Source of the DNA: Hyphomicrobiales bacterium
Lineage (GTDB): Bacteria; Pseudomonadota; Alphaproteobacteria; Rhizobiales; JAJFHB01
DNA length: 64,000 nucleotides
NCBI GenBank assembly: GCA_021775755.1
Contig: JAJFHE010000013.1
Location: forward strand, 48,950-112,949
Reading direction: 5' to 3'
Shown: piece by piece, positions 1 through 64,000 of the stretch
How the letters are laid out: every line of letters begins with the position of its first letter
Position numbering within the stretch: the stretch's first letter is position 1
Made by a program: the position numbers and the translations under genes
The notes under the pieces: model-generated
Seen by the model: the letters and a program-made list of their open reading frames with translations, nothing else
Databases searched by the model: none
Told to the model about the DNA's origin: nothing

Positions 1-2399
1 ACCGCATCTATCCACAGTTCGCCACCCATAACGCGCATTCGGTCGCGACGGTTCTGCATCTGGCACAGGGTCGGACGGATTTTGAGTTTCAACGCCTGCA
101 TGGCATGGGCGAGGCACTGCACGACACGGTCCTGCGGGAGCATAAAACGCGTTGCCGGATTTATGCACCGGTCGGGGCGCACCGCGATCTGCTCGCCTAT
201 CTGGTGCGCCGCCTGCTGGAAAACGGCGCCAACAGCTCATTCGTCAACCAGATCGTCGACGACACCATTTCGCCGGAAGACATTGCCGGCGATCCGTTCG
301 CCGAAGCCGAAGCGCTCGGCGGTGATGTCACCCATGGTGCGATCCGCACGCCGGCCGACCTCTACGGTGCCGGCCGCCGGAATGCGAAAGGCTGGGACAT
401 CACCGATCCCGTCGCGATGTCCGCCCTGGAGACCGCGCGTGCGGGCTACCGGTCGCACCAGTGGAGTGGTGGACCGCTCATCGCAGGAAAGGTGGATGGA
501 GCCGAGCGGATCGAAGTTCGCAATCCGGCGCTGCCGGGTGACCGGGTGGGCGATGTGCTTCAGGCATCCGGCAAGGATGTGGATGTTGCCCTGGCCGCTG
601 CCGAGAAAGGCTTTGCGTCCTGGTCCGGTGTGGCCGCGGCGGAGCGCGCCGCGATCGTCGGCCGGATAGGCGACCTTTATGAGGTTAACGCGCCGGAGCT
701 CTTCGCACTGGCGGCCCGCGAAGCCGGCAAGACGTTGCTCGATGGCGTTGGCGAGGTGCGCGAGGCGATCGACTTCACGCGGTATTACGCGGGCGAAGCG
801 GTGCGCACCCAGGCGGCAGGAACGGCGCGCGGAATTATCGTATGCATCTCGCCGTGGAATTTTCCGCTGGCAATTTTCACCGGCCAGATTTCAGCGGCTC
901 TTGCCGCCGGCAATGCGGTGATCGCCAAGCCTGCCGAACAGACCGCGCTTATGGCGGTGAGGGCGGTGGAACTCATGCATGAGGCAGGCGTTCCAACCAA
1001 CGCCCTGCAGCTCCTGCCGGGCGACGGGGCAACGGGTGGCGGCGCCCTGACATCGGATCCACGCATTGCGGGTGTCTGTTTCACCGGCTCAACGCAGACG
1101 GCCCAGCGCATCAACCGGGTAATGGCCGAGCATGTGTCGCCCGATGCGCCGCTGATCGCGGAGACCGGCGGTCTCAACGCCATGATTGTCGACTCCAGTG
1201 CGCTGCCCGAACAGGCCGTACGCGACATTCTCGCATCCGCTTTTCAAAGTGCCGGCCAGCGCTGCTCGGCGCTGCGCATGCTCTACATTCAGGAAGACGT
1301 GGAAGACCGCGTGCTTGAGATGCTAACCGGCGCCATGGACGAACTGCGCCTCGGTGACCCCTGGGAGCTCGCAACGGATGTTGGGCCGGTCATCGATCTG
1401 GAGGCGAAAACCCGGATCGATGTGCATTGCGGGAAACTTAAAAAGCAGGGCCGGCTGATTAAGGTGCTCGACGTGCCCAAGGATGGCCTATTCGTTGCGC
1501 CGAGCCTTTTCCGGCTTGATGGCATCGAAGATCTGGAAGAGGAGATTTTCGGTCCCATTCTGCATATCGCGACATTCGACGCGGATGAAATCGATCAGGT
1601 GGTCGATGCGGTGAACGCAAAGGGATTCGGGCTGACATTCGGTTTGCACACACGGGTCGATTCCAGGGTGCAGCGGATTATCGACCGTCTTGAGGTTGGC
1701 AATATCTACGTCAACCGCAACCAGATCGGCGCCATTGTCGGCTCTCAGCCCTTCGGCGGAGAGGGGCTGTCGGGGACGGGTCCGAAGGCCGGCGGGCCGC
1801 ACTATGTCCGCAGGTTCCTGAGCGCCGCTTCCAAGGTCGCGGCGGCTGCCGCCATGGTGCCCGATATCGATGCCGCGGCTGTGCAGGCGGCGATCGATGA
1901 CATGCGGGAGAAGTTGCGCAACGGCGGTGGTGGTTCCGGCGAGGGCGAGGCCCTCGATCTGCCCGGGCCGACGGGTGAATCCAACCGCCTGTCGCATGAG
2001 CCGCGTGGCATCGTGTTGTGTCTGGGACCGGGTGAGGATGCCGCGCGCGCCCAACTGTCACACGCGATCGAAACGGGCAATGCCGCGATTGTCGTTACGC
2101 CAGGCGCCTCGGCCATCGTCGCGGAACGGGCAAAGGGCAGTACGGCGGTAATCTCCCTCAATGGCACTCTCGATCCGCGTACGCTCGCCGCGGTTCACGG
2201 CTTCAATGCCGTGGCGAGCGATGCCGCGGCCGAGACGCAGCGCGCAATTCGTCAGGCTCTGGCGGAGCGTGACGGCGAGATTTTGCAGCCGATTGTCGAT
2301 GGCGATGGCCTGGAACGCTTCGTGATCGAACGTCACGTATGCATCGACACGACGGCTGCCGGCGGAAACGCATCGCTTTTGGCGCAGGCTTCGTCGTAA
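1..2399 (+). CDS. putA: Bifunctional proline dehydrogenase / delta-1-pyrroline-5-carboxylate dehydrogenase PutA (5'-truncated by window edge; C-terminal ~800 aa)
   Basis: Reading frame open from nt 3 (RIYPQFATHNAHSVATVLHLAQGRTDFEFQRLHGMGEAL = PRODH barrel end), followed by aldehyde dehydrogenase signatures (FTGSTQTAQRINR, ETGGLNAMIVDSSA, catalytic Cys in SAGQRCSALR); ORF track 105..2399 is the in-frame continuation. Confidence 0.9.
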   Translation, partial: RIYPQFATHNAHSVATVLHLAQGRTDFEFQRLHGMGEALHDTVLREHKTRCRIYAPVGAHRDLLAYLVRRLLENGANSSFVNQIVDDTISPEDIAGDPFAEAEALGGDVTHGAIRTPADLYGAGRRNAKGWDITDPVAMSALETARAGYRSHQWSGGPLIAGKVDGAERIEVRNPALPGDRVGDVLQASGKDVDVALAAAEKGFASWSGVAAAERAAIVGRIGDLYEVNAPELFALAAREAGKTLLDGVGEVREAIDFTRYYAGEAVRTQAAGTARGIIVCISPWNFPLAIFTGQISAALAAGNAVIAKPAEQTALMAVRAVELMHEAGVPTNALQLLPGDGATGGGALTSDPRIAGVCFTGSTQTAQRINRVMAEHVSPDAPLIAETGGLNAMIVDSSALPEQAVRDILASAFQSAGQRCSALRMLYIQEDVEDRVLEMLTGAMDELRLGDPWELATDVGPVIDLEAKTRIDVHCGKLKKQGRLIKVLDVPKDGLFVAPSLFRLDGIEDLEEEIFGPILHIATFDADEIDQVVDAVNAKGFGLTFGLHTRVDSRVQRIIDRLEVGNIYVNRNQIGAIVGSQPFGGEGLSGTGPKAGGPHYVRRFLSAASKVAAAAAMVPDIDAAAVQAAIDDMREKLRNGGGGSGEGEALDLPGPTGESNRLSHEPRGIVLCLGPGEDAARAQLSHAIETGNAAIVVTPGASAIVAERAKGSTAVISLNGTLDPRTLAAVHGFNAVASDAAAETQRAIRQALAERDGEILQPIVDGDGLERFVIERHVCIDTTAAGGNASLLAQASS

Positions 2400-2420
2400 G
2401 CTCCCTGCTCTTTTGCGGAG

Positions 2421-3200
2421 GTGTGCATGAGGCAGGATCACGATGGCGCCCGTGTCATTGTCACGGGCGGTGCCGGTGGCATTGGACTTGCGACGGCAAA
2501 TCGGTTCCTGATGGCAGGCGCGCGGGTATGCCTGTTCGATCTCGCCGGCGACGCGGTTACGGCGGCGTGCGAAAATCTCGGCTCCAGATTCGGCTCCGAT
2601 CGCGTGAGCGGTATTGCCGGTTCGGTCTGTGTGTCGAGCGACATTGAGCGCGCGCTTTCTACCGTCACGGCACAATGGGGCGGTGTCGATGCTCTGATCA
2701 ATGCCGCAGGCGTGGCTTACGCAAAGCGTACCGTCAATCTCGACGCGGATGATTGGGCCCGTGTTGTTGAGGTCAACCTAACGGGGTCGTTCCTGTTTGC
2801 CCGTGCGGCGGCGCGTTCGATGCTCGCGCAAGGATCAGGGGCGATCGTCAATCTGACATCGATCTACGGACGCCGTGGGGCGCCCGGCATTGCCGCCTAT
2901 AGCGCGTCCAAAGCGGGGGTGATCGGGCTTACCCGGGCCCTCGCCGTTGAGTGGGCGAGCGGCGGTGTGCGCGTCAATGCAGTGGCGCCGGCCTACACGC
3001 GTACGCCCATGATCGCGGAAATTCTGGAGGCCGGGCTGGTCGAGCAGGAAAAGATCACGCACAGGACACCCCAGGCGCGGCTGATCGAGCCGGAGGAAGT
3101 GGCGGCGGTGTGCACGTATCTGTGTTCGGATCGGGCATCGGCGGTTACCGGCGAAGTGATCGGTGTCGATGGCGGATGGAACGCCAACGGGTTTTATTGA
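2421..3200 (+). CDS. SDR family NAD(P)-dependent oxidoreductase
   Basis: N-terminal TGGAGGIGLA Rossmann motif, catalytic YSASKAG (YxxxK), C-term VTGEVIGVDGGWNANGFY; 259 aa. Confidence 0.8.
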   Translation: MCMRQDHDGARVIVTGGAGGIGLATANRFLMAGARVCLFDLAGDAVTAACENLGSRFGSDRVSGIAGSVCVSSDIERALSTVTAQWGGVDALINAAGVAYAKRTVNLDADDWARVVEVNLTGSFLFARAAARSMLAQGSGAIVNLTSIYGRRGAPGIAAYSASKAGVIGLTRALAVEWASGGVRVNAVAPAYTRTPMIAEILEAGLVEQEKITHRTPQARLIEPEEVAAVCTYLCSDRASAVTGEVIGVDGGWNANGFY

Positions 3201-3232
3201 TTTGTTGGGATCGCGAATAATGGAGAGAGCTC

Positions 3233-4006
3233 GTGAGTGAAGGCGGAACTGGCCGGCGCGTAATAATTACCGGCGGCGCGCGCGGTATCGGCCTTGCCGT
3301 AGCGGAGAACTTCGCCGCGGCCGGCGCGCGCATCTGCCTGTTCGATCTCGACGCGGCGGAGCTGGCGCGCGCAAAAGACGCCGTATCCGCGATCAACCCG
3401 GCCACGGAAGTCGTCGCGGTTGCGGGCTCGGTGGCATCGGGCGCGGACGTCGATGGCACGGTCGGCGATGTCGAGGCGATGTGGGATGGCGTGGACGCCC
3501 TGATCAACTCCGCCGGTCTCGGCGGCGCCTGGCCAAGTGTCGAGATGGAAGAAGAGCAGTGGCGCCGCATGATCGACGTCAATCTCACCGGCAGCTTTTT
3601 GTTCGCGCAACGCTGTGCGCGCCCGATGCTGGCGGCGGGGTCGGGCTCAATCGTCAATCTGGCCTCGATCTATGGACGCGCCGGGGCGCCGGGCCGGGCG
3701 GCCTATTGTGCATCGAAGGCAGCCATTGTCGGCCTGACGCAAAGCCTTGCCGTTGAGTGGGCGAGCGGCGGTGTGCGCGTCAATGCCGTGGCGCCTGCCT
3801 ATACCCGCACCAAGATGGTTGCCGATATGGTGGATGACGGCCGCGTCGATATCGAGAAGGTAACGGGGCGTACGCCGGCGGCGCGGATGATCGAGCCCGG
3901 TGAAGTCGCCGATGTTTGCGCGTTCCTGTGCAGCGATGCGGCCTCCGCTGTCACCGGCGAAGTGATCGGCGTTGACGGCGGCTGGAACGCCAACGGTTTC
4001 TACTGA
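3233..4006 (+). CDS. SDR family oxidoreductase (tandem paralog of preceding gene)
   Basis: TGGARGIGLA motif, YCASKAA, near-identical C-terminal ~100 aa to upstream SDR (VEWASGGVRVNAVAPAYTRT...GEVIGVDGGWNANGFY); 257 aa. Confidence 0.8.
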   Translation: MSEGGTGRRVIITGGARGIGLAVAENFAAAGARICLFDLDAAELARAKDAVSAINPATEVVAVAGSVASGADVDGTVGDVEAMWDGVDALINSAGLGGAWPSVEMEEEQWRRMIDVNLTGSFLFAQRCARPMLAAGSGSIVNLASIYGRAGAPGRAAYCASKAAIVGLTQSLAVEWASGGVRVNAVAPAYTRTKMVADMVDDGRVDIEKVTGRTPAARMIEPGEVADVCAFLCSDAASAVTGEVIGVDGGWNANGFY

Positions 4007-4062
4007 CCCGATTTGCCTCTCCCATCCGCAGCCGTGCTGCGCTACGTTTCTGTCTGTAAATT

Positions 4063-5901
4063 GTGTCATGGAGTTTCTGCATGAGCGCACACAGCGCCAG
4101 CGAATGGATCTGCAGGGTCGAAGCGGCCGAAACTCTCGGCGAGTTCGTCGCCGCCGCCGATCATGCCGAAACCGCGCTTGAAGAGCTTGACGGTGCCTTG
4201 ACCGACGCCGAGGCCGCACGCCTTCAGTATCTGCTGGTGCGTGCGCTCGCGCGCATGGGGGTGGCGGAACGGGCGTTTGAACTCTATGAGCAGTTCGATA
4301 TCGGGCGCCATGCGGATGAAGACTGCCGGGCGCTCATGGGGCGCATTTTGAAGGAACAGGCGCTCGAGGCGCCGGCGCGCGATCGGTCTGCGAAGATGCG
4401 CAAGGCGGCTTCAGCATACGAAGCGGCCTACGACGAATTCGGCACAAGCTACACCGCCGTCAACGCGGCAACGCTGTTCAGCCTCGCCGGCGATGAGGCC
4501 AAGGCGCTCGAACTTGCCGGGTATACCCGTGCAGCCTGTGCTTCGGAGACCGGCCCCGAAACCTATTGGCGGGCCGCGACGCTCGCCGAAGCAGCACTCG
4601 TGGAACGCAAATTCGATGAAGCGCGCGATGCGTTGAAACGGGCAGGCGGCCTTGTGGCGGATCGCGATTTCGTAAACCGCGCCTCGACCCGGCGCCAACT
4701 CGACATTTTATGCCGTCATGTTGGTTGCACTACCGATATTCTGGACGGCATATCGATGCCCGGCGTGCTGTTCTACGCTGGCCACATTATTGCACCGCCG
4801 GGCGCGGAGGGGCGGTTTCCAGCGGACCAGGAAGATGCGGTCCGTGAAGCCATTTCTGATTTCTTCGAGACCAACAATGTCGGTTTCGCGTTCGGTTCGC
4901 TGGCGGCGGGCGCCGATCTCCTGGTCGCCGAAGAATGCATGCGGCGCGATGTGGACCTCTATGCGTTCCTGCCGTTCAAGCGTGAGGATTTCATCGAAAC
5001 ATCCGTGGCGACGGCGGGTGGCGATTGGCTGGAGCGATTTGAAACCTGCTATGCATGGGCTGAGGAGCGCGCCGGGGAAGATCGCGGCAGCATCACTTAT
5101 GCAACCGACGGTGCGTATCTCGGTGACGACAGCCTGTTCTCCTATTGCGCGGAGTTTGCCATGGGCCTTGCAATCCTGCGCGCGCGCCATCTGGCAACGG
5201 CCCCGCATATGCTGGCCGTTTATGACGACGCGGGCGGGACCGGATTTGGAACCGACGGCAATATCGAGATGTGGAAGCGGTTCGGCTTTCCAGCGGATAT
5301 CGTTCCTGTCGCCGGAAACCGGAAAGTTTCCCGGCCGCCGGCTGCGCCCCAACCCGATAAGCTGGAGCGCCGCCCACTCGCCATGCTGTTCGGTGATGTG
5401 AAGGGGTTCAGCGCGCTGAAGGAAGAGCTTCTGCCGCTGTTCCACGAAAGCCTGATGTCCGAACTGTCGGATGTTCTGGAAAGCTACGGGGCAAAACTGC
5501 TCTACCGGAACAGCTGGGGCGATGCGATATACGCCGTGTTCGAAGATGCGATTACCGCGATGCGCTGCGGACTGCAGTTGCAAAACAAAATCCGCAGCAT
5601 GGATTTTGAAGAACTCGGCTTCGATGGCGATCTCGGCCTGCGCCTCAGTGGCCATTACGGCCCGGTGTTTAAAGGCACCGACTACATTCGCCGCGAGCCG
5701 ACCTATTTCGGTTCACATGTCACCCGCACCGCACGTATTGAACCCATAACGCCAACGGGCGAGCTCTTCGTGACCGAACAGATGGCGGCCGCCCTTGCCA
5801 TGGAGAATGACGAGGCCATCGACTGCGACTACATGGGCAACATCGAACTTGCCAAAGGCTATGGCAGCATGCGGCTGTATCTCTTGAAGCACCGGGTCTG
5901 A
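4063..5901 (+). CDS. Multidomain signalling protein: N-terminal TPR-like helical region, central LOG/SLOG-like Rossmann domain, C-terminal class III adenylate/guanylate cyclase domain
   Basis: C-terminus has cyclase homology domain motifs (AMLFGDVKGFSAL ... RNSWGDAIYAVFED ... GLRLSGHYGPV ... GSHVTRTARIE); central region shows LOG-like glycine motifs (VLFYAGH, GFAFGSLAAGADLLVAEECM, DDAGGTGFGTDGNIE); N-terminus alpha-helical repeat-like. Confidence 0.7.
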   Translation: MSWSFCMSAHSASEWICRVEAAETLGEFVAAADHAETALEELDGALTDAEAARLQYLLVRALARMGVAERAFELYEQFDIGRHADEDCRALMGRILKEQALEAPARDRSAKMRKAASAYEAAYDEFGTSYTAVNAATLFSLAGDEAKALELAGYTRAACASETGPETYWRAATLAEAALVERKFDEARDALKRAGGLVADRDFVNRASTRRQLDILCRHVGCTTDILDGISMPGVLFYAGHIIAPPGAEGRFPADQEDAVREAISDFFETNNVGFAFGSLAAGADLLVAEECMRRDVDLYAFLPFKREDFIETSVATAGGDWLERFETCYAWAEERAGEDRGSITYATDGAYLGDDSLFSYCAEFAMGLAILRARHLATAPHMLAVYDDAGGTGFGTDGNIEMWKRFGFPADIVPVAGNRKVSRPPAAPQPDKLERRPLAMLFGDVKGFSALKEELLPLFHESLMSELSDVLESYGAKLLYRNSWGDAIYAVFEDAITAMRCGLQLQNKIRSMDFEELGFDGDLGLRLSGHYGPVFKGTDYIRREPTYFGSHVTRTARIEPITPTGELFVTEQMAAALAMENDEAIDCDYMGNIELAKGYGSMRLYLLKHRV

Positions 5902-5903
5902 TC

Positions 5904-6455
5904 ATGAGCCGCGCGTTCGTCAAGGAAGCCGATGGAGAAGATTTCGTTGAGGATCTGGTCGAGCGGCCGATCAGCCCGCACCCGAATTTCGTCACGGCCC
6001 GCGGGTTGGCGCTGATCGATGCTGAAATCGCGCGGTTGCAGTCCGAGTTCGTTGAGCAGAAAAGCGCCGGCGAGCGGGGCGCGGTGGCGCGCCTGTCGCG
6101 GGACCTGCGCTACTGGACGGCGCGGCGCACGAGTGCGCAACTGGTTGCGCCGACCGGTGGTCACGAAAGCGGCGGTCATGAACAGCATGGCCGCGGGAAG
6201 GGCGACCATGAAATCGCCGGATTTGGCGTGCTCGTTACCTTCGAGCACGAAGACGGGCGACGCCAGTCGTTGCGCATCGTCGGTGAAGACGAGGCGGATC
6301 CCGTCGAGGGTCGAATTTCATGGCGTGCGCCGATTGCCCAGGCTCTTGCAGGCTCGGGCATTGGTGATTATGTCGAGGTGCCGGCAGGCGAGGTGGAGAT
6401 TGTTGCTCTTGATGCCACGCCGGAACCTGAAACAACCAGTCTGCCGGGCGGATAA
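5904..6455 (+). CDS. GreA/GreB-family protein (Rnk-like regulator of nucleoside diphosphate kinase) with Gly/His-rich insert
   Basis: MSRAFVKEADGEDF... N-terminal GreA-like start, C-terminal FKBP-like GreA domain (VTFEHEDGRRQSLRIVGEDEAD...ISWRAPIAQALAG...GDYVEV); start 3 nt after stop of upstream cyclase gene. Confidence 0.65.
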   Translation: MSRAFVKEADGEDFVEDLVERPISPHPNFVTARGLALIDAEIARLQSEFVEQKSAGERGAVARLSRDLRYWTARRTSAQLVAPTGGHESGGHEQHGRGKGDHEIAGFGVLVTFEHEDGRRQSLRIVGEDEADPVEGRISWRAPIAQALAGSGIGDYVEVPAGEVEIVALDATPEPETTSLPGG

Positions 6456-6483
6456 GGCCCAGATGAGAATTTGGAGTGCCGAT

Positions 6484-6924
6484 ATGAATGAACCCACCGG
6501 TTCGCATCTGCTCCGCGGGTTTGCCGTCGTGTTCGCGCTGCTTTTCGCCATCGTCACCGGGCCGCTCACAGCGCAGGGGAGCTCGGCCCAGACTGAGGCC
6601 ATAGGCGAGTTTGTCAGCCACGAAAACGTCGATGAATATGCCGATCGGATGCAGCTCAGCGACGAGCAGATCGTGCGGTTCCGTCCGGTGATGGTCGATG
6701 CCTACCATGCCTGGAGCGCCGTGCTCGAAAAGCACGGTGTCGATCTGAACAGTGACCGGACGCCCGGCATCTTCACGCTGTTGCTGCTCAAGTTCGATGT
6801 CGACAGCATCAACGACAAGGTGATCGACGACCTTGCGCCAATTATGACGCCGGTGCAGCTCAAGGTCCTGCGCGACATCATCGATGAGAACATGACCAAG
6901 TGGCGGAACCGGCTGTTGAACTGA
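6484..6924 (+). CDS. Secreted hypothetical protein (signal peptide, ~147 aa)
   Basis: ATG at 6484 in frame with long ORF 6019..6924; hydrophobic signal sequence LLRGFAVVFALLFAIVTGPLTAQG; start uncertain. Confidence 0.45.
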   Translation: MNEPTGSHLLRGFAVVFALLFAIVTGPLTAQGSSAQTEAIGEFVSHENVDEYADRMQLSDEQIVRFRPVMVDAYHAWSAVLEKHGVDLNSDRTPGIFTLLLLKFDVDSINDKVIDDLAPIMTPVQLKVLRDIIDENMTKWRNRLLN

Positions 6925-6935
6925 GCAGCGTACTC

Positions 6936-7295
6936 TCAGTCGAGAAACTTCTGGAATTCGATGACATAGCCGTTCGGATCTTCGGCGAAGAAGCCGTAGA
7001 TCCCGAATTCCTCTAGCCGCTCCGGGGCGCCGCGCAGGGTCGCTTTGTGCCTGGCCAGTCGGTCGTACCACGCGTCGACGTCGGCCGTGACGAGGCTGAT
7101 CATGCTGCCATCCGGTTGCACAATGCGGCCGGGCAAGGCCTTGCAAACGCCAATCGCGCTTGCCGGCGTGACGTGAAAAATCCGTGCGCCGCCCTCGTCG
7201 CGGATGATTTCAAACCCAAGAATTGTGTCATAAAACCGGCAGGTGTCCTCCAGGTCAGTCGTATAGACCCACGTGATGTGCTGGTCGATCCGCAT
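6936..7295 (-). CDS. VOC family protein (glyoxalase/bleomycin resistance fold)
   Basis: 119 aa; VYTTDLEDTCRFYDTILGFEI...GYVIEFQ typical of VOC/glyoxalase-I-like proteins. Confidence 0.7.
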   Translation of the reverse strand: MRIDQHITWVYTTDLEDTCRFYDTILGFEIIRDEGGARIFHVTPASAIGVCKALPGRIVQPDGSMISLVTADVDAWYDRLARHKATLRGAPERLEEFGIYGFFAEDPNGYVIEFQKFLD

Positions 7296-7584
7296 TGCCT
7301 CGCCCTTTTTTTCTCTGAACGCGGACTTCTGGTCCGCCGGCTCCCTCAGGGGGTGGAAATTCTCGTTGGTCTGCGAACCAAGTTTTGCCTTGTTACTGCG
7401 GCCGAATCGCTATCCAAATCAGCGAATTCAGAGTACTAATGCGCCACCGCAAACCGCAGTTGGCTCCATCGATTCGCCTGTGCCGGTGCTTGCAGCAGAT
7501 TCGGAGTATACGTGCCACACTCTATAGATCTTATCGTCCTTCGGATGTCATCATATCGACATGATCCGGTGACGGAATACATAC

Positions 7585-8313
7585 ATGCGAGTTGACCGTA
7601 TACGAGAGATCGTACAGGAGCGCCGAAAGGCGCAGGTGCAACCCGTCATGCGTGCGTTCGATGCCGCGGCGCAGACCTACGATCAAACGCGCCGGGCCTT
7701 GATCCCCGATTACGACGCTTTCTATGGCGCGGCGCTTGGATGCCTGCCGCCGGACCGCCGGCAGCCTCTTCGCATCCTCGACATTGGGTCGGGGACCGGC
7801 GAATTTGCAAAAAAGATCGGCGATGCTTATCCGCACGCGCGCATTATCGTGTCCGACGCCAGCGCCAAAATGCTGCAGGAGGCGGAACGAAAGCTCGGCC
7901 GCGACGTGCGCTATGAATTTGCCCGCATCGATGCCTTGCTTGATCCTTTGCCCGAAGACATCGATGTCGTCGTCTCTTCGCTGGCCATTCACCATTTCGA
8001 TCACGCCGACAAGCGCGCTGTTTTCGGCCGCATTTGCAACGCACTGGCGCCCGGCGGAATCTTTGTCAACGCAGATCAGGCCTCGACGGGGTCGGATGCA
8101 CAGGACAAAGTGCGGTTCGAAGAGTGGTTGCGCGATGTGCAGGCGGGCGGCATCAACAAGATCGAACTCAAAGCGGCGCTGAAGCGCATGAAGGAATTCG
8201 ATCAGAACGCCCCGGTCACGGCGCAGGTGCGCTGGATGGAAGATGCCGGCTTCCGGCAGGCGGGTGTCGTCTACTTCAACTATTTCTGGGCCGTGTTCGC
8301 GGCCGCGAAATAG
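7585..8313 (+). CDS. Class I SAM-dependent methyltransferase
   Basis: Motif I ILDIGSGTGEF, motif post-I IIVSDAS, LAPGGIFV; 242 aa. Confidence 0.75.
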   Translation: MRVDRIREIVQERRKAQVQPVMRAFDAAAQTYDQTRRALIPDYDAFYGAALGCLPPDRRQPLRILDIGSGTGEFAKKIGDAYPHARIIVSDASAKMLQEAERKLGRDVRYEFARIDALLDPLPEDIDVVVSSLAIHHFDHADKRAVFGRICNALAPGGIFVNADQASTGSDAQDKVRFEEWLRDVQAGGINKIELKAALKRMKEFDQNAPVTAQVRWMEDAGFRQAGVVYFNYFWAVFAAAK

Positions 8314-8324
8314 AACTCCCCCCC

Positions 8325-9197
8325 GTGACCCCTGAACGCATTAGGCCCGACCCGCTGCCCGCCATCAGGCCGGTGTGGGAGTATCAGGCCGATGATGAGC
8401 TTCGCACGACCTATGAGGCCTATAAGCAGGCGTTTCAGGTGCCCTGGGTCGGTGTCGTTTCAATGGCGTATGCTCATTATCCAACCTTCTTTCAGCGTTG
8501 GTGGTCGGCCCTTCAACCGGTGGTGCCGACACGTGCCTATGTAGAGGCCGCGTTTGCCGTGCGCGGCGCGGTGGAAGACGCCGTCTCGGCGCTGAACCCG
8601 CCGCCGATCAGGCCGCGGCTTGAGGAACTCGGTTACTCGCCGCGCGAGATTGCAGAGATCGCCCACACCATTGAAGTGTTCTCGCACGGCAATTTCATTC
8701 AGGGCCCGGCGGTCTTTGCTGCGCGGCTGTTGCTGGAAGGCGGTGGCATGGGTGAAGATTTGCCGCTTGGTCCCTTGGCGGCGAGCCACGCGCCGCAACA
8801 TGACACGCCGTTCGTTCTCATAGAGCCGCACCATGCGAGCGCGGACGTGCAGGCGTTTTACGAGGAGATCAAGGCGGATCTCGGTCTGCCGTTCATCAAC
8901 ACCGATTACCGGGCGCTGGCACGCTGGCCTAGCTATTTCATGCGTGCCTGGGGTGATTTGCGCGGTGTGCTTGCAACGCAGGCCCATGCCGAACTTGCCC
9001 GGGATATGCACAACCGTCTCTTTGAAGCCGCGGCCGGGCTGCCCAATCCCGAAAATCTCTCCGCCGGCGACCTTCAGGCCGCGGCCCGGGCGGACGCGCC
9101 GTCCGACGACGTTCTCGCCATGACGCGGCTGTTCACCTACCTTATTCCGGGACTTGTGGTGAATGTCGCCTTCTTCCGGGCTCAGCTCCAACAGTAA
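8325..9197 (+). CDS. DehI-like halocarboxylic acid dehalogenase family protein
   Basis: Sequence resembles DehI family (…YKQAFQVPWVGVVSMAYAHYPTFFQRWW…AFYEEIKADLGLPFINTDYRALARWPSYF); GTG start at 8325 chosen because long ORF 8034.. overlaps upstream gene; start uncertain. Confidence 0.5.
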   Translation: MTPERIRPDPLPAIRPVWEYQADDELRTTYEAYKQAFQVPWVGVVSMAYAHYPTFFQRWWSALQPVVPTRAYVEAAFAVRGAVEDAVSALNPPPIRPRLEELGYSPREIAEIAHTIEVFSHGNFIQGPAVFAARLLLEGGGMGEDLPLGPLAASHAPQHDTPFVLIEPHHASADVQAFYEEIKADLGLPFINTDYRALARWPSYFMRAWGDLRGVLATQAHAELARDMHNRLFEAAAGLPNPENLSAGDLQAAARADAPSDDVLAMTRLFTYLIPGLVVNVAFFRAQLQQ

Positions 9198-9590
9198 AGA
9201 GACGACATAATACCGAGGGCGGCAATTATTGACCCGTTTCACCGGGATGATTTTACCCTCCGGCAAGGCGCGTACTGCGCCGCGGTACAGGTACCGTAAA
9301 CAGTACGCAACGCTGCTGGAGGGCAAAAGCACCCGGCCTGCGGTGGGCCATTCCGGCCCGTCGACCACGTTGCGGGCCTTGTCCGATACACTGCATCGCA
9401 CTGCGGCCCGCGCCTCGTCGAGCGAGCCGGAATGGCTCATGAAATGGGTCAATAATTGCCACCCTTGGTATAATCCGGCGGACACGAGTGCGCCGGCGCG
9501 TGTCTTGTGTTTCTTTGTGCTGGCGGATGCTCTATAAGGCGCGCCGATCTTTCCTGTAACGACTTTTCGATTCTCCGGACCGCACCAAAC

Positions 9591-11249
9591 ATGGCCAAGC
9601 ACCAATACATTTACGTCATGGACCGTCTGTCCAAGACGTTCTCCGGCGGCAAGCAAATTCTAAGTGACATCCGCCTGTCGTTTTATCCCGGCGCGAAGAT
9701 AGGCGTGCTCGGCGTCAATGGAGCGGGCAAGTCGACACTGCTGCGCATCATGGCGGGAGAGGACACGGAGTATCAGGGCGAAGCCTGGGCGGCTGACGGC
9801 GTCAAGGTCGGGTATCTTGCGCAAGAACCTGCACTCAACGATGACAAGGACGCGCGCGGCAACGTCATGGAAGGCGTTGCGGAAAAGCAGGCGGTTCTCG
9901 ATCGCTACAACGAACTCGCCATGAACTACTCCGATGAGACCGCCGGCGAGATGGCGGAGCTCCAGGACGTTATCGATGCGGCCAACCTGTGGGATCTCGA
10001 TTCGCAGGTCGAGCAGGCGATGGATGCGCTGCGGTGTCCACCCGATGACGCTGACGTTAAAGAGCTGTCGGGCGGCGAGCGCCGCCGCGTGGCGCTATGC
10101 CGGCTGCTGCTGGCGCAGCCCGACATGCTGCTGCTCGACGAGCCGACCAACCATCTCGACGCGGAGTCGGTGGCATGGCTTGAGCAGTTCCTGACCGCCT
10201 ATCCCGGTACCGTGGTGATGGTGACGCACGATCGCTACTTCCTTGACAACGTGACGGGCTGGATTCTTGAGCTGGACCGTGGCCGGGGCATTCCCTACGA
10301 GGGCAACTATTCGTCCTGGATCGGGCAGAAGAAAAAGCGGCTTGAACAGGAGGGACGCGAAGAAGATGCGCGTCAGCGCACCCTGTCGCGGGAGCTCGAA
10401 TGGGTGCAGTCGAGCCCGCGCGCGCGCCAGGCAAAGTCGAAGGCGCGTTTCAAGGCGTATGACGACCTGCTGGCACAGGCATCAAAGGATCAGGAGGGCC
10501 GCGCCCAGATTACGATCCCGCCGGGTCCAAGGCTTGGTTCGCTTGTTATCGAGGCTGAGCATTTGAGCAAGGGCTTCGGTGACCGGCTGCTGATCGACGA
10601 TCTGTCGTTCCGGTTGCCGGCCGGCGGCATTGTCGGCGTGATCGGCGCCAATGGCGCGGGCAAGACAACTCTTTTCAAAATGCTGACCGGTGACGAACAG
10701 CCGGATGCCGGGGCGCTCAAGGTCGGCGACACGGTAGAGCTTGGCTATGTGGATCAGAGCCGCGACGCGCTCGATGCAAACAAGAATGTCTGGGAGGAGA
10801 TCTCAGGCGGCAACGATCTCGTGGCCCTCGGCAAGCGTGAAGTCAACAGCCGCGCCTATGTGAGCTGGTTCAATTTCCGCGGCGGCGATCAGCAGAAAAA
10901 AGTCGGCAGTCTGTCCGGCGGTGAACGTAACCGGGTGCATCTTGCAAAGATGCTGAAGTCGGGTGCGAACCTCCTGTTGCTTGACGAACCGACCAATGAT
11001 CTCGACGTCGATACGCTGCGCGCGCTGGAAGATGCGTTGGTGAATTTCGCCGGCTGTGCCGTCGTCATCAGCCACGACCGGTGGTTTCTGAACCGCATCG
11101 CCACGCACATCATGGCGTTTGAAGGCGACAGTCATGTGGAGTGGTTCGAGGGCAATTACGAGGACTATGAGGCCGACCGCAAGCGCCGTTTCGGCGAGGA
11201 GGCCGAGCAGCCGCACCGCATCAAATACAAGCGCTTCGCGCGCAACTGA
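9591..11249 (+). CDS. ettA: ABC-F family ATPase, energy-dependent translational throttle EttA
   Basis: [17 protein letters not shown]...; two ABC domains with Walker [10 protein letters not shown] and GANGAGKTT, signatures [11 protein letters not shown] and [11 protein letters not shown], no TM domain; ATG 9591 in frame of ORF 9507..11249. Confidence 0.85.
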
Positions 11250-11256
11250 CCGTCTG

Positions 11257-11973
11257 TCAGCCGTTGCGGGTGAGGAAGGCGAAGAGGGCGTTCAGATCGC
11301 CCTTTGCCTTGCGGATGATCGAGACGAACTCGGTGCGCTGCTGGAACGTCAGCCAGATGCCGTTGACGCTGACATCGAACACCTTGAAGCCGACATCGGT
11401 GCGGATGACACGCCAGATGACCGGCAGGGCGCGGCCGCTGTCGAACCAAACCTTGGAGTGGACCAGCGTTTCTTTCTCGGAGCGCTCGTGGGATCCGGTC
11501 ACTTCAACGGATCGGCCCTTCAGGTTGGAGCTGTGCGTGACAAATATCCGTGCGATGTAGCCTGATACCAGTTCGAAGTAGGGTTGGCGGTGTTCATCCG
11601 CCAGGCGGTTTGCAAACTGACCGAGGGAGAATATGGCGATCGTCGGAATGTGCGCGTGCGCGATAAGCAGGGCCTGGAACCGCGCCTTCTTTTCATCCGC
11701 CGTTGCATCGGAAACGGCGACGGCAAGGATGGAGCCGGCGATACTTGAGATGAACTCCTCTGCCGGGTGCGGCAGTGGCGGAATCACTGTCTGGTCCGGC
11801 AACGGCTCGATTAAAACCTGTGCCGCCAGTTGACTGATAGGCAGGGCGCTTAGCCCCACCATCGCCGTCGTCGCGAGCAAAAGCGATCGCCGGGTCAGTC
11901 TTCTGGCATCTGGCACCGCATTCATCTGGCCGAAGTCTTCCGCTGGTTTAGTTTGCGCTTTGGTCGCTGCCAT
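11257..11973 (-). CDS. MlaC/Ttg2D-family phospholipid-binding periplasmic protein (Tat/Sec signal)
   Basis: RRSLLLATTAMVGLSAL signal; core resembles toluene-tolerance Ttg2D/MlaC (FELVSGYIARIF...VWFDSGRALPVIWRV...FKVFDVSVNGIWLTFQQRTEFVSII). Confidence 0.6.
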   Translation of the reverse strand: MAATKAQTKPAEDFGQMNAVPDARRLTRRSLLLATTAMVGLSALPISQLAAQVLIEPLPDQTVIPPLPHPAEEFISSIAGSILAVAVSDATADEKKARFQALLIAHAHIPTIAIFSLGQFANRLADEHRQPYFELVSGYIARIFVTHSSNLKGRSVEVTGSHERSEKETLVHSKVWFDSGRALPVIWRVIRTDVGFKVFDVSVNGIWLTFQQRTEFVSIIRKAKGDLNALFAFLTRNG

Positions 11974-11985
11974 TGAGGCCGCGCC

Positions 11986-12624
11986 TTAAGCGTTGGAGCG
12001 GAGGTACTCTATCAGCCCCTGGATCTTGCCGTCATTTCTGCGAATAATGCTGACAAATTCCGACTTTTGCGTCGTGGCGAGCCATACGCCGGAGACACGA
12101 ACGTCAAACACCTTCAAGGCGCCTCCGGACGTGGTCACGCGCCACTGCACGTCGAGTTTGCGTCCGCTTGAGTAGAGCACCTGGGAGCGCACGATAATGT
12201 CTCTTGAACTGCGCACGGTGCTGCCGAGGATTTTAATCTCGTTGCCGGCAAAATCGTTGATATGCCGAATGAACACACCGGCGACAAACCTCATAACAAG
12301 TCGGACATATTCGTTTTTGGAACTGCCCGACAGGGAACGGTACTGGCTGCCGTAGGAGCCCAGCGAGAACACGGCGATCTTGGCGCGCGCGGCCTTGCTC
12401 CACAAGAGGTTGAAGAACTTGTCCTTCTTGGACGTGTTGTTGCCGCCTCCGTTGACGACGCCGAGGATTCGCGTGCCGACGTCCTTGATGAAGTTTTCAG
12501 CGGCTGTCGCGGCCTGTGCGTCATTTGCGGGCATGCCGAACGTAAAGCCGGAAAACAATGCCGCCGTGGCGCCGGCAAGAATCGACCGGCGGGATGGACG
12601 TGTGTGCACAATGTCTTTTGTCAT
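11986..12624 (-). CDS. MlaC/Ttg2D-family protein (tandem paralog)
   Basis: SRRSILAGATAALFS signal; LKVFDVRVSGVWLATTQKSEFVSIIRRNDG parallels upstream paralog; start placed at ATG (MTKDIVH) rather than ORF-track start 12735. Confidence 0.55.
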   Translation of the reverse strand: MTKDIVHTRPSRRSILAGATAALFSGFTFGMPANDAQAATAAENFIKDVGTRILGVVNGGGNNTSKKDKFFNLLWSKAARAKIAVFSLGSYGSQYRSLSGSSKNEYVRLVMRFVAGVFIRHINDFAGNEIKILGSTVRSSRDIIVRSQVLYSSGRKLDVQWRVTTSGGALKVFDVRVSGVWLATTQKSEFVSIIRRNDGKIQGLIEYLRSNA

Positions 12625-12862
12625 CGAATAACCTGTTCCTTGGTGGTCACTAAGCGTGTGGTTCCCGATGCGTTGGCCTGCCCCAGCGAAATCGATCAGA
12701 CCCGCAGCGCACACATATACAATACGTCCGCGCATTGCTCAAACGAACTTCGTGTAAGTCGCAGGAAATGTGATGCTCCATGAACCGGTGCCGCGATACC
12801 GCGCAGGCAGAGAAACGCCGCCGGCAGCGGCGATCCCATGTCCGTTTAGCTGAGCAAAGCGG

Positions 12863-13681
12863 CTATCTGATGTCCGGAATGTCGGGAAGCTCGTCTTCGA
12901 CAATTTCACCATTGTTAATCTCGGACACCCGGCTCTGCCAGTAGAGCGTCTTGAGAGTGGTGTAGTAGTCCGGTGAGCTCTCGCGCACGCTGTCGAGGAC
13001 ATCGAGCGCATCTTCGCGCGCCGATACCATCGTCGCCAATGTCGGCGAGGATGCTTCGATGAACGAATTGTCCCAGAGAATCCAAGTCCACGGGTTGGCA
13101 AGTACATCGACGGCGCGGCCCACCAGGTGGCGCGGGGTCGAGGGGCCAAGGATCGGCGCGACGATATAGGGGCCGGACGGGAAACCCCATACGGCCAGCG
13201 TTTGTCCGAAGTCTTCGGTGTGACGTTCCCAGCCAGCCTGGGACGCGACATCGTTGATGCCGCCTATTCCAGCGATCGTATTGACAAAGAAACGCGCAAC
13301 CGTCGTGCTCGCGCGATCGCTGTTGCCTTGCAGCAGGTCGTTCGCCAATGTGATCGGCGTCGCGGCATTGCTCAGAAAGTTGGCAAGGCCAAGACGGACG
13401 GGCGGTGGCAGCACGGCGCGATAAGTGATCGCGACGGGCCGGAAAACAACTAGGTCCACGGCGTCGTTCAACGTGAAGATCACACGATTGACCGGCTCCA
13501 ACGGATCGGCGAGGTCAAGCGCTGAGGAGCCGTCGTCGTAATCATCTACGTCGTCGGCATAGGATGCCGGCACTGAAATTGCCATCACGAGCATCGCAAT
13601 TGCCAGAATGCCGCCTAAGCGGCCAAGGCCAAACGATCGCCAAAGCATCTGGGCTAGTGTCTTCCTGGACTGGCCACCCAT
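12863..13681 (-). CDS. MlaA/VacJ-family lipoprotein
   Basis: NRVIFTLNDAVDLVVFRPVAITYRAVLP...GPYIVAPILGPSTPRHLVGRAVD matches VacJ/MlaA family; N-terminal hydrophobic signal; start placed at internal ATG 13681. Confidence 0.6.
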   Translation of the reverse strand: MGGQSRKTLAQMLWRSFGLGRLGGILAIAMLVMAISVPASYADDVDDYDDGSSALDLADPLEPVNRVIFTLNDAVDLVVFRPVAITYRAVLPPPVRLGLANFLSNAATPITLANDLLQGNSDRASTTVARFFVNTIAGIGGINDVASQAGWERHTEDFGQTLAVWGFPSGPYIVAPILGPSTPRHLVGRAVDVLANPWTWILWDNSFIEASSPTLATMVSAREDALDVLDSVRESSPDYYTTLKTLYWQSRVSEINNGEIVEDELPDIPDIR

Positions 13682-13977
13682 CGAAGGGTTACTCCTTAAA
13701 ATTGCGGCACTGCAAACCGCGCAAACGGACCTTCTATCCCGTCTCGCGGTGCACACTATTCAACAAACTTTGAGTCGACAATAGCACTTCAATTCCGCCG
13801 TCGATACTTTTGTTGCACTCCCTAAGTTATTTTTTCGTTGAAACCGTTGCTTAAATGACGCGCTTTTGGCGCGGGGCAGCCGGTGCGATTTTTCCGTGAA
13901 CTTGCGGAGCATATAACAATATGTTTATATCTCTAAGTTATGGATGGGGATGAATTGCTCACGACAGAGGGTTTCCG

Positions 13978-15006
13978 GTGGTGACTGGCGATCAAAATGA
14001 CGTCGAAGTTCTGCTTTCCTGCCTCAGGGCGGCAGGGGAGCGCACCCGATTGCGCCTGCTTTACCTGTTGTCGCGCGGGGAGCTCAATGTCAAGGAGCTG
14101 ACACGGATTCTGGGCCAAAGCCAGCCCCGTGTAAGCCGACATTTGAAGCTGTTGTGCGAAGCCGGGCTTCTGGAACGCTACCGCGAGGGCAGTTGGGTGT
14201 TGTTTCGCGTGCGCGAGACCGGCATTGCCGGCGCGGTGTTGCGGCTGATCGGCGAACTCATTCCGCCCGACAGCGCTGAAGTCGAGCGCGACCTGAAGCG
14301 GCTTCACGAGATCAAGCAGGTGCGCGCCGACGCGGCGGCAAAGTATTTCCAGAAGAATGCCGCCGCCTGGGACAAAATTCGCTCCCTGCATGTGGCCGAG
14401 GAGGCGGTTGAGCGCAAATTCGCGTCTCTGCTCGGGGATGAGCCCATCGATCTTCTCATCGACCTGGGAACAGGCACGGGACGTGTTCTTGAATTGCTCG
14501 CCGACCGCATCGGCCAGGGCATCGGCGTCGACACCAGCCATGCGATGCTCGGCATCGCGCGCGACAATCTGGAGCGCAATGGGCTGACGCACTGTCAGGT
14601 GCGCCACGCGGATATTTTTCATCTGCCCTATGACAATGCCAGCGCCGACGTGGTGACGGTTCATCAGGTGCTGCACTTTCTCGACGACCCGGCGCCCGCC
14701 CTGCAGGAGGCGGCGCGCACGCTGAAGCCCGGCGGCCGCATGCTGATTGTCGATTTCGCTCCGCATGAGCTGGAGTTCCTGCGCGATGGTCATGCGCACC
14801 GGCGCCTCGGTATTGCCGAGGCGCAAATGGCTGCCTGGATATCGCGTGCAGGGCTCGAGCTTGTTTCCCACGACGTCCTGCCGCCTGAATCGGGAACTCC
14901 CGAAGAAGGCCTCACCGTCTCCATCTGGCTTGCGCGCGCGCCCGCGCAGGCCGGACTGACCAGTTCCATTCCTGGCGTATCCATCAAAGGAGTTGGCCTC
15001 CCGTGA
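13978..15006 (+). CDS. ArsR/SmtB-family transcriptional regulator fused to SAM-dependent methyltransferase domain
   Basis: N-term wHTH (RLRLLYLLSRGELNVKELTRILGQSQPRVSRHLKLLCEAGLL), C-term MTase motifs (LLIDLGTGTGR, MLIVDFAPHE); overlaps metF start by 4 nt. Confidence 0.75.
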   Translation: MVTGDQNDVEVLLSCLRAAGERTRLRLLYLLSRGELNVKELTRILGQSQPRVSRHLKLLCEAGLLERYREGSWVLFRVRETGIAGAVLRLIGELIPPDSAEVERDLKRLHEIKQVRADAAAKYFQKNAAAWDKIRSLHVAEEAVERKFASLLGDEPIDLLIDLGTGTGRVLELLADRIGQGIGVDTSHAMLGIARDNLERNGLTHCQVRHADIFHLPYDNASADVVTVHQVLHFLDDPAPALQEAARTLKPGGRMLIVDFAPHELEFLRDGHAHRRLGIAEAQMAAWISRAGLELVSHDVLPPESGTPEEGLTVSIWLARAPAQAGLTSSIPGVSIKGVGLP

Positions 15007-15935
15007 GTTTAACCGACGACGGCAGTAATTTGACCGAACCGCAATCGCAAGACCGGATCCAGGTCTCATTCGAGTTCTTTCCGCCGAAAACCGACGGGAT
15101 GGAAACAACCCTGTGGAACTCCATCAAACGGCTGGAACCGGTCGATCCGAGCTTTGTGTCGGTGACCTATGGTGCCGGCGGCAGCACGCGCCACCGCACG
15201 CATTCGACGGTAAAGAGAGTGCTGAGCGAGACAGCTTTGACGCCCGCCGCGCATCTGACCTGCGTCGGCGCCGGTCGCGGCGATGTCGATGACGTGGCGC
15301 GGGCCTATTGGGAGGCGGGTGTTCGCCATGTCGTCGCCCTGCGCGGCGACCCGTCGGAAGGGATCGGTGCGAAATACACACCCTTTGAGGGCGGTTACCT
15401 CAATGCGGCCGATCTTGTGGGTGGCTTGAAACGCATTGCGGATTTTGAGGTCTCCGTAGCCGCTTATCCGGAAAAACACCCCGAATCCGGCGATGTCGAA
15501 ACAGATCTCGCCATGCTGGGCGCAAAGGTCGATGCCGGTGCGGACCGCGCGATCACCCAGTTCTTCTTCGATAACACCGCCTATTTCAGGTATCTCGACA
15601 GGGTGCGTGCCCGCGGCCTTGATATTCCAGTGGTGCCGGGCATTTTGCCGGTGACGAATTTCGGGCGGGTGGTTGAGTTCGCGGCAAGCTGCGGCGCATC
15701 GATACCGGATGAATTTGCGCGCCGGTTTGTCGGCCTCGACGATGATCCGCAGACCCGTCAGCTTGTCGCCGCCGCCGTTGCCGCCGAACAGGTCAGCGCG
15801 CTCAGGGAGCAGGGCGTTCGGGATTTTCATTTTTATACCCTCAACCGCGCCGATCTCGTCTATGCAATCTGCCGGCTGCTTGGTCTTGGCGTGCCGGACG
15901 AGCCGGAGACACCGGGCTGCCGGGACGCGGCCTGA
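15003..15935 (+). CDS. metF: 5,10-methylenetetrahydrofolate reductase
   Basis: VSFEFFPPKT...SFVSVTYGAGGSTR...LTCVGA motifs typical of MetF; GTG start overlapping upstream stop (GTGA). Confidence 0.85.
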   Translation: MSLTDDGSNLTEPQSQDRIQVSFEFFPPKTDGMETTLWNSIKRLEPVDPSFVSVTYGAGGSTRHRTHSTVKRVLSETALTPAAHLTCVGAGRGDVDDVARAYWEAGVRHVVALRGDPSEGIGAKYTPFEGGYLNAADLVGGLKRIADFEVSVAAYPEKHPESGDVETDLAMLGAKVDAGADRAITQFFFDNTAYFRYLDRVRARGLDIPVVPGILPVTNFGRVVEFAASCGASIPDEFARRFVGLDDDPQTRQLVAAAVAAEQVSALREQGVRDFHFYTLNRADLVYAICRLLGLGVPDEPETPGCRDAA

Positions 15936-15963
15936 AGCGGGCCGGCGGATCGGGAGATTTAAC

Positions 15964-17142
15964 GTGGACGGAACGCTTGATGTCGCGCGGCTGCGCGCGG
16001 AGACACCCGGCGTCAAGGGCGTCATCCATTTCAACAACGCCGGTTCGAGCCTGCCGCCGGTAGCGGTCACTGACGCTATCAAGGCGCACCTTGATCTTGA
16101 GAGCGAACTTGGCGGATACGAGGCGGCGCGGGCGCGCGACGAAGAGTTGTCCGGTGTCTATGACGCCATCGCGCGTCTGATTGGCGCGACGCCCGACACG
16201 ATCGCGTGCGTGCCGAATGCGACCGTTGCCTGGCAGTGCGCATTCTACGGCATGAGCTTCGCGCCCGGTGACCGCATTCTCACGGCCCGGGCTGAGTATG
16301 CGGCGAATTACGTCGCCTACCTTCAGATGTCGAAGCGCACCGGCTGTTCGATCGAGATCATCCCCGATGACATGCATGGCGCCAGCGATCCTGATGCCCT
16401 GGATGCGATGATCGACGAGCGCGTGAAACTGATCTCGCTGACCTGGATTCCGACCAACGGTGGTCTCGTCAATCCGGCGGCGAAAATCGGCGCAGTGGCC
16501 CGGCGCCATGAAGTTCCCTATCTGCTCGATGCCTGCCAGGCGGCCGGGCAGATGCCGGTGGATGTGGAGGCGCTCGGGTGCGATTTCCTCGCCGCGACCG
16601 GCCGCAAGTTTCTGCGCGGGCCGCGCGGTACGGGTTTTCTGTATGTGCACCGCCGGCAGCTTGCGGGCACCGAGCCGGCGATGATCGATCACTTCGGCGC
16701 ACCGTGGCGCAGTGCCGATACATATGAGTTGCGCGCCGATGCGCGGCGCTATGAGACCTGGGAGCGCTCGCCGGCACTGCAACTCGGCCTCGGTGCGGCT
16801 GCGAGCTATGCGCTGGAACGCGGGCTTGAGGCGATTTCAGATCGCTGCAGTGGTCTTGCCGGCTTGATGCGGAGGGAGCTTGCCCTGATCCCTGGGCTTG
16901 AGATTGCGGATCTTGGCGAGCGTCCGTGTGCGATCGTCAGTTTCAGTTACGCCGGCCGTGATGCCGCGAGCGTTGCCCGGCATCTCTCCGCCCGGAAAAT
17001 CAATGCCAGCGTCACGCCACCATCCAGCACGCTGCTCGATGCCGATGCGCGAAATCTGGCGCCGCTCGTTCGGGTTTCGCCGCACTATTACAATACCGAG
17101 GAAGAAGTCGGCTCACTGGTCGATGCGCTGAGCTCAATCTAA
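15964..17142 (+). CDS. Aminotransferase class V-fold PLP-dependent enzyme (cysteine desulfurase / SufS-like fold)
   Basis: HFNNAGSSLPPVAV, PLP-lysine region ATGRKFLRGPRGTGFLYV; GTG 15964 chosen within long ORF 15673..17142; start uncertain. Confidence 0.6.
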   Translation: MDGTLDVARLRAETPGVKGVIHFNNAGSSLPPVAVTDAIKAHLDLESELGGYEAARARDEELSGVYDAIARLIGATPDTIACVPNATVAWQCAFYGMSFAPGDRILTARAEYAANYVAYLQMSKRTGCSIEIIPDDMHGASDPDALDAMIDERVKLISLTWIPTNGGLVNPAAKIGAVARRHEVPYLLDACQAAGQMPVDVEALGCDFLAATGRKFLRGPRGTGFLYVHRRQLAGTEPAMIDHFGAPWRSADTYELRADARRYETWERSPALQLGLGAAASYALERGLEAISDRCSGLAGLMRRELALIPGLEIADLGERPCAIVSFSYAGRDAASVARHLSARKINASVTPPSSTLLDADARNLAPLVRVSPHYYNTEEEVGSLVDALSSI

Positions 17143-17185
17143 AGTCAGGCTAGAGCCAGGATTCTAGGAGCTCACCAGGATTTCG

Positions 17186-17224
17186 GACAAAAAGAGGCCG
17201 CCCGCTAGGGGGTGACGGGCGGCC
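17186..17224 (-). terminator. Rho-independent terminator (minus-strand orientation) with no annotated gene upstream
   Basis: GGCCGCCCG-ctagggggtga-CGGGCGGCC hairpin; on the minus strand it is followed by TCTTTTTGTCC U-run. Confidence 0.5.
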
Positions 17225-17625
17225 TACGACTCAGTGGCAATGTTGTTAGGGGAATCGGGGGGAACAGATAACCCAGATCGCCAGAACAGCTCTCTGAGCG
17301 GATCTGCACGATATGCGCTACGGCCAGGAATTTAGCGGCAATCGGGCAGAACCAGCGTTCTCTTTCCCTATTCCTTAGAGATGAGTATATGTCATTTGTG
17401 CACAAATGTGTAGTAAATTCTCTCTCGCGCCGTCGTGGTACCGTTGGTACGGATGACCCGGTGAAGTTGTGGATAGATAACCGCCCCCGGGCGACTGGGA
17501 TGCCAACTGTCGGTAATTCTTTCAGTTGGTGCGAATTTGCGCAGTAATGCCGCGAGGAAGCTTCCTGCCTTCCATAATAAACTCAATCTAGTTTCGAGGA
17601 ATTTGGTGGCAACGAGAGTAGTGCG

Positions 17626-18366
17626 ATGGTGAATTTTGATGCGGTTGGAGAGGTTGAAGCGCGGTTGCGGCAGCTGGCCGCCAATGTCGATCCGGCAAAA
17701 CGCGATGAGCGCGCACGCTTTATGAAAACTGTTATGCCCCTCCTCGGGTTGACCGTGCCGCAGCAGCGACAGGCACTGAAGCAAGGCTACAGTTTCTCCA
17801 ATCTGCCATTCGCCGGGCAGTTGCCGGTCTGGGACGGTGTATGGCGTCACGCGGTGCTGCACGAAGCCAAGTTCCAGGCCGTTCTCTTCGTCAACGCGGC
17901 AAAACCGAAACCCGCCCTAGACGCTGTGTGGCCGGTTACCCGGAGATGGGCTGAGAGCTTGAACTGCTGGGACCAGTCGGACGAGCTTTCAAAGCACTAC
18001 TCGGGACTTCTCGAAGCATCGCCTGAGCAAATCCGGCCTGTGTTGCAGGCGTGGAACAGTGACGATAACCCGTGGAAACGCCGCCAGTCGCTGGTGAGTC
18101 TGTTTTGCTATGCGCGCCTCAGGCGGCGCTTTCCCGCGGCCGCTACAGTGTTATCCATGGTCGAGGCACGGCTTGGCGATATGGATCACTATGTGCAGAA
18201 GGGGCTTGGCTGGACGTTGCGTGAATGCTTCGCAGCCTACCCCGTAGAGACGCTGGCGTTCTTGAAGCGCTATGCGGCCGTGATCCGGCCGACTGCGTTT
18301 TCGACGGCCATCGAAAAGCTTTCGGCCGGGCAAAAGCTGGAAATCAAAACGTTACGCCAACGCTAG
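17626..18366 (+). CDS. DNA alkylation repair enzyme (AlkD-like HEAT-repeat protein)
   Basis: 246 aa; WNSDDNPWKRRQSLVSLF...MDHYVQKGLGWTLRE matches DNA alkylation repair protein family. Confidence 0.6.
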   Translation: MVNFDAVGEVEARLRQLAANVDPAKRDERARFMKTVMPLLGLTVPQQRQALKQGYSFSNLPFAGQLPVWDGVWRHAVLHEAKFQAVLFVNAAKPKPALDAVWPVTRRWAESLNCWDQSDELSKHYSGLLEASPEQIRPVLQAWNSDDNPWKRRQSLVSLFCYARLRRRFPAAATVLSMVEARLGDMDHYVQKGLGWTLRECFAAYPVETLAFLKRYAAVIRPTAFSTAIEKLSAGQKLEIKTLRQR

Positions 18367-18378
18367 AGCGATCGCGGT

Positions 18379-18996
18379 CTAGCCGTTGGCCCGGACGCGG
18401 GCGATGGACGGGCGTGCGTTGACGGTTGTGCAGAGCCGGTTCAGCGCCGGAAACCGGCTCAGCAGTTGTTCCGGTTCCGTGTGCCAGTCCGGGAACATGG
18501 CAAGATAGATGTCAACCGCGCTGAACCGGTCGCCGAGCACGAAAGGTCCCGGCGACAAGGCGTCTTCAATTTGCTGGAACTCCTCGATTATTGTGTTTCT
18601 GGCCATCTCCTGGATGGGGGGATAGAGGGACGCTTCGGGAACATAGCCGTAGGTTTGGTACATGTGCCGGTAGGACATGTAGACATTGGTTGCGAGATAG
18701 ACCATCCAGCGCAGATATGCAGCGCGCGCCGGGTCCGAAGCGGCGGGTGCCATTCCGGCGCCGGGATGCGCATCGGCCAGGTAAATCATGATCGCGGCGG
18801 ACTCCGTCATTACCGTTCCGCCGGGCGCGATGAGGGTTGGCACTTCGCCGAGAGGGTTCAGCTGTTTGAGGCCGGCCAGGCTCTGATGGCCCGTCTCGTT
18901 CACCACATTGACACGTTCAAATTCGACGCCAAGTTCTTCAAGCAGAACCTCAACAGCGTATGATGCGGTGCCGGTGCGCCGGTAGAGTGTGTACAT
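18379..18996 (-). CDS. Glutathione S-transferase
   Basis: MYTLYRRTGTASYAVEVLLEELGVEFERVNV...LGEVPTL...ESAAIMIYL thioredoxin-like N-domain, C-terminal helical domain. Confidence 0.75.
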   Translation of the reverse strand: MYTLYRRTGTASYAVEVLLEELGVEFERVNVVNETGHQSLAGLKQLNPLGEVPTLIAPGGTVMTESAAIMIYLADAHPGAGMAPAASDPARAAYLRWMVYLATNVYMSYRHMYQTYGYVPEASLYPPIQEMARNTIIEEFQQIEDALSPGPFVLGDRFSAVDIYLAMFPDWHTEPEQLLSRFPALNRLCTTVNARPSIARVRANG

Positions 18997-19057
18997 GCTT
19001 TGCTCCGATTGCCTTCAAACTGTTCAACTGCGCGCGATAATGATCTAAACTTGCCCT

Positions 19058-19342
19058 ATGAAAAAGATCCTTTCACGCCTTTTCGGCGGATCCGGCGGCG
19101 CAAAGCGCGGTCAGGGCGTCGATTACAAGGGCTACGTCATCTATCCCGCACCGGAACCTGAAGGCTCGCAATGGCGGCTGGCGGGGTATATCGCCGATGG
19201 CAAAACCGAAGGCGCGCGCGAGCAGCGTTTCGTGCGTGCCGATCTCATGGCGTCGCGCGAAGAGGCGGAAAGCTTTGCGGTGCGCAAGGCCCAGCAGATC
19301 ATCGACGAGCGCGGCGACCACGTGTTCGGCACCGAACGCTGA
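19058..19342 (+). CDS. Small conserved hypothetical protein (94 aa)
   Basis: ATG with long uninterrupted frame; no recognisable domain by eye. Confidence 0.4.
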   Translation: MKKILSRLFGGSGGAKRGQGVDYKGYVIYPAPEPEGSQWRLAGYIADGKTEGAREQRFVRADLMASREEAESFAVRKAQQIIDERGDHVFGTER

Positions 19343-19347
19343 TCCGC

Positions 19348-20790
19348 TCATTTGAGCGACGCTGCGACGTCCCTGATTTTTGCCCAAGCCGCCTCCACGT
19401 GAGCTTTTTGCGTGCCAGTCTGGCCGATGGAAAACCGTATGGCATAGCGGCCGCGCACCCGGTTTTGCGTGAGGTATAGCTCGCCGCTGTCATTGAGCTT
19501 CTGCAACAACTCTTCGTTCAGAGCATCGAGTGCGGCCTCGTCGTCGACGTTTGCGGGGTGAAAGCGGAAGCTGAACAGGGCGAGCCGCAACGGCGACATG
19601 ATCTCAAAGGCCGATTCGCCGGAGACTTCCTCGAACAGGCCGCGCGCCAGCGCAATGTGGGCGCGGATCATTTCCTGCAGGCCGGCGACGCCGTAGCTGC
19701 GGATCACAAACCACAGTTTCAGGGCCCGGAAGCGGCGGCCAAGCGGCACGCTCCAGTTCTGGTAATCGATGACGGCGCCGGTCTCGCGGGAGCGAAGATA
19801 TTCCGGGACAAGCGACAATGTGCGCTCGAGGGCTTGTGCATCGCGCACGAAGAATGCCGTGCAGTCGAAATTGGTGAGCAGCCATTTGTGCGGGTTGAAA
19901 ACGAAACTGTCGGCGAACTCGATACCGTCCAGCATGCCGCGTTCCTCGGGCACGATGAGAGCGGAACCTGCCCAGGCCGCATCGACATGCAGCCAGATTC
20001 CGTAGCCGTCGCAGATCTCCCCGACGGCGCGCAGAGGGTCGACGGCGCCGGTGCCGGTACCGCCAAGACTTGCGGTGACGCAGGCCGGTGTGAAGCCCGC
20101 CGCGATGTCCGCTTCAATCGCTGCGCTGAGCGCTTCGGGCTGCATGGCGAACTCGTCATCCGTTTCGATCTTGCGCAGGGCGGCCTTGCCGTAGCCCGCA
20201 ACCTTCATCGTCTTTTCGATCGACGAATGCGCTTCTTCCGAAACGTAGACCGCGAGCATTATGCCTTCGGCGCCAAGCGCTGCGAGACCTTCTTCGTTGC
20301 CGCGCCAGCCGGTGGCGCGCTCGCGCGCGACAAGCAAAGCGGCGAGCGTGGCGCTTGTTGCGCTGTCGTGAATGACACCCTGGAAATCCGATGGCAGGGA
20401 GAGCATGTCGCGCAGCCATTCCATCATGCGCGTTTCCATTTCAGTGCCGGCAGGCGAGGTCTGCCACAGCATGCACTGCGCGGCGAGTGTCGATGTCAGC
20501 ATTTCCGCCAGCACCGACGGCGGCGACGAGTTGGCCGGGAAATAGGCGAAGAACGAGGGATGCTGCCAATGGGTGATGCCCGGCATCACGTCGCGTTGGA
20601 AGTCGGCGAAGATGTCGGCCATGGGCTCGGGGTTTTGCGGCGCAGTTGCCGGCAGCGTTGCAATGATGTCGCCCGGTGCGGCCTGCGAGCGCACCGAATA
20701 ATCCTCAACGGAGGCGAGATAATCGGCCATCCAGTCGACAAAGTCGTGGCCGTGCTTGCGAAACTCTTCCGGGGACATGGGGCGCCTCAA
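19348..20790 (-). CDS. Pyridoxal-dependent aromatic-L-amino-acid / tyrosine decarboxylase family protein
   Basis: HWQHPSFFAYFPANSS...; PLP-Lys motif SFVFNPHKWLLTNFDCTAFFVRD; 480 aa. Confidence 0.8.
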   Translation of the reverse strand: MRRPMSPEEFRKHGHDFVDWMADYLASVEDYSVRSQAAPGDIIATLPATAPQNPEPMADIFADFQRDVMPGITHWQHPSFFAYFPANSSPPSVLAEMLTSTLAAQCMLWQTSPAGTEMETRMMEWLRDMLSLPSDFQGVIHDSATSATLAALLVARERATGWRGNEEGLAALGAEGIMLAVYVSEEAHSSIEKTMKVAGYGKAALRKIETDDEFAMQPEALSAAIEADIAAGFTPACVTASLGGTGTGAVDPLRAVGEICDGYGIWLHVDAAWAGSALIVPEERGMLDGIEFADSFVFNPHKWLLTNFDCTAFFVRDAQALERTLSLVPEYLRSRETGAVIDYQNWSVPLGRRFRALKLWFVIRSYGVAGLQEMIRAHIALARGLFEEVSGESAFEIMSPLRLALFSFRFHPANVDDEAALDALNEELLQKLNDSGELYLTQNRVRGRYAIRFSIGQTGTQKAHVEAAWAKIRDVAASLK

Positions 20791-20867
20791 GTCTGTGATC
20801 GATCATCACCGACTATCACAGCCGTGCCCATTTTGTGCAGTCAGAAACGCCGCGCCTTCAGAGTTTC

Positions 20868-22517
20868 TTACGCTGCCGCCTGGCGGCAGTAGCAGGAGGC
20901 CTTGATGACGACCTCGGCACGGGCGGCGGCGAGGTCGAGGCGCTGTTTGATGATCGGCGCTTCGACGGTTTCGCCGCGGCGCGCGAGGCATTCGTGCAGA
21001 CCGTGCAGGCTCCAGACGTTTTCGGGGTGCTGACATGCCCGCGACAGTGAACCGTCGAGGCCGAGATCGGCGCGGTAGACGGCTTCGGCCTCTTCGGCGC
21101 GATCCTGTTCAAGGAGCAATGCGCCTAACGCGTGGCGCGCCGGTTGCATCCAGCCCCAGGGTTCGTCATAGGGCAGCGAGTCATCGAGCCCGACCGATTT
21201 GCGCAAATGGTCGAACGCCACATCGAAATTGCCGCGCCGGTACTCAAGCTCGCCATTGAGCATTTCGGTCGCGACTTCAAGCAGGTCGTTCACCGTGTTG
21301 TTGTGCACCCGGCGGCTCTTTGGAACGTTTGCCTTCGCTTCGAGGAACGCTTCGCGCTCGCGTTCTGCATCCTCGATATTGCCAAGCGCGGAGTGCGCAA
21401 CGGTCTTGGCGTAGAGGATCATCGCGGTGGTAGCGCAATAGAGTTCGCGGTCCCCGGGCAGATCCTGATCGATGATGTCCTGCCACTTGCCGAAGCGGAT
21501 GAGGACATGCTGCTTCATCGGCAAGTAGCCCTCCAGAAAGTCGGCCATGGGGGGCGAGGGGATCTGCAAGAGCTCTTCCGGCGTCGTGTCGATCAGTTCC
21601 TGCGCGGCTTCGATTGCCGGCGTGTACTGGCCGAGGAACATGGCGCCGTAGATCGCGAAATGATGATCGTGCACGCGATACATCGAATAGACATTCAGGG
21701 CGCCGGCGCGCTCCAGGAACCGGCGGTCGGCGGCAATGGCCTTCTGGTTGTAAACGACGACGTCGCGATAGTGGCCGCACAGGACGTCGATGTGTGTCGG
21801 CATGTGAATGAGATGGCCGGCATCGGGCACCAGATCGCGCAGCTTGTCACCGGCACGCAGGGCACGTTGGGGAAAGGGCGACATTTCCATCAGGTGGACG
21901 TAGAGGTGCAGCAGTCCCGGATGCGACCATGAGGCTTCGATGTCACGCATTGCGGCTTCAAGAATCTCGACCGCTTCCTCGGTACCCGCGCCTTCCGCGA
22001 CGCCGCCGGTCTGCAGATCCCACATTTTCCACGGCGTGCGGTTCATGATCGCCTCTGCGAAGACGGTGGTGATTTCAAGGTCCTGCGGGTGCGCCTTAAA
22101 TACTTCGCGCATCGCGTCTGCATAGTCGTCATTCCACAGCGACATGTCTTCGATCGGATCTCGTGCGGGATAGCGCGCCGGCAAGGCCTCGATCAAGGCA
22201 CGCTCGACCGGCGTGATGCCCTCTACGCAAGCAAGCGCCTGCTCCATGGCATCGTATGCCAGCACCAGCGCTTTTTCCCGGCCAGCCGGGTCATAGAGGT
22301 GCCATGGCAAATTGTAGTTTGGACCAGCCGCGTAGGAGATGCCCCAGTGGGCCATGGCGCAGTCCGGGTCCGCCTCCAGTGCCTTTTGAAAACACTCAAT
22401 CGCTTCGCCGTGGTTATAGGCGTAGGTCCAGTTGAGACCGCGATCGAACCAGAGTTGGGCTTCGGGAGGCTTTGCCGTTATTGGTCGTTTGAATGCACCA
22501 AGATCGTAATAGTCCAT
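20868..22517 (-). CDS. Tetratricopeptide-repeat protein (~550 aa)
   Basis: Start placed at MDYYDLGAFKRP (RBS GGAGG 7 nt upstream) inside ORF 20868..22787; multiple TPR-like helical hairpins (WFDRGLNWTYAYNHGEAIECFQKALEADPDCAMAHWG...). Confidence 0.6.
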   Translation of the reverse strand: MDYYDLGAFKRPITAKPPEAQLWFDRGLNWTYAYNHGEAIECFQKALEADPDCAMAHWGISYAAGPNYNLPWHLYDPAGREKALVLAYDAMEQALACVEGITPVERALIEALPARYPARDPIEDMSLWNDDYADAMREVFKAHPQDLEITTVFAEAIMNRTPWKMWDLQTGGVAEGAGTEEAVEILEAAMRDIEASWSHPGLLHLYVHLMEMSPFPQRALRAGDKLRDLVPDAGHLIHMPTHIDVLCGHYRDVVVYNQKAIAADRRFLERAGALNVYSMYRVHDHHFAIYGAMFLGQYTPAIEAAQELIDTTPEELLQIPSPPMADFLEGYLPMKQHVLIRFGKWQDIIDQDLPGDRELYCATTAMILYAKTVAHSALGNIEDAEREREAFLEAKANVPKSRRVHNNTVNDLLEVATEMLNGELEYRRGNFDVAFDHLRKSVGLDDSLPYDEPWGWMQPARHALGALLLEQDRAEEAEAVYRADLGLDGSLSRACQHPENVWSLHGLHECLARRGETVEAPIIKQRLDLAAARAEVVIKASCYCRQAAA

Positions 22518-22680
22518 GAGGCCTCCTGCGATGGGTCGTGCGCCCGGCAATCGGGTACCGCCAAGTCTGACAGATCGTGCGATCTCACGGAACCCTTCGG
22601 GTATTCCCAGACTCGGCTCGACACCGCTCACCTGTATTCCTAGTCTGCGACCCCCGGGCAGCCGGCAAGGACGGAGCGGT

Positions 22681-22902
22681 ATGTGGTCGAAAAATGCACT
22701 GACTGAACGATTGAACCTGGACTGGCCAATCCTGCAGGCGCCGATGGGGGAACTGACGACGCCCGCGCTGGCCGCCGCCGTCGCCAATGCGGGCGGTGTT
22801 GGCGGCCTGGGAATGTGGGGATTTTCGGGTGAAGAGGCCGAGCGGCGTGTCGCCGGTTTTCGTCAGCAGAGCGGGGGATGTCTTAACGTCAATGCTGAGT
22901 AA
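22681..22902 (+). pseudogene. Truncated nitronate monooxygenase (NMO) N-terminal fragment, ~73 codons
   Basis: MWSKNALTERLNLDWPILQAPMGELTTPALAAAVANAGGVGGLGMWGF = canonical NMO N-terminus; frame terminates at 22902 exactly where GC content collapses. Confidence 0.6.
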
Positions 22903-23151
22903 CTCATATGTTCCTTTTTGCGATTGAGTGCATTGGACGGCAGTCGTATTACCTCTTGGCCAAAGACAGTAAACGCCGAACACCCGAGAAATATATCCGT
23001 ATACGGATGTACACGGCATTAGAATTCAAATAAAAGTGAAATGTAGAATGGTTCTCTTGAGTTAATTTATTTGATTTAGCGCTGCTTTCTCGCAATCATA
23101 ATATCTGTTGATACATTGTTGATTGTAAAAATTTGGAAAGGCAGAACGTTT

Positions 23152-24627
23152 ATGGCCATATCAGACATTCACGATCAAATGGAGCAGGCCTGCCAAGATC
23201 AGTTTGGCTTCGGTGTTCGGTATGTTTTTCTTCTGGAATCATTTGCGTATTCAATAAGTCAGATGATTGCGCTTGGCGTACATCAAAATTGGCCAACCAC
23301 CCGAAAAGAAATATTTCTGAGCTTTGACGTAGACCCGGCTAATGTCGCTCTCGCAGAAAACGTTGCGACCTCGAATTTCGATGTTGACGCAAAGTATGAT
23401 GTAATCCTTCATCTCCCCAACGTTCCAACCGACGTGATCACACAATACACTGTGCAGTTTAGTGGTGGAACGGCAACCGTCGGTATCGACCCCACCATTG
23501 ACAACAAACTGTCACTTAACTTGGCTGATCGAGGTATCTATAACTGGAAAGCTCAGAGTAGACCATCCGACTTTCTTGACAAAATTAAAGCCGCCGGGTT
23601 TGTTGACGACGATGGCAATCCAGATGAACAGGAATTTCTGAGATTTGAGTTCGCTCTATTTACTTTCCAGCCAGACTATTTCTTGAGCGGCCTTTTAGAT
23701 CTTATCCAGTTCCCAGTTGTGCGGGAAGGTCTGAAGACCTTCCGCCTTGGATCTCCATTGAATATAACATTTACTCCTGACTATATTGCAGTGCATTCTG
23801 AAAATATTGAGTACGAAGATAGGCCTTGCACTTTTGGAATATCTTCAGCATCGCAAATATCGGTTCTGGTATCAGATGAGGAGATCAAGAAAAACACAAA
23901 TACCGTGTTTTATTCTGAAGAAATGGAGAATGTTGCAGTTACATTTGATGAAAAACTCGATGAAATGAGAACATTTATAAATGAAGTAAATGTAAATATA
24001 GGTCCATTTGGAGAATATCCAATTGTGTATTACTATCGGAAAAATATTTTGTATGATTACACTTTTGGAAAAGTGAAACCTTCCGTTACTTATTCGGACA
24101 GGAATCGCTTTGGACCATTTAGGTGGTACTATGCGATTACTGCCGCACTGTCCCACCTAGCAATTGCATTTCAACAAATCTCTCCGACAACGGCAAAATT
24201 AACACTGGATGTTCCGCTCGAAATGTTCGGGCAAGCCGGTGCCAGCATCCGCCTAGGCTGTGTTACTTACAATGTACTGAATGTGGCGTGTGAAGGGTCG
24301 GTGAATCCACTAACTGTTGAGGCAGAGGGTGGGGTAAATATGAACACACATGAGGTGTTCTTGTCGACCAAGCTGGCCAACGCCAATCCGCGACTCAGAT
24401 GGAGTACAGGTTTCGGGTTTCCTTTTGATCAGATTGCGACGAAATTAATCAATTGGATATTGAGGAAGGAATTTCGTAAGTTCATTGGCCGGCCTACGGA
24501 TATCCTACGAGTACCGCTCGCTGATATATCCGATGTCGCTATATCCTCGGACCTTCAGTTTGGCGCCCTGGGGTCTGATGCAAAAACTGATTCACTGTTA
24601 ATCGGTTTGCATTTGGACCGGGGCTAA
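23152..24627 (+). CDS. AT-rich orphan protein of unknown function (491 aa), horizontally acquired
   Basis: Uninterrupted 1.5 kb ORF in ~40% GC DNA in a ~63% GC genome; ATG 23152 has GGAAAGG RBS; no signal peptide, TM helix or recognisable catalytic motif. Confidence 0.65.
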   Translation: MAISDIHDQMEQACQDQFGFGVRYVFLLESFAYSISQMIALGVHQNWPTTRKEIFLSFDVDPANVALAENVATSNFDVDAKYDVILHLPNVPTDVITQYTVQFSGGTATVGIDPTIDNKLSLNLADRGIYNWKAQSRPSDFLDKIKAAGFVDDDGNPDEQEFLRFEFALFTFQPDYFLSGLLDLIQFPVVREGLKTFRLGSPLNITFTPDYIAVHSENIEYEDRPCTFGISSASQISVLVSDEEIKKNTNTVFYSEEMENVAVTFDEKLDEMRTFINEVNVNIGPFGEYPIVYYYRKNILYDYTFGKVKPSVTYSDRNRFGPFRWYYAITAALSHLAIAFQQISPTTAKLTLDVPLEMFGQAGASIRLGCVTYNVLNVACEGSVNPLTVEAEGGVNMNTHEVFLSTKLANANPRLRWSTGFGFPFDQIATKLINWILRKEFRKFIGRPTDILRVPLADISDVAISSDLQFGALGSDAKTDSLLIGLHLDRG

Positions 24628-24717
24628 CTTTCAGGCCTCGGAGTTAGTTAGGGTCAAAACCCAATCAAAGTGTTGAATTAAAGTAGCAAATCAGATTCAA
24701 AGCCTGCAATCAACGGA

Positions 24718-24945
24718 TTGAAGGCTTATATGGCTCGTTTGTTCTGGCTTTCAGATGCCCAATGGGCTGTCATTGAACCGCATCTGCCCAAAAACCAGCC
24801 GGGCGCACGGCGCGTCGATGACCGGCGTGTGATCTCCGGGATCATTCATGTCTTCAAGACGGGTTGCCGCTGGTGCGATTGTGCCGATGAGTACGTCCAT
24901 CGACAGCACCTATATCAAGGCACACCGCTCGGCCCATGGCGGTAA
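24718..24945 (+). pseudogene. IS5-family transposase orfA with internal deletion/frameshift
   Basis: Conserved N-terminus then frame divergence (CADEYVHRQHLYQ... vs expected continuation found in another frame). Confidence 0.6.
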
Positions 24946-24951
24946 AGGGGG

Positions 24952-25377
24952 GCGAAAACGCAGGCTATCGGCCCCTCGCGCGGCGGACAAACAACCAAAA
25001 TCCATGCCCTGACAGATGTCATCGGACGCCCCTTCGCCTTCACGCTCACCCCAGGCAACGTCTCAGACACAAGCGCCGCACCCGTTCTGCTGACGGCTTT
25101 GCAGGGGGCACGTTATGTCCTTGGCGATAAGGGATATGATGCTGATGCGCTTCGAAAAATGCTACGGGCTTCGAACACGGTTCCCGTCATACCCGGCCGG
25201 CGCAATCGCAAACGAACAATCGTGTATGACAAGCGTCGATACCGTGACCGTCATCTCATCGAAAACGCCTGCTGCCGCCTCAAAGACTTCCGCCGCGTCG
25301 CAACCCGTTATGACAAACTCGCCAGGATCTTCCTGTCAGCTGTCGCACTGGCAACCCTCGTCGCTTCCTGGATATGA
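24952..25377 (+). CDS. IS5-family transposase orfB (DDE domain portion)
   Basis: GDKGYD...IENACCRLKDFRRVATRYDKLARIF motif. Confidence 0.6.
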   Translation, partial: AKTQAIGPSRGGQTTKIHALTDVIGRPFAFTLTPGNVSDTSAAPVLLTALQGARYVLGDKGYDADALRKMLRASNTVPVIPGRRNRKRTIVYDKRRYRDRHLIENACCRLKDFRRVATRYDKLARIFLSAVALATLVASWI

Positions 25378-25398
25378 TTGAGTCTGAACCCTAACGGT

Positions 25399-26118
25399 TC
25401 ACTCAAGCTCATATGCATGTGTGCGGATCACACCGCCGAACTGTTCAACTTCGCACAGTATCCGTTCGCGTTTCGGCGCGAGGTTGAAAGGCGGGCGCGT
25501 CAGCACCACGCCGCTCCCGGAGTGGAGCCGGATTGACGGGCCGATAGGCTTGTCCACGTTCGCCGGAAAGTCATCGCCCGACGGCAAGTGTTCCGTGACC
25601 AGGAGATGCTGGAAAGTGCCCCGGAGTTTGCTGACAAATCGTATGATGTCATCGTTGGGTAAATGCTGCAGCACCTGCCGAACAAGCGCGACATCGCCGC
25701 CGGGCAGTTCGTTTTTGACCATGTCCAGGACGCGAAAACTCAGGTTTGCCTGCCGGTACAAGGTTCGATTTTCATCGATCAGGCCGGCGACCAGATCGCA
25801 GGCAAGATATGAAGACGAAAATTCTACGAGTTGTGCACCAACATTGAAGTCGCCGCAGCCGAGATCGACGACGTCGGGCTTCTTGCCGAGCACCCTGATA
25901 AATTCCTGCACCGCAGTCACATAGGTGTCGACGATCGCCGGGTCGTGGGAGCCACCTCCGGAGAAATACTCTCTGTTGTCGGTGTGAGCAGGGCCCCAGG
26001 CGTCATCGCGATAGATTTTCTCGAATACCTGCCGGCTGTTCAAACCGGAATAACCTGCCTCACGGCGAAACAGGCGGTTTAATTTCCGGCTTGCAAAAGC
26101 TTTGAGGCGGTCAGGCAT
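25399..26118 (-). CDS. Class I SAM-dependent methyltransferase
   Basis: VVDLGCGDFNVG motif I, acidic motif II ACDL, motif IV LRQVLQHL; start placed at MPDRLKAF inside ORF 25399..26268. Confidence 0.6.
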   Translation of the reverse strand: MPDRLKAFASRKLNRLFRREAGYSGLNSRQVFEKIYRDDAWGPAHTDNREYFSGGGSHDPAIVDTYVTAVQEFIRVLGKKPDVVDLGCGDFNVGAQLVEFSSSYLACDLVAGLIDENRTLYRQANLSFRVLDMVKNELPGGDVALVRQVLQHLPNDDIIRFVSKLRGTFQHLLVTEHLPSGDDFPANVDKPIGPSIRLHSGSGVVLTRPPFNLAPKRERILCEVEQFGGVIRTHAYELE

Positions 26119-26587
26119 CGGCGGATTGACTGTTCGTTTGGGCAATTTTCCCACCAAGGTTTCGGCCGGTCTGCATGTGCGCTGGCGCATTCGCGTGGTG
26201 AGCACGCGTGTTGACATCGCAGCAAGTGTCACCTGTCGGGTTTTATGGATTGGCGGTTCGAAGCACAATGCCCGAACTCGATAATTTCAAGAGAAATAGA
26301 TTGCCTGACCGGGCTCTCTGACGGCGAAACCCGATGCGCTTTCATGATTGTTTCTCAGCCCGCACAACGCGTGTCTGGAATGCACTGTCTTCCCCGCGAA
26401 GGATGTCTTGATGTGATGAGAATGCCATTGAAAATCTTCGCCCATACTCTTTGCGTGCAAAGTAAAATGAACTGATTTCAGGGGGATTCAACCGAACAAT
26501 GTAGTTGCGAGGCGCGTTCCCCTATGGAACATTGAGAACGGGCAATGAGTACAGTATGGGGATTAAATTGAGCATCATTGTCGCGAA

Positions 26588-26864
26588 GTGCAGCCAAGAG
26601 CAACGAGCTTGGTGCTGGCGTCGGCCGCCCTGTTTGCAGTGCTGTTGTATGTGCTTGACCAGCGCATCAAACATTGGCGGTTGATGCCATCTTATCTGCT
26701 GGCGACAATCATCATTTTCTATGCGGTCCCGTCCGTAACCGGCACATCTATCACGATGGCCGAAAGGTTGGGGCCCGCGCAAGGGCAGCATTCAGGGGTT
26801 CAGGCAATTGCTGCACGGATCTGGCTGTCCAGTGAGTTAGTCGTCCGAATGGAGCGCAGCTTAA
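26588..26864 (+). pseudogene. N-terminal two-TM membrane segment, probably the frameshifted 5' part of the downstream coiled-coil gene
   Basis: LVLASAALFAVLLYVL and YLLATIIIFYAVPSV hydrophobic helices in frame 2; coiled-coil repeats continue in frame 0 immediately after a TAA at 26862; tandem ACAGATACAGAC at the junction. Confidence 0.35.
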
Positions 26865-27419
26865 GCAAGGTACACGAAGATCAATACAGATACAGACGAG
26901 CTACAGGCCGAACAGACCGAAATCCGGCATCTGAAAGACACGGTTGTCGCGCTGCGGACAAAGATGGAGTCTCTGCAGTTCGACGCCCAGGAAAATGTGC
27001 AGCGTGCTGTTGCCGACAGCAACGATGAGATTATACAGCTTCGCGAGACGGTCAGCGCCTTGCGCGAGGAGTTGGATGATCTAAACCACGAAAAAACCCG
27101 TGCCGTGCAGGAGGTTCTCGCGAGCCATCGCGACGAAATTGAACAGCTCACAAACACCGCACAAGCGCTGCGCGACGAACTGGACAACCTGAACCACGAG
27201 AAGAACACGGCGGTCCAGGAGATGTTGCAGCAAAGCCGTGAGGAAACGGGGCAGCTGCGCGAAACCGCCCAGGCCGTTCGAGATGAGTTGGATGCCGTCA
27301 AGTTCAGCTATGAGGGCAGGATTGAAGAGTTAGAGCGTACGGCGCGGGAGGACCGCAGGCAGTTGCACGAAACGATCACCAAGCTGAGGGAGGAACTGGA
27401 GGGGAAACATGGCAAGTGA
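26865..27419 (+). CDS. Coiled-coil repeat protein (three ~38-aa repeats EIxQLxxTAQALRDELDxLNHEKxxAVQE), translationally coupled to downstream cyclase
   Basis: Repeat-rich heptad sequence; first ATG only at 26964 although repeat-like coding starts right after stop at 26862; stop overlaps start of 27409 gene by 11 nt. Confidence 0.5.
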   Translation, partial: ARYTKINTDTDELQAEQTEIRHLKDTVVALRTKMESLQFDAQENVQRAVADSNDEIIQLRETVSALREELDDLNHEKTRAVQEVLASHRDEIEQLTNTAQALRDELDNLNHEKNTAVQEMLQQSREETGQLRETAQAVRDELDAVKFSYEGRIEELERTAREDRRQLHETITKLREELEGKHGK

Positions 27420-29706
27420 CGTGCTGGACGACCCGGCCAAGATACAATCCAAGCGTTTGGCGGAGACACGCAAGAGCCTGCGAAAGGCAGAAATGCTGCT
27501 GGAAGCTTCGCGCAAAATTGCGTCGTTCGATAACCTGGACGATGCGCTGGAGGCGCTTGTCGAGCTTATCTCGAAGGAATTGGACGCCGAACGCAGCAGC
27601 CTGTTTCTGAACGATACCCTGACCGGGGAGCTTTACTCGCGCATTGCGCAGAAAACCCTGTCGCGTGAAATCCGTATGTTGAACAACGTTGGAATCGCCG
27701 GTGCGGTTTTCCAAAGCGGCACCGGTGAAATCATTCCCGACCCCTATGCGGACGCACGCTTCAATTCAGATGTCGATGAGCAAACCGGTTTCACCACCCG
27801 GTCCATCGTTTGTGCGCCGGTGAAAACGGCGGCGGGTGAAGTGATCGGTGTTACCCAGGCACTGAACAAGAAAAAGGGGAAATTCGGACAAGACGATCTG
27901 GAGCTTCTCGAAGCGATTGCGGCGCAAGCCGCCGTAACCCTGCAGAGCAAGCAGTTTGTTGAGCGGATGGAGAAGAACCGCGCACAGGAGATTGAGTTCC
28001 TCAACATTGTTTCAGACGTCACATCCGAACTGGAACTTGGCAGCTTGCTCACCAAAGTCATGGGTGAGGCGACGCGCATGCTGAATGCTGAGCGCTCGAC
28101 CCTGTTTCTCAACGATGAAAAGACGAACGAGCTGTTTTCGCGTGTAGCCATGGGCGATGCATTGGGCGAGATCCGGCTGCCCAATCATTTGGGCATAGCG
28201 GGCGCGGTCTTCACGTCGGGACAGACGGTCAGCATTCCATATGCCTATGCGGACCTTCGGTTCAATCCGGCATTCGACAAGCAGACCGGGTTCTTCACCC
28301 GCTCCATCCTGTGTGTTCCGGTGACGAACAAAGACGGCAAGATGATCGGCGTCACGCAGGTTCTGAACAAGAAAACCGGTTCGTTCACGGACGACGATGA
28401 GGCGCGGCTTCGGGCCTTTACCGCCCAGGTCTCCATTGCTCTGGAAAACGCCAAATTGTTCGAAGATGTCCAGAGCATGAAAAACTACAATGAGAGCATG
28501 CTGGAGAGCATGTCGAACGGCGTCATCACGATGGACGAGGAAGGAAAAATCGTCACCTGCAACGGCGCCGGCATGCGCATCATGAACGTGGAACCGGCCG
28601 ACATTCTGGGCAAGCCGGCAGTCGAGTTCTTCGTAAACAAAAACGCATGGCTGCCGGACCGCATCAAAAAGGTCGAGGAACGCGGGGAAGCGGACGTGCT
28701 CATGGACGTTGAACTGGAGTTCGGCGGCGAAACAATTTCGGCCAACATCAACGTGCTGCCTCTCCTTGGCGAGAAGGCGAAGAAGCTCGGTTCGATGGTA
28801 ATGATCGAAGATATTTCATCCGAAAAACGGATGAAGTCGACCATGTCCCGCTACATCGATCCAGGCATTGCCGACCAGCTTTTGGCAGGCAGCGATGCGG
28901 AGAACTTTCTGGGTGGAAAAAGCAGCGAAATCACGGTGCTTTTCTCCGATGTTCGCAGCTTCACAACTCTAACCGAGTCGCTGGGCGCGCAAGGCACGGT
29001 GGAGATGTTGAACGAGTATTTCACCATCATGGTCGACTGCATTACCCGTGAGGGCGGCATGCTCGACAAGTTCATCGGCGACGCCATCATGGCGGGCTTC
29101 GGCATCCCGATATCCTATGACGACGATGAGGACCGCGCTGTCCGGGCGGCCATCGCCATGATTGTGGAACTTTGGGAGTGGAACAAGCACCGCGAGGCAC
29201 AAAACAAGCTGGCGATCGACCACGGTGTGGGGCTTAACACGGGGCTTGTCGTCTCCGGTAACATCGGTTCGCCGAAACGCATGGACTATACGATGATAGG
29301 CGATGGAGTGAACCTTGCCGCACGGCTGGAGTCGGCTTGCAAGCAATACTCGGCCCGCATTTTGATCAGCGAATTCACGCGCGCGAAGCTGAAGGGGACT
29401 TACCGGTTGCGCGACGTTGACATGGTGGTGGTGAAGGGCAAGACCGAGCCGGTCAAGATTTTTGAAGTGCTCGATTATCACACGCCGGAAACCTTTCCAA
29501 ACCTGATGGACGGCGTTGGATATTTCAACGATGCGATCCAGCATTATCGCGCCGGTGAGTGGGATAAATCCGTTGCAAAGTTTTCCGAGGCCCTGACGGC
29601 TAATCCGGGCGACGAACTGGTAAATACCTATATCGCCCGCTGCGAACAGCTGCGGGCTAGTCCGCCAAAAGACTGGGACGGTGTCTGGGTTATGACTTCG
29701 AAATAA
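27409..29706 (+). CDS. GAF-GAF-PAS sensor class III adenylate/guanylate cyclase with C-terminal TPR-like tail
   Basis: Two GAF-like blocks (…FLNDTLTGELYSR…GIAGAVFQSG…CAPV and …FLNDEKTNELFSR…GIAGAVFTSG…CVPV), PAS (MLESMSNGVITMDEEGKIVTCN), cyclase motifs (ITVLFSDVRSFTTL…KFIGDAIMAGFG…GLNTGLVVSGNIGS…DYTMIGDGVNLAARLE). Confidence 0.8.
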   Translation: MASDVLDDPAKIQSKRLAETRKSLRKAEMLLEASRKIASFDNLDDALEALVELISKELDAERSSLFLNDTLTGELYSRIAQKTLSREIRMLNNVGIAGAVFQSGTGEIIPDPYADARFNSDVDEQTGFTTRSIVCAPVKTAAGEVIGVTQALNKKKGKFGQDDLELLEAIAAQAAVTLQSKQFVERMEKNRAQEIEFLNIVSDVTSELELGSLLTKVMGEATRMLNAERSTLFLNDEKTNELFSRVAMGDALGEIRLPNHLGIAGAVFTSGQTVSIPYAYADLRFNPAFDKQTGFFTRSILCVPVTNKDGKMIGVTQVLNKKTGSFTDDDEARLRAFTAQVSIALENAKLFEDVQSMKNYNESMLESMSNGVITMDEEGKIVTCNGAGMRIMNVEPADILGKPAVEFFVNKNAWLPDRIKKVEERGEADVLMDVELEFGGETISANINVLPLLGEKAKKLGSMVMIEDISSEKRMKSTMSRYIDPGIADQLLAGSDAENFLGGKSSEITVLFSDVRSFTTLTESLGAQGTVEMLNEYFTIMVDCITREGGMLDKFIGDAIMAGFGIPISYDDDEDRAVRAAIAMIVELWEWNKHREAQNKLAIDHGVGLNTGLVVSGNIGSPKRMDYTMIGDGVNLAARLESACKQYSARILISEFTRAKLKGTYRLRDVDMVVVKGKTEPVKIFEVLDYHTPETFPNLMDGVGYFNDAIQHYRAGEWDKSVAKFSEALTANPGDELVNTYIARCEQLRASPPKDWDGVWVMTSK

Positions 29707-29751
29707 GGCCCGCAACGGCAATGTCGACTTCTTCGGTTTTTCGGAACCGCT

Positions 29752-30519
29752 CTAGAAGGCGATGTTTGAAACGAGCCGGCAGGCCTTGCATTGGAAATCG
29801 AATATCGGAGCAATCGGTTCGTCCAGTAGCCATGCGCCGCCGCAGGACGGGCAGGGGCGTTTGCTTTCATTGTCGTGTGTCCGTCGTGTGCCGCTTGCGC
29901 GGTAGAGATAGTAATACGTTGGAGTGCCGGTGCGTTCCTCGATCTCCCGGCAAAGCTCACGCCCTCGCCGCGCCAGCGAGCTCTCATGATCCGACATCTG
30001 CGCAATGCCGAACCGTTCGCCGGTACGGCAGTTCATCTGCAGTGTGTCACAGGCCTTGTAATCGTCGTTCCAGATCAACAGTTCGTAGTGTTCATCGTGG
30101 TCCGACGCCGGCAGGGAGTAAAGCGGGATGACGCCGAAGCAGTCGAGGCACTTTACCGGCGGTGCCGACGACAGGTAGTCCGTCTTCAGGACAAAGGCGG
30201 AGCTTTTTTTGCAGGCGCAAGGGCACCAGCCTTCGACGTCCCTTCCCTTGAGTACAAGAGAGGGCTTCCCGACGCCTTGTGATTTCAGTTCCCGAAGCGC
30301 CTTTTTTACCCACTTGTTTGCATGACGTTTGTCGAGTGAGCGTTTCTCGGGAATGGTCAGCCATGCGCGCAACCGGCCTTTGGATGTGAGATGAAGGTCG
30401 GCGAAGGTGTTTGCCTGGCCACTTTTTACCCAGGCTCCCAGCAGGGTGTATATGGCTTGCTCGGCCTTTTTCCGACCGCCCTTTTCGGGAATGTTGAATG
30501 ACACTTGCGCGAGATACAT
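29752..30519 (-). CDS. Cys-rich Zn-ribbon protein (possibly DUF2310-like)
   Basis: 255 aa with paired Cys clusters (CPCAC, CLDC, CPSCGGAW, CKAC); basic N-terminal half; family assignment from memory only. Confidence 0.45.
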   Translation of the reverse strand: MYLAQVSFNIPEKGGRKKAEQAIYTLLGAWVKSGQANTFADLHLTSKGRLRAWLTIPEKRSLDKRHANKWVKKALRELKSQGVGKPSLVLKGRDVEGWCPCACKKSSAFVLKTDYLSSAPPVKCLDCFGVIPLYSLPASDHDEHYELLIWNDDYKACDTLQMNCRTGERFGIAQMSDHESSLARRGRELCREIEERTGTPTYYYLYRASGTRRTHDNESKRPCPSCGGAWLLDEPIAPIFDFQCKACRLVSNIAF

Positions 30520-30839
30520 ATCGATCCTTAACCCGTTGGCGGCGTTTGTCTTTTCATCTTAGCGCCTGAACGGTCCCAATGCGAGTGTTAGGCAGGCAGC
30601 CGCCCGCCGCCGGTGGCTGGGTGGGCGCGTGGTTGATTGTGACATTATTGCATCACTAAAATGCTGCGCCGCACCATTGCTGCCCGGCGCCGCTTTTTCG
30701 CCCCATTCCGGCTTATAACGCCGCACCCCGGATCGACTACCGGTCCGAGCCCCAGCGGGTGGAGTTCTGTATGCTCCCCTGGCGCGGCGGCCCTCTGGGT
30801 CGTTTTCCGTGTGCCGTGGGCCGGACGGGTGCGGTTTGG

Positions 30840-30912
30840 GTGCGCATAGCTCAATTGGTAGAGCTCTGGCCTCTAAAGCCAGTGGGTGCGGGTTCGATTC
30901 CCGCTGCTACTA
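30840..30912 (+). tRNA. tRNA-like element (tRNA-Trp-like body, anticodon loop CUCUAAA = CUA; acceptor stem not base-paired) - probable tRNA pseudogene / integration-site remnant
   Basis: Canonical D-arm TAGCTCAATTGGTAGAGC, anticodon stem CTGGC/GCCAG, T-arm GCGGGTTCGATTCCCGC; but 5' GTGCGCA vs 3' TGCTACT cannot pair; no CCA. Confidence 0.45.
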
Positions 30913-30993
30913 CGCGATATGCCCAGAGGTTGGGCGACAGATTGCAAATCTGTTGGCAGATAGCTTGTGAGGTTCGATTCCTCAATCGCTCCA
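30913..30993 (+). tRNA. Second tRNA-like element abutting the first (GCA anticodon, 14-nt variable region, T-arm, 3' ...TCCA; acceptor pairs only 5/7)
   Basis: D-arm GCCCAGAGGTTGGGC, anticodon arm ACAGA-TTGCAAA-TCTGT, T-arm TGAGGTTCGATTCCTCA, 3' ATCGCTCCA; 5' ACGCGAT mismatched at first two pairs. Confidence 0.35.
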
Positions 30994-31425
30994 ATTCGGC
31001 CTTCCATGCCGAACCAGATTGGAAATCTGGCGATATCAATTGGGCGCCCCGGAGTGTGCCCGGCAATGCACCGGCAGAAATTTTCCGCAAGTGCGGAGGG
31101 TGTGGCGGGTGCGGCGCCGCGAGCGGGACGCTCAGCGTCCGTGCATGAGGGGGCAACCGCGACACGGCGCCCAGGCGCCGGCTCGATGCCGTATCCTGCC
31201 CGAGCACGAAGTTTCGTGTTCAGGCGGAGCGGAGGAGCGCCGGTGCCCCGGCCCATTTGTCCCGGGCGTCCCCGGCACGGATCCGCGGTCCGTTCGTTCA
31301 CGGCCGCTCCGGGGCGCCTCTATGAGGCGCCGATGCGCAATGTGACGATGAGTGAAACTGAAACTTGAGAAAGGAAGACAAACGCCATGCGAGAGCGCTG
31401 ACGATTTGTGTGAAAGGAGAAGAAC

Positions 31426-32575
31426 AATGACCCAAGTAAGAAACAGACTGATGACTGCCCGCATCACCGTTCCGGTGAACGAGCGCGCGATCGTGCTCAG
31501 AGACGGGAAGATCGTCGACATTCTCCGGCCGGGCCGGCATAGAGTGCGCAAGGGATCCACGGGTGTGGATGCCGTTGTCTGCAATATCCTGCACCCCAAA
31601 TTCGTCAGCGACCTGGATCAGGTCCTGTTCCGTGATCACGAAGACCTGGCACGCGAGCACCTCACCGAGGTGCGCACGGGGGCCGATGAAGTCGCGGTGA
31701 TCTTCCGCGATGGCCGCCCCTTCGATGTGCTCGGCACCGATGGCCGCGTCGTTCTGTTCACCGATGCGGGACCGTTCACGGTTGAACGGTTCGACATCGC
31801 GGAAACGCCGGAAGTGCCCGCGCGTCTTGTGAAGAACGCGGCGCGCCTCGACGGCGCGGAGCGGATCATCCGGCGGTTTGTCGTGGACGAAGGCCAGACG
31901 GGCCTGCTGTTCGTTAACGGCGTTTTCGACCGGCGGATTGAGCCTGGTCTGCACGCCTTCTTCGACGGCAACCGGACGGTCGCCGTACGCAACATAGATC
32001 TCCGGCACCGTGCGCTTGAGGTGAACGGTCAGGAGGTGCTGACGAAGGACCGGGTGACCATCCGCGTCAATCTCGTCGCCGAGTTCCGGGTCGTCGATCC
32101 GGTCAAGGCGGTGAGCGTGACGACTGACTTCGCCGAAGCCCTGCACAGAGCGCTGCAGCTTGCCTTCCGCAAGTCCCTCGGCACCAAGACGCTCGATGCA
32201 ATCCTTGCAGAAAAGGTGACCGTCGACGCCGAGGCCGCCGAAAGGGTGCGCACGGAGATGGCGAAGATCGGCATCGAGGTGGCGGAGATCGCGGTCAAGG
32301 ACGTGATTCTGCCGGGCGAGATGCGCGACATCCTGAACCGGGTGGTGCAGGCGGAGAAGGAGGCTCAGGCCAATGTCATCCGCCGGCGCGAAGAGACCGC
32401 GGCAACGCGTTCCCTGCTGAACACGGCCAAGATCATGGCGGAGAACCCGATCATGCTGCGGCTGAAGGAGCTGGAGGCGCTTGAAACGATCGCCGGGCGT
32501 GTCGACCACCTGGCCATCCACAACGGCACGCAGGGCCTGATGCAGGACCTTGTGAACCTGCGCGAGACGGCGTGA
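31426..32575 (+). CDS. SPFH/band-7 domain protein (slipin-like)
   Basis: ATG 31426 with AAAGGAGAAG RBS, in frame of ORF 31352..32575; band-7 core (…RVNLVAEFRVVDPVKAV…QLAFRKSLGTKTLDAILAEKVTVDAEAAERVR…) and C-terminal coiled coil. Confidence 0.7.
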
Positions 32576-32604
32576 CGCACACCGTCAGGCGCATCAACAA
32601 ATGA

Positions 32605-32640
32605 GGCCGCCCTTCCGGCAAGGAAGGGCGGCCTTTATTT
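32605..32640. terminator. Rho-independent terminator shared by the two convergent flanking genes
   Basis: GGCCGCCCTTCC-ggcaa-GGAAGGGCGGCC perfect 12-bp stem followed by TTTATTT; abuts stop codons of SPFH gene (+) and SRPBCC gene (-). Confidence 0.8.
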
Positions 32641-33144
32641 CTAAGTGTTCTCCGCCTGCAGTTCCGAAAGCAGATCGTCCATGATGGCATAGCCGCTTCC
32701 CCAGCCGCGGCCGAAATTGTCCATGGCGCCGGCGAAGCAGGCAATCTCGGCATCGGTTGCTTCAAGGGGAAGCCATGTCAGGCGCACATTCGTCTTTGCG
32801 CCCGATGCTTCGAAAGTCACGGTCGTAAGCAGTGTCCGCGGCCAGTCCGGCATCATCGGGTTGGAAACGATGTTCCAATTGCGATCGGTCGAGGAGTGGT
32901 GCCATACCAGCTTTTCTTCCGGTGCGATTTCCTGGAAGAGGGCTTTGCTCAGATCGGACTTGTCGCCCCATTTCATCTCGTTGAGCCACACTCCGCCGGG
33001 CTTCAGGTCGAATTCGTGAATAATCGTCTCGACGCCCGGTCCGTACCAGCGGGCCAGCAGTTCGGGGTCCGTCCACGCGCGCCACACCAAAGCACGAGGG
33101 GCGTCGAACTCTCTGTCGAGAACATATTCGGGAACTTCACTCAT
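32641..33144 (-). CDS. SRPBCC-family protein (AHSA1 / activator-of-Hsp90-ATPase-like)
   Basis: 167 aa; LDREFDAPRALVWRAWTDPELLARWYGP N-terminus typical of AHSA1/polyketide-cyclase-like SRPBCC proteins. Confidence 0.6.
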   Translation of the reverse strand: MSEVPEYVLDREFDAPRALVWRAWTDPELLARWYGPGVETIIHEFDLKPGGVWLNEMKWGDKSDLSKALFQEIAPEEKLVWHHSSTDRNWNIVSNPMMPDWPRTLLTTVTFEASGAKTNVRLTWLPLEATDAEIACFAGAMDNFGRGWGSGYAIMDDLLSELQAENT

Positions 33145-33508
33145 GGTCTTTTTCCTCTGCTACACCGCGTTTCATTCGGGTCAGGACGTCGTCCAACTGA
33201 TCGAAACTCTTTCCCCAGAAGGCTTCGAATTCGGCTAGCCAGTCAACCGCCGCCACCATGTTCTCCGCCTTCAACCTTGCGGGGCGGCGCTGTTCGTCAA
33301 TGCCGCGTTCAATTAGCCCCGCTCGCTCAAGCACCTTCAGGTGCCTTGAGACGGCCGGCTGGCTGATTTCAAACGGCTCGGCAATCTCGTTCACCGAAGC
33401 CTGACCATCCGCCAGGCGCGATAGAATGGCGCGCCGGGTGGGGTCGGCGAGTGCTGCAAATACAGCATCGAGATTTGGTGGCGATTTTATATAACTCAAT
33501 TGTTCCAT
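33137..33508 (-). CDS. ArsR/SmtB-family transcriptional regulator
   Basis: FAALADPTRRAILSRLADGQASVNEIAEPFEISQPAVSRHLKVLERAGLI wHTH; overlaps SRPBCC gene by 8 nt. Confidence 0.8.
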   Translation of the reverse strand: MEQLSYIKSPPNLDAVFAALADPTRRAILSRLADGQASVNEIAEPFEISQPAVSRHLKVLERAGLIERGIDEQRRPARLKAENMVAAVDWLAEFEAFWGKSFDQLDDVLTRMKRGVAEEKDHE

Positions 33509-33669
33509 AACATATGTGTTATATTATCTTTCACCGGTGTCAACGTAATTCTTTCCGTGTTTGGGCCGAAGTAAGTTTGAGCGAGAAACAAGTGCTTTCC
33601 GCTGCGTGGCTTCATGGACAGTTCCGGCGGTGCGCGGTTAGACTGTGGTGCCTCGCGGAGTCGGGAACG

Positions 33670-34842
33670 ATGAATAACCACCACCATGAACTCGACCGCA
33701 TTCTGTCGGCGCTCAGCGAGGCTAATGCGCATGAGTTTGAGGCCGCCCGACCGATGCCGGGCTCAGTCTATCATTCGGTGCGTGTCCACGAACGAGAAAT
33801 GCAAAATCTGTTCCGGCGCGAGTGGATGTGTCTTGGCCGGAGCTGCGACCTGGCTGGCGAGGGCGATTATGTGGCCGACCGGGTCGCCGGCGTGCCGGTG
33901 CTTGCGGTGCGCCAGGCCAACGGTTCGCTCAAGGCTTTCCTCAACGCCTGCGCCCACCGCTTCGCCCAGATCGCCGTGGAGGGAAACGGCAGCCGCCGAC
34001 TTTTCGTCTGTCCCTATCACGCCTGGACATACGATGCTGCCGGAGTTCTCGTTCGCGCACCGCACATGGAGGACTTGGAAAACTTCGATGAATCGACGCA
34101 CGGACTGCGCGAAATCCATGTCGAGGAATGGCAGGGCTTTGTCTATGTATCGCTCGCGCCAGTGCGGCCTTCACCTCTCAACGCGCGGTTGACTCAGCTT
34201 ACCGATGAAGTGGTTGGACGCTATGATATGGCGCGTTACCAAACCGTCATTCGCGACACCATGCCGGTGGCAGCGAACTGGAAGAACATGATCGAAAACT
34301 TTATCGAGAGTTATCATGTGTTCGTCGTGCATGCCGCAACCTTTGCCACCGATGGCAAGATGCCGACCGACTATGTGTGCGGGCCGGACATGGCCTGGGC
34401 GACGTGCCACTGGGGCACGCGGACGGGCGGTGAGGGGCGAAGCATCGCCCATGCGTCGAACACCGCGCTTGAAGGTGACTGGCGCCGCACAACGGTCGTT
34501 GTGTGCGTTTTCCCCAACCATCTGATCACGCTGGCTCCTGACTACCTATGGTCGGTTACTGTGAAGCCTGACGGCGTCGGTGCAATGCAGGCCGACTGGT
34601 CGGTGGCGGTGCCGCCGGAGGTTCTCGGCGACGTTGGCGATGCGGGCCGCGCGGCGTGGCTTGCGCAACTTCGCGGCTTCATGGATGCCGCTAACGATGA
34701 AGACAAGCCGGTCATCGAAGCGCTGCATCGCGGTACCGCGATGACGCCCGGCGCCGGCCGCTATCATCCTATCGAACGTAACCTTTGGAACTTCGCTTGC
34801 TATCTTGAGCGGATGTTCAAATCCGATACGGAGGCGACGTGA
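33670..34842 (+). CDS. Rieske [2Fe-2S] aromatic-ring-hydroxylating oxygenase alpha subunit (N-methyl/quaternary-amine demethylase-like)
   Basis: Rieske motif CAHRF...CPYHAW; mononuclear iron region ESYHVFVVH; ATG 33670 (MNNHHHELD) within ORF 33514..34842. Confidence 0.7.
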   Translation: MNNHHHELDRILSALSEANAHEFEAARPMPGSVYHSVRVHEREMQNLFRREWMCLGRSCDLAGEGDYVADRVAGVPVLAVRQANGSLKAFLNACAHRFAQIAVEGNGSRRLFVCPYHAWTYDAAGVLVRAPHMEDLENFDESTHGLREIHVEEWQGFVYVSLAPVRPSPLNARLTQLTDEVVGRYDMARYQTVIRDTMPVAANWKNMIENFIESYHVFVVHAATFATDGKMPTDYVCGPDMAWATCHWGTRTGGEGRSIAHASNTALEGDWRRTTVVVCVFPNHLITLAPDYLWSVTVKPDGVGAMQADWSVAVPPEVLGDVGDAGRAAWLAQLRGFMDAANDEDKPVIEALHRGTAMTPGAGRYHPIERNLWNFACYLERMFKSDTEAT

Positions 34843-35756
34843 GCAACAGCATTGAAGTGCCGGAGTTCGACTCGAGGAGCCCCATCCCCTATATGGCGCG
34901 CACTCGGTCGTATTACTCAGCGCTCGGTTACGGCGCGCCCTATACGTGGGCGCATTTTGATGATGTGCCGTTCCATCGCCTGTCGAAACGGCTCGATGCG
35001 AGCTGTGTCGCGCTGGTCACGACCGCGGCGCTCTATCAACCCGACAAGGGCAATCAGGGGCCGGGCGCAACCTACAATGCGGATGCCAAGTTCTACGACG
35101 TCTACGCGCACCCTGCCGAAGGGGCGCCGGATGTGCGCATTTCGCACATTGCCTACGACCGCGATCACACCCATGCGCGTGATGCGCGTACATGGTTTCC
35201 GCTTGATGCCCTGAAGGCGGTTGCGGCGGCTGGCGATATCGGTGCCCTGTCTCCGAGGTTTTTCGGGCTGCCGACGAACCGCAGCCGTAAGACCACCCTC
35301 ATGCAGGATTGCCCGCGGCTGCTTGAGCTGCTGCGGGAAGACGGGTTGGATGCGGCGGTTATCGTGCCCAACTGTCCGGTCTGTCATCAGTCGGCAAGCC
35401 TGGCGGCGCGGCATCTTGAGGCAAACGGTATTGCGACGGTGGTAATGGGGTGCGCAAAGGACATTGTCGAGCATGCGGGTGTGCCGCGGTTTCTGTTTTC
35501 CGATTTTCCGCTGGGTAACGCGGCAGGCCGTCCGGACGATACGGCATCTCAGTCTTTCACGCTCGACCTGGCGCTCAAGCTTCTCGTTGCCGCACCGGGC
35601 CCGCGAACCACGACCCAGTCGCCGCTCATGTGGTCTGACAATGAAAGTTGGAAACTCGACTACTGCAATATCGAGCGCCTCTCCAGCGAAGAGCTTTCAC
35701 GCCGCCGCAAGGCGTTCGATGAGAGTAAGCGAGTGGCAAAGTTGAAGCGCGTGTGA
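34839..35756 (+). CDS. Hypothetical protein with CPVCHQS CxxC motif (possibly glycine/betaine reductase protein-B-like fold)
   Basis: 305 aa, start GTG overlapping Rieske stop (GTGA); family assignment tentative. Confidence 0.4.
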   Translation: MSNSIEVPEFDSRSPIPYMARTRSYYSALGYGAPYTWAHFDDVPFHRLSKRLDASCVALVTTAALYQPDKGNQGPGATYNADAKFYDVYAHPAEGAPDVRISHIAYDRDHTHARDARTWFPLDALKAVAAAGDIGALSPRFFGLPTNRSRKTTLMQDCPRLLELLREDGLDAAVIVPNCPVCHQSASLAARHLEANGIATVVMGCAKDIVEHAGVPRFLFSDFPLGNAAGRPDDTASQSFTLDLALKLLVAAPGPRTTTQSPLMWSDNESWKLDYCNIERLSSEELSRRRKAFDESKRVAKLKRV

Positions 35757-36025
35757 GCGGCGGAGTAAATTGCCTGCGCCGACCAAACGATGCCCAGACC
35801 CCCGGTATCTCGGGAGTGATGATGGCAAATTCCGCCAATTGGTGTCCGCCCGCTCATACCCCGGCCGCGGACGCTGATGAAACCTGCACAAACAGTAATT
35901 GCATGAGCGACATTCACAAATGACAGTTGCGTGATGTCCGCCGCTCGCCGGTATTGACTTTCCGGTTCGCCTGTCGGAGATGTGCGCGCCTCATGACGCC
36001 GTTTGAAAGTCCGGGAAGCCGATCA

Positions 36026-36628
36026 ATGCTCGAAGTGCGAAAAATCGTTCACCACCTTGAAGATGTTCTCATCGAAGGCGGCAAGCCGGCAGATCCTCCG
36101 TGGCGCATGGTTGCCGTTGCCGCCGTCGTCTCAAACCCGTGGGCGGGTCAGGGCTTCGTTGAGGACCTGCGGTCAACGATACTGGCCGAAGCGCCGGGCC
36201 TTGGAGACATCATGGTGCCCCGCTTGCTCGAGCTTGCCGGCGGCGCGGACGCCATCGAAGCCTACGGCAAGGCAGCGGTGGTCGGCGTGAATGGCGAGAT
36301 CGAACACGCCTCGGGGCTCATTCACACGTTGCGCTTCGGCAACAAGTACCGCGAGTCCGTCGATGGCAAAACGTTTCTGGCGTTCTCGAACAAACGTGCC
36401 GGGCCCGGCACGGCGATCACCATACCGATGATGCACAAGCACGATGAAGGCTTCCGCTCGCACTATCTGACGGTCGAGTTCCACATCATCGATGCGCCGG
36501 GCGCGGACGAGATTGTCGTGGCGCTCGGCGCCGCCTGCAACGGCCGGCCGCACCATCGTATCGGCGACCGTTATCAGGATATGGCGGACATGCAGACCGA
36601 CCAGACGGGCAGGGCGATCAAAGAGTAA
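36026..36628 (+). CDS. Amino-acid-synthesis family protein (DUF1185)
   Basis: MLEVRKIVHHLEDVLIEGGKPADPPWRMVAVAAVVSNPWAGQGFVEDL matches this family; ATG 36026 inside ORF 35927..36628. Confidence 0.55.
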   Translation: MLEVRKIVHHLEDVLIEGGKPADPPWRMVAVAAVVSNPWAGQGFVEDLRSTILAEAPGLGDIMVPRLLELAGGADAIEAYGKAAVVGVNGEIEHASGLIHTLRFGNKYRESVDGKTFLAFSNKRAGPGTAITIPMMHKHDEGFRSHYLTVEFHIIDAPGADEIVVALGAACNGRPHHRIGDRYQDMADMQTDQTGRAIKE

Positions 36629-36638
36629 CGCATCCGCG

Positions 36639-37289
36639 TTAGTCTGACAGCTCGGCAATGAGCTGAGCAGTCGTCACCTGCCTGCAGTATCCCCTGATCT
36701 CGCTCAGCGCATTGTCGTGACGCTCTTGCGTGTAGGTGGCGCAGGCGTCGGTAACGAGGGTTACGAGATAGCCGAGGTCGCAGGCGTCGCGTACCGCCGA
36801 TTCAACGCATTGGTCGGTGATGAAGCCGCTGAGCACGAGCTGGCGCACGCCGAGGTTCCGCAGCACATAGTCGATATGGGTCGAGATAAACACACTTGAC
36901 GATGACTTCGGCAGCACGATTTCATCATCACCGGGTGCGATCTCATCGATCACCTTTCCGTCCCACGATCCCTTCGGCACGTTGAATCCGGTGATCTTGT
37001 AGTCAAGGCTGCGGTCGCGGCCGTCCTTGGTCAGGCTCTCGATCGTTGTGTACATGACCTCAATGCCGGCGGAGCGGCAGGAGGCTTGAAGGCGCTGCAT
37101 GTTGGGGATGGCGGTGGCGCGGATCGTCTCGAAAAAGAAACCGAATTTGGCATCGTGTTCGGCATCGCTCATCCCCTCGAATTCACCGCCACCGAGGTGC
37201 GCACAGAAATTCTGTACGTCGATAAAGAGCAGTGCTGATTGATCCGGTATCAGCGCGACCTCGCGGGACAATGTGGGATGATTGGTCAT
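36639..37289 (-). CDS. Isochorismatase-family cysteine hydrolase
   Basis: ALLFIDVQNFC...RQLVLSGFITDQCVESAVRDACDLGY catalytic Cys motif; 216 aa. Confidence 0.75.
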   Translation of the reverse strand: MTNHPTLSREVALIPDQSALLFIDVQNFCAHLGGGEFEGMSDAEHDAKFGFFFETIRATAIPNMQRLQASCRSAGIEVMYTTIESLTKDGRDRSLDYKITGFNVPKGSWDGKVIDEIAPGDDEIVLPKSSSSVFISTHIDYVLRNLGVRQLVLSGFITDQCVESAVRDACDLGYLVTLVTDACATYTQERHDNALSEIRGYCRQVTTAQLIAELSD

Positions 37290-38086
37290 TGGTTTTGTGG
37301 TCCTCCCGCCTCGTCAATGGTCGCTGGAACAATTGCCGCGATTGCGACGGCAAGCAACTCCGTCCAGCGGGCCCGGCTCGCTGCGCTTGCGAGTTCGTCA
37401 TTATGGATTTCCAGCAGCACATGCGGGATGCTGCGCCTCTCGCCGTGCACGGGGATTGTGTAATCGGAGATGTCCTCGATGCAATAGGGCTCGTTGAACT
37501 CGATGTGAAGTTCGGGAGCGCGCCCGCGCAACTCCGCCATCAGGCGCCTCGCAAGGGTTGCATCGCGGTTGTAGAGCAGCCCGGCGTGCCAGGGACGGTG
37601 GATCTCATTCAGGCGAGGGGTGAAACTGTGCACCGCAACCAGCATGTTCGTGATGCGGGTGTTCAGGAGTTCTTCTATCTGTGCATGGTATGGCTGGTGA
37701 ATGGTCTGCCATCGCGCTTCGCGGTCACTGTGCGACAGGTTCTGATTGGCCGGGACCACCGTGCCATCGCTGATTTCCGCAATGCAGTCCGGCGCCGCGA
37801 AGGGCCGGTTGCAGTCAATGACGAGGCGGCTGTAGGGCTGGATGACCAGCGGTGCGTCGAGCGCATCTGAAAGCCCGCGGGCGAGCGCCTCCGCGCCGAG
37901 GTCATAGGCGATGTGGCGTTCCATTTCGGCCGGCTCGACACCGAGATCGCCAAGGCGTGAGGGAATCCGGCTTCCGGCATGCTCACAGGTGAGGAACACC
38001 GGAGAAGATCCGCTTCCGTTCTTGATCTCAAACGGCTGAGGTTCGGAGGCACCCAGAAATCCGGAATTTGTCTTTTGTCCGATCAT
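37286..38086 (-). CDS. N-formylglutamate amidohydrolase family protein
   Basis: VFLTCEHAGSRIP...VAVHSFTP motifs of the FGase/HutG-like family; ATGA overlap with downstream isochorismatase. Confidence 0.65.
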   Translation of the reverse strand: MIGQKTNSGFLGASEPQPFEIKNGSGSSPVFLTCEHAGSRIPSRLGDLGVEPAEMERHIAYDLGAEALARGLSDALDAPLVIQPYSRLVIDCNRPFAAPDCIAEISDGTVVPANQNLSHSDREARWQTIHQPYHAQIEELLNTRITNMLVAVHSFTPRLNEIHRPWHAGLLYNRDATLARRLMAELRGRAPELHIEFNEPYCIEDISDYTIPVHGERRSIPHVLLEIHNDELASAASRARWTELLAVAIAAIVPATIDEAGGPQNQ

Positions 38087-38404
38087 TGCTAAGTTTCCCG
38101 ATGGTGAACCAGCTCATAAACTCATCCCGCAACTGATGGAGCACGTGCGCCCAGGATACCTCGTCCATTGGACGGAAACAGTTTGTCAAATCCAGCACAA
38201 TTGATCATCTTGGCGAAGAATTATTCCACAAACGCCGCAGTCTGATCATCATTACTTCGGGGCAGCTACGCACCGGCCAAGGGACATCGACCGGCCGTCA
38301 GGGAGAACTGTCGCGCATATGCAGGTACGCTCACGCATGTTGATTCCATGCCTGTTGAGATTGGCATAGACCGGGACATGACACCATGATTGCAAACGGG
38401 ATGA

Positions 38405-39724
38405 ATGAAAATGATCGGTGAAGAACTGACATTTGTTTGCTGCAGCGATGTTGCGGGCAAGGTGCGGGGCAAAAGTTTTCCGTCGTCGGATCTCAAGAAG
38501 CGGCTGAAGCGTGGAGTTGGCTGGACGCCGACGAATGTGCAGATCACCTGTTTCGACGCTATTGCCGACAGCCGTTACGGCTCGTTCGGCGATCTCGTCA
38601 TGATCCCCGATGCGGATACGTCGGTGCGTCTCGATTTCGATGACGGCGGGCCAGCAGAGCAATTTGTGATCGGCGATATTCAGGAAACCGACGGCACACC
38701 TTGGGAGTGCTGCACTCGTTCAATTCTGAGTGTGGCATTGCAGAGATTGCGCGATGTCACGGGACTTGAGCTCTTCGCGGCGTTTGAGCATGAGTTCCAC
38801 TTTAGCGACCTGGATTGTCCGCCGGGTTCGGCCTACACCTATTCAGGCTTTCGGGTGCGGCGCGCATTTGGCGAAGCGCTGATGGCTGCCATGCACGCTG
38901 GCGGGATTGCGCCGGACACCTTCATGAAGGAATACGGTGTCGACCAGTATGAGGTCACCATGGCGCCGGCCGAAGGGGTGCGTGCCGCCGACAATGCGCT
39001 CATCATTAAAGAACTTGTGCGGGTGACCGCGGAGCGGTTGGGTTCGCACGCGAGCTTCACGCCGCTGCGCGAGCCGGCAGGCGTTGGCAATGGTGTCCAC
39101 GTTCATATGAGTTTTCGCGATGCGAAAGGTTCGCCGGCAACATACGACCCCGATGGTGAGAACGGATTGTCCAAGGTTTCCAGCGCGTTCGTCGCGGGCA
39201 TTCTCAAGTACCTCGAAAATATTGTTGCGCTGACCGCGCCAAGCGTCATCTCCTACACGCGCCTCACACCGCACCGCTGGAGCGCCGCTTACAACAACCT
39301 CGGATTTCGCGACCGCGAAGCATCGGTCCGCATCTGTCCGGTGTCGGATGTGAGCGATGTCAAGATGGCGGCACAGTACAATTTCGAGTTCCGCGCGGCC
39401 GATGCGGCGGCGAGCCCGTATCTCCAGCTTGCAGCGATCGTGCATGCGGGTGTGCAGGGGGTCGAGGAAGGCCTAATGGCGCCGGTCGCCACGGAGGAGG
39501 ATCTGTCGCTTCTCACGCCCGGAGAACTTGGCGAGCGCGGAATTGTCCGCCTTCCCGAAACACTCCCGGCGGCGCTTGAAAGGTTTGCGCAGAGCGATGT
39601 AGCAAAGAGCTGGTTTCCAACCAACTTCGCCAATATCTACCTCGACCATAAACGCGGCGAGATCGCCTTCCTCGACGGCAAGACGATGGAAGAGATGTGC
39701 GCCTTATACGAGCAGGTGTACTGA
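38405..39724 (+). CDS. Glutamine synthetase family protein (GlnA-like catalytic domain)
   Basis: GS catalytic-domain motifs (FEHEFHF, GVGNGVHVHMSF, SAAYNNLGFRDREASVRI); 439 aa. Confidence 0.7.
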   Translation: MKMIGEELTFVCCSDVAGKVRGKSFPSSDLKKRLKRGVGWTPTNVQITCFDAIADSRYGSFGDLVMIPDADTSVRLDFDDGGPAEQFVIGDIQETDGTPWECCTRSILSVALQRLRDVTGLELFAAFEHEFHFSDLDCPPGSAYTYSGFRVRRAFGEALMAAMHAGGIAPDTFMKEYGVDQYEVTMAPAEGVRAADNALIIKELVRVTAERLGSHASFTPLREPAGVGNGVHVHMSFRDAKGSPATYDPDGENGLSKVSSAFVAGILKYLENIVALTAPSVISYTRLTPHRWSAAYNNLGFRDREASVRICPVSDVSDVKMAAQYNFEFRAADAAASPYLQLAAIVHAGVQGVEEGLMAPVATEEDLSLLTPGELGERGIVRLPETLPAALERFAQSDVAKSWFPTNFANIYLDHKRGEIAFLDGKTMEEMCALYEQVY

Positions 39725-39736
39725 CGCCGGCTGTTT

Positions 39737-41359
39737 CTAAATACTGTCGAGCGCGCGGAACCTTTTGGTCGAAATGCGGCGGCTTTGCACCGTGGTGCGG
39801 CGGGCTTCGGCACGCAGCGTCCGGCGGTCGATATTGCCGATGAGATCTTCAGGCAGCTGTTCGCGGATCCAGATGTGCTGCAGGCGGGCGTGTGGCGCGA
39901 GACGTTCGGAGATGTAGGCTTCGATTTCCTTGTCAGGCAGTTTCTGACCGGGCAGGGGCTGCACGTAGGCAACGCCGATCTGCCGGTTCTGATCGTCCGG
40001 GATGCCGATAACGCAAGCGCGCATGACGGCGGGGTGACGCTCGAACACGCGCTCGATTTCGCCCGGATGTACCGCATAGCCGCCACTGATGTAGATGTCG
40101 TCGAGGCGGCCGATGAGTTTCAGGTCGCCGTTCTCATCGATCGCGCCGACATAGCCCGTACGCAGCCAGTTGTGGCCATCGACCACATCCGACGTTTCCT
40201 CAAGGCGGTGGTAATAACCGGTCATGAGGCAGTCGCCGCGAATCTGGATGTGGCCCGGTTCGTTTTCGTTTGAGCGGCGCTCGCGGGTATCGACGATGCG
40301 CATGTCGAACCCCCTCGTCGTCTTGCCGATGACCTTGTCGAAACGCTGGCTTTCGGCCTCAGGATCGGAAAGTACAGCCGGGCCGGATGTCTCGGGCGTG
40401 CCCCAGCGTGTCGAACAGATGGCTCCGGTCTGCGCAAGCTTGTTGATGAGAGAGGGAGGGGCGATGCCGCCCGACCACCAGATCTGCTGCAATGACGACA
40501 GATCGGTTGCCGGGAAAGACGGCTCTGAAACGATACGCTGGAACATCGAAACTTCCTGGCCCCAGACCGTGATGCGTTCGCGCGGCACGGTCAAAAGCGT
40601 CTCCTCCGGCTTGAACCGCTCCAGGAACACCTGGCAGCCGCCGGCGATGATCGCGTGGGCGGTGATGCCGCCCTGGCATTCAAGATGGCAGATCGGGTAG
40701 TTGTTGATGACGCGCATCGGGTCGGCGAGGTAGATCTGGGCGGTGCGGCTGTAGACCTCGATGAAATTGCGGTGTGACAGCATCACACCCTTCATGGCGT
40801 TTGTGGCGCCGCGGATATAGACGAGGCTCAGAACATCGTCCGGCCGCACATGCGCTGCCGCCTGATCGACCCGCTCCAGGGGCAGTTTCGCACCGTCTTC
40901 AAGGAAGTCATCGAACGGTGTGGCGAAACGGTGGGTGGTGCCGCCGATGAGCACGAACTCCTGCGTTTCGGGACAGGAAAACATGATCGTACCGAGGTCC
41001 TCGGCGAGATCATGGCTGTCGACGACGCCGATTCCGATCAGCACCTGCGGTTTGGCGTCGTGGATGATCTGTTCGATGTCGTCGATGTTCTGGCGCGGAT
41101 CGGCACCGACGAAGATCGCGCCGATGCGCGCACACGCCAGCAGCATGACAAGGTATTCGGGGCCCGGAAACGCCACCAGCATGACACGGTCGCCGCGGTG
41201 CGTGCCGATGCGCAACAGGGCGCGGGCCACAAGGTCCGTGGCGCTGGCGAGCTGTTTGTAGGTAACGCGCTCGTGCCCGAACACACAGGCTTCCGAGCCA
41301 GGTGTCTCTGCAGCGTGCATGAGCGCGTAGTCCGACAATCTTGTCAGATGCGGCTGCAT
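39737..41359 (-). CDS. AMP-binding acyl-CoA synthetase / class I adenylate-forming enzyme
   Basis: AMP-binding motifs (YIRGATNAMKGVMLSH; TGYYHR; GDLKLIGRLDD), 540 aa. Confidence 0.8.
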   Translation of the reverse strand: MQPHLTRLSDYALMHAAETPGSEACVFGHERVTYKQLASATDLVARALLRIGTHRGDRVMLVAFPGPEYLVMLLACARIGAIFVGADPRQNIDDIEQIIHDAKPQVLIGIGVVDSHDLAEDLGTIMFSCPETQEFVLIGGTTHRFATPFDDFLEDGAKLPLERVDQAAAHVRPDDVLSLVYIRGATNAMKGVMLSHRNFIEVYSRTAQIYLADPMRVINNYPICHLECQGGITAHAIIAGGCQVFLERFKPEETLLTVPRERITVWGQEVSMFQRIVSEPSFPATDLSSLQQIWWSGGIAPPSLINKLAQTGAICSTRWGTPETSGPAVLSDPEAESQRFDKVIGKTTRGFDMRIVDTRERRSNENEPGHIQIRGDCLMTGYYHRLEETSDVVDGHNWLRTGYVGAIDENGDLKLIGRLDDIYISGGYAVHPGEIERVFERHPAVMRACVIGIPDDQNRQIGVAYVQPLPGQKLPDKEIEAYISERLAPHARLQHIWIREQLPEDLIGNIDRRTLRAEARRTTVQSRRISTKRFRALDSI

Positions 41360-41607
41360 CCGGAATCCCCGCGATCTTTCAGCATCATGGCTGGAAAGTT
41401 TAAGTCCGTCCCACGATCATTCTAGAACGCCTGCACGGGAATGGCACGCAATTCTGACGCATCCATTCCAGTCGAACCGGCGTATGCAGGCAGCGTTGCG
41501 GGACTGTCTGGACATACGGTGCACGCTCCCCACATTTATGCCGCAATGTGCGGCAATGTTCGCGAGTATGTCAGCTCGTGAGAGGGGCGGCAGAAAAGGG
41601 AGACACT

Positions 41608-42147
41608 ATGAAGACGATTGTCAGGACAGCGGGGATTGCTGTTGCGTCTCTGGTTCTTGCCGTCACCGTTGCCGGCGATGCGCGCGCTAATGAGCGTCAC
41701 GCCTATTGCAATGAGTACGCGCACAATACCGCCAAGCACGAGACCGGTGGCAATGCGCTTGGCGGTGCGATTGGCGGCGCCGCGACGGGTGCCATCATCG
41801 GCGGTATCCTCGAAGGCGGCGGCGGTGCCGGCGCCGGCGCCATTATCGGCGGTGGAGCGGGCCTCCTGTTCGGCGCCATCGGCGAGCGTCACCGTTACGA
41901 GCGCGTCTATGAACGCGCCTATGAAGACTGCATGGAAGAATACCGCCAGCCGTCACACGATTCGAACGCGGCATCTTACGATCCGGACGATGGCTATGCG
42001 CCGCCGCCTCCGCCGGAGACGACCGCCTACAAGCCCGAGCCCTGGTCGGACGAGTGGTACGCCTATTGCCGCGAGAAATACCGCTCCTTCGATCCAGATA
42101 CCGGCTACTACCTGGCCTATTCGGGGCGTTATCGTTTCTGCCGGTAG
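41608..42147 (+). CDS. BA14K-family secreted protein with glycine-zipper region
   Basis: Signal peptide MKTIVRTAGIAVASLVLAVTVAG; Gly-zipper GGAIGGAATGAIIGGILEGGGGAGAGAIIGGGAGLLFGAIG; C-terminal BA14K-like WYAYCREKYRSFDPDTGYYLAYSGRYRFC; RBS AAGGGAGA. Confidence 0.65.
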   Translation: MKTIVRTAGIAVASLVLAVTVAGDARANERHAYCNEYAHNTAKHETGGNALGGAIGGAATGAIIGGILEGGGGAGAGAIIGGGAGLLFGAIGERHRYERVYERAYEDCMEEYRQPSHDSNAASYDPDDGYAPPPPPETTAYKPEPWSDEWYAYCREKYRSFDPDTGYYLAYSGRYRFCR

Positions 42148-42257
42148 AAGGTAACCCACGCAGCGATCGCCCGGCGCAGTCTTGGTGACCCCTTACGGCA
42201 TGGGAGATGCGCGGATCAGGTCCGCGCATGACGTCTTGCGCGTGGCCGGCGCTGCAT

Positions 42258-45200
42258 TCAGGCGTCGGTATTTCCAAACCCCCCGCCCGACGGCGATTTG
42301 ATGATGATTGCCTCGCCCGCATCGATGACCGTCTGATCGCAGCCTTCGAGCTGTTCGACCGTGCCGCTGAGGCGCCGCACGGCATTGGCCCCGCATTCGC
42401 CGGGCTCGCCGCCGTCGAGGCCGAAGGGCGGCACGTGGCGGTGGCCGGTGAGGAGGGAGCAGTCCATCTTCTCCAGGAACCGGATGATGCGCAGTGTACC
42501 ATCGCCGCCATTGTGGGCGCCACGGCCGCCTGAGCCGCGCCGGACTCCGAAACTCTCCAGCAAAACCGGATAGCGCCACTCAAGGATTTCAGGATCGGTG
42601 AGCCGCGTGTTGGTCATGTGGGTGTGGACGCCGCTCGTGCCGTCATGGGTGGCGCCGGCGCCGGAACCGCCGCAGATGGTCTCGTAATACTGATAGGTGT
42701 CGTTGCCGAAGTTCAGGTTGTTCATCGTGCCCTGCGCGGCGGCGAGCGCGCCGAGCGCACCGAACAACGTGTCGGTCACCGCCTGGCTTGTCTCGACATT
42801 GCCGGCGACCACGGCGGCGGGGAACTTCGGCGCCAGCATGCAGTCGTCGGGAACGACGATATTGATCGGCTTGAGGCAGCCCGCATTCATGGGGATTTCA
42901 TCGTTGACCATGCAGCGGAACACATAGAGGACCGCGGCGCGGGTGACCGGTTGCGGCGCATTGAAGTTCGAGTTCTGCTGCGGGCTCGTGCCGGTGAAGT
43001 CGACGGTTGCCTCGCGCGCCGCCTTGTCGACGGTGATCGAGACTTTGATGACCGTGCCCTGGTCCATCTCATAGGCGAATTCACTGTCATGCAGGGCGTC
43101 GATGACGCGGCGCACGCTTTCTTCCGCGTTGTCCTGCACATGGCCCATATAGGCATGCACCACGTCGAGGCTGAACTGCTCGACCATTTTGCGTAGCTCC
43201 TGCACGCCCTTCTCGTTGGCGGCAACCTGTGCTTTCAAGTCGGCGATGTTCTGCACCGGATTGCGGCACGGCCATTCGCCTGACGACAACAGGTCGTGAA
43301 GTTCGCGTTCGCGCAAGGATCCGCGGTCGACCATCTTGAAGTTGTCGATGACTACGCCTTCCTCGCGAATGTCGGTGGCGCGCGGTGTCATGGAACCCGG
43401 TGCCATGCCGCCGACATCGGCGTGATGGCCGCGGCTTGCGACATAGAAGAGGACGTGGGTTTCCGTGTCGTCGAAGACCGGTGTGACGACCGTAATGTCG
43501 GGCAGATGCGTGCCGCCATTATAAGGCGCGTTCAGGACATAGACATCGCCCGGTTGCATCTCGGGGTTCTGCGCGATGATCGCCTCGACGCTCCTGTCCA
43601 TGGAGCCCAGATGCACGGGCATGTGCGGCGCGTTGGCGATGAGCTGTCCGTCAGCGTCGAACACGGCGCAGGAAAAGTCGAGCCGCTCCTTGATGTTGAC
43701 CGAATAGGCGGTGTTCTGGAGCGTGACGCCCATCTGTTCGGCAATCGACATAAAGAGGTTGTTGAAGACCTCAAGCATCACCGGGTCGGCGTGCGTGCCG
43801 ATGGCGGCTTCGCGTGTCGCCGCCTTGACGCGGGTCATGACGATGTGAAGCTTCGGCGTTACATCCGCCGCCCAGCCATCCTCGACGGTGATCGTGCCAT
43901 GCGGCTCAATGATGATGGCCGGGCCATTGACGCGCTGTCCGGGTTTGAGGGCTTCGCGGTCATAAACCGGGGCGTTGTGCCAGGTGTCGCCGGAGAAAAA
44001 CCGCGTCTCGGCGCGGGTTTCAGGCGCCACATCGCTTGCGTCGTGGTCGCGCTCTGTCGCCTTGGCGCCGCCGCCAAGCGTTTCCACTTCATAGGCCTCA
44101 AGCACGATGTCCTTTTCAGGCGTAATGAAACCGAAGCGCTGACGGTGGGCGACTTCAAAGACCGCGCGCAGAGCCTCGGCATCATGTTCGCCGACATCAA
44201 CGCTGATCGCCGTGTCCGTTCCGGCATAGCGCAAATGCGCGTGCTCATAGGTACGGGTATCCTCCGCGGGAATGCCCTGATGGACGAGTTCGGCCATGTT
44301 GGTGCGCCCGAGATCCTCGACAATGGCCTGGAGTTTTGCCACCGAGTCGGCATTCAGCGTCTCCTCGACCGCGCGCTGCCTGTTGGCGCGGATATCGGCA
44401 AGTCCCATGCCATAGGCGGAGAGAATGCCGGCGAGGGGGTGCACGAGGATCGATTCCATGCCGAGCGTATCGGCAATGAGGCAGGCGTGCTGGCCGCCGG
44501 CGCCGCCGAAGCATGTCAGTGTGTAGCGGGTGATGTCATAGCCGCGCTGGACGGATATTTTCTTGATTGCGTTGGCCATGTTCTCAACCGCGATCTTCAC
44601 GAAACCTTCCGCCACCTGCTCGGCGTTGCGGTCATCCCCAATGTCTGCGGCGAGTGCCGAAAACGCCTCACGCACTTCTTCCAGAGCGAGCGGCTGATCC
44701 TGGCCGGGGCCAAAGATGGCGGGGAAGAAATCGCGGTCGATCTTGCCGAGCATCAGGTTGGCGTCGGTCACGGTGAGAGGGCCGTCGCGGCGATAGCATT
44801 TGGGGCCAGGATTGGCGCCGGCTGAATCGGGACCGACGCGGAAGCGTGCGCCGTCATAGTGGAGAATCGAGCCGCCGCCGGCCGCCACGGTGTGTATCAG
44901 CATCATCGGCGCACGCATTCGCACGCCTGCGACTTCCGTCTCGAAAGTGCGCTCGTACTCGCCGTCATAGTGCGAGACGTCGGTTGACGTGCCGCCCATG
45001 TCGAAGCCGATCATGCGGTCGAAGCCCGCCATTTCGGTGACCTCCACCGCGCCGACGACGCCGCCGGCGGGGCCGGACAGAATGGCGTCCTTGCCCTGGA
45101 AGAGGTCCGCAGCGGTCAGCCCGCCACTCGACTGCATAAACATGAGCTTGGCGCCCGACGACCGCGTGTCGAGTTCGCTTGCGACCTGGTCCACATATCG

Positions 45201-45878
45201 GCGCAGGATGGGCGAGAGGTAGGCGTCCACCACCGTCGTGTCGCCGCGGCCCACGAGTTTCATGAGCGGGCTCACCTCATGGCTCACCGAAATTTGCGGG
45301 AAGCCGATGTCTCGGGCAATTTCCGCCGCCGCCGTTTCATGGTCGCGATAGCGGTAGCCATGCATGAAAACGATTGCAACGGAGCGGATGCCGTCATCGA
45401 ATGCCTGCTGCAGCCCTGTCCGCGCCGCTTCGAGGTCAATCTCCGTTTCCACCGTGCCGTCCGCGTGCACGCGTTCGGGAACTTCGACGACACGCTCGTA
45501 GAGCATTTCCGGCTTGACGATGTGACGGTCGAAGAGCTTGGGGCGCGCCTGATAGCCGATCTCCAGCGCGTCGCGGAACCCTTTGGTCACCAGCAGAAGC
45601 GTGCGGTCGCCCTTGCGCTCAAGCAGCGCGTTGGTGGCAACCGTGGTACCCATCTTGACTGCGGATATATCGTTTGCCGGGATGGTTGTGCCCTGGGCAA
45701 CACCCATGAGATCGCGAATGCCCTGAATGGCGGCGTCGGGGTAGGCCTCCGGGTTGTCGGAGAGCAGCTTATGGGCGCGGATTTCGCCGGAGGGATCGCG
45801 CGCGACGATATCGGTGAACGTGCCGCCCCGGTCGATCCAGAAGTCCCATTTGCCTTCTGCCGCGCCATCCCGTGCCAT
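42258..45878 (-). CDS. Fused hydantoinase/5-oxoprolinase (HyuA-like N-half + HyuB-like C-half, ~1206 aa)
   Basis: N-term [16 protein letters not shown] (hydantoinase A), C-terminal half matches hydantoinase B/oxoprolinase; start placed at MARDGAAEG. Confidence 0.8.
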
Positions 45879-46015
45879 GTCGATGCTCCTTGTGCCCGGA
45901 ATCCGGGCGTGACCATGTTTCGGTGACCTTGAAGAACCAGAAAATAAGGAGTACGTCAATAAATTATCGACAATGTATAGATATTATTGTACAAAGATGC
46001 AACTAGGGAGGCACC

Positions 46016-46552
46016 ATGATCCAGTCCGAATCGCAGGCGGAGACGCCACACCGCGAGCCGATTGTTTCGTCGTCGCATCTTGCGAACTCAGGCATGCCGG
46101 AGCTTTCGGAGATGGAGTTTGCGCTTTCGATATCGACGCATGCGTTCCATCGCTGGATCGTGCGCGGCATGGCGGCGGCCGGCGCGGAAGATCTCGGCGC
46201 ACTCGATGTGCTCATTCTGCACGTGCTCAATCACCGTGGGCGGCCAAAGCGGCTGGCCGACATCTGCCTCATGGTCAATCTGGAAGATACGCACACCGTT
46301 GCCTATGCGCTGAAAAAGCTTGAGAAGGCCGGTTATGTGGCGGGCACGAAACGCGGCAAGGAGAAGTTCGCCGAAGCCACAGAAGAAGGCCGCGCACTGT
46401 GTGAGCGCTACCGCGAAATTCGCGAGCAATGCCTGTTGTCGTCGATCGAAATGCTCAATGTCGATGCGAAAGACGTGGCGCGGCTTGCCGGCCTGCTGCG
46501 CGCGCTGTCGGGCCTCTACGATCAGGCGTCACGGGCGGCTACGTCGTTGTAG
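46016..46552 (+). CDS. MarR-family (winged-helix) transcriptional regulator
   Basis: DVLILHVLNHRGRPKRLADICLMVNLEDTHTVAYALKKLEKAGYVAG wHTH; 178 aa. Confidence 0.6.
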   Translation: MIQSESQAETPHREPIVSSSHLANSGMPELSEMEFALSISTHAFHRWIVRGMAAAGAEDLGALDVLILHVLNHRGRPKRLADICLMVNLEDTHTVAYALKKLEKAGYVAGTKRGKEKFAEATEEGRALCERYREIREQCLLSSIEMLNVDAKDVARLAGLLRALSGLYDQASRAATSL

Positions 46553-46657
46553 GCGGCGGGCGACCCCGGTGGGCGTCAACCATTGCAGCCGGTGCCACTC
46601 GACCGCATGTGCATCCTGTGTCATTTATGGTGCATAGCCGACGAGTAGAGCCCCGCC

Positions 46658-48034
46658 ATGACCGAAACGCCCGAGATTCCCTCCAATGTTCCCACCGACC
46701 GGGAAGAGCTGCGCGCGTGGATGCGTGAGCACGAGGTCTATGAGGTTGAGTGCATCGTGCCCGATCAGGCCGGCGTTGCCAAAGGCAAGGTCATGCCGGC
46801 GGTCAAGTTCGCCGATGTGAATTCACTGTTTTTACCGGCGACGATTTTTCTGCAAACCATCACCGGCGGATATGCGGAGGTTGACGAGCCCTGGCTTGAA
46901 ACCGAAAACGATATGGTGCTGACGCCGGATATGGAGACCGTGCGCCTTGTGCCGTGGGCGAAAGAACCTTCGCTCCAGGTCATCCATGATATTTTCTGGC
47001 AGGACGGGTCGCCCGTCGAGTATGCGCCGCGCAACGTGCTGAAGCGGGTGGTGGAGAAATACACCGAACAGGGCTGGCAGCCGGTGGTGGCACCCGAGCT
47101 TGAGTTCTATCTCCTCCAGCCGAATACGGATCCAGACTACCCGGCAGAGCCGCCGGTCGGCCGTTCCGGTCGCCAGGGTATCGGGCGTCAGGCCTACAGC
47201 ATATCAGCCGTCGATGAGTTCGAAGACCTGATCGAGGACATTTACGACTTTGCCGAGGCGCAACGGCTGGAAATCGACACGATCATCCACGAAGCGGGCG
47301 CGGCCCAGCTGGAATTCAATCTGGACCACGGCGACCCGCTGATGCTCGCCGATCAGGTGTTCCTCTTCAAACGCACGATCCGCGAGGCGGCGCAGCGCAA
47401 CGGCATCTATGCGACGTTCATGGCAAAGCCCATGGAGTCCGAGCCGGGCAGCGCCATGCATCTGCACCAGAGCGTCGTCGATGCGAAGACCGGCAAGAAC
47501 ATCTTCTCCGACGCCGATGGCGAGCCGACAGAGGCGTTTTACGGTTTCATCGGGGGGCAGCAGTCGTACCTGGGTGCCGCCGCCTGTTTCATGGCGCCTT
47601 ACGTCAATTCCTACCGCCGCCTTATCCCCGGCGCGTCGGCCCCGATCAATCTGGAGTGGGGCGCCGACAACCGGTCGGCGGGCCTGCGTATTCCGACATC
47701 GGGGCCTGCCGCACGGCGCGTTGAAAACCGCGTTGCCGGTGTCGATGCCAATCCTTATCTCGCCATCGCCGCATCGCTTGCGTGCGGCTATCTCGGCATG
47801 ACGCAGGGGCTGAAACCGAGCGATCCGGTAACCGCCAGCGCTTACGACAGGGAAGCAAACCTGCCCTACGATCTGCGCGATGCGCTGGAGCGTCTCGAGG
47901 CCTGCGAGCCATTGCAGGAGGTGCTTGGCGAGAACTTCACGCGGCTCTTCGCGGCGGTGAAACGCCAGGAACATGGCGAGTTCATGCGTGTCATCAGCCC
48001 GTGGGAGCGCGAGCACCTGATGCTCAACGTCTGA
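46658..48034 (+). CDS. Glutamine synthetase-like gamma-glutamyl-amine synthetase (PuuA/GlnA3-like)
   Basis: GS beta-grasp + catalytic motifs (ELEFYLL, MAKPMESEPGSAMHLHQS, NRSAGLRIP); 458 aa. Confidence 0.7.
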   Translation: MTETPEIPSNVPTDREELRAWMREHEVYEVECIVPDQAGVAKGKVMPAVKFADVNSLFLPATIFLQTITGGYAEVDEPWLETENDMVLTPDMETVRLVPWAKEPSLQVIHDIFWQDGSPVEYAPRNVLKRVVEKYTEQGWQPVVAPELEFYLLQPNTDPDYPAEPPVGRSGRQGIGRQAYSISAVDEFEDLIEDIYDFAEAQRLEIDTIIHEAGAAQLEFNLDHGDPLMLADQVFLFKRTIREAAQRNGIYATFMAKPMESEPGSAMHLHQSVVDAKTGKNIFSDADGEPTEAFYGFIGGQQSYLGAAACFMAPYVNSYRRLIPGASAPINLEWGADNRSAGLRIPTSGPAARRVENRVAGVDANPYLAIAASLACGYLGMTQGLKPSDPVTASAYDREANLPYDLRDALERLEACEPLQEVLGENFTRLFAAVKRQEHGEFMRVISPWEREHLMLNV

Positions 48035-48044
48035 CGGTGCGGAT

Positions 48045-49352
48045 ATGGCGGGACTGCTGACATCAAACGACGTGAAGGGCGCTTATCCGCCTGCCTCCTA
48101 TTATACCGCAACCGCAAACGGTCTGGAACCGTTCGCGACGCTGCAGGGAGATACTGAATGCGATGTCTGTGTCATCGGCGGCGGGTTTACCGGGCTGTCG
48201 GCGGCATTGCATCTTGCTGGACGCGGTCTGGATACGGTGCTTCTCGATGCCCACCGGGTGGGATGGGGTGCGTCGGGCCGCAATGGCGGACAGATCGGCA
48301 CCGGTCAGCGGCGCGATCAAGATGAGCTTGAAGCGCTCATGGGCAAGGACGATGCCCGGCGCCTTTGGGACATTGCCGAAGACGCCAAACAGCTCATTCG
48401 TGACCTCGTTGAGGAGCACGGCATCGAGTGCGATTTGAAACCGGGCATCATCCACGCCGATCACCGCGAGCGTTTTGTGGCGCATTCGCACAAGTATGTG
48501 GAGAAGCTGCGGCGCGATTACGGCTACGACCAGATCGAAACGCTGTCAAAGGCGGAGATCCGCGATCATCTGACCACCGAGGCCTATCATGGCGGGTCGA
48601 TCGATATGGGCGCCATGCATGTGCACCCTCTCAATCTGGCGCTCGGTCTTGCAAAGGCGGCACAGGCGGCGGGCGTGCGCATTCATGAGCGAACGCAGGC
48701 AACGCGGGTTGAGCCTGGCACGACGTGCCGTGTCGTTACCGACGGCGGCAGTGTTTCCTCAAAGTTCGTCGTGCTCGCCTGTAACGGCTATCTCGATGAC
48801 CTGATGCCCCGAGTGGCGTCACGCACGATGCCAATCAACAATTTCGTCATTGCAACCGAGCCTCTGCCGGAAAATCTCGCGCGTGCGCTCATCCGCGACG
48901 ATACCGCGGTGTCGGATTCAAAATTCGTGGTCAACTACTACAGGCTGTCGGCTGACCGGCGCATGCTGTTCGGCGGCGGCGAGAATTACGGCTACTCGTT
49001 CCCCGCGGACATCAGGAAGTTTGTACGGCCTCACATGCTTGAGATCTATCCTCAGCTTGCGGATGTGCCGGTTGAGTATGGCTGGGGCGGAACGCTTGCG
49101 ATCACCGTCAACCGCATGCCGTATTTCGCTCGCCTGGCGCCCAATGTGCTTACCGCCGCCGGTTATTCCGGCCATGGTGTGGCGATAGCGATGATCGCCG
49201 GCAAGATCATGAGCGATGCGATTGGCGGTACGGCTGAGCGCTTCGATCTCATGGCCAACGTGCCAACCTATCCGTTCCCTGGCGGGCGCTTCCTGCGCTG
49301 GCCCCTGCTGGTGCTTGCGATGACGTACTACTCATTGCGCGACAAATTGTAA
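48045..49352 (+). CDS. FAD-dependent oxidoreductase (DAO family; gamma-glutamylputrescine oxidase PuuB-like)
   Basis: N-terminal dinucleotide fold CDVCVIGGGFTGLSAALHLAGRG; 435 aa. Confidence 0.7.
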   Translation: MAGLLTSNDVKGAYPPASYYTATANGLEPFATLQGDTECDVCVIGGGFTGLSAALHLAGRGLDTVLLDAHRVGWGASGRNGGQIGTGQRRDQDELEALMGKDDARRLWDIAEDAKQLIRDLVEEHGIECDLKPGIIHADHRERFVAHSHKYVEKLRRDYGYDQIETLSKAEIRDHLTTEAYHGGSIDMGAMHVHPLNLALGLAKAAQAAGVRIHERTQATRVEPGTTCRVVTDGGSVSSKFVVLACNGYLDDLMPRVASRTMPINNFVIATEPLPENLARALIRDDTAVSDSKFVVNYYRLSADRRMLFGGGENYGYSFPADIRKFVRPHMLEIYPQLADVPVEYGWGGTLAITVNRMPYFARLAPNVLTAAGYSGHGVAIAMIAGKIMSDAIGGTAERFDLMANVPTYPFPGGRFLRWPLLVLAMTYYSLRDKL

Positions 49353-49580
49353 GGTTCGCTTCACAGGCGTCACAATTGCCCTATATGGTGGTGACAACTC
49401 TCAATTTCCAAGGAGCGACCGATGCGTTCAAACACGTCTCGCAGCACCGCCGTCGGCGATATCGCCGAACGCGGTATCAATGCCGTATTCGTTGGTTTCA
49501 TGGCAGCCGTTTGCCGCTGGTTTGCGGTGACACCTGAAGGTTTCAAGCGCCCCGGCTCGCGCCCGAATTCGCCGCCGCCC

Positions 49581-50498
49581 TCAGGCGGTGTCTCGTCTCT
49601 CGGTTAACCCGGCGCCGTCCGACAGGACCCGCTTCACGCAGTCTTCCACGCTTGCCCGCCAATCCGGCAAGGCGATGCCGAAGGCGTTTGCCAGTTTCGA
49701 GCAGTCGAGCCTTGCGTTGGCGAGGCGTGGCGCCGATGTCGGGTAATCGTCCGACGAAATTGCCCACACGTTGGCACTGGGACCATCGGCCCTGCCGGAG
49801 ACCTCAAGCACGTGACGGGCAACGTCGCACCAGCTTGCCCCGCCGTTGCCGGCGGCATGATAGATGCCCCATTCCGCTTTGCCGGAGCTGCCCGCGATTT
49901 GTCCGGAGATGTCGAGGATGGCCGCCGCCAGATCGAGCGCCGAGGTCGGACTGCCAATCTGGTCGTCGACGACATCGATTTCGTCGCGCGTGCGGGCAAG
50001 GTCCAGAATATTGGTCACGAAGTTGCGGCCATATGGGCTGTGGATCCAGGCGGTGCGCAAGATGATGTGTTGTGGATTGGCTTTGGTCACCGCACGTTCG
50101 CCATCCAGTTTCGAGCGCCCATAGACGCTGCCCGGTGCCGGTGCATCCTCTTCGGTGTACGGCTCGGGCTTGTTGCCGTCGAACACGTAGCCGGTCGAGA
50201 GGTGAATAACGGGCACCCCTTTCTTGGCGGCGACCGCGGCGAAATCCGCCGCGCCGGTGCTGTTCAGCCGGAAAACCGCATCTTCTTCCGTTTCCGCCCG
50301 GTCAACGGCGGTGTAGGCCGCCGCGTTGATCATCACATCGGGCTCCGCCTCCACCATGGTGGAGCGGATGGTCGATGTGCGACACAGTTCAAGCGCCTGC
50401 TTGCCGATGGAGAGAGCCGTGATGTCGGCCCTCGCGGTGGCCAGTTCGACGAGCGCACGGGCGATCTGTCCGTGCCAGCCGGCGATCATCAGACGCAT
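49581..50498 (-). CDS. rfbD: dTDP-4-dehydrorhamnose reductase
   Basis: RmlD-like (MRLMIAGWHGQIARAL..., AAAYTAVD, YGRSK catalytic YxxxK); 305 aa. Confidence 0.65.
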   Translation of the reverse strand: MRLMIAGWHGQIARALVELATARADITALSIGKQALELCRTSTIRSTMVEAEPDVMINAAAYTAVDRAETEEDAVFRLNSTGAADFAAVAAKKGVPVIHLSTGYVFDGNKPEPYTEEDAPAPGSVYGRSKLDGERAVTKANPQHIILRTAWIHSPYGRNFVTNILDLARTRDEIDVVDDQIGSPTSALDLAAAILDISGQIAGSSGKAEWGIYHAAGNGGASWCDVARHVLEVSGRADGPSANVWAISSDDYPTSAPRLANARLDCSKLANAFGIALPDWRASVEDCVKRVLSDGAGLTERRDTA

Positions 50499-50525
50499 GG
50501 AAGGCGTCCCTTGCGCGAACGGGTT

Positions 50526-51350
50526 TCAGTTACTGGCGAGTGTGCCACAGATTGCCACCGGCATCGACCGACAAGCATCGTGAAACCGCATGGAAAGCTC
50601 CGGCAGTGGTTCGATTTCACGCAACAGCTTGCGCCGCATGGCAAGGGCGAAGTCCTCGTAGCGTTGCACGGACATGACAAAGCTGCGCGCGCCGGTCTGG
50701 ACGTGGCGGCGATACCAGTCGTCGAGGTCGGGCACTTCGTTCAGAACCGCCAGTCCGTTTATCGTGATGCCGCGGGCCCGCGCCATGGCACGGGCCTGTG
50801 TTGCCATGACGATGAAATCGCGCGGCGCGGTTTCCTCGCCGTCGCCCGACACATCGATGACGAGCCGCTCGGCGGTGATCCCGTTTTTGTCCATGTCGGC
50901 AATGGTTTTGGCGATGCCTTCGCCAAGCCCGGTGCCGCCGGTCAGGCGCCGTGGATAGGTTTGCACAAGATCGGCGAACTGTTCCGCGGTGGTCGCTCCG
51001 TCGACGATGAACCAGCCGGCAAAATCCTTTGGAATTTTCGCTTCCGCCCACACGACCATCGTTACGGCAATGCGCCCGAGCTGTCCGCTCTCGATGGCGG
51101 CGTGAATTTCCGGGTCGCGGAAGGCGTAGGCAATGCCGTCGAGCTGCAACCGGAACTCGGCATCATCGACGCTCGCCGAGGCATCGACCGCAAGGGCGAG
51201 TTCAAGATCGACCACGGTTTCCTGTGCGCGCGCAGGTGTCGCCGCGACCATAAGGACTGCGAACAGCACTAGGATGCAACGTATGTTCAAGGTTCCTGGG
51301 CTCCGGAGAATATGAGAGCTATTGATTGAAGTGCGTTGGCAATATTGCAT
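50526..51350 (-). CDS. DUF1194 (vWA-like) domain protein, secreted
   Basis: Signal-like CILVLFAVLMVAATPARA; LALAVDASASVDDAEF...VIDVSGDG MIDAS-like pattern; start uncertain. Confidence 0.5.
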   Translation of the reverse strand: MQYCQRTSINSSHILRSPGTLNIRCILVLFAVLMVAATPARAQETVVDLELALAVDASASVDDAEFRLQLDGIAYAFRDPEIHAAIESGQLGRIAVTMVVWAEAKIPKDFAGWFIVDGATTAEQFADLVQTYPRRLTGGTGLGEGIAKTIADMDKNGITAERLVIDVSGDGEETAPRDFIVMATQARAMARARGITINGLAVLNEVPDLDDWYRRHVQTGARSFVMSVQRYEDFALAMRRKLLREIEPLPELSMRFHDACRSMPVAICGTLASN

Positions 51351-51377
51351 GTTTCGGTAAAAGGGGTGTGGCGGACA

Positions 51378-51722
51378 ATGCGGGTCATATTGAGAATTAT
51401 GTTGTGCGTGGCGTTCGCCGTGCTTGGTTTCGCGGGCGTGGCATTCGTGACGGCATTGATGTTTGTGCCCGCTGGCAGCGGGCTTGCGGGCCCCGCCATC
51501 GTCGTCGGTTACGGCGGATTGGGTGGGCTTGTTGCGGCTGGGATTGCGGTCATCCTCGGCTTTCGGCTCGCGCCGAAGGCCCTGATGTCGGTTGCCATTG
51601 TGTCATCCGCTCTGGCGCTTTTATGTATTGCGGGTCTGACGGTGCGTGCAGTGATGTTGCATGCCGATGACGTGCGCCCGCAAACCCCGGAAACGCCGCC
51701 CGTGACGGCTCCCGTTGAATAA
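51378..51722 (+). CDS. Small hydrophobic membrane protein (hypothetical)
   Basis: Three predicted TM helices; start uncertain (51336 or 51378). Confidence 0.35.
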   Translation: MRVILRIMLCVAFAVLGFAGVAFVTALMFVPAGSGLAGPAIVVGYGGLGGLVAAGIAVILGFRLAPKALMSVAIVSSALALLCIAGLTVRAVMLHADDVRPQTPETPPVTAPVE

Positions 51723-51724
51723 AC

Positions 51725-52678
51725 TTACCGCGCCGCGCTTGGCGCACGCTTGCGGCGTGCACCGGTGAGCGCCTGATAGACGATGCCCGACATCAATATG
51801 GCGCCGCCGACCAGGGTGAGCGTTTCGGGCACTTCGGCCACCGCGAGCCACACCCAGACAGGCGCCAGCAAAGGTTCGGACAGCGACAAAAGGGTGATTT
51901 CGGTTGCCGACAGGGTGCGTGCGCCGATGGTGTAGAGGCTGAGGCCGAGGCCCAACTGGCCGAAGCCCATGATTGCGCAGATGGCGATATCGCGCCACGG
52001 CAGGGTAAGCTCCGCAACGCCCCAGGTTTCGCGCCACGGCATCGGCAAAAGCAGGCAGACGAAGCTCACTGCGGCACCGAAGAGGCCGGCATAGAAGATC
52101 GCCGGCATCATGTCGACATCGGCGCCCCAGCGCAGCATGACGGAAAAGGCCGCCGCCGCGAACGCAGCATAGAGCGCCAGTGTATTGCCGATCATGCCTC
52201 CCCCACTGATGCCGTTGACAACCATGACGCAGAGCCCGATGGCCGCCAGGGCCATGGCGACCCAGGTGTGGCCGCGCACCATTTCGCCGAGGATCCACCA
52301 GCCGAGCAGGGCAGCAAAGAACGGCACCGCGGCCAGCATAAATACCGCATTGGCGACGGTTGTGTATTCGAGGGACAGGAGGAAGCTGAAAGACGCGGTG
52401 GCGATGCACAGGCCGCCAATAGCACTCTCGACACCAGCGTTTGCCAGGACCGAGCGTAGACGGCCGCGGTTAAAAAACACAATGGCGATCGAAATCGCAA
52501 CGATCAGGAACAAAGAGCGGAAGAACATGATCTGCAGCGCATCGCCTTCCTCGACGAGACGGAACCACAGACCGCCGGTACTCCACACGATGCCGGCGCA
52601 GAGGACGAGCGCGACCGAGCCCATATAGCCGAGGCTGACGTGCGCGTGCGCACCGTAAGTGGAGGATCGGTCGGTCAT
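51725..52678 (-). CDS. DMT-superfamily (EamA-like) transporter
   Basis: 10 hydrophobic helices, duplicated EamA halves; 317 aa. Confidence 0.75.
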   Translation of the reverse strand: MTDRSSTYGAHAHVSLGYMGSVALVLCAGIVWSTGGLWFRLVEEGDALQIMFFRSLFLIVAISIAIVFFNRGRLRSVLANAGVESAIGGLCIATASFSFLLSLEYTTVANAVFMLAAVPFFAALLGWWILGEMVRGHTWVAMALAAIGLCVMVVNGISGGGMIGNTLALYAAFAAAAFSVMLRWGADVDMMPAIFYAGLFGAAVSFVCLLLPMPWRETWGVAELTLPWRDIAICAIMGFGQLGLGLSLYTIGARTLSATEITLLSLSEPLLAPVWVWLAVAEVPETLTLVGGAILMSGIVYQALTGARRKRAPSAAR

Positions 52679-52793
52679 GCCGCAAGCTTCCTGCCCGGCA
52701 GACGAACTGGCAAATGAATTAAATTCTGAGTCGGCGGGTGGTTCAGCTGCGGGTGCTGTGCGGGGCCTTGCGCGCTCGCCAGGAGCCTGAAGA

Positions 52794-54116
52794 TCAGTTC
52801 GTCCGGCGGTGCCCCACCGGCGGGAAGAACATCATATCGTTCTCTTCCGCCGCGCCGTGACAGTCGTGACAGAACTGCATGCTGGTTGAATTCTTGCCGC
52901 CCGTGATGCCGTAGAGTGTTCCGTCGGGCATGACCATGGCATACCGCCAGTCGCTGGTTGCAGGATTAAAGCCGCTCGTCATTCTTTCCATTGTTAACAG
53001 CGGGCCGTGTGCAATCGCGCCGCCATCCGTTACTGCGAAACTGTCCATGGCAATCATCGAGCCGATCGGCATGCGCCGTACGTGCTCGAATTGCCGGTAA
53101 GTGTTTTGCGCAATCCGGTTGGCAAAGACGTTGACATACCGCCCACCATGCGTTGCCGAAACGAAGGGTGCAGCCGAGATGGCGGGCCATTGGGAGTAGC
53201 GTTTTGCTGCAAGGATCCCGGCTTTTGAGTAGTTTCCGGCAAGTGCGGAAGCTATGCGCGCATAGATGTCGGCGGGCGTCTGCTGGTCCGAATTTGGCGC
53301 AGAGGCCGGCGGTTCCGGTGCAGGTTGCTGACCTGACGTTGGGGAGGACGGTGAAACAGTTGCCGTTGTGAACGAAAACTCCGTCGTAAGCAGGCTTTCT
53401 TCCATCGGGGTCTGCTGGCCTCCGGTCTGGCTGTGCACGCTCACGCGAACACGTTTGAACACCTGTTCGATCGTCAGGCCCGGTTCGCGGAGCGCCAGAG
53501 CAAGCGCGGAGGCATAAGGGGAATTGGGTCCATTGCCGTCCTGGGCGACGCTACCAGGCTCGGCGGAATACGCAACGAGCGAGCCGTGCAGACTTTCTAT
53601 GCGGGCAAGACCGCGGGTGCCGCCGCGTGTATCTGTGTAAGGATTGTCCCGGCAGGCATCGAGAATGACGATGTTGAGCTCGTTGGCGGCTTCTTCCATC
53701 TGAGCCAGGACATCGGAAACCTCGATGGCTTCGTGCTTAAGATCGACTGCGTGTTCTATCTGTGTGCCAAGCGGAATGAGATAATTTTGTCCGCGGTATT
53801 GGGCGCCGTGCCCTGCGTAGTAAAATAGCCCGACTGCATCGCGCCCGGCAGCGCGCAGTGCCTGCCCGAACCTGCTCACCGCGCGGCCCATGGCACGCTC
53901 ATCCACATCGAAGGCGGTGACGACGTCGAAGCCGACATCGCGCAGGGCGCTGGCCATGAGGCGTGCATCGTTGCCCGGATTCCTGAGACGCGCGATGTTC
54001 GTGTAGTCCGAGTTGCCGATCACCAGCGCTATGCGGGCCGCGGCCAGCGCGTTGTCCGGTGTCGCGGAGATCAATAGAGCCACCGCAAAGATCGGAGTAA
54101 GCAGGTGCCGCAACAT
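52794..54116 (-). CDS. Secreted caspase-family (peptidase C14) domain protein fused to a C-terminal cytochrome-P460-like haem-binding domain
   Basis: Signal peptide; caspase His/Cys dyad contexts YYAGHG and DACRDN; Pro/Ser-rich linker; C-terminal DWRYAMVMPDGTLYGITGG...QFCHDCHG (CxxCH) with P460-like pattern. Confidence 0.65.
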   Translation of the reverse strand: MLRHLLTPIFAVALLISATPDNALAAARIALVIGNSDYTNIARLRNPGNDARLMASALRDVGFDVVTAFDVDERAMGRAVSRFGQALRAAGRDAVGLFYYAGHGAQYRGQNYLIPLGTQIEHAVDLKHEAIEVSDVLAQMEEAANELNIVILDACRDNPYTDTRGGTRGLARIESLHGSLVAYSAEPGSVAQDGNGPNSPYASALALALREPGLTIEQVFKRVRVSVHSQTGGQQTPMEESLLTTEFSFTTATVSPSSPTSGQQPAPEPPASAPNSDQQTPADIYARIASALAGNYSKAGILAAKRYSQWPAISAAPFVSATHGGRYVNVFANRIAQNTYRQFEHVRRMPIGSMIAMDSFAVTDGGAIAHGPLLTMERMTSGFNPATSDWRYAMVMPDGTLYGITGGKNSTSMQFCHDCHGAAEENDMMFFPPVGHRRTN

Positions 54117-54419
54117 CGGTCGCCTCCGGTGTGAATATTGCGCTCACTATCTATTCGACTGGCATATGTGTCCAATAACAAACAAGTCAGGGCGAAACGT
54201 GCCGTAGCGCCGCCGATTTGCGATGCCAATGTTCTCCGATCCGATGCCGGGCTGAGTGTGTGGCTGGATAGGCTGGTTTGTCAGCACAATACCGTTGTGG
54301 ACAGTCAGCGTGTGATCGGATGTGTTACTTGTTCGATCCGGGTTTGATGACTTGGGCGACGCCGCGCTTAAGGGGCGGCATTGGTCGGCGAAATCGAATT
54401 CAATGATGCTCACAAGTGC

Positions 54420-54560
54420 TAAGGTTTCACAGCCGGTGCATTGCCCGAGCAGCACCGCTCCGATGGTTGAAACGTCGAAGAGAGCCGCAAAGAACGGCAC
54501 CACGGCCAGAATAACCACTGCACTGGCGACGGTCACGCGTCCCTTCCGCCACGCCCTTCC
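54420..54560 (-). pseudogene. Remnant fragment of a DMT/EamA transporter gene
   Basis: ~80% nt identity over ~100 nt to 52280-52440 of the intact DMT gene (VVPFFAALF vs AVPFFAALL). Confidence 0.4.
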
Positions 54561-54994
54561 GCCGCGTTTACAGCGTGCTTCGACACCGCATACCATTTGG
54601 CAGGGAACCCTTGTGAAGCCAAGGGGAAGGGCCAGTCCATGTCCAGATTCAAACTTTGCTCCGGCGCTGCCGCTATTGCCTTCTGTGCGGGAATGCTCAT
54701 GTACCCGGGGCGATGCGAATGCCGCATCAATTTGCGTTGCGGGGTTTGCCGGAGACAAGAAAAAGGAAGAGGTCTGCAGCTGCCATCCCGCATCCGACCT
54801 TTGCAAGTGGGAACGCACCTGCCAGGACAGCACTTTCTATAGCGGCGATCATGCTGAAGAGACGATCGACGCCTGGAAGAGCAACGGTTATGAGGTTTGG
54901 ATTGTCAGAAAGACAAACAGCGCCACCCGGCAACTCTGCCAGCTAGACTGATTGCCCATCGCCGATAGTTCCTGCCTTAGAGAGGACCGGGTTA

Positions 54995-55204
54995 CTACCC
55001 GTTCCATTCCGGCTTGATGACCCAGGCCACGCCTCGGCCCAGAATCGCGCACAAGAGCGCGGCGCCAATGCCGATAAAGCCGAGAAGCATGGTGGTTTCG
55101 TTGTTGTTCACTTGGCCGACAAACAGCAGTCCGGCCGCCGAAACGCCAAAGAGAACCGCTAGCAGCAGCCCCGTCCGGGCGAGAATTCCACATGTTCTGT
55201 TCAT
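54995..55204 (-). CDS. Small two-TM membrane protein (69 aa)
   Basis: LLLAVLFGVSAAGLLFVGQ and LLGFIGIGAALLCAILG helices; start at ATG (RC 55204) inside ORF 54995..55423. Confidence 0.4.
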   Translation of the reverse strand: MNRTCGILARTGLLLAVLFGVSAAGLLFVGQVNNNETTMLLGFIGIGAALLCAILGRGVAWVIKPEWNG

Positions 55205-55333
55205 GCGGCGGAACATGCCAGTGAAGGGGGCGGAGCGCAAGTGCGATGCGACGCGGCGCTCAAAATTCCGATGGCCTGATGGCTCTGGACCTGAACTGTA
55301 ACTGATGATGCTCTGTTTGGACCTGAAGCGCCC

Positions 55334-55370
55334 AAAAAAAGGGCCCGCCTGGCTGAGTGCCGGGCGGGCC
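55334..55370 (-). terminator. Rho-independent terminator of the homocysteine methyltransferase gene
   Basis: GGCCCGCCCGGCA-ctcagc-CAGGCGGGCCC hairpin followed by TTTTTTTGGG on the minus strand. Confidence 0.8.
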
Positions 55371-55401
55371 AAGTACTGGGAACTTTTGGGAGGAAAATCT
55401 G

Positions 55402-56343
55402 TCAGGCGGCGCAGGCCAGGCATGCCTGTTCGACATGCCTGTGATCGGTGCCGCAGCAGCCGCCGATGATATTGATGTGTCCGAGGCGGTTGCGGATGTC
55501 ACGGTGATGGGCGCCAAATTCTTCCGGGTCGCCGTCATCGAGCTCTTCCGCCTCGTCTAGCTCGGCATGGCTCATTCGGGATGCATTGGAGCGGATACCG
55601 CGCACGCGGTTCACCCAGTCCTCGCGGGCATCGAGCGCATCCTGGAAGTGCGTCGTGTGGGCGCAATTGATCATAAAGTAGGCGGGCGCTGAATTCGTCG
55701 CCGCATCGACTTCCGCGATGGCGTCCTTGAGACTCTGACCGGTCGGCAGACAACCGTCCGTCTCGGTGGTGAAGCCGATGACGACGGGGAGCCCGGCCTT
55801 GCGGGCGGCACGAACGATGCCGATGGCTTCCGGCGTATTGGTGAGCGTCGCGGCGGTGATCATGTCGACATCCGTTTGCGCGAACGTCGCGACCTGCGTG
55901 GCGTGGTAGTTCTCTGCTTCGCCGGGGTTCATCAGGTCGCCTGGGTCGTAACCGTCTCCGCGCGGGCCGATGTTGCCCGAGATCACCATGGGCGTCATTG
56001 GCGTTTCGTGACGCGTGCGGATGTCGCTCAGCATGGCAATCGCGCGGCGGTTGAGCGCATCGAGTTCTGAGCCTGAGTATCCCAGGCGCTTTGCCCAGTC
56101 GGGGCTGGCGCGCCAGGTGGCGCTTTCGAGCACGAAGCCGACCTGGTTCTCCACCGCAATGCGCACATAGGTCTCGAAGTAACGGCGCAGAAGTGCGGTG
56201 CCGGTATCGTCTTTCAGGAGATCGAACGAGGCAAAGTGCGGCAGTTCAAGGCCATCGTGAAACAACAAGGTGGTCTCGATGCCACCGTCGGTGATGAAAA
56301 ACGTGTCGGAGAGCTGTGGCAGGTCGTGTCGGTACTTGCTCAT
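55402..56343 (-). CDS. Homocysteine S-methyltransferase family protein (MmuM-like)
   Basis: FITDGGIETTL... and Zn-binding CAHT...GGCCGT motifs; RBS GAGGAG before ATG at RC 56343. Confidence 0.75.
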   Translation of the reverse strand: MSKYRHDLPQLSDTFFITDGGIETTLLFHDGLELPHFASFDLLKDDTGTALLRRYFETYVRIAVENQVGFVLESATWRASPDWAKRLGYSGSELDALNRRAIAMLSDIRTRHETPMTPMVISGNIGPRGDGYDPGDLMNPGEAENYHATQVATFAQTDVDMITAATLTNTPEAIGIVRAARKAGLPVVIGFTTETDGCLPTGQSLKDAIAEVDAATNSAPAYFMINCAHTTHFQDALDAREDWVNRVRGIRSNASRMSHAELDEAEELDDGDPEEFGAHHRDIRNRLGHINIIGGCCGTDHRHVEQACLACAA

Positions 56344-56460
56344 CGGAAACTCCTCGCGGCGCGGGTGCAAGGCGACTGTGCCTTGGCGCGACAGCTGGAG
56401 AAGTAAGCGCGATCTGTTTCAGGCGCATTTCAGGTTACGGGCAACAGTGTTTCAATTGTT

Positions 56461-57897
56461 TCAGTCCGTGCCCGCGCCTATGGCATGGCGCGCAGCACTC
56501 AGTTTCCAGGCCGCGATGTTGGCGGCAAAGGCGAGTGGAATGAAGGCGGCGAAGACCCAGAACCCGACCGAGCGAGCCGCGTCGAGTGAAACCCCTTCGG
56601 AGAATCCGGCGGCGTTGGCGATGATGCCGGCAAGCGATGCGCCGATTGCGTATCCCAGCATCTGAACGGATGGCAGGACGGAGGAAATACGGTCGCGGTC
56701 CGCCTCCGGTGCGCCTGAAATGGCGCGCCGGACAACGAACGCCCAGGCCATGCCGAAACCCGCCCCCTGCATCACGGCGAATGGCAGCAGCGCGACCACT
56801 GGTCCGGTCGGCATATAGACGGTGAGACCGATGACGCTTAGCGTAATCAGAACGGATCCGGACCGGATGATCCAGGGCTCCAGACGCGGGCCGGCCCCCG
56901 ACACCGCGATGGCCGCAACCGACCAGGCGACCGACTCGATGGCGACGATGTAGCCCGCCGTCAACGGGTCGATGCCGTAAAGAGTCTGCATGATGATCGG
57001 CCCGTAGACAAACAGGGATACGCTGGCAACGGCGCTGGCGAGCACCATGACCGTGCCGGCACCGGGTGCGTGTCCAAGGTTCAATGGCCGGATTGCCAGC
57101 ATGCGTGCCGGGCTAACGCCATCTCGGCGCACGAAGGCCCAGAGAAGCGCGGAGCCGGCGATGCAGAGCAGCGGCGTCCAGACAAGCGAGACATGCGCGC
57201 CCGCGGCTGCAATGGCAAAGACGCCGAGTGAAAGCAAGCCGAGGTTTTTCCAGTCGACGCCGGACGAGGTCTCGGTGTCGTCGCGTGGTGCGGCGGGGCC
57301 GAGCAGGTGCGCAGAGGCAAGGCCGAACAGGACTGCCTGTGCGGCAAATGCCCAGAAGCCGCCGCGCCAGTATCCGTAGTTCGCAAACAACCCGCCGATC
57401 AACGGTCCGATGAGCGAGGACACTCCCCAGGTGGCGGACACGATGGCGACGATGCGTAACCAGAGGCGTTGGGGAAACAACCGGTTCATGCCGGTGAACG
57501 TGCCCGCCAGCATCATGCCACCGCCGATGCCCTGCAGTATGCGGCCGAACAGCATGGCAGCCATGTCGGGAGCGAGAGCGCTGATAACGCAACCGAGTGT
57601 GTAAAGCGCGGCAGCGCTCGTCATGACCTTGCGCATGCCGACCCGCGTTACGAGAACTCCGGTGGCGACGGCGGAAATAATCGAGCCAAGCTCGTAGAGA
57701 GCCAGAGTCCAGCTCAGATAGGGCAGGCCGCCGATGTCCCGAACCGCGCTTGGCATCAGCGTTGCCACGAGAAGCGAGTCGGCGGCGTGCAACCAGACGC
57801 CGAGGCACAGCACCGCCAGAAGGGCCAGATGGCCGCGCCGGAAAAGCTCGCTCCACGGCGCCGGGCCGGTGGCGGTCGTATCGGCTGACTGGCTCAT
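56461..57897 (-). CDS. MFS transporter
   Basis: 14 hydrophobic segments, MFS loop GRILQGIGGG; 478 aa. Confidence 0.75.
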   Translation of the reverse strand: MSQSADTTATGPAPWSELFRRGHLALLAVLCLGVWLHAADSLLVATLMPSAVRDIGGLPYLSWTLALYELGSIISAVATGVLVTRVGMRKVMTSAAALYTLGCVISALAPDMAAMLFGRILQGIGGGMMLAGTFTGMNRLFPQRLWLRIVAIVSATWGVSSLIGPLIGGLFANYGYWRGGFWAFAAQAVLFGLASAHLLGPAAPRDDTETSSGVDWKNLGLLSLGVFAIAAAGAHVSLVWTPLLCIAGSALLWAFVRRDGVSPARMLAIRPLNLGHAPGAGTVMVLASAVASVSLFVYGPIIMQTLYGIDPLTAGYIVAIESVAWSVAAIAVSGAGPRLEPWIIRSGSVLITLSVIGLTVYMPTGPVVALLPFAVMQGAGFGMAWAFVVRRAISGAPEADRDRISSVLPSVQMLGYAIGASLAGIIANAAGFSEGVSLDAARSVGFWVFAAFIPLAFAANIAAWKLSAARHAIGAGTD

Positions 57898-58041
57898 CGG
57901 TTGCTCCGCAGTGAGATGCCGGGTTAATTAAGAAAGTATTTTCTTTAAAAATTCAAGTACCAATGTGACGTCCGGTTTCTTGCGCGTGAATGTCGCAAAA
58001 ATAAATGCTGCCAAATCAATCTGTTTTTGTATGCTCCGCGC

Positions 58042-58767
58042 ATGTCGATCTGGGGTAAAGTTGTTGGCGCTGCAGCCGGGCTCGCTATGGGCGGTCCGAT
58101 CGGGGCACTTGTGGGCGCGGTCGCGGGCCACTTTGCGGTGGACCGGGGGGGCGAGGCGCTGACCGGTGCCAATCCGGAAGCTGAAGTTGCGTTTACGATC
58201 GGCGTCATCGCGCTCGGCGCCAAAATGGCCAAAGCCGACGGTGTGGTCACGAAAGACGAGATCGACGCCTTCAAGGAAGTGTTCGCCATTCCACCGGAGG
58301 AAATGAAGAACGTCGCGCGCGTGTTCAATTTGGCAAAGCGCGACGTGGCGGGTTACGACGCCTATGCACGCCAGCTTGCCAACCTGTTCAAGGACAAGCC
58401 CGACGTTCTGGAAAATGTGCTCGATGGCCTGTTTCACATCGCCAAGGCGGACAATGTCGTGCACAGCTCCGAGCTTGAGTATCTGAAATCGGTATCCGGC
58501 ATATTCGGCTTTGAAGAACGCGCATTCGAACATATCCGGGCGCGCCACGTGGCGCTCGAGGACAGCGATCCCTTTGCCGTGCTCGGTCTTGAGCGCACCG
58601 CAACGGATGACGACATCAAGCGCACCTACCGCCGTCTGGTGCGCGATAACCATCCCGATGTCCTGATCGGGCGGGGCATGCCGCCGGAAGCTATCGAGAT
58701 CGCCAACCGCAAGCTTGCCGCCATCAACGCCGCCTATGACCGGATCGAAAAGGAACGCGGTCTGTGA
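58042..58767 (+). CDS. DjlA-like co-chaperone (N-terminal TM, TerB-like domain, C-terminal J domain)
   Basis: C-terminal J domain DPFAVLGLERTATDDDIKRTYRRLVRDNHPD (HPD motif); ATG 58042. Confidence 0.7.
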   Translation: MSIWGKVVGAAAGLAMGGPIGALVGAVAGHFAVDRGGEALTGANPEAEVAFTIGVIALGAKMAKADGVVTKDEIDAFKEVFAIPPEEMKNVARVFNLAKRDVAGYDAYARQLANLFKDKPDVLENVLDGLFHIAKADNVVHSSELEYLKSVSGIFGFEERAFEHIRARHVALEDSDPFAVLGLERTATDDDIKRTYRRLVRDNHPDVLIGRGMPPEAIEIANRKLAAINAAYDRIEKERGL

Positions 58768-59531
58768 GTGCCGCGCCCGAGCTTGCCATTGTGCAGCGCC
58801 CTTCGCCAAACCAGGGCGAGCGCAAGAACGGTCTTGAGGCGGACATCCTGCTTCTGCATTACACCGCAACGAAGTCGGCGGAAAACGCGCTTACCTGGCT
58901 TTGCAACCCGCAGGCCGAGGCCTCGTCGCACTATCTCGTCGATGAAGACGGCACCGTCTACCAAATGGTCGACGAGGCCATGCGCGCCTGGCATGCGGGT
59001 GCGTCGTTCTGGGCCGGCGAAACCGACATCAACAGTTGCTCGATCGGCATCGAAATTCAAAACGAGGGTACCTGGGGCGGCAATCCGGATTTTCCCGATG
59101 CGCAGATGGACGCGGTGGAGACGCTCAGTCTCGGCATCCTTCACCGTCACGACATTCCGCCTCACCGCGTGCTCGCCCATTCCGATGTGGCGCCCGGCCG
59201 CAAGGTCGATCCGGGCGAGAAGTTCGACTGGGAGCGCCTGCACGGCGCCGACATCGGACACTGGGTGGAGCCTTGTGCGATCGCCGAAGGGCCGGTGCTG
59301 GATCTCGGCGACGAAGGCGATGCGGTTCGCGCCGTACAGAGCCAGCTTGGCGCCTACGGCTACCGGGTTCCCGAAAACGGACTTTACGACGGCCTCACCA
59401 AAACCGTCGTATCCGCCTTCCAGCTTCATTTCCGTCAGGCACGGGTTGACGGCGTGTTCGATGTCTCGACGCGTGAGACCCTGCGCCGGCTCGCGGACGC
59501 ATTGCCCCGATCCGCGCCCCGATCTGCTTGA
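58764..59531 (+). CDS. N-acetylmuramoyl-L-alanine amidase (AmpD-like, amidase_2) with C-terminal peptidoglycan-binding domain
   Basis: ILLLHYTA...AWHAG...HSD Zn-binding pattern; C-term AVRAVQSQLGAYGY PG_binding_1-like; GTG start overlapping upstream stop. Confidence 0.7.
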   Translation: MSAAPELAIVQRPSPNQGERKNGLEADILLLHYTATKSAENALTWLCNPQAEASSHYLVDEDGTVYQMVDEAMRAWHAGASFWAGETDINSCSIGIEIQNEGTWGGNPDFPDAQMDAVETLSLGILHRHDIPPHRVLAHSDVAPGRKVDPGEKFDWERLHGADIGHWVEPCAIAEGPVLDLGDEGDAVRAVQSQLGAYGYRVPENGLYDGLTKTVVSAFQLHFRQARVDGVFDVSTRETLRRLADALPRSAPRSA

Positions 59532-59557
59532 CGGAACCGCATGTGGGCTCATATTGA

Positions 59558-59962
<405 letters not shown>

Positions 59963-60211
59963 GGGTCCCGCGCCGGGCAATCGCAACACTTTGTTAAGCA
60001 AACACCCTCGACAATGTCCGTGACATCAAAAGGTCGCAAGGCGCGGTTGCGCTTGTCTTTGCCCGCCAATTGCGGAGCTTTGGCCCGCCAACGGTATTGG
60101 CAGTCTCGCCGAAGGCTCGGGGACAGAGGGGAGAGAGGCACGGCAGTGGCCGATTGAGGGATTTCCATTTGCGGCGAGGCCACGCCGTGCCTTTCTTTAT
60201 CGGTAGCGTTC

Positions 60212-61228
60212 ATGAGCTCGTTGCAAACACCAAATGACACAGCGCATGTGCCGGTCATGTGCGCGGACGTGATCGAGGTGCTTCAGCCCAGGGATGCCGG
60301 CGTCTATGTGGATGGAACGTTCGGGGCGGGCGGCTATACGCGGGCCATTCTGGCCGCGGCGCACTGCCGCGTCATAGCCATAGACCGGGACCCCGACGCC
60401 GTGCGCGAGGGAAAGCGCCTGGCACAGGAGTATCCCGAACGACTCTGCATGGCGGAGGGGCCGTTTGCGGATATGGCGGAGCTGATAAAGGCGGGATCGG
60501 TGAGCTCGGTTGACGGTGTAGTTCTTGATATTGGTGTTTCCTCGATGCAGATCGACGATGCAGGACGCGGTTTCTCGTTCATGAATGATGGCCCTCTCGA
60601 CATGAGAATGGATCAGGGGCGGGGCGACACAACGCAGTCGGCGGCGGATGTCGTGAACACCGAGCCGGAAACGAAACTTTCGCGCATCATCAAGATACTG
60701 GGCGACGAGCGCCGGTCACGGCAGATCGCACGGGCTATTGTCGAGGCACGCCGCGCTGCGCCCATCGAAACGACGGGGGCGCTTGCGGCGATCGTGGAAA
60801 AGGCCATGGGGCCGGCGGCACGGGCGCAGCGCATTCACCCGGCAACGCGGACGTTCCAGGCCCTGCGCATGTACGTGAACGATGAGCTTGAGCAGTTGGC
60901 GCGCGCGCTGATGGCCGCCGAGACCATTCTCAATCCCGGAGGCCGGTTGGTGGTCGTTGCTTTTCACTCGCTCGAGGACAGACTGGTGAAACGTTTCTTT
61001 CAGGCGCGGACGACGCGCCCCTCGCGTCCTTCGCGTCATATGCCGGAACCGCCCGACAGCGGGCCGGAACCGACATTTGAGATTCTGACCTCCGGTGCCC
61101 GCAAGCCCGGTGACGAAGAAGTCGCGGCCAATCCGCGGGCGCGCTCGGCGAGGCTTCGCGCCGGCGAGCGCACAGCAGCTCCGACTTACCCCGCAACGCT
61201 TGCCGATTTCGGCATCGCGGCCCTTTGA
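60212..61228 (+). CDS. rsmH: 16S rRNA (cytosine1402-N4)-methyltransferase RsmH (MraW)
   Basis: HVPVM..EVL...GVYVDGTFGAGGYTRAIL, FHSLEDR motifs; 338 aa. Confidence 0.9.
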   Translation: MSSLQTPNDTAHVPVMCADVIEVLQPRDAGVYVDGTFGAGGYTRAILAAAHCRVIAIDRDPDAVREGKRLAQEYPERLCMAEGPFADMAELIKAGSVSSVDGVVLDIGVSSMQIDDAGRGFSFMNDGPLDMRMDQGRGDTTQSAADVVNTEPETKLSRIIKILGDERRSRQIARAIVEARRAAPIETTGALAAIVEKAMGPAARAQRIHPATRTFQALRMYVNDELEQLARALMAAETILNPGGRLVVVAFHSLEDRLVKRFFQARTTRPSRPSRHMPEPPDSGPEPTFEILTSGARKPGDEEVAANPRARSARLRAGERTAAPTYPATLADFGIAAL

Positions 61229-61241
61229 GGAGGATCATCGC

Positions 61242-61592
61242 GTGCTTCGTGTCATCAATGCCTGCCTTGGGATCCTGGTCTTTGTTACCGCGGTCTGGCT
61301 CTATCAGTTGAAATACGATGTGCGGGCGGCGGTGAAACGCACCCATGTACTTCGCACGGAGATCACGGAGATCCGGCAGGACCTGACGCTGCTGGAAGCG
61401 GAGGGCACGCATTTGAGGAGCCTGGCCAGGCTTGAGGCGCTTGCCGCGAAACACCTGCCGCTGCGGCCAACGGAAGCCGAACAGGTTGTGCCGCACGGGC
61501 TGTTGTCGTCGACACTTGCCATGCGTGTCGAAGAAGTGCCGGAGGAGCCGGCGGCCGACCCGATCGGCTCGCTTCTGGGGCAGACGCAATGA
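61242..61592 (+). CDS. ftsL: Cell division protein FtsL-like
   Basis: GTG 61242 with GAGGAGGA RBS; single TM (INACLGILVFVTAVWLY) then coiled coil; position between rsmH and ftsI; ATGA overlap with ftsI. Confidence 0.65.
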   Translation: MLRVINACLGILVFVTAVWLYQLKYDVRAAVKRTHVLRTEITEIRQDLTLLEAEGTHLRSLARLEALAAKHLPLRPTEAEQVVPHGLLSSTLAMRVEEVPEEPAADPIGSLLGQTQ

Positions 61593-63325
61593 GCGCGCCA
61601 ACCCTTCCTGTCGGCACAAACGCCGATGCCGCGGTCGCCGTGCCGGTGCGTCCGGCCACCAACCACGTCGCTCCCGAACGCCGGATGGAAGCGCGAACGC
61701 GCATCGTCATGTTCGCGTTCTGCATGGCGTTTGCGATCATTGCCGGCAAGCTGAGTTATCTGTCGATCGTTTCCGATGGACGCGAACAGGAAGCGCCGGC
61801 GCGCGATGAGTCTGTACCGATACCGAGGCCGGGAATTGTCGATCGTACCGGCCGTGTCATGGCAACCGACCTGCAGGTCGCCTCGCTGTTCGCCGAACCG
61901 CGCCGCATCATCGATGTCGACGAAGCGGTCGAACTTTTGACATCGCATCTCACCGGGCTCGACGCACAGCAACTGCGCGCCAAGCTTGATAGCGATCGTG
62001 GCTTTGTGTGGATCCGCCGCGAGGTTGGGCCGCGCGAGCAGGAAATGATCCACAATCTCGGTATTCCGGGGCTTGGCTTCCGCTCTGAGCAGCGCCGCGT
62101 TTATCCTAATGGCCGTGCCGGTGCCCACGTCCTCGGTTACGTCGATGTGGATTCTCAAGGCATTGCGGGAATCGAGAAATATCTCGACGATGGCGGCAGC
62201 CTTTATGTTGCATCGCTTGCCGAACCGGACCAACCGGCGGCGGCGCCCGTCGTTCTCGCCATGGATTTGCGCGTTCAGCATGCGCTTCACGATGAGCTGA
62301 CCAAGGCGATGGAGCGGTTTCAGGCGATCGGGGCAGCAGGCGTCGTGCTCGACGTCCATACAGGTGAGGTCGTGGCACTTGCATCCCTGCCGGATTTCAA
62401 TCCGAACGACCCCCGCACGTCGCTCGATGCGACGACCAACAACCGCGTCACCGCCGGTGTTTACGAACTCGGTTCGACATTCAAGACCATCACGTTCGCC
62501 ATGGCGCTCGATGCCGGGACGACGACGTTGCAGGGTCGTTACGACGCGACCCACCCGATCCGCGTCGGCGGCTTCCGCATCAGCGACTTCCACGCCAAAC
62601 GGCGCGTTTTGACCGTGCCTGAAATTTTTATTTACTCGTCGAATATCGGCTCCGCCAAGATGGCACTGGATGTCGGGCTGGAGGGGCATCGTGAGTTTCT
62701 CGCCCGCCTCGGGCTGCTTGAACGGCTGCGCACCGAGCTCCCGACCGCCGCACCGCTTGTGCCTTCGAACTTCAGCGAGGTGACGAGCATGACCGTGGCG
62801 TTCGGACACGGCCTGTCGGTGACGCCGCTGCAGCTTGCGACCGCCGGCGCGGCGCTGGTCAATGGCGGCAACTTCATCGAGCCGACTTTCCTGGTGCGCG
62901 ACCGCAATGTTGCGAGTTCACTGGCGCGCCGCGTGATCCGGCCTGAAACCAGCGAGGCGATGCGCCAGCTGATGGTGTTCAATGTCGCGGACGGCACGGC
63001 GCGGCGCGCCGGGGTCGATGGCTATGCGGTCGGCGGCAAGACGGGATCGGCCGAGAAGGTCGTCGACGGGCGCTACAGCAATACCGCACTTTTGACATCT
63101 TTTCTGGGAATGTTCCCAGGCTACGATCCGCGCTATGTCGTCCTCATCGTCCTTGATGAGCCCAGGGCGGCAGAAGGAACTTACGGCAACCGTACGGCGG
63201 GGTGGAATGCGGTGCCGACAGCCGGGGCGGTTATCCGGCGCGTTGCACCTATGCTCGGCCTTGTGCCGCGCGCGCCTGAAGATCTGACCAATCTGACACC
63301 CTTGCTGGTGCAGGCCGAACAGTAA
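61589..63325 (+). CDS. ftsI: Peptidoglycan D,D-transpeptidase FtsI (penicillin-binding protein 3)
   Basis: N-terminal TM, dimerisation domain, transpeptidase motifs STFK, SSN, KTGS; 578 aa. Confidence 0.9.
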   Translation: MSAPTLPVGTNADAAVAVPVRPATNHVAPERRMEARTRIVMFAFCMAFAIIAGKLSYLSIVSDGREQEAPARDESVPIPRPGIVDRTGRVMATDLQVASLFAEPRRIIDVDEAVELLTSHLTGLDAQQLRAKLDSDRGFVWIRREVGPREQEMIHNLGIPGLGFRSEQRRVYPNGRAGAHVLGYVDVDSQGIAGIEKYLDDGGSLYVASLAEPDQPAAAPVVLAMDLRVQHALHDELTKAMERFQAIGAAGVVLDVHTGEVVALASLPDFNPNDPRTSLDATTNNRVTAGVYELGSTFKTITFAMALDAGTTTLQGRYDATHPIRVGGFRISDFHAKRRVLTVPEIFIYSSNIGSAKMALDVGLEGHREFLARLGLLERLRTELPTAAPLVPSNFSEVTSMTVAFGHGLSVTPLQLATAGAALVNGGNFIEPTFLVRDRNVASSLARRVIRPETSEAMRQLMVFNVADGTARRAGVDGYAVGGKTGSAEKVVDGRYSNTALLTSFLGMFPGYDPRYVVLIVLDEPRAAEGTYGNRTAGWNAVPTAGAVIRRVAPMLGLVPRAPEDLTNLTPLLVQAEQ

Positions 63326-63335
63326 CGGGGATGGC

Positions 63336-64000
63336 ATGCAGCTTTCGGCTTTGTTTACACACGGACCCGGGGTCCCGGGGCCTGACGGTGAGGTTGAGAT
63401 AACAGGACTCACGTCGGACAGCCGGAAGGTTGAGCCCGGATTTCTGTTTGCCGCGCTTAAGGGACTTGAAACGGATGGCGCCCGATTTGTGGCGAACGCC
63501 ATCGAGAACGGGGCGATTGCCGTCCTCGGTGCGCCGGACGTGGTCAAGAAAGTGCCGAAAAACGTGACGTTTGTCGCCTCGGACCGGGCGCGGCATGATT
63601 TTGCACTTGCCGCGGCGCGGTTCTTCGGCGTGCAGCCTGAAATTGCCGTCGGCATCACCGGCACGAATGGCAAGACATCGGTAGCGGCATTTCTGCGCCA
63701 GATCTGGCAGGCGCTCGGACATGGCGCGGCGAGTATCGGAACTGTTGGCGTCGTCTCTTCGACAGGGAGTTTCGATCTTCAGCACACAACGCCCGATCCG
63801 GTGGAATTGCACAGGATCCTGCGTGATATTGCAGCCGACCCGATCGATCACGTGGCCATAGAAGTTTCAAGCCACGGACTTCAGCAATGCCGTGCCGACG
63901 GTATCCGTTTTGCCGCCGCGGCGTTCACCAACATCTCGCGCGACCACCTCGACTATCATGCGGATTTTCAACACTATTTCGACGCGAAGATGAAGCTCTT
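63336..64000 (+). CDS. murE: UDP-N-acetylmuramoyl-L-alanyl-D-glutamate--2,6-diaminopimelate ligase MurE (3'-truncated by window end)
   Basis: ATG 63336; GITGTNGKTS P-loop, DHLDYH; runs to window edge. Confidence 0.85.
   Translation, partial: MQLSALFTHGPGVPGPDGEVEITGLTSDSRKVEPGFLFAALKGLETDGARFVANAIENGAIAVLGAPDVVKKVPKNVTFVASDRARHDFALAAARFFGVQPEIAVGITGTNGKTSVAAFLRQIWQALGHGAASIGTVGVVSSTGSFDLQHTTPDPVELHRILRDIAADPIDHVAIEVSSHGLQQCRADGIRFAAAAFTNISRDHLDYHADFQHYFDAKMKL

What the first reader, a model, noticed from the sequence alone, without database searches (positions are those of the whole stretch)
22903..30839. ~8 kb mosaic insertion that truncates an NMO gene and ends at degenerate tRNA-like elements
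A nitronate-monooxygenase gene is cut after ~73 codons at 22902, exactly where GC drops from ~63% to ~40%. The inserted block carries an AT-rich orphan gene, a degraded IS5-family element, a methyltransferase, a membrane/coiled-coil plus GAF-PAS cyclase pair and a Cys-rich Zn-ribbon protein. It stops at two tRNA-like remnants (30840..30993). Composition is heterogeneous (~40% GC then ~55-58%), implying at least two acquisition events. The rest of the NMO gene is not present downstream, so the insertion was accompanied by deletion.
Basis: seen in the sequence. Interest (0 to 1): 0.6.

Follow-up and report, generated by a model that had tools for sequence, protein, structure and literature searches.

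The report
Small IS-linked insert; conserved tRNA-like RNAs
About 2.5 kb of foreign DNA (a lipid-binding-type gene plus a dead insertion sequence) has replaced most of a nitronate monooxygenase gene, but the rest of the proposed 8-kb island looks native, and the "tRNA remnants" at its end are a conserved pair of tRNA-like RNAs that precede a stomatin-like (Band-7) gene in every related locus examined.

Summary
The sequence features are real. The NMO gene stops after 73 codons; homology ends at 22893 and the rest is absent from all 64 kb. GC falls to about 0.40, and an independent assembly reproduces both junctions.

The 8-kb island is not supported. Only 22894-25394 is compositionally foreign: an AT-rich 491-aa gene (GC3 0.42, codon z -6.3) and an IS5-family remnant with both inverted repeats and a 107-bp internal deletion. 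The methyltransferase, coiled-coil, GAF-PAS cyclase and DUF2310 genes have host-like GC3 (0.65-0.72) and codon usage. Their lower total GC comes from codon positions 1 and 2.

The two tRNA-like elements are neither remnants nor an integration site. [quoted passage not shown] Same-strand tRNA-like modules lie upstream of slipin homologues in 63 of 63 metagenomic loci. Covariation is strong (19 of 31 pairs compensatory). A covariance model built without the window hits 30840-30992 at 82.8 bits.

The AT-rich gene is predicted to have a BPI/LBP/P47-like double-TULIP fold, and a homologue lies beside a relaxase.

Verdict: an ordinary small IS-associated replacement, next to a previously predicted but unvalidated ncRNA cassette.

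The parts
22681..22902 (+). 5' fragment (73 codons) of a nitronate monooxygenase (NMO) gene. Homology to intact NMOs ends at 22893, followed by 2 foreign codons and a stop.
   Evidence: Pfam NMO 4.2e-08, profile positions 2-41 of 331. tblastn of a full NMO matches only residues 1-71 = 22681-22893. blastn similarity to two NMO loci ends at 22892.
22894..24647 (.). AT-rich foreign DNA (GC 0.38-0.47) that starts inside the NMO gene and ends at the left end of the IS remnant.
   Evidence: GC profile. The dinucleotide signature exceeds all background windows only at 22.5-25 kb. The junction is reproduced in independent contig L170.
23152..24627 (+). 491-aa cargo gene with no sequence-family hit. 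Predicted two-domain TULIP (BPI/LBP/P47-like) lipid-binding fold. Member of a rare family.
   Evidence: GC3 0.42 and codon z -6.3. 74 relatives among 1.84 billion representatives. AF2 pLDDT 88, pTM 0.84. Foldseek PDB hits: LBP 4m4d 9e-11, BPI 1bp1 2e-09, P47 5wix 6e-08. A 49%-identical homologue lies next to relaxase + NikA-like genes.
24648..25394 (+). Decayed IS5-family insertion sequence. Both terminal inverted repeats are present (TTAGGGTCAAAAC... / ...GTCTGAACCCTAA). The transposase reading frame is broken by a 107-bp internal deletion.
   Evidence: DUF4096 and DDE_Tnp_1_2 hits; NF033580 IS5 family. About 75% nucleotide identity to ~853-bp IS5 copies on rhizobial plasmids. The alignment to the NT-26 plasmid copy shows the 107-nt gap.
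25399..26268 (-). Class-I SAM methyltransferase, apparently full-length. Its stop codon is 4 nt from the IS end. Composition is host-like.
   Evidence: Methyltransf_25/12/11 hits. PHROG methyltransferase 1.5e-13, with about 60 residues left after the match for 58 remaining profile positions. GC3 0.65, z -1.4.
26964..27419 (+). 151-aa coiled-coil protein, overlapped at its start by a 146-aa ORF (26588-27028) that carries an N-terminal hydrophobic helix. Composition is host-like.
   Evidence: Only coiled-coil-type weak hits. GC3 0.72. Kyte-Doolittle maximum 2.29 for ORF 26588.
27409..29706 (+). GAF-GAF-PAS class III adenylate/guanylate cyclase (765 aa). Composition is host-like.
   Evidence: Pfam GAF 1.9e-38, PAS 8e-12, Guanylate_cyc 5.7e-25. 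GC3 0.71, z -0.3; the low total GC comes from GC1 0.57 and GC2 0.38.
29752..30519 (-). DUF2310 Zn-ribbon protein (255 aa). Composition is host-like.
   Evidence: Pfam DUF2310 5.6e-74. GC3 0.68, z -1.2.
30688..30839 (+). Start of the conserved slipin leader: a promoter-like CTTGCG-N17-(C/T)TATAA motif (-10 at about 30713-30718) and a conserved, apparently structured segment of about 120 nt that precedes the tRNA-like modules.
   Evidence: 27-locus alignment of upstream regions. Seen directly in L086 and L087. Structure was not tested.
30840..30911 (+). b7a-tRNA module 1: a cloverleaf with loop triplet CUA. Its acceptor stem has a C4 bulge or mismatch and there is no 3' ACCA. The family consensus has a 7-bp stem plus ACCA; the window, L086 and L087 all lack the ACCA.
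   Evidence: Rfam tRNA 58.3 bits. Alignment A3 and covariation. Model R1 hit.
30914..30993 (+). b7a-tRNA module 2: a cloverleaf with loop triplet GCA, a 5-bp acceptor stem (short acceptor stems are apparent in other family members by inspection) and a short extra arm shared with L086.
   Evidence: Rfam tRNA 34 bits and tRNA-Sec 36.5 bits, below its threshold of 47. ARAGORN Cys-GCA. A3 and covariation. R1 full-length hit at 30840-30992, 82.8 bits.
30994..31426 (+). Rest of the conserved leader: hairpins, a GGGYTCGGGGNCNGGC-like motif, then a Shine-Dalgarno-like site plus a mini-uORF (ATG CGA GAG CGC TGA, 31387-31401) 25 nt before the slipin ATG. No plus-strand terminator-like site was found.
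   Evidence: Alignment. Mini-uORF census. Terminator scan.
31427..32575 (+). Slipin-family SPFH/Band-7 protein (382 aa) with no predicted transmembrane helix. It is the protein partner of the tRNA-like pair.
   Evidence: Pfam Band_7 7.4e-29. Homologues are named 'slipin family protein' by their sources. Kyte-Doolittle maximum 1.13. GC3 0.79.

Best explanation
Two unrelated things sit side by side.

(1) A small IS-associated replacement.
- Shown: foreign AT-rich DNA carrying one gene, a predicted BPI/LBP/P47-like lipid-binding protein of a rare family. One homologue of this family lies next to a relaxase. This DNA now abuts codon 71 of the NMO gene on the left and a decayed IS5-family element on the right.
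- Shown: the remaining two thirds of the NMO gene are gone.
- Inferred: a mobile element or a fragment of one inserted in or near NMO. An IS5 copy then mediated, or marked the end of, a deletion that removed the rest of that element, the NMO 3' part and whatever lay between it and the methyltransferase gene. The IS later lost 107 bp of its transposase gene and is now inert.
- Inferred from composition: the methyltransferase, coiled-coil/cyclase and DUF2310 genes to the right are resident host genes, or at least long ameliorated, not part of the insertion.

(2) A slipin cassette.
- Shown: the two tRNA-like elements are the tandem 'band 7-associated tRNA' modules of the slipin gene at 31427.
- Inferred: they lie in a roughly 700-nt conserved leader that starts at a promoter-like site near 30690-30718 and are probably co-transcribed with the slipin gene.
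- Shown: their cloverleaf helices are held by selection while the anticodon loops drift in sequence and length. They act as structured tRNA mimics, not decoders.
- Inferred, following the published proposal for b7a-tRNA and for YrlA: RNase P/Z-type processing releases them as ncRNA partners of the soluble SPFH protein, in an RNA repair or surveillance role.
For: Foreign block:
- GC profile.
- GC3 0.42 and codon z -6.3 for the orphan only, against -0.3 to -1.4 for the other four block genes.
- The dinucleotide signature exceeds background only at 22.5-25 kb.
- NMO homology ends at 22893 and the rest is absent.
- IS5 remnant with both inverted repeats and a 107-bp deletion.
- Junctions are identical in an independent contig.
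- Orphan fold and a relaxase neighbour of a homologue.

Slipin cassette:
- tRNA-like genes sit at the same place and on the same strand in L086 and L087, whose slipins are 71% and 65% identical.
- ARAGORN finds a same-strand tRNA-like gene within 900 nt upstream in 55 of 63 metagenomic slipin loci. Model R1 finds one in the other 8.
- 24-sequence alignment: 31 pairs, 19 with compensatory changes, 97.6% of cells paired against 36-52% for slid controls, 0 of 500 shuffles as good.
- R1, built from 21 loci that exclude the window and its two nearest relatives, hits 30840-30992 full length at 82.8 bits, E about 1e-23, and nothing else in the window with E below 0.5 (one 7.3-bit partial match at E 0.57).
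- Loop triplets differ between orthologous loci (CUA/GCA, GAA/?, ?/AUA, AAU, AUC, ACG, and 6- or 8-nt loops).
- RtcB (3) and Tpt1 (1) occur among 55 downstream neighbours, as in the published description cited in bioRxiv 10.1101/312249.
- AA_synth downstream of the slipin is syntenic in the window, L086 and L087.
Against: - No close relative exists in the searched collections. The window's proteins are singletons at 90% identity. The best flanking-gene matches are 71-81% at protein level with no synteny on the island side. The ancestral NMO locus and the order of events were therefore not observed.
- Host-like codon usage does not exclude an old, ameliorated acquisition or a donor of similar composition. 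The four genes at 25.4-30.5 kb all lie slightly on the low side (z -0.3 to -1.4) and are accessory-type. The neighbour upstream of the slipin leader differs in L086 and L087.
- The TA on both IS flanks says nothing about whether the flanks were ever contiguous.
- No expression or processing data exist for the tRNA-like RNAs. The window's module 1 has a flawed acceptor stem and lacks the ACCA seen in most family members.
Confidence: 0.7

Rival explanations
1. The whole of 22903-30839 is a mosaic genomic island, acquired in at least two events, whose right end is marked by remnants of a tRNA integration target.
For: - NMO is truncated exactly at the composition break.
- The block's genes are accessory-type.
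- Total GC of 0.55-0.58 is below the 0.61 background.
- The genes upstream of the slipin leader differ in L086 and L087.
Against: - GC3, codon usage and dinucleotide signature of 25.4-30.8 kb are within the host range.
- There is no integrase and no repeat of a tRNA 3' end.
- The block lies 5' of the tRNA-like genes, whereas tRNA-targeting islands lie at the 3' end (established knowledge).
- The tRNA-like pair belongs to the slipin cassette in 63 of 63 loci.
Confidence: 0.15
2. The two elements are working decoder tRNAs: an amber suppressor (CUA) and a selenocysteine-like tRNA-Cys (GCA), comparable to allo-tRNAs or selC*-type tRNAs.
For: - Cloverleaf folds, with Rfam tRNA 58 and 34 bits.
- tRNA-Sec model 36.5 bits for module 2.
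- ARAGORN calls Cys-GCA.
Against: - Orthologous positions in other loci carry unrelated triplets and anticodon loops of 6 or 8 nt.
- In the window, module 1 has a bulged acceptor stem and no CCA.
- Module 2 has a 5-bp acceptor stem, as other family members appear to have.
- The tRNA-Sec score is below its threshold of 47.
- Position and strand relative to the slipin gene are fixed.
Confidence: 0.04
3. The NMO|AT-rich junction is an assembly chimera, so there is no real truncation.
For: The abrupt composition change at a single base is what a chimeric join would also look like.
Against: A separately assembled Logan contig of run SRR15505515 is 100% identical over 21011-25247. It crosses both junctions and includes the host-like TPR gene.
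Confidence: 0.02
4. No IS-mediated deletion occurred. The AT-rich DNA replaced the NMO 3' part in a single illegitimate-recombination event, and the IS5 element later inserted by chance 20 nt after the cargo gene's stop codon.
For: - TA on both IS flanks is compatible with a simple insertion.
- No second IS end or repeat lies at the left junction.
Against: The switch from foreign to host-like composition coincides with the IS itself: AT-rich up to 24647, host-like from 25395. That would be a coincidence if the IS were unrelated to the rearrangement.
Confidence: 0.2

Closest known systems
[quoted passage not shown] Predicted by Burroughs & Aravind, Nucleic Acids Res 2016 (recalled from memory; paper not held in the library). 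Described in bioRxiv 10.1101/312249.
   Same: - tRNA-like ncRNA gene directly upstream of a Band-7 protein gene, on the same strand.
- Strong resemblance to real tRNA.
- Occasional linkage to RtcB (3 of 55 loci here).
- Never validated experimentally.
   Different: - In the window, as in most of the 55 loci scanned, the neighbouring gene downstream of the slipin is not an RNA ligase.
- In this clade the RNA is a tandem pair inside a roughly 700-nt conserved leader with a mini-uORF. I could not check whether the original paper describes these features.
- The window copy lacks the ACCA and has a bulged acceptor stem.
YrlA / bacterial Y RNAs with Rsr (Ro60)
   Same: - A tRNA-mimicking ncRNA encoded beside its protein partner.
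- A proposed scaffold or cofactor role in RNA repair or decay.
- A weak YrlA hit spans the module 1 T arm and the module 2 D arm (17.4 bits, E 0.92).
   Different: - The score is far below the YrlA threshold of 69.
- No Ro/TROVE family matched any of the window ORFs scanned between 22.7 and 36.6 kb.
- There are complete cloverleafs rather than a tRNA-like domain closed by a Ro-binding stem.
tRNA-gene-targeted genomic islands (integrase-mediated)
   Same: A block of accessory genes lies next to tRNA-like genes, and a gene is disrupted at the other end.
   Different: - No integrase.
- No direct repeat of the tRNA 3' end.
- The block lies on the 5' side.
- Most of the block is compositionally native.
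- The tRNA-like genes belong to another cassette.
IS5-family insertion sequences (NCBIfam NF033580 type), for example the ~853-bp copy on Pseudorhizobium banfieldiae NT-26 plasmid p1
   Same: About 75% nucleotide identity over the element, matching terminal inverted repeats, and a DUF4096 + DDE transposase.
   Different: The 107-bp internal deletion breaks the transposase frame. The window holds a single copy.
TULIP superfamily: BPI/LBP, and Clostridium botulinum P47 (Foldseek hits); OrfX2 only as a weak hit
   Same: Predicted two-barrel tubular lipid-binding fold, about 490 aa. Foldseek probability 1.0 to 4m4d, 1bp1 and 5wix. No signal peptide is evident by inspection of the N-terminus.
   Different: - 8-11% sequence identity and TM-scores of only 0.27-0.35 over the full length.
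- No Pfam, NCBIfam, PADLOC, PHROG or PDB-sequence hit.
- No OrfX-type or toxin family matched any neighbouring ORF scanned.
- One homologue lies beside a relaxase.

Membership tests
b7a-tRNA / Band-7 cassette | tRNA-like gene immediately upstream of a Band-7/SPFH gene, on the same strand | tested here: met
   The modules at 30840-30993 (+) end 433 nt before the slipin ATG at 31427 (+). The same arrangement occurs in 63 of 63 loci with at least 700 nt of upstream sequence.
b7a-tRNA / Band-7 cassette | Sequence and structure fit a profile of the family built from other loci | tested here: met
   Covariance model R1 (21 loci, window excluded) gives 82.8 bits, E 1.5e-23, positions 1-148 of 148, at 30840-30992.
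b7a-tRNA / Band-7 cassette | Cloverleaf helices maintained by compensatory change | tested here: met
   19 of 31 pairs have double changes. 97.6% of cells are paired against 36-52% for slid partners. 0 of 500 shuffles reach the observed values.
b7a-tRNA / Band-7 cassette | Linkage to the RtcB RNA ligase or other RNA-repair genes | tested here: not met
   No RtcB family matched the window ORFs scanned between 22.7 and 36.6 kb. In the family, RtcB is the downstream neighbour in 3 of 55 loci and Tpt1 in 1 of 55. The linkage is therefore occasional, not defining.
b7a-tRNA / Band-7 cassette | The RNA is expressed and associates with the Band-7 protein | not testable with these tools
   No transcript or binding data. 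The cited preprint states that the RNA has not been validated.
tRNA-targeted genomic island | Integrase/recombinase gene at one end | tested here: not met
   No integrase family among the block's ORFs.
tRNA-targeted genomic island | Direct repeat of the tRNA 3' end at the distal boundary | tested here: not met
   No such repeat was found by the repeat finder over 20-34 kb or by blastn-short of both modules against the window.
tRNA-targeted genomic island | Foreign composition across the whole block | tested here: not met
   Only 22.9-25.4 kb deviates.
tRNA-targeted genomic island | Absent from close relatives, which carry an intact target | not testable with these tools
   No relative closer than about 71-81% protein identity was found.
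IS5 family insertion sequence | DDE transposase of the IS5 type | tested here: met
   NF033580 hits: 2e-16 for the N-terminal part and 2.8e-25 for the C-terminal part. Both are fragments scoring below the full-length cut-off.
IS5 family insertion sequence | Terminal inverted repeats | tested here: met
   TTAGGGTCAAAACCCAATCA at 24648 and its imperfect inverse ending at 25394. Both align to the ends of the NT-26 plasmid copy.
IS5 family insertion sequence | Intact transposase reading frame (an active element) | tested here: not met
   A 107-nt gap relative to the intact copy. The ORF is split into 24730-24945 and 25099-25377.
TULIP (BPI/LBP/P47) lipid-binding proteins | Two tandem TULIP barrels | tested here: met
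   AF2 model with pLDDT 88. Foldseek E 9e-11 to 6e-08, probability 1.0, to LBP, BPI and P47 over the full length. This rests on a predicted structure only.
TULIP (BPI/LBP/P47) lipid-binding proteins | Detectable sequence-family membership | tested here: not met
   No Pfam, NCBIfam, PADLOC or PHROG hit and no PDB sequence hit.
Canonical decoding tRNA | 7-bp acceptor stem, 7-nt anticodon loop, and an anticodon conserved among orthologues | tested here: not met
   In the window, module 1 has a bulge and module 2 a 5-bp stem. Orthologous loops differ in triplet and in length.

The most novel reading that the evidence does not exclude
The roughly 700-nt region from the promoter-like site (~30690) to the slipin ATG may be one conserved functional RNA unit. 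It would comprise a 5' structured domain, two tRNA mimics with free-drifting anticodon loops, conserved hairpins, and a Shine-Dalgarno site plus a start-stop-type mini-uORF just before the slipin start. On this reading the mimics are cut out by tRNA-processing enzymes to become partners of a soluble, non-membrane SPFH protein, and the mini-uORF couples slipin translation to that processing or to ribosome status. This would go beyond the published one-line prediction of a 'b7a-tRNA' and would define a widespread, Rfam-absent RNA-protein system.
Probability: 0.3. Interest if true: 0.6.

Novelty: new member of a known kind. Interest (0 to 1): 0.35.

Why it matters
For genome annotation, an apparent 8-kb island shrinks to a 2.5-kb IS-linked replacement. 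A total-GC dip caused by amino-acid composition should not be read as horizontal transfer. GC3 and codon usage separate the two cases here.

For RNA biology, the window gives a clean example of the b7a-tRNA/Band-7 cassette. The cassette was predicted in 2016, matches no Rfam family other than generic tRNA, and has not been tested. tRNA finders report it as odd tRNAs ('suppressor', 'Cys', 'undetermined').

The comparative set assembled here comprises 63 of 63 loci, covariation statistics, a working covariance model, a conserved leader and a mini-uORF. It could seed an Rfam family and guide experiments on what a soluble SPFH protein does with tRNA mimics.

The AT-rich cargo adds a rare bacterial BPI/P47-like protein family, one homologue of which lies beside a relaxase.

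Tried and rejected
1. Close relatives. A scan of species-representative genomes with the flanking TPR protein gave 80 loci at 70-81% identity. None shares anything to the right of the TPR gene. Contigs carrying near NMO homologues (L083, L084) match only the NMO 5' part. The ancestral locus could not be reconstructed.
2. Exact-protein look-ups returned only short Logan contigs of one run. Cluster look-up shows singletons.
3. Searches for att-like or flanking repeats, a second IS end, or inverted repeats at the left junction found nothing beyond chance.
4. Allo-tRNA, selC*-type tRNA and amber-suppressor readings of the two elements were considered because of the CUA/GCA triplets and the tRNA-Sec hit. 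They were rejected once orthologous loci showed unrelated triplets and variable loop lengths.
5. A tmRNA or permuted tmRNA reading was considered. ARAGORN, which also scans for tmRNA genes, reported none.
6. A defence-system reading of the block was considered. PADLOC gave only generic class III cyclase (PycC) and coiled-coil matches, and nothing for the orphan, the methyltransferase or DUF2310.
7. The promoter/terminator scan was uninformative, at shuffle level.
8. The original Burroughs & Aravind paper could not be retrieved. What it says is taken from memory and from the preprint that cites it.

Full report
**Observation**

The window's background GC is about 0.61. At 22.9 kb it falls to 0.38-0.47 until about 24.6 kb, then stays at 0.50-0.59 up to 30.8 kb.

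The ORF at 22681-22902 encodes 73 residues that match the first 40 positions of Pfam NMO. A full-length NMO from a metagenomic contig aligns only to residues 1-71 (22681-22893). No other part of the 64-kb window matches the remaining two thirds. Nucleotide similarity to two NMO loci also ends at 22892.

The block holds the following:
- a 491-aa ORF without any family hit;
- two pieces of an IS5-family transposase;
- a class-I methyltransferase;
- a coiled-coil ORF;
- a GAF-GAF-PAS class III cyclase;
- a DUF2310 Zn-ribbon protein.

Rfam's tRNA model hits 30840-30911 (58.3 bits) and 30914-30990 (34 bits). ARAGORN calls only the second, as Cys-GCA.

A contig assembled independently by Logan from run SRR15505515 is 100% identical to window 21011-25247. 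It crosses both the NMO|AT-rich junction and the AT-rich|IS junction.

**How far the foreign DNA extends**

Total GC misleads here. I compared 43 long ORFs of the window.
- Most have GC3 between 0.61 and 0.79.
- The orphan has GC3 0.42.
- The methyltransferase, coiled-coil, cyclase and DUF2310 genes have GC3 0.65, 0.72, 0.71 and 0.68.
- The cyclase's low total GC comes from GC1 0.57 and GC2 0.38, that is, from its amino-acid composition.

A synonymous-codon log-likelihood against the other genes gives z = -6.3 for the orphan and -0.3 to -1.4 for the other four. This is within the spread of flanking genes.

A dinucleotide-signature scan in 2-kb windows exceeds the maximum of all outside windows only between 22.5 and 25 kb.

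So only 22894 to about 25394 is demonstrably foreign. The claim of a second acquisition, based on 55-58% GC, has no compositional support. An old, ameliorated transfer cannot be excluded.

**The IS remnant and the likely history**

Positions 24648-25394 are about 75% identical to ~853-bp IS5-family elements on rhizobial plasmids. Alignment to the copy on the Pseudorhizobium banfieldiae NT-26 plasmid shows both terminal inverted repeats and a 107-nt internal gap that splits the transposase frame. No second end of this IS occurs in the window.

The IS lies 20 nt after the orphan's stop codon and 4 nt from the stop codon of the convergent methyltransferase gene. That gene appears complete at its C-terminus. 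The change from foreign to host-like DNA therefore coincides with the IS.

The simplest history is inferred, not observed:
1. A mobile element, or part of one, entered at or near NMO codon 71.
2. An IS5 copy inside or beside it mediated a deletion. This removed the remainder of the element, the NMO 3' part and any DNA up to the methyltransferase gene.
3. The IS then decayed.

A one-step illegitimate replacement followed by a chance IS insertion is a weaker alternative. No integrase, att-like repeat or inverted repeat marks the left junction.

**The cargo gene**

The 491-aa protein has no Pfam, NCBIfam, PADLOC, PHROG or PDB-sequence match. An exhaustive HMMER search of 1.84 billion cluster representatives found 74 relatives, mostly 450-520 aa.

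An AlphaFold2 model from a 37-sequence alignment is confident (pLDDT 88, pTM 0.84). Foldseek against the PDB puts LBP (4m4d, 9e-11), BPI (1bp1, 2e-09) and Clostridium botulinum P47 (5wix, 6e-08) on top. Single-domain TULIP proteins follow. The protein is therefore predicted to be a two-barrel TULIP lipid-binding protein.

A 49%-identical homologue lies between a LuxR-type regulator gene and relaxase plus NikA-like genes. That fits carriage on a mobilizable element.

**The tRNA-like pair**

In the window, module 1 has loop triplet CUA, a bulged acceptor stem and no CCA. Module 2 has triplet GCA, a 5-bp acceptor stem and a short extra arm. It scores 36.5 bits on the tRNA-Sec model, below the threshold of 47. 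Taken alone they look like decayed tRNAs or exotic suppressors.

Comparison changes that reading. The downstream gene (31427-32575) encodes a slipin-family SPFH/Band-7 protein without a predicted membrane helix. Its nearest homologues are 71% and 65% identical and lie on 723-kb and 767-kb metagenomic contigs. Both have tRNA-like genes at the same distance and strand, with different upstream neighbours.

A metagenome scan with a slipin alignment returned 80 loci, selected only by protein similarity.
- ARAGORN finds a same-strand tRNA-like gene within 900 nt upstream in 55 of the 63 loci that have at least 700 nt of upstream sequence.
- The reported anticodons are heterogeneous and often impossible for real decoders: AAU, AUC, AUU, AUA, UUA 'stop', and 2- or 4-nt 'anticodons'.
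- All 27 loci whose slipin is at least 50% identical carry a module 1 followed directly by a second module. In three of them (L091, L093, L113) the second module is truncated.

Structure is under selection. In a 24-sequence alignment RNAalifold recovers both cloverleafs.
- 19 of 31 pairs show compensatory changes.
- 97.6% of cells are paired, against 36-52% when partners are slid by 1-3 columns.
- No shuffle out of 500 reaches the observed values.

A covariance model built from 21 loci, excluding the window and its two nearest relatives, hits 30840-30992 over its full length at 82.8 bits (E about 1e-23). Nothing else in the window scores with E below 0.5; the only other listed match is a 7.3-bit partial one at E 0.57. 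The same model also finds the upstream element in the eight loci that ARAGORN missed, which makes 63 of 63.

The short acceptor stem of module 2 appears, by inspection of the alignment, to be shared across the family. The missing ACCA of module 1 is shared with L086 and L087.

**Comparison with what is known**

[quoted passage not shown] Burroughs and Aravind predicted it in their 2016 survey of RNA-repair systems. I recall that survey but could not retrieve it.

A preprint on the YrlA structure summarises the prediction: a ncRNA that strongly resembles tRNA, encoded next to a Band-7 protein, often near RtcB, never validated, and possibly redundant with YrlA (bioRxiv 10.1101/312249).

Consistent with this, RtcB is the most frequent identifiable downstream neighbour in my loci (3 of 55), together with Peptidase_S26 (also 3 of 55). 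One locus has Tpt1/KptA. The window itself has no RNA-repair gene nearby. Rfam 15 matched nothing here other than generic tRNA, the sub-threshold tRNA-Sec hit and a chance-level YrlA hit.

The tRNA-like pair thus belongs to the slipin cassette on its right. It does not belong to the gene block on its left and says nothing about an island boundary.

**Things beyond the brief**

In the clade with at least 50% slipin identity, the whole upstream region of about 700 nt is alignable. It contains:
- a CTTGCG-N17-(C/T)TATAA promoter-like motif;
- a conserved 5' segment;
- the two modules;
- hairpins and a G-rich motif;
- a Shine-Dalgarno-like site with a mini-uORF, usually start, one codon, stop, 17-38 nt before the slipin start.

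In the window the mini-uORF is ATG CGA GAG CGC TGA at 31387-31401. No plus-strand terminator-like site separates the modules from the gene, so co-transcription is likely. I could not check whether these details have been published.

**Verdict**

- A real but ordinary 2.5-kb IS-linked replacement truncates the NMO gene.
- The remaining 5.4 kb shows no sign of being foreign.
- The terminal 'tRNA remnants' are a conserved, previously predicted ncRNA pair of the neighbouring slipin cassette.

Interest is modest for the island. It is moderate for the cassette, whose mechanism is still unknown.

Noticed in passing
window 30688-31426 (and L086 9300-10000, L087 9290-10000): The whole ~700-nt region upstream of the slipin gene is alignable across 27 loci. 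It contains a promoter-like CTTGCG-N17-(C/T)TATAA motif, a conserved 5' segment, the two tRNA-like modules, hairpins and a GGGYTCGGGG-type motif. Structure outside the two modules was not tested.
   Followed up: partly
window 31370-31401: A Shine-Dalgarno-like AAAGGAAG is followed by a mini-uORF, ATG CGA GAG CGC TGA, 25 nt before the slipin ATG. In relatives it is usually start, one codon, stop. It was found in 26 of 76 loci against 10.4 expected from shuffles, nearly all in the clade with at least 50% slipin identity.
   Followed up: partly
L133 63-1596; L135 186-2742; L134 824-2535; L158 154-595 (minus strand): Some distant slipin loci are preceded by long arrays of 4-16 ordinary-looking tRNA genes, in addition to the proximal tRNA-like element. 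The slipin cassette may sit at the end of tRNA array units.
   Followed up: no
loci L089-L168, genes downstream of the slipin gene: RtcB is the downstream neighbour in 3 of 55 loci and the RNA 2'-phosphotransferase Tpt1/KptA in 1 of 55. Most loci, including the window, have unrelated neighbours.
   Followed up: partly
L091 1797-1918, L093 2469-2586, L113 1756-1879: In three loci the second module is cut down to little more than a T arm and a short stem (a 'mini' module). Module 1 remains complete.
   Followed up: no
window 26588-27028 and 26964-27419: A 146-aa ORF with an N-terminal hydrophobic helix overlaps the start of the coiled-coil ORF in another frame. This could be a frameshifted membrane-anchored coiled-coil gene or a spurious ORF. 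The 26.0-26.75 kb intergenic stretch has GC 0.50-0.52.
   Followed up: no
window 54147-54833 (-): This 228-aa ORF is the only other codon-usage outlier in the window (z -2.9, GC3 0.61).
   Followed up: no
window ~30630-30635: Two Logan contigs of the same run end and begin here: L001 ends near 30629 and L002 starts at 30635. This lies between DUF2310 and the slipin leader. The cause (coverage, strain variation or a repeat) is unknown.
   Followed up: no
window 35927-36628; L086 16942-17538; L087 12233-12835: An AA_synth (PF06684) gene lies downstream of the slipin gene in the window and in both nearest relatives. It is the only synteny that extends beyond the cassette.
   Followed up: partly
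window 31427-31880: The slipin has an N-terminal extension of about 150 residues before the Band_7 domain. It has no hydrophobic segment, unlike membrane-anchored stomatins. The function of the extension was not examined.
   Followed up: no
L169 1149-2633: The closest contextualised homologue of the AT-rich cargo gene is itself split into 377-aa and 96-aa ORFs. It lies between a LuxR-type regulator gene and relaxase/NikA-like genes.
   Followed up: partly

Follow-up and report, generated by a model that had tools for sequence, protein, structure and literature searches.

Results

Genes and features of the locus

The gene under study is an intact open reading frame of 1,476 nt on the forward strand, at 23152..24627 (stop codon included) of the window, by which the whole analysed stretch of 64,000 nt is meant. 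The frame, described as intact in the initial annotation, runs from ATG to stop with no internal stop codon. The encoded protein of 491 aa is predicted to be leaderless, with two TULIP domains arranged as in BPI and CETP. An in-frame TTG at 23116 is an alternative start that would add 12 residues; the ATG is favoured because a conserved N-terminal motif, M..aH..L..FC...GIGI, marks the start of about 45 relatives as well. The plausible ribosome-binding site reported earlier corresponds to a Shine-Dalgarno-like GGAAAGG located approximately 10 nt upstream of the ATG. It lies within a foreign AT-rich leader of 255 nt (22897..23151, forward strand, 37% GC), which also contains a perfect palindrome of 14 nt at 22995-23008. 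The scores of a promoter and terminator scan around the frame were equal to the shuffle background. No signal peptide or transmembrane helix was detected in the protein by a Kyte-Doolittle scan, the highest 19-residue window being 1.52, in agreement with the earlier reading.

The left junction is formed by the remnant of a host nitronate monooxygenase (NMO) gene at 22516..22902 on the forward strand (Pfam PF03060), of which profile positions 2-41 of 331 were matched and no others. The NMO gene is cut at about 22895, where the GC content drops, after approximately 70 of its about 330 codons, and the frame of the remnant reaches a stop a few bases inside the AT-rich DNA. The right junction is a degenerate IS5-family element on the forward strand (24648..25394) with terminal inverted repeats of 19 nt at 24648-24666 and 25376-25394, a DUF4096 fragment at 24718-24945 and a DDE (DDE_Tnp_1_2) fragment at 25099-25377. 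With its transposase frame disrupted and no matching target-site duplication found at its ends, the element is either a remnant or a copy that has been rearranged; the neighbour had been correctly recognised as an IS5 remnant. An integrase or a tRNA-targeted island was rejected as the insertion route, as the tRNA-Cys gene is 6 kb away and an integrase is absent. Compared with genes of large replicons from Rhizobiales and Rhodobacterales, the flanks reached an identity of only about 65%.

Composition and acquisition of the gene

The GC content of the frame was 43.8% and its GC3 42.6%, compared with 60–61% GC in the genome. The strong mismatch described in the initial annotation was right in substance, although the figures given there, about 40% in about 63%, overstated it. 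Segments of equal size outside the island averaged 60.8% ± 2.4% GC, the lowest value being 53.9%, which places the frame about 7 SD under the local norm. The AT-rich block as a whole covers 22897-24648 and has 43.0% GC. The suggested recent acquisition was borne out by the GC3 value, 43% versus 69–79% in a sample of five host genes of the window, and the 491-aa gene is foreign, unameliorated and recently imported. The amino acid content had been described as rich in Lys, Asn, Phe, Tyr and Ile, which was partly right: Phe was high (7.3%) and Asn reached 5.5%, whereas Lys and Tyr, 3.9% each, were not enriched. The protein as a whole is acidic with a pI of 4.7.

The foreign DNA carrying the gene would have entered the window by breaking the NMO gene and may afterwards have been trimmed by the adjoining IS5-family element. 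As regards this window in particular, the practical outcome is modest, namely a recent IS-associated acquisition by an alphaproteobacterial host. The position of the gene, with a disrupted host gene on one side and a disrupted IS on the other, together with the lack of a convincing promoter, would also suit non-functional cargo, i.e. foreign DNA which IS activity has left stranded and which is heading to decay, a reading to which an in-frame TAG in one close homologue could be added. Such an origin is considered very unlikely: the frame has stayed open over its full length in AT-rich DNA, amino acid change is far under synonymous change across the homologues, and the window copy has kept all the family-wide conserved motifs, including C226.

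Extent and conservation of the sequence family

An exhaustive HMMER phmmer scan of 1.84 billion representatives resulted in 74 representative clusters related to the 491-aa protein, mostly of 450–530 aa, and the term orphan used in the initial annotation no longer applies. With a word-indexed search of 5.8 billion proteins, the protein itself and two relatives were recovered and nothing else, and no extra relatives were gained when that search was rerun with an alignment of 58 sequences. The TULIP-like family was visible solely via the exhaustive phmmer scan.

No families were matched by the 491-aa protein at E<=1 in Pfam or in PADLOC (PADLOC-DB v2), and no credible match was found in PHROGs. 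The two lines obtained from NCBIfam (E 0.1–0.2) were noise, scoring 11–12 bits where cut-offs of 404 and 500 apply. The PDB sequences gave no match even at E<=10, either with the single protein or with the family profile as the query. The TULIP models of Pfam (LBP_BPI_CETP, P47, DUF4403, DUF1439) matched none of the 58 members at E<=0.01. The earlier statement that no family could be assigned was thus upheld for sequence comparison (Pfam, NCBIfam, PHROGs, PADLOC, PDB) but not for structure, as the fold is assignable to a BPI/CETP-like double TULIP. The 491-aa protein matched no known toxin or defence model, and the toxin or single-gene defence protein suggested in the initial annotation is a hypothesis.

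The tblastn searches of 72,556 plasmids and of 50,697 phage genomes gave no match. In pattern scans, the closest clade was absent from 185,579 GTDB species-representative genomes, the JGI metagenomes and IMG/VR, and two further clades were absent from IMG/VR. The second clade had five relatives among the species-representative genomes. By these searches the family appears very rare, unannotated and bacterial, with no Pfam, NCBIfam or PADLOC model.

The selection proposed in the initial annotation was corroborated with four homologues, for which the synonymous sites were saturated (pS 0.78–0.92) and pN was 0.32–0.50. As judged from these comparisons, the family is under purifying selection. Frame disruptions in homologues had been named as a sign of decay. 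An in-frame stop was present in one of the two closest relatives, on a contig with a coverage of 1.8x; past that stop, the relative kept 65% identity to the window protein. Given the low coverage and the retained identity, the stop is best read as an error of sequencing or as a loss of very recent date, and not as family-wide decay.

Predicted fold, domains and the invariant cysteine

The AF2 model built on the 58-sequence alignment had a pLDDT of 89.2 and a pTM of 0.85. In an independent Foldseek run, all 50 of the 50 matches listed were proteins of the TULIP superfamily, LBP, BPI, P47, Der f 7, SPLUNC1, YceB, JHBP, SMP and Takeout being among them. LBP was matched with an E value of 3e-11, and Clostridium P47 and OrfX were given alongside. 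Between 309 and 328 residues of the model were alignable to BPI and CETP, and the identity to every TULIP of known function was about 10%. The matches of the Foldseek viral library, levivirus maturation proteins and others, were rejected due to TM values of 0.05–0.18 and low probability.

The N-terminal TULIP domain (aa 1–230; 23152..23841, forward strand) was delimited by DSSP on the model and consists, in order, of helix 3–14, strand 18–23, helix 24–40, five long strands at 55–134, helices at 141–182 and interface strands at 197–221. It is acidic, with a pI of 4.3 and a charge of -18. It is followed by a variable acidic linker (aa 231–290; 23842..24021, forward strand), which is the least confident part of the model (pLDDT blocks of 50–69) and varies in length across the family, as seen from the alignment gaps. 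The C-terminal TULIP domain (aa 291–491; 24022..24624, forward strand), also delimited by DSSP, comprises helix 297–308, seven long strands at 312–419, a 27-residue helix at 425–451 and interface strands at 455–489. It is basic (pI 9.1) and, in the alignments, the most conserved part of the family, with the motifs GxAGAxIxxGC and FGFPFDQIA.

In the model, each half contains helix A, a long twisted antiparallel sheet, helix B and interface strands, which is the order of elements by which a TULIP domain is defined in the TipA preprint (bioRxiv 10.1101/2025.09.09.675085) and in PMC6791001. The two modelled domains lie on one chain and are connected by the interface strands 197–221 and 455–489 and by the linker 231–290, as in the double TULIPs of the BPI type. 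No similarity was detected between the profiles of the N- and C-terminal halves, the hhalign probability for an internal duplication being under 4%. A double-TULIP fold of the type seen in human BPI and CETP is predicted with high confidence by the model, and the protein represents a new sequence family of known fold.

The codon of Cys226, read directly, is at 23827..23829 on the forward strand. The residue is invariant in all 58 members, even in those which have no other cysteine; a disulfide role was rejected on that account. The free invariant cysteine is foreign to the known lipid-transfer TULIPs and may mean chemistry beyond passive binding. A conserved leaderless N-terminus was found in about 45 of the 58 members, and twin-arginine (Tat) leaders were restricted to one subclade of 6–8 members.

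Hosts and genomic neighbourhoods

The family is spread over at least five phyla, and its hosts include Photobacterium, Reichenbachiella, Terriglobia, Gemmatimonadales, Comamonadaceae, Chryseobacterium and Phycisphaerae. All the identified hosts belong to Gram-negative lineages, with no Firmicutes. In 10 of the 14 loci whose flanks were measurable, the gene had a GC content more than 2 points under that of its flanks. Among the neighbours across the loci were a plasmid relaxase, an integrase and IS elements, and no neighbour was common to the 16 loci examined. Judging from this distribution, the gene probably belongs to the mobile, accessory part of the flexible genome. Its likeliest setting would be conflict or adaptation to a niche, with phage defence as one possibility, rather than core biogenesis of the envelope.

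By raw count, 5 of the 16 loci had strong matches to defence or candidate-defence genes at a distance of up to about 8 kb from the gene, and one more had a weak match. Directly upstream on the same strand in one locus (L008), in an island with an integrase, was a complete Septu system (PtuA 1e-128, PtuB 5e-55) together with PDC-S31 (1e-62). Another locus (L004) had the viperin pVip (4e-109) with a kinase, PDC-S26 (1e-83), BrxR and ParE. Two GmrSD-type genes were located directly upstream in L015, and a full-length PDC-S53 (E=0) directly downstream in L017. On the P0058 contig, the upstream genes included DUF499 with HEPN_Swt1 at about 8 kb and, at about 2 kb, an SNF2/NOV_C helicase. The weak match was a HerA/mad8-like neighbour (L009). 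The initial annotation had advised checking whether homologues sit in defence islands; defence neighbours were present at 5–6 of the 16 loci, and no defence genes were among the neighbours at the window's own locus.

Discussion

The 491-aa gene is probably a recently acquired, functional stand-alone gene encoding a soluble double-TULIP protein without a signal, which would bind lipids according to its fold. In each domain, the long twisted sheet around the helices would form a hydrophobic tube, as expected from the fold if the cavity is assumed to be continuous. The tube could take up the acyl chains of lipids or another hydrophobic ligand, and the protein may in this way bind, extract or shuttle a membrane lipid. 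Since an export signal is lacking, its site of action would be the cytoplasmic face of the inner membrane. Going by the model, the protein would most probably hold lipids, or move them, in its two tubular cavities. The acidic N-domain (pI 4.3), the identity of about 10%, the lack of a TULIP Pfam match, the invariant free cysteine and the promoter scan at background speak against this explanation.

A role in single-gene defence against phages or other mobile genetic elements is compatible with lipid binding and would refine it. The TULIP protein might extract or perturb an inner-membrane lipid on infection (abortive infection), or the Tat-exported members might block phage entry at the envelope. 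The defence genes found at five loci, with the weak sixth (L009), are consistent with such a role, and a stand-alone, patchy, horizontally transferred gene of low GC is typical of defence genes. Nevertheless, the 491-aa protein is matched by no PADLOC model, the neighbours in the window are not defence genes, about 10 of the 16 loci are without a defence neighbour, and no paper tying TULIP proteins to phage defence was found in the literature. The role is regarded as possible but unlikely. The absence from the 50,697 phage genomes and IMG/VR counts neither way. Slightly less probable still is the specific form of an immune effector with the BPI/LBP fold, cytoplasmic or Tat-exported, acting on membrane lipid against phage with Cys226 as the sensing or catalytic residue.

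Proteins of the same fold have been put forward as lipid shuttles of the bacterial envelope (PMC6791001), and the new family might accordingly supply a housekeeping-type carrier of a lipid or hydrophobic compound like the envelope TULIPs DUF4403 and YceB, serving membrane lipid homeostasis or a hydrophobic metabolite and being mobile by chance. The twin-arginine subclade reaches the periplasm, and the neighbours at several loci are of an ordinary metabolic or regulatory kind (LysR, HxlR, OmpA, TonB receptors). Genes of core lipid homeostasis are usually widespread and vertically inherited. In contrast, the family is extremely rare, with none of the closest clade and five members of the second clade in the species-representative genomes, its genomic context is not conserved, its composition is foreign in most hosts, and most members are missing the export signal, unlike DUF4403, YceB and DUF2993. 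A housekeeping carrier is therefore doubtful, roughly on a par with the defence role.

The TULIP proteins of bacteria form a small and poorly understood group, to which the preferred lipid-binding double TULIP would add a family that is mobile across at least five phyla and repeatedly found beside anti-phage systems. If the defence role is true, it would be the first immune protein of a lipid-transfer fold in bacteria, parallel to BPI and LBP, and BPI/LBP would join the folds of animal innate immunity which have bacterial anti-phage counterparts (viperin, gasdermin, cGAS, TIR). If the role is not defence, the modelled protein would still be a soluble lipid binder of compact, two-domain build that deserves an entry in Pfam.

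Comparison with known TULIP proteins

Two tandem TULIP domains joined by a central beta-sheet are shared by the modelled protein with BPI, LBP, CETP and PLTP and with clostridial P47. The eukaryotic proteins (Pfam LBP_BPI_CETP, LBP_BPI_CETP_C) differ by the identity of only about 10% and the lack of a Pfam match, and the domains are oriented differently from those of the BPI/CETP group (TM 0.30–0.38). BPI, LBP and CETP have a secretory signal peptide, whereas the window protein is without a hydrophobic leader; the N-domain of BPI and LBP is cationic and binds lipid A/LPS, whereas that of the window protein is acidic (pI 4.3). BPI has a conserved disulfide, whereas the new family has the invariant free Cys226. 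The new family is also bacterial, mobile and single-copy.

P47 and OrfX2/OrfX3 of Clostridium botulinum are bacterial TULIPs of neurotoxin clusters, and a toxin or a toxin-accessory factor of this kind, directed against a eukaryotic host or competing bacteria, was accordingly weighed for the new family. It is highly improbable. The neighbourhood of orfX, p47, ntnh and toxin genes is absent from the window locus and the 15 other loci, with orfX1-3, ntnh or a toxin gene adjoining at 0 of 16; no adjoining secretion-system or immunity gene was found; there is no match to Pfam P47 or to a sequence profile of these proteins; and the protein is acidic overall (pI 4.7). The hosts identified for the new family are of Gram-negative lineages and not Firmicutes.

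DUF4403, predicted by Levine 2019 to be a full-length pseudo-dimeric bacterial TULIP (PMC6791001), resembles the preferred lipid-binding double TULIP in its length of about 460 aa, its two TULIP domains per chain and its occurrence in Gram-negative bacteria. A hydrophobic leader is present in the DUF4403 proteins, most of which are predicted outer-membrane lipoproteins (PMC6791001), and their Pfam model was matched neither by the window protein at E<=1 nor by the 58 members at E<=0.01. The characterised bacterial TULIPs are P47/OrfX, YceB and TipA, and the predicted ones DUF4403, DUF2140 and DUF2993; the Gram-negative proteins of this list go to the envelope (PMC6791001; bioRxiv 10.1101/2025.09.09.675085). 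DUF4403, YceB (DUF1439) and DUF2993 are exported, whereas the new family is mostly leaderless with some Tat-exported members. It is set apart from the known bacterial TULIPs by having no conserved partner gene, by its mostly leaderless chains and by the invariant C226.

Open reading frame and composition

The gene at 23152–24627 (+) consists of 491 uninterrupted codons and is initiated by ATG. Initiation at an in-frame TTG (23116) would lengthen the protein by no more than 12 residues, and the ATG start is supported by the N-terminal motif M..aH..L..FC...GIGI, which about 45 relatives share at their start, as in the ATG form. The GC content of the ORF was 43.8% and its GC3 was 42.6%, compared with a GC3 of 69–79% in a sample of five host genes of the window. 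The rest of the 64 kb, measured in windows equal in size to the ORF, had a mean GC of 60.8% ± 2.4% and a minimum of 53.9%. The intact AT-rich frame described in the initial annotation was thereby confirmed, as was the GC contrast, with the values corrected to 44% for the ORF and 61% for its surroundings. Neither Lys nor Tyr was enriched, contrary to that description, the remainder of which stands. The protein has no hydrophobic leader or TM segment, as had been stated.

The AT-rich block extends from about 22897 to 24648 and comprises a 255-nt leader and the ORF. The leader contains a perfect 14-nt palindrome, ATCCGTATACGGAT (22995–23008), which precedes the ORF by about 145 nt and might serve as an operator or form a terminator-like hairpin on the minus strand.

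Insertion site

On the left, the block is bordered by a nitronate monooxygenase (NMO) gene which covers only positions 2–41 of the 331 in the Pfam NMO profile; its frame stops a few bases inside the AT-rich DNA and the missing 3' part is not located downstream. The right edge is formed by the IS5-family remnant already recognised as a neighbour (24648–25394, 747 bp), with 19-nt terminal inverted repeats TTAGGGTCAAAACCCAATC and TTAGGGTTCAGACTCAATC and a broken transposase frame split into DUF4096 and DDE fragments. No matching target-site duplication was found at its ends. Inverted repeats without a target-site duplication, together with the split transposase, suggest that the junction owes its form to an IS-mediated deletion or to recombination. 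The simplest history of the locus would be the insertion of a larger foreign segment, which cut the NMO gene, and a later IS-mediated deletion leaving the remaining ~1.75 kb.

The remnant is followed on its right by a 5.6-kb stretch (25397–31000) with a GC content of 56%, compared with 61% elsewhere, which may be an older island. It encodes a SAM methyltransferase (25399–26268, -), a 151-aa coiled-coil protein (26964–27419), a GAF-GAF-PAS class III nucleotide cyclase (27409–29706) and a DUF2310 zinc-ribbon protein (29752–30519, -), and ends with a tRNA-Cys (30912–30992); no integrase was found in it. The host is alphaproteobacterium-like: its proteins were singletons in the protein collection, and its genes share about 65% identity with those of large Rhizobiales and Rhodobacterales replicons. 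An MlaA lipoprotein gene (outer-membrane lipid-asymmetry maintenance; 12863–13756, -) lies about 9 kb upstream of the foreign gene, is of native composition and is unlinked to it.

Sequence family

No credible match to the protein was obtained in Pfam, NCBIfam, PHROGs, PADLOC or PDB sequences, in agreement with the initial annotation, which could assign no family. When 5.8 billion proteins were searched by word index, the only sequences recovered besides the protein itself were two relatives of 49% identity. The exhaustive phmmer search of 1.84 billion cluster representatives detected 74 proteins at E<=1e-3, of which 37 also reached E<=1e-10; most are 450–530 aa long, conservation is highest in the C-terminal 200 residues, and the gene is therefore not an orphan. 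The mean column identity of the family was 21%; none of 58 full-length members had a credible Pfam domain, and the family profile found nothing among PDB sequences. The family is real, divergent and very sparse. No relative in the closest clade was found in 185,579 species-representative genomes, JGI metagenomes or IMG/VR, and a second clade gave five matches among the species representatives. The named hosts are Photobacterium swingsii, Reichenbachiella, Terriglobia, Gemmatimonadales, Comamonadaceae, Chryseobacterium and Phycisphaerae.

Predicted fold and putative function

The structure prediction proposed initially yielded a confident AlphaFold2 model, built with the 58-sequence alignment (pLDDT 89.2, pTM 0.85), in which only the variable linker at residues ~240–290 was uncertain. 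In both halves of the model a helix is followed by long strands, which reach 26 residues, then by another, long helix and by short interface strands; no mutual sequence similarity between the halves was found. Among known structures, the model resembled Clostridium botulinum P47 (8.6), OrfX3 (8.0) and OrfX2 (6.7), E. coli YceB (6.2) and SPLUNC1 (5.9). The independent Foldseek run ranked LBP (3e-11), BPI (2e-9) and P47 (2e-7) highest, followed by Der f 7, SPLUNC1, YceB, juvenile-hormone-binding protein, SMP domains and Takeout, and all 50 of the matches listed belonged to the TULIP (tubular lipid-binding) superfamily. The protein is therefore confidently predicted to be a BPI-like double TULIP. 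The global TM-scores were only 0.30–0.38 and the sequence identity to known TULIPs about 10%, indicating a distant family with the domains at a different angle. Foldseek matches in the viral structure library were rejected as not meaningful.

The finding is thus genuine and exceeds chance. The protein represents a new, unannotated sequence family, but its fold class, that of the bacterial BPI-like double TULIPs, is known, and it is not categorically new. The initial view of the gene as the least characterised one of the window was reasonable. By analogy with BPI, CETP, P47 and TipA, the two tubular cavities would accommodate the acyl chains of lipids, or some other hydrophobic ligand, and the protein would act on membranes. 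A mobile carrier of lipids or hydrophobic compounds is a possible but rather unlikely role, and a P47-like toxin accessory a highly improbable one.

Mobility and maintenance

Of the 14 loci with measurable flanks, 10 had a gene whose GC content was lower than that of the flanks by more than 2 points. Mobile-element hallmarks were frequent: the IS remnant in the window, an integrase in L008 (Reichenbachiella), transposases with a PIN toxin in L023, a reverse transcriptase in L009, and a MOB relaxase with NikA beside the plasmid-borne homologue of L002. In locus L012 the homologue lies between a truncated LysR-type regulator gene and a second copy of its 3' end; the last ~86 codons are duplicated (9187–9450 and 11766–12026, with a protein identity of ~90%), and the HTH domain is missing from the fuller copy. 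This is a second case, like the window, of gene arrival disrupting or duplicating a host gene.

Between the window gene and three homologues pS was saturated at 0.78–0.92 whereas non-synonymous differences were 0.32–0.50, a signature of purifying selection. With the frame also intact, these values make dead cargo a very improbable explanation. The close homologue of L002 does not point to decaying junk either: its single in-frame TAG (2280–2282; Leu in relatives) is followed by an open frame whose 96 residues are 65% identical to the window protein. The contig coverage is only 1.8x, and the TAG reflects a sequencing error or else a loss that is very recent. The window gene is foreign, intact and under purifying selection, and the family is horizontally mobile across phyla.

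Defence genes in the neighbourhood

The neighbours at 16 loci were scanned with PADLOC and Pfam, and strong defence matches were obtained at five. In L008, PDC-S31 (1e-62) and a complete Septu, PtuA (1e-128) and PtuB (5e-55), at 6311–9794 immediately precede the homologue P0012 in the same orientation, in an island bounded by a NYN nuclease-domain gene and the integrase. L004 (Photobacterium) has a prokaryotic viperin (4e-109) with a kinase, PDC-S26 (1e-83), BrxR and ParE. Two GmrSD-type genes are directly upstream in L015, and a full-length PDC-S53 directly downstream in L017. On the contig of P0058, DUF499+HEPN_Swt1 lies ~8 kb and an SNF2/NOV_C helicase ~2 kb upstream. L009 has a weaker, HerA/mad8-like match. 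The scans found no defence neighbours at the remaining loci, including the window, whose PADLOC matches were generic (class III cyclase domain, coiled-coil noise). The association of the family with defence islands, raised initially as a check, is thus partial. Five or six loci of 16 appear, as a matter of judgement, to be more than would be expected of a random gene.

The explanation ranked first is a generic conflict or niche accessory function. Within this frame, a single-gene defence effector appears unlikely; the neighbours at these loci favour it, but the protein matches no PADLOC model and its neighbours in the window are not defence genes. No paper tying TULIP proteins to phage defence was found in the literature search.

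Comparison with known TULIP proteins

The bacterial TULIPs comprise P47/OrfX2, YceB/DUF1439, DUF4403, DUF2140 and DUF2993, and their Gram-negative members all have envelope-directing leaders (Levine 2019, PMC6791001). In contrast, most members of the present family are leaderless and the window protein has no export signal; in the absence of a leader, it is predicted to act at the inner membrane, on the cytoplasmic face. Twin-arginine leaders (e.g. MKRRDFV, MKRRNFI, MNRRRFI, MLTRREFI) occur in a subclade of about 6–8 of the 58 members, recognised by the N-termini of P0012, P0021, P0027, P0058, P0059 and P0064, for which the site would be the periplasm. Tat export implies folding, and perhaps ligand loading, before export.

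C226 is invariant in 58/58 members, usually as a Cys-Pro pair and even as the sole cysteine; H7, C14 and C370 are conserved in 72–86%. This invariant cysteine, the lack of a leader in most members and the recurrence of the gene next to anti-phage systems raise the interest above routine and make a defence role worth testing. The N-domain of the window protein is acidic, with a pI of 4.3, and its C-domain, at pI 9.1, is basic; BPI shows the opposite arrangement. This polarity, the invariant C226 and the dissimilar sequences of the two halves also set the family apart from the known bacterial TULIPs. The double TULIP TipA of Bdellovibrio was shown to hold lipids and bind bilayers; it has a signal peptide and requires the operon partner TipB (bioRxiv 10.1101/2025.09.09.675085), whereas the present family has no conserved partner, no partner gene recurring across the 16 loci.

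Follow-up and report, generated by a model that had tools for sequence, protein, structure and literature searches.

The two tRNA-like elements (W1 and W2) of the 64-kb stretch of DNA analyzed here, hereafter the window, are probably non-decoding tRNA mimics at the centre of a conserved, structured RNA of about 700 nt, which runs in the same direction as the downstream SPFH/Band-7 gene, ends at its start codon and may form with it an RNA-damage or translation-stress module. The SPFH gene and the tRNA-like pair are passed on together, and the cloverleaf stems of the pair are under selection as RNA, the anticodon being its least constrained part. Both the stems and the long-range helices of the surrounding RNA are held by compensatory changes. 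The parts of the locus are, in order, a putative promoter, a 5' domain, the first and the second tRNA-like element, two hairpins, a domain of about 275 nt, a mini-ORF and the SPFH gene (Table 1).

Table 1. Features of the locus of the tRNA-like pair, with positions in the window and the basis for each.
Feature	Position	Strand	Basis or remark
DUF2310 gene	29752-30519	-	Divergent neighbour, on the upstream side of the tRNA-like pair
Putative -10 box TATAAC	30714-30719	+	Inferred by alignment with the -10-like CTATAG/CTTATA box of the relatives
Conserved 5' structured domain	30750-30819	+	RNAalifold, 28 loci: 20 pairs, 16 with two-sided changes
W1, first tRNA-like element, Trp-like body	30840-30911	+	Rfam RF00005, 58.3 bits, E = 5e-10 over the whole window
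W2, second, divergent tRNA-like element	30914-30993 (Rfam match 30914-30990)	+	Rfam RF00005, 34 bits (gathering score 29)
H1, anticodon-arm-like hairpin TTCGGC (CTTCCAT) GCCGAA	30995-31013	+	Read from the sequence
H2, anticodon-arm-like hairpin CCAGA (UUGGAAA) UCUGG	31014-31030	+	Near-copy of the W2 anticodon arm
3' structured domain	31043-31318	+	Long-range closing helix of 14 pairs, one of them G-U, between 31043-31056 and 31305-31318
Local hairpin GGCGCCUC uau GAGGCGCC	31313-31331	+	Alternative, competing pairing for the 3' strand of the closing helix; read from the sequence
Shine-Dalgarno-like AAAGGAAG and mini-ORF AUG CGA GAG CGC UGA	31370-31401 (mini-ORF 31387-31401)	+	Read from the sequence
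Soluble stomatin-like SPFH/Band-7 gene, 382 aa	31427-32575	+	Pfam Band_7, E = 5.6e-29, residues 152-323

The presence of two tRNA-like bodies at 30840-30993, head to tail on the forward strand, had been predicted from the sequence alone, and it was confirmed with the Rfam tRNA model. ARAGORN, which the original prediction had named as a check, in its default mode called the second body as a tRNA-Cys(gca) at 30912-30992 and missed the first. The Rfam scan of the 64 kb gave no tRNA-like match beyond W1 and W2, its only other match in the window was RNase P RNA (59565-59960), and ARAGORN found no tmRNA. The pair lies inside a 907-nt intergenic gap between the DUF2310 and SPFH genes, and the latter starts 433 nt downstream of it on the same strand. 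The two elements had been described as directly juxtaposed at an island boundary. Their head-to-tail order stands, except that 2 nt (30912-13) separate the two Rfam matches; the closest low-GC stretch (23001-25000) is about 6 kb away, and the pair is therefore not directly on a compositional boundary. No integrase domain was detected in the five upstream ORFs (23116-30519) covered by a domain scan, and repeats of W1 or W2 segments of at least 12 nt were absent from the window apart from internal self-matches and chance matches. An Rfam 15 scan of 30600-31400 in E-value mode returned no family for the flanking domains, only tRNA, tRNA-Sec (36.5 bits, below its gathering score of 47) and noise. 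TAG is the stop codon of one of the 18 long ORFs of the window, a sample too small to bear on suppression.

The closest solved relatives of the SPFH protein of the window are PH stomatin, stomatin, QmcA and HflK. It has no hydrophobic stretch of membrane-span length, its maximal Kyte-Doolittle average over 19 residues being 1.13. Neither this protein nor the upstream ORFs could be assigned to a specific family with PADLOC, PHROGs or NCBIfam, and no full-length homologue of the protein was found in a phage collection.

W1 has the anticodon loop which had been read in it originally, CUCUAAA (30871-30877) with the anticodon CUA at 30873-30875, and this loop is canonical, of 7 nt with U33 and A37. 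Its acceptor strands had been said to be unable to pair, a view we could not uphold: both the Rfam alignment and that to our own family model place six pairs there with C4 bulged (G1-C, U2-A, G3-U, G5-C, C6-G and A7-U), so that a G3-U70 wobble is present within the bulged acceptor. Without the bulge four of seven pairs form, short of the intact 7-bp stem of an amber suppressor. W1 encodes no CCA, ACG standing in its place, and its discriminator, U73, is not of the Trp type. On family covariance models built without the window W1 scored 63.1 bits as a first-element type (R1) and 65.7 bits as a second-element type (R2), values to be read beside the 40-65 bits at which true family members cross-score on these models, and its assignment to either type by covariance model is ambiguous. 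It shares with the first elements of its relatives the position and the G3-U70 pair, yet its loop is canonical and the CCA is missing. An exact-pattern scan of 185,579 species genomes, a set that holds neither the source genome nor its close relatives, found no Trp-like tRNA body with a CUCUAAA loop; the pattern does match W1 itself.

For W2 the original description agrees with the sequence in all its parts. The anticodon loop is UUGCAAA with GCA at 30944-30946, the variable region of 14 nt (30954-30967) is unstructured and forms no stem, the acceptor consists of 5 bp (GCGAT, 30914-18, with ATCGC, 30985-89), and the 3' end is UCCA (30990-30993), that is U73 followed by an encoded CCA. GCA, U73 and CCA are identity elements of CysRS. 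W2 has all three of them and lacks the 7-bp acceptor and the short variable loop (4-5 nt) of a tRNA-Cys. On the family models it reached 21.8 bits with R1 and gave no match with R2. W2 is barely tRNA-like, and with W1 lacking CCA and having a bulged acceptor, the window copy is a divergent member of its family.

The relatives were gathered via loci that encode SPFH homologues, to which a metagenome scan added 80 loci, and family alignments were made with MAFFT; most of the comparison loci are metagenomic. In a Rhodobacterales MAG whose SPFH protein is 59% identical to that of the window, two abutting tRNA-like elements lie about 300 nt upstream of the gene, and two further MAGs have one or two tRNA-like elements. 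ARAGORN found a same-strand tRNA or tRNA-like gene upstream of nearly every SPFH copy in the metagenome loci with sufficient DNA. Often these were two abutting genes, the "anticodons" of which were unrelated or malformed. The linkage was counted as same-strand pairs of T-loop motifs (of tRNA-like or T-arm elements) that precede the SPFH gene. Such a pair was present in all 28 loci whose SPFH identity is at least 46% and whose upstream DNA suffices, and in 31 of the 49 loci below 46%. The second T-loop is situated 295-682 nt before the SPFH start codon, with a median of about 390 nt. The pair accompanies the gene in dozens of unrelated contigs in which the upstream neighbours differ. The SPFH homologues of Pseudomonas and E. 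coli have no full cloverleaf upstream.

The anatomy of the elements was compared in 21 loci of the close clade. In the first elements 93.4% of the cells of the predicted stems are paired, compared with 77.8% in shuffled alignments, and in the second elements 88.4% compared with 73.6%; in both cases none of 500 shuffles reached the observed value. The acceptor of the first element has the full 7 bp (87.8% paired) with covariation at all seven positions, and that of the second has three inner pairs which are always formed (100%), a fourth position paired in 16 of 21 loci, and three outer positions that are mostly unpaired. The two types differ also in their acceptor identity: the G3-U70 wobble occurs in 15/21 first elements, where adjacent pairs covary freely, and an encoded NCCA in 16/21, whereas neither was seen in any of the 21 second elements. 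The second element begins at the CCA of the first or overlaps it. The anticodon stem of the first elements is a conserved CCGGN/NCCGG, and that of the second elements is 100% paired with two-sided changes in all five pairs. First-element anticodon loops are non-canonical, 5-8 nt long, and come in 20 distinct forms among 21 loci. Second-element loops have 7 nt in all 21 loci, the canonical U33 and R37 in 18, and 13 different triplets. With stems that covary and anticodon loops that vary between nearly all loci, the family makes the anticodons CUA and GCA of the window look incidental. The variability of the loops fits relaxed constraint equally well as diversifying selection.

The conserved RNA extends to both sides of the pair. 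About 110 nt upstream of it are conserved and fold into helices, which in the window are formed by 30782-30787 with 30807-30812, 30789-30793 with 30797-30801 and 30757-30763 with 30775-30780. Further upstream, 130-150 nt before the first tRNA-like element, the relatives have a promoter-like motif of the CTTGCG-N17-CTATAG type, in which the CTTGCG -35-like box stands about 17 nt upstream of the -10-like box. In the window the -35 box is weak and a generic promoter scan favours another site (30633-30662); the -10 box of Table 1 is putative. A sigma-54 promoter motif upstream of the first elements is absent in the clade of the window. On the 3' side, the relatives have a counterpart of H1, with a stem of 4-6 bp and a 7-nt loop, in the corresponding place immediately behind the second element. 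In 22/22 loci at least one hairpin of the H2 type (stem of at least 4 bp, 7-nt loop of variable sequence) occurs in the roughly 60 nt that follow the second element, mostly at the position of H2. Two such hairpins are present in 12 of the 22 loci, compared with 3.5 on average and 10 at most in shuffled sequences.

The domain that follows is about 200-275 nt long in the family. Its 13-bp closing helix is 95.6% paired over 21 loci, with two-sided changes in 11 of the 13 pairs, and the whole predicted 3' structure is paired in 89.3% of cells, in comparison with 72.5% after shuffling (reached by 0/500 shuffles) and 34-51% when the partners are slid. The closing helix of the window differs in sequence from those of its relatives, and the interior of its 3' domain aligns poorly with them and carries insertions. 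An equivalent of the local hairpin of Table 1, which uses the 3' strand of the closing helix, was found in at least 10 of 20 relatives when the 3' tails were folded alone, and according to these folds the local hairpin and the closing helix could be the two states of a possible switch. Just upstream of the SPFH gene, 23/60 loci have a short reading frame led by a Shine-Dalgarno sequence, in which no more than five sense codons separate the start codon from the stop codon. Of these loci, 21 belong to the 29 whose SPFH identity is at least 46%; shuffled sequences gave 3.1 on average and 9 at most. These mini-ORFs have 2-5 codons in the family. That of the window, which follows its Shine-Dalgarno-like sequence after an 11-nt spacer, was found by eye and was missed by the regular expression.

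More distant SPFH homologues bring this gene into the vicinity of RNA repair. Their genes lie within tRNA arrays, the largest of which has 21 canonical tRNAs, or immediately behind them; RtcB is found downstream of the SPFH gene in 13/26 distant loci and an HNH endonuclease upstream in eight. The Pseudomonas loci have the gene order SPFH-RtcB-RlaP, with RtcB in all of them. Of 5426 complete E. coli genomes, 1629 (about 30%) have a slipin-RlaP-zeta-toxin cassette between yjbD and lysC, with a sigma-54-like promoter TGGCACGCTTCTCGCA and no more than a T-arm remnant upstream of it; Rfam in E-value mode gave no family for this upstream region. The identities of RtcB, HNH and RlaP were confirmed by Pfam. 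Of the 21 close-clade loci that have at least 2.5 kb of DNA after the SPFH gene, none has RtcB there, and a tblastn search for RtcB in the 64-kb window gave a best E of 0.4. It is therefore solely through SPFH homology that this clade is linked to RNA repair. RlaP was also searched for in the window and none was found. In P. aeruginosa the SPFH gene PaFlo8 lies within the rtc locus (PMC13086221), and RlaP adds nucleotides to damaged RNA and helps to restore tRNA function (PMC12776372). In Anabaena, L-arrays that have HNH and RtcB beside them are responsive to translational stress, and protein genes are embedded in L-operons (PMC8421152, 2021); SPFH or Band-7 is not mentioned in that paper. As described in bioRxiv 10.1101/312249, which cites Burroughs and Aravind (Nucleic Acids Res 2016), b7a-tRNA is a predicted tRNA-like ncRNA beside a Band-7 gene, often next to RtcB, which was proposed to be functionally analogous to, or interchangeable with, the YrlA Y RNA with Ro60 and is given there as not validated experimentally. 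Beyond this prediction, the searchable literature yielded nothing on SPFH/Band-7 together with tRNA arrays or tRNA-like RNAs.

An alternative account, plausible but less likely, is that the RNA acts purely in cis as a leader. The tRNA-like bodies would then serve as punctuation for RNase P and RNase Z or as stabilizers of a long 5' UTR that controls SPFH translation through its competing helices and the mini-ORF, with no role in trans. All the parts do lie on the same strand between the promoter-like site and the SPFH start, the competing local hairpin and the mini-ORF led by a Shine-Dalgarno sequence come directly before the gene, and the distant homologues sit in tRNA operons, in which co-transcription and processing of the tRNA type are expected. 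Punctuation, however, leaves unexplained why first elements have G3-U70 and an encoded NCCA, why second elements keep a canonical U33/R37 loop and why two further mimics of the anticodon arm are conserved in form. That the elements are decaying, now functionless remnants of a horizontally acquired tRNA array (L-array) beside a passenger SPFH gene is very improbable. It is suggested by the distant homologues, which lie within arrays of up to 21 canonical tRNAs with HNH and RtcB as in L-arrays (PMC8421152), and by the fact that W1 and W2 of the window are the most degenerate copies seen. Neutral copies, on the other hand, would lose their pairing and vanish patchily, whereas the pair was present in 28/28 close-clade loci at a constrained distance, with compensatory changes in all stems and conserved non-tRNA domains on both sides.

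Decoding by these elements, with W1 as a natural amber suppressor or W2 as the tRNA-Cys of the cell, or both, has if anything a still slighter chance of being correct. It would accord with the canonical 7-nt loop of W1 with U33, CUA and A37, as well as with GCA, U73, the encoded CCA and the tRNA-Cys call of ARAGORN for W2. Against it speak the acceptor of W1, which needs a bulge and has no CCA, a U73 which is not Trp-type, the 5 acceptor pairs, unstructured 14-nt variable region and mere 34 bits of W2, the unrelated anticodons or malformed loops of orthologous elements, and the absence of a Trp-like CUA tRNA of the W1 design from the 185,579 species genomes (the source genome and its close relatives lie outside this set). 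We rejected the amber suppressor for W1, which has neither a 7-bp acceptor nor a usable 3' end and belongs to a family in which the anticodon is not conserved and many loops have 5, 6 or 8 nt. Amber suppression had been doubted from the beginning, and the 13 triplets among 21 second elements and the 5-8-nt loops of first elements justify this doubt. The least probable reading, with hardly any likelihood left to it, is the one favoured in the original prediction, according to which mobile elements integrated serially into a tRNA gene and left W1 and W2 behind as att-site scars. It is suggested by the frequent use of tRNA genes for integration and by an upstream stretch of lower GC, at 23-25 kb, whose ORFs could not be annotated. 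This reading is contradicted by the lack of direct repeats of element parts in the 64-kb window and of an integrase domain in the five scanned upstream ORFs, by both elements being near-complete bodies and not 3' fragments, and by an arrangement that travels with the SPFH gene across dozens of contexts. The alternative offered with it, a tRNA-derived structured RNA, fared much better, as the stems covary and the elements lie inside a larger covarying RNA.

For the non-decoding mimics that we favour, the following course can be imagined. The RNA would be made as a leader or a precursor of the SPFH gene, and its tRNA-like bodies would be recognized by tRNA-handling enzymes, with RNase P or RNase Z as the processing enzyme and AlaRS possibly recognizing first elements via G3-U70. 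G3-U70 is the alanine identity pair of AlaRS, and its presence together with NCCA in the relatives suggests, by analogy with tmRNA, that their first elements may be alanylated. The displayed mimics of anticodon loops and an oligomeric SPFH scaffold may then act as cofactors or baits in a response to damage of tRNA or of the ribosome, that is to anticodon nucleases and translation stress, in parallel to the Y RNA with Ro60 next to RtcB, and the competing helix with the mini-ORF may couple SPFH translation to the state of damage or stress. Drawn together, and put forward only tentatively, this would be a large, undescribed composite RNA of about 700 nt without an Rfam family, consisting of a covarying 5' domain, a tRNA mimic with the alanine identity pair G3-U70, a CCA end and a loop that is non-decoding by design, a second mimic with a canonical, hypervariable loop, two anticodon-arm mimics, a switchable 3' domain and a start-X-stop mini-ORF. 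It could be a sentinel or cofactor which holds out many anticodon-loop baits to toxins that attack tRNA, or which senses stress of translation, and which controls or loads a soluble stomatin-like cage.

Such an RNA, if it exists, would give bacteria an equivalent of the Ro-Y RNA or vault-type ribonucleoprotein. Programs that search for tRNAs would label elements of this kind as tRNA-Cys, suppressor, "Pyl" or pseudo-tRNA, and they can be mistaken for signals of recoding or integration, where here they probably mark a conserved module of the ribonucleoprotein type. Their comparative anatomy bears on the roles of soluble bacterial SPFH proteins and on the sensing and repair of tRNA damage. A tractable system for this family is the slipin-RlaP locus of E. 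coli, present in about 30% of complete genomes. The pairing of b7a-tRNA with Band-7 was predicted in 2016, and no experimental test of it was found in the searchable literature.

Among known systems, tmRNA resembles the family in its tRNA-like domain, a non-decoding mimic with G3-U70 and CCA as in the family's first elements (15/21 and 16/21, respectively). The elements of the family are, however, complete cloverleaves and not split ends, there is no tag-peptide frame, and the mini-ORF of 2-5 codons has its own Shine-Dalgarno sequence and start. Natural suppressor tRNAs with CUA share with W1 the canonical loop, but the acceptor of W1 is defective, its CCA is missing and its anticodon is not conserved among the orthologues. 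L-arrays (PMC8421152) are similar in that distant SPFH homologues sit inside such arrays with HNH and RtcB, whereas canonical tRNAs are missing from the window, in which there is just the pair of degenerate elements. YrlA with Rsr (Ro60) beside rtcBA is also an ncRNA with a tRNA-like module next to a ring or cage scaffold protein and RNA-repair genes; nevertheless, its model (RF02553) scored 17.4 bits on the window against a gathering score of 69, the RNA of the window has no Ro-binding stem, no TROVE-domain gene was found among the neighbours scanned, and the partner here is SPFH. The b7a-tRNA, as it is described in bioRxiv 10.1101/312249, shares with the window a strong resemblance to tRNA (58.3 bits for W1 and 34 bits for W2) and the adjacency to a Band-7/SPFH gene, conserved among homologues. 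It has RtcB as a neighbour in many genomes and consists, as described there, of one element, in contrast to the locus of the window, which is without RtcB and has two abutting elements between covarying 5' and 3' domains with extra hairpins and a mini-ORF. This kind of RNA is, as far as that description goes, already known as the b7a-tRNA prediction of 2016, and the window holds another member of a kind that is poorly characterized.

In place of the second tRNA-like element, three loci encoding relatives of the window's SPFH protein (L016, L019 and L038), together with about 18 that are more distant, carry a "mini" module, made of a GNRA-capped hairpin and a T-arm, with neither acceptor nor D-arm. 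This replacement indicates that drastic remodelling is tolerated at the second position, with which the aberrant second element of the window (W2) is consistent. The 3' structured domain of the RNA unit may itself contain tRNA-derived pieces: a long tRNA-like call lies within it, and weak cloverleaf or T-arm calls were likewise obtained in the spacers of L038, L044, L050, L051, L056, L083 and L089. Processing of the tRNA-like bodies would be expected to fall to RNase P, and the window contains the full-length RNA of this enzyme, the gene for which is otherwise unconnected with the finding.

Features of the window and of related loci
Feature	Location	Strand	Remarks
RNase P RNA, bacterial class A, full-length	window 59565-59960	+	Rfam, 322.5 bits
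"tRNA-Thr(tgt)" call in 3' structured domain	window 31225-31312	+	ARAGORN, 90% thresholds
503-aa ORF in low-GC stretch	window 23116-24627	+	
151-aa coiled-coil ORF and 765-aa GAF-GAF-PAS-adenylate/guanylate cyclase gene	window 26964-29706	+	
DUF2310 Zn-ribbon gene	window 29752-30519	-	"possibly nucleic-acid-binding"; divergent from RNA unit
Conserved 320-341-aa ORF	L050 3133-4158		homologues in L052, L055, L065, L068
Slipin-RlaP-zeta-toxin cassette	L095 3501-6916		E. coli strain WAT, NZ_CP012380.1 4473553-4476968; between yjbD and lysC

Gene clustering across the fetched loci revealed, apart from the SPFH gene, no conserved neighbour in the close clade (at least 46% SPFH identity to the window). 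Further upstream in the window, the 151-aa ORF overlaps the start of the cyclase gene. Positions 23001-25000, which lie some 6 kb away from the two tRNA-like elements, have a GC content of 0.40-0.49 versus about 0.61 elsewhere and are probably foreign DNA; the 503-aa ORF there has no match in Pfam, NCBIfam, PHROGs or PADLOC.

In the distant tRNA-array loci L058, L076 and L087 three tRNAs, Arg(gcg)-Gln-Leu(cag), come within about 50-100 nt after the SPFH stop codon, and L053, L070 and L073 have one tRNA of this set at the equivalent position. These arrangements place the SPFH gene inside the tRNA operon. The conserved 320-341-aa ORF, which has no Pfam match, is situated directly 3' of the SPFH gene in L050, L052, L055 and L068, and after RtcB in L065.

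Of 5426 complete E. coli genomes, 1629 have the slipin cassette between yjbD and lysC. In L095 it is preceded by a gap of 530 nt, in which RefSeq annotates no RNA. This gap possesses a sigma-54-type promoter with the sequence TGGCACGCTTCTCGCA and a single isolated T-arm, TGGGTTCGATTCCCA.
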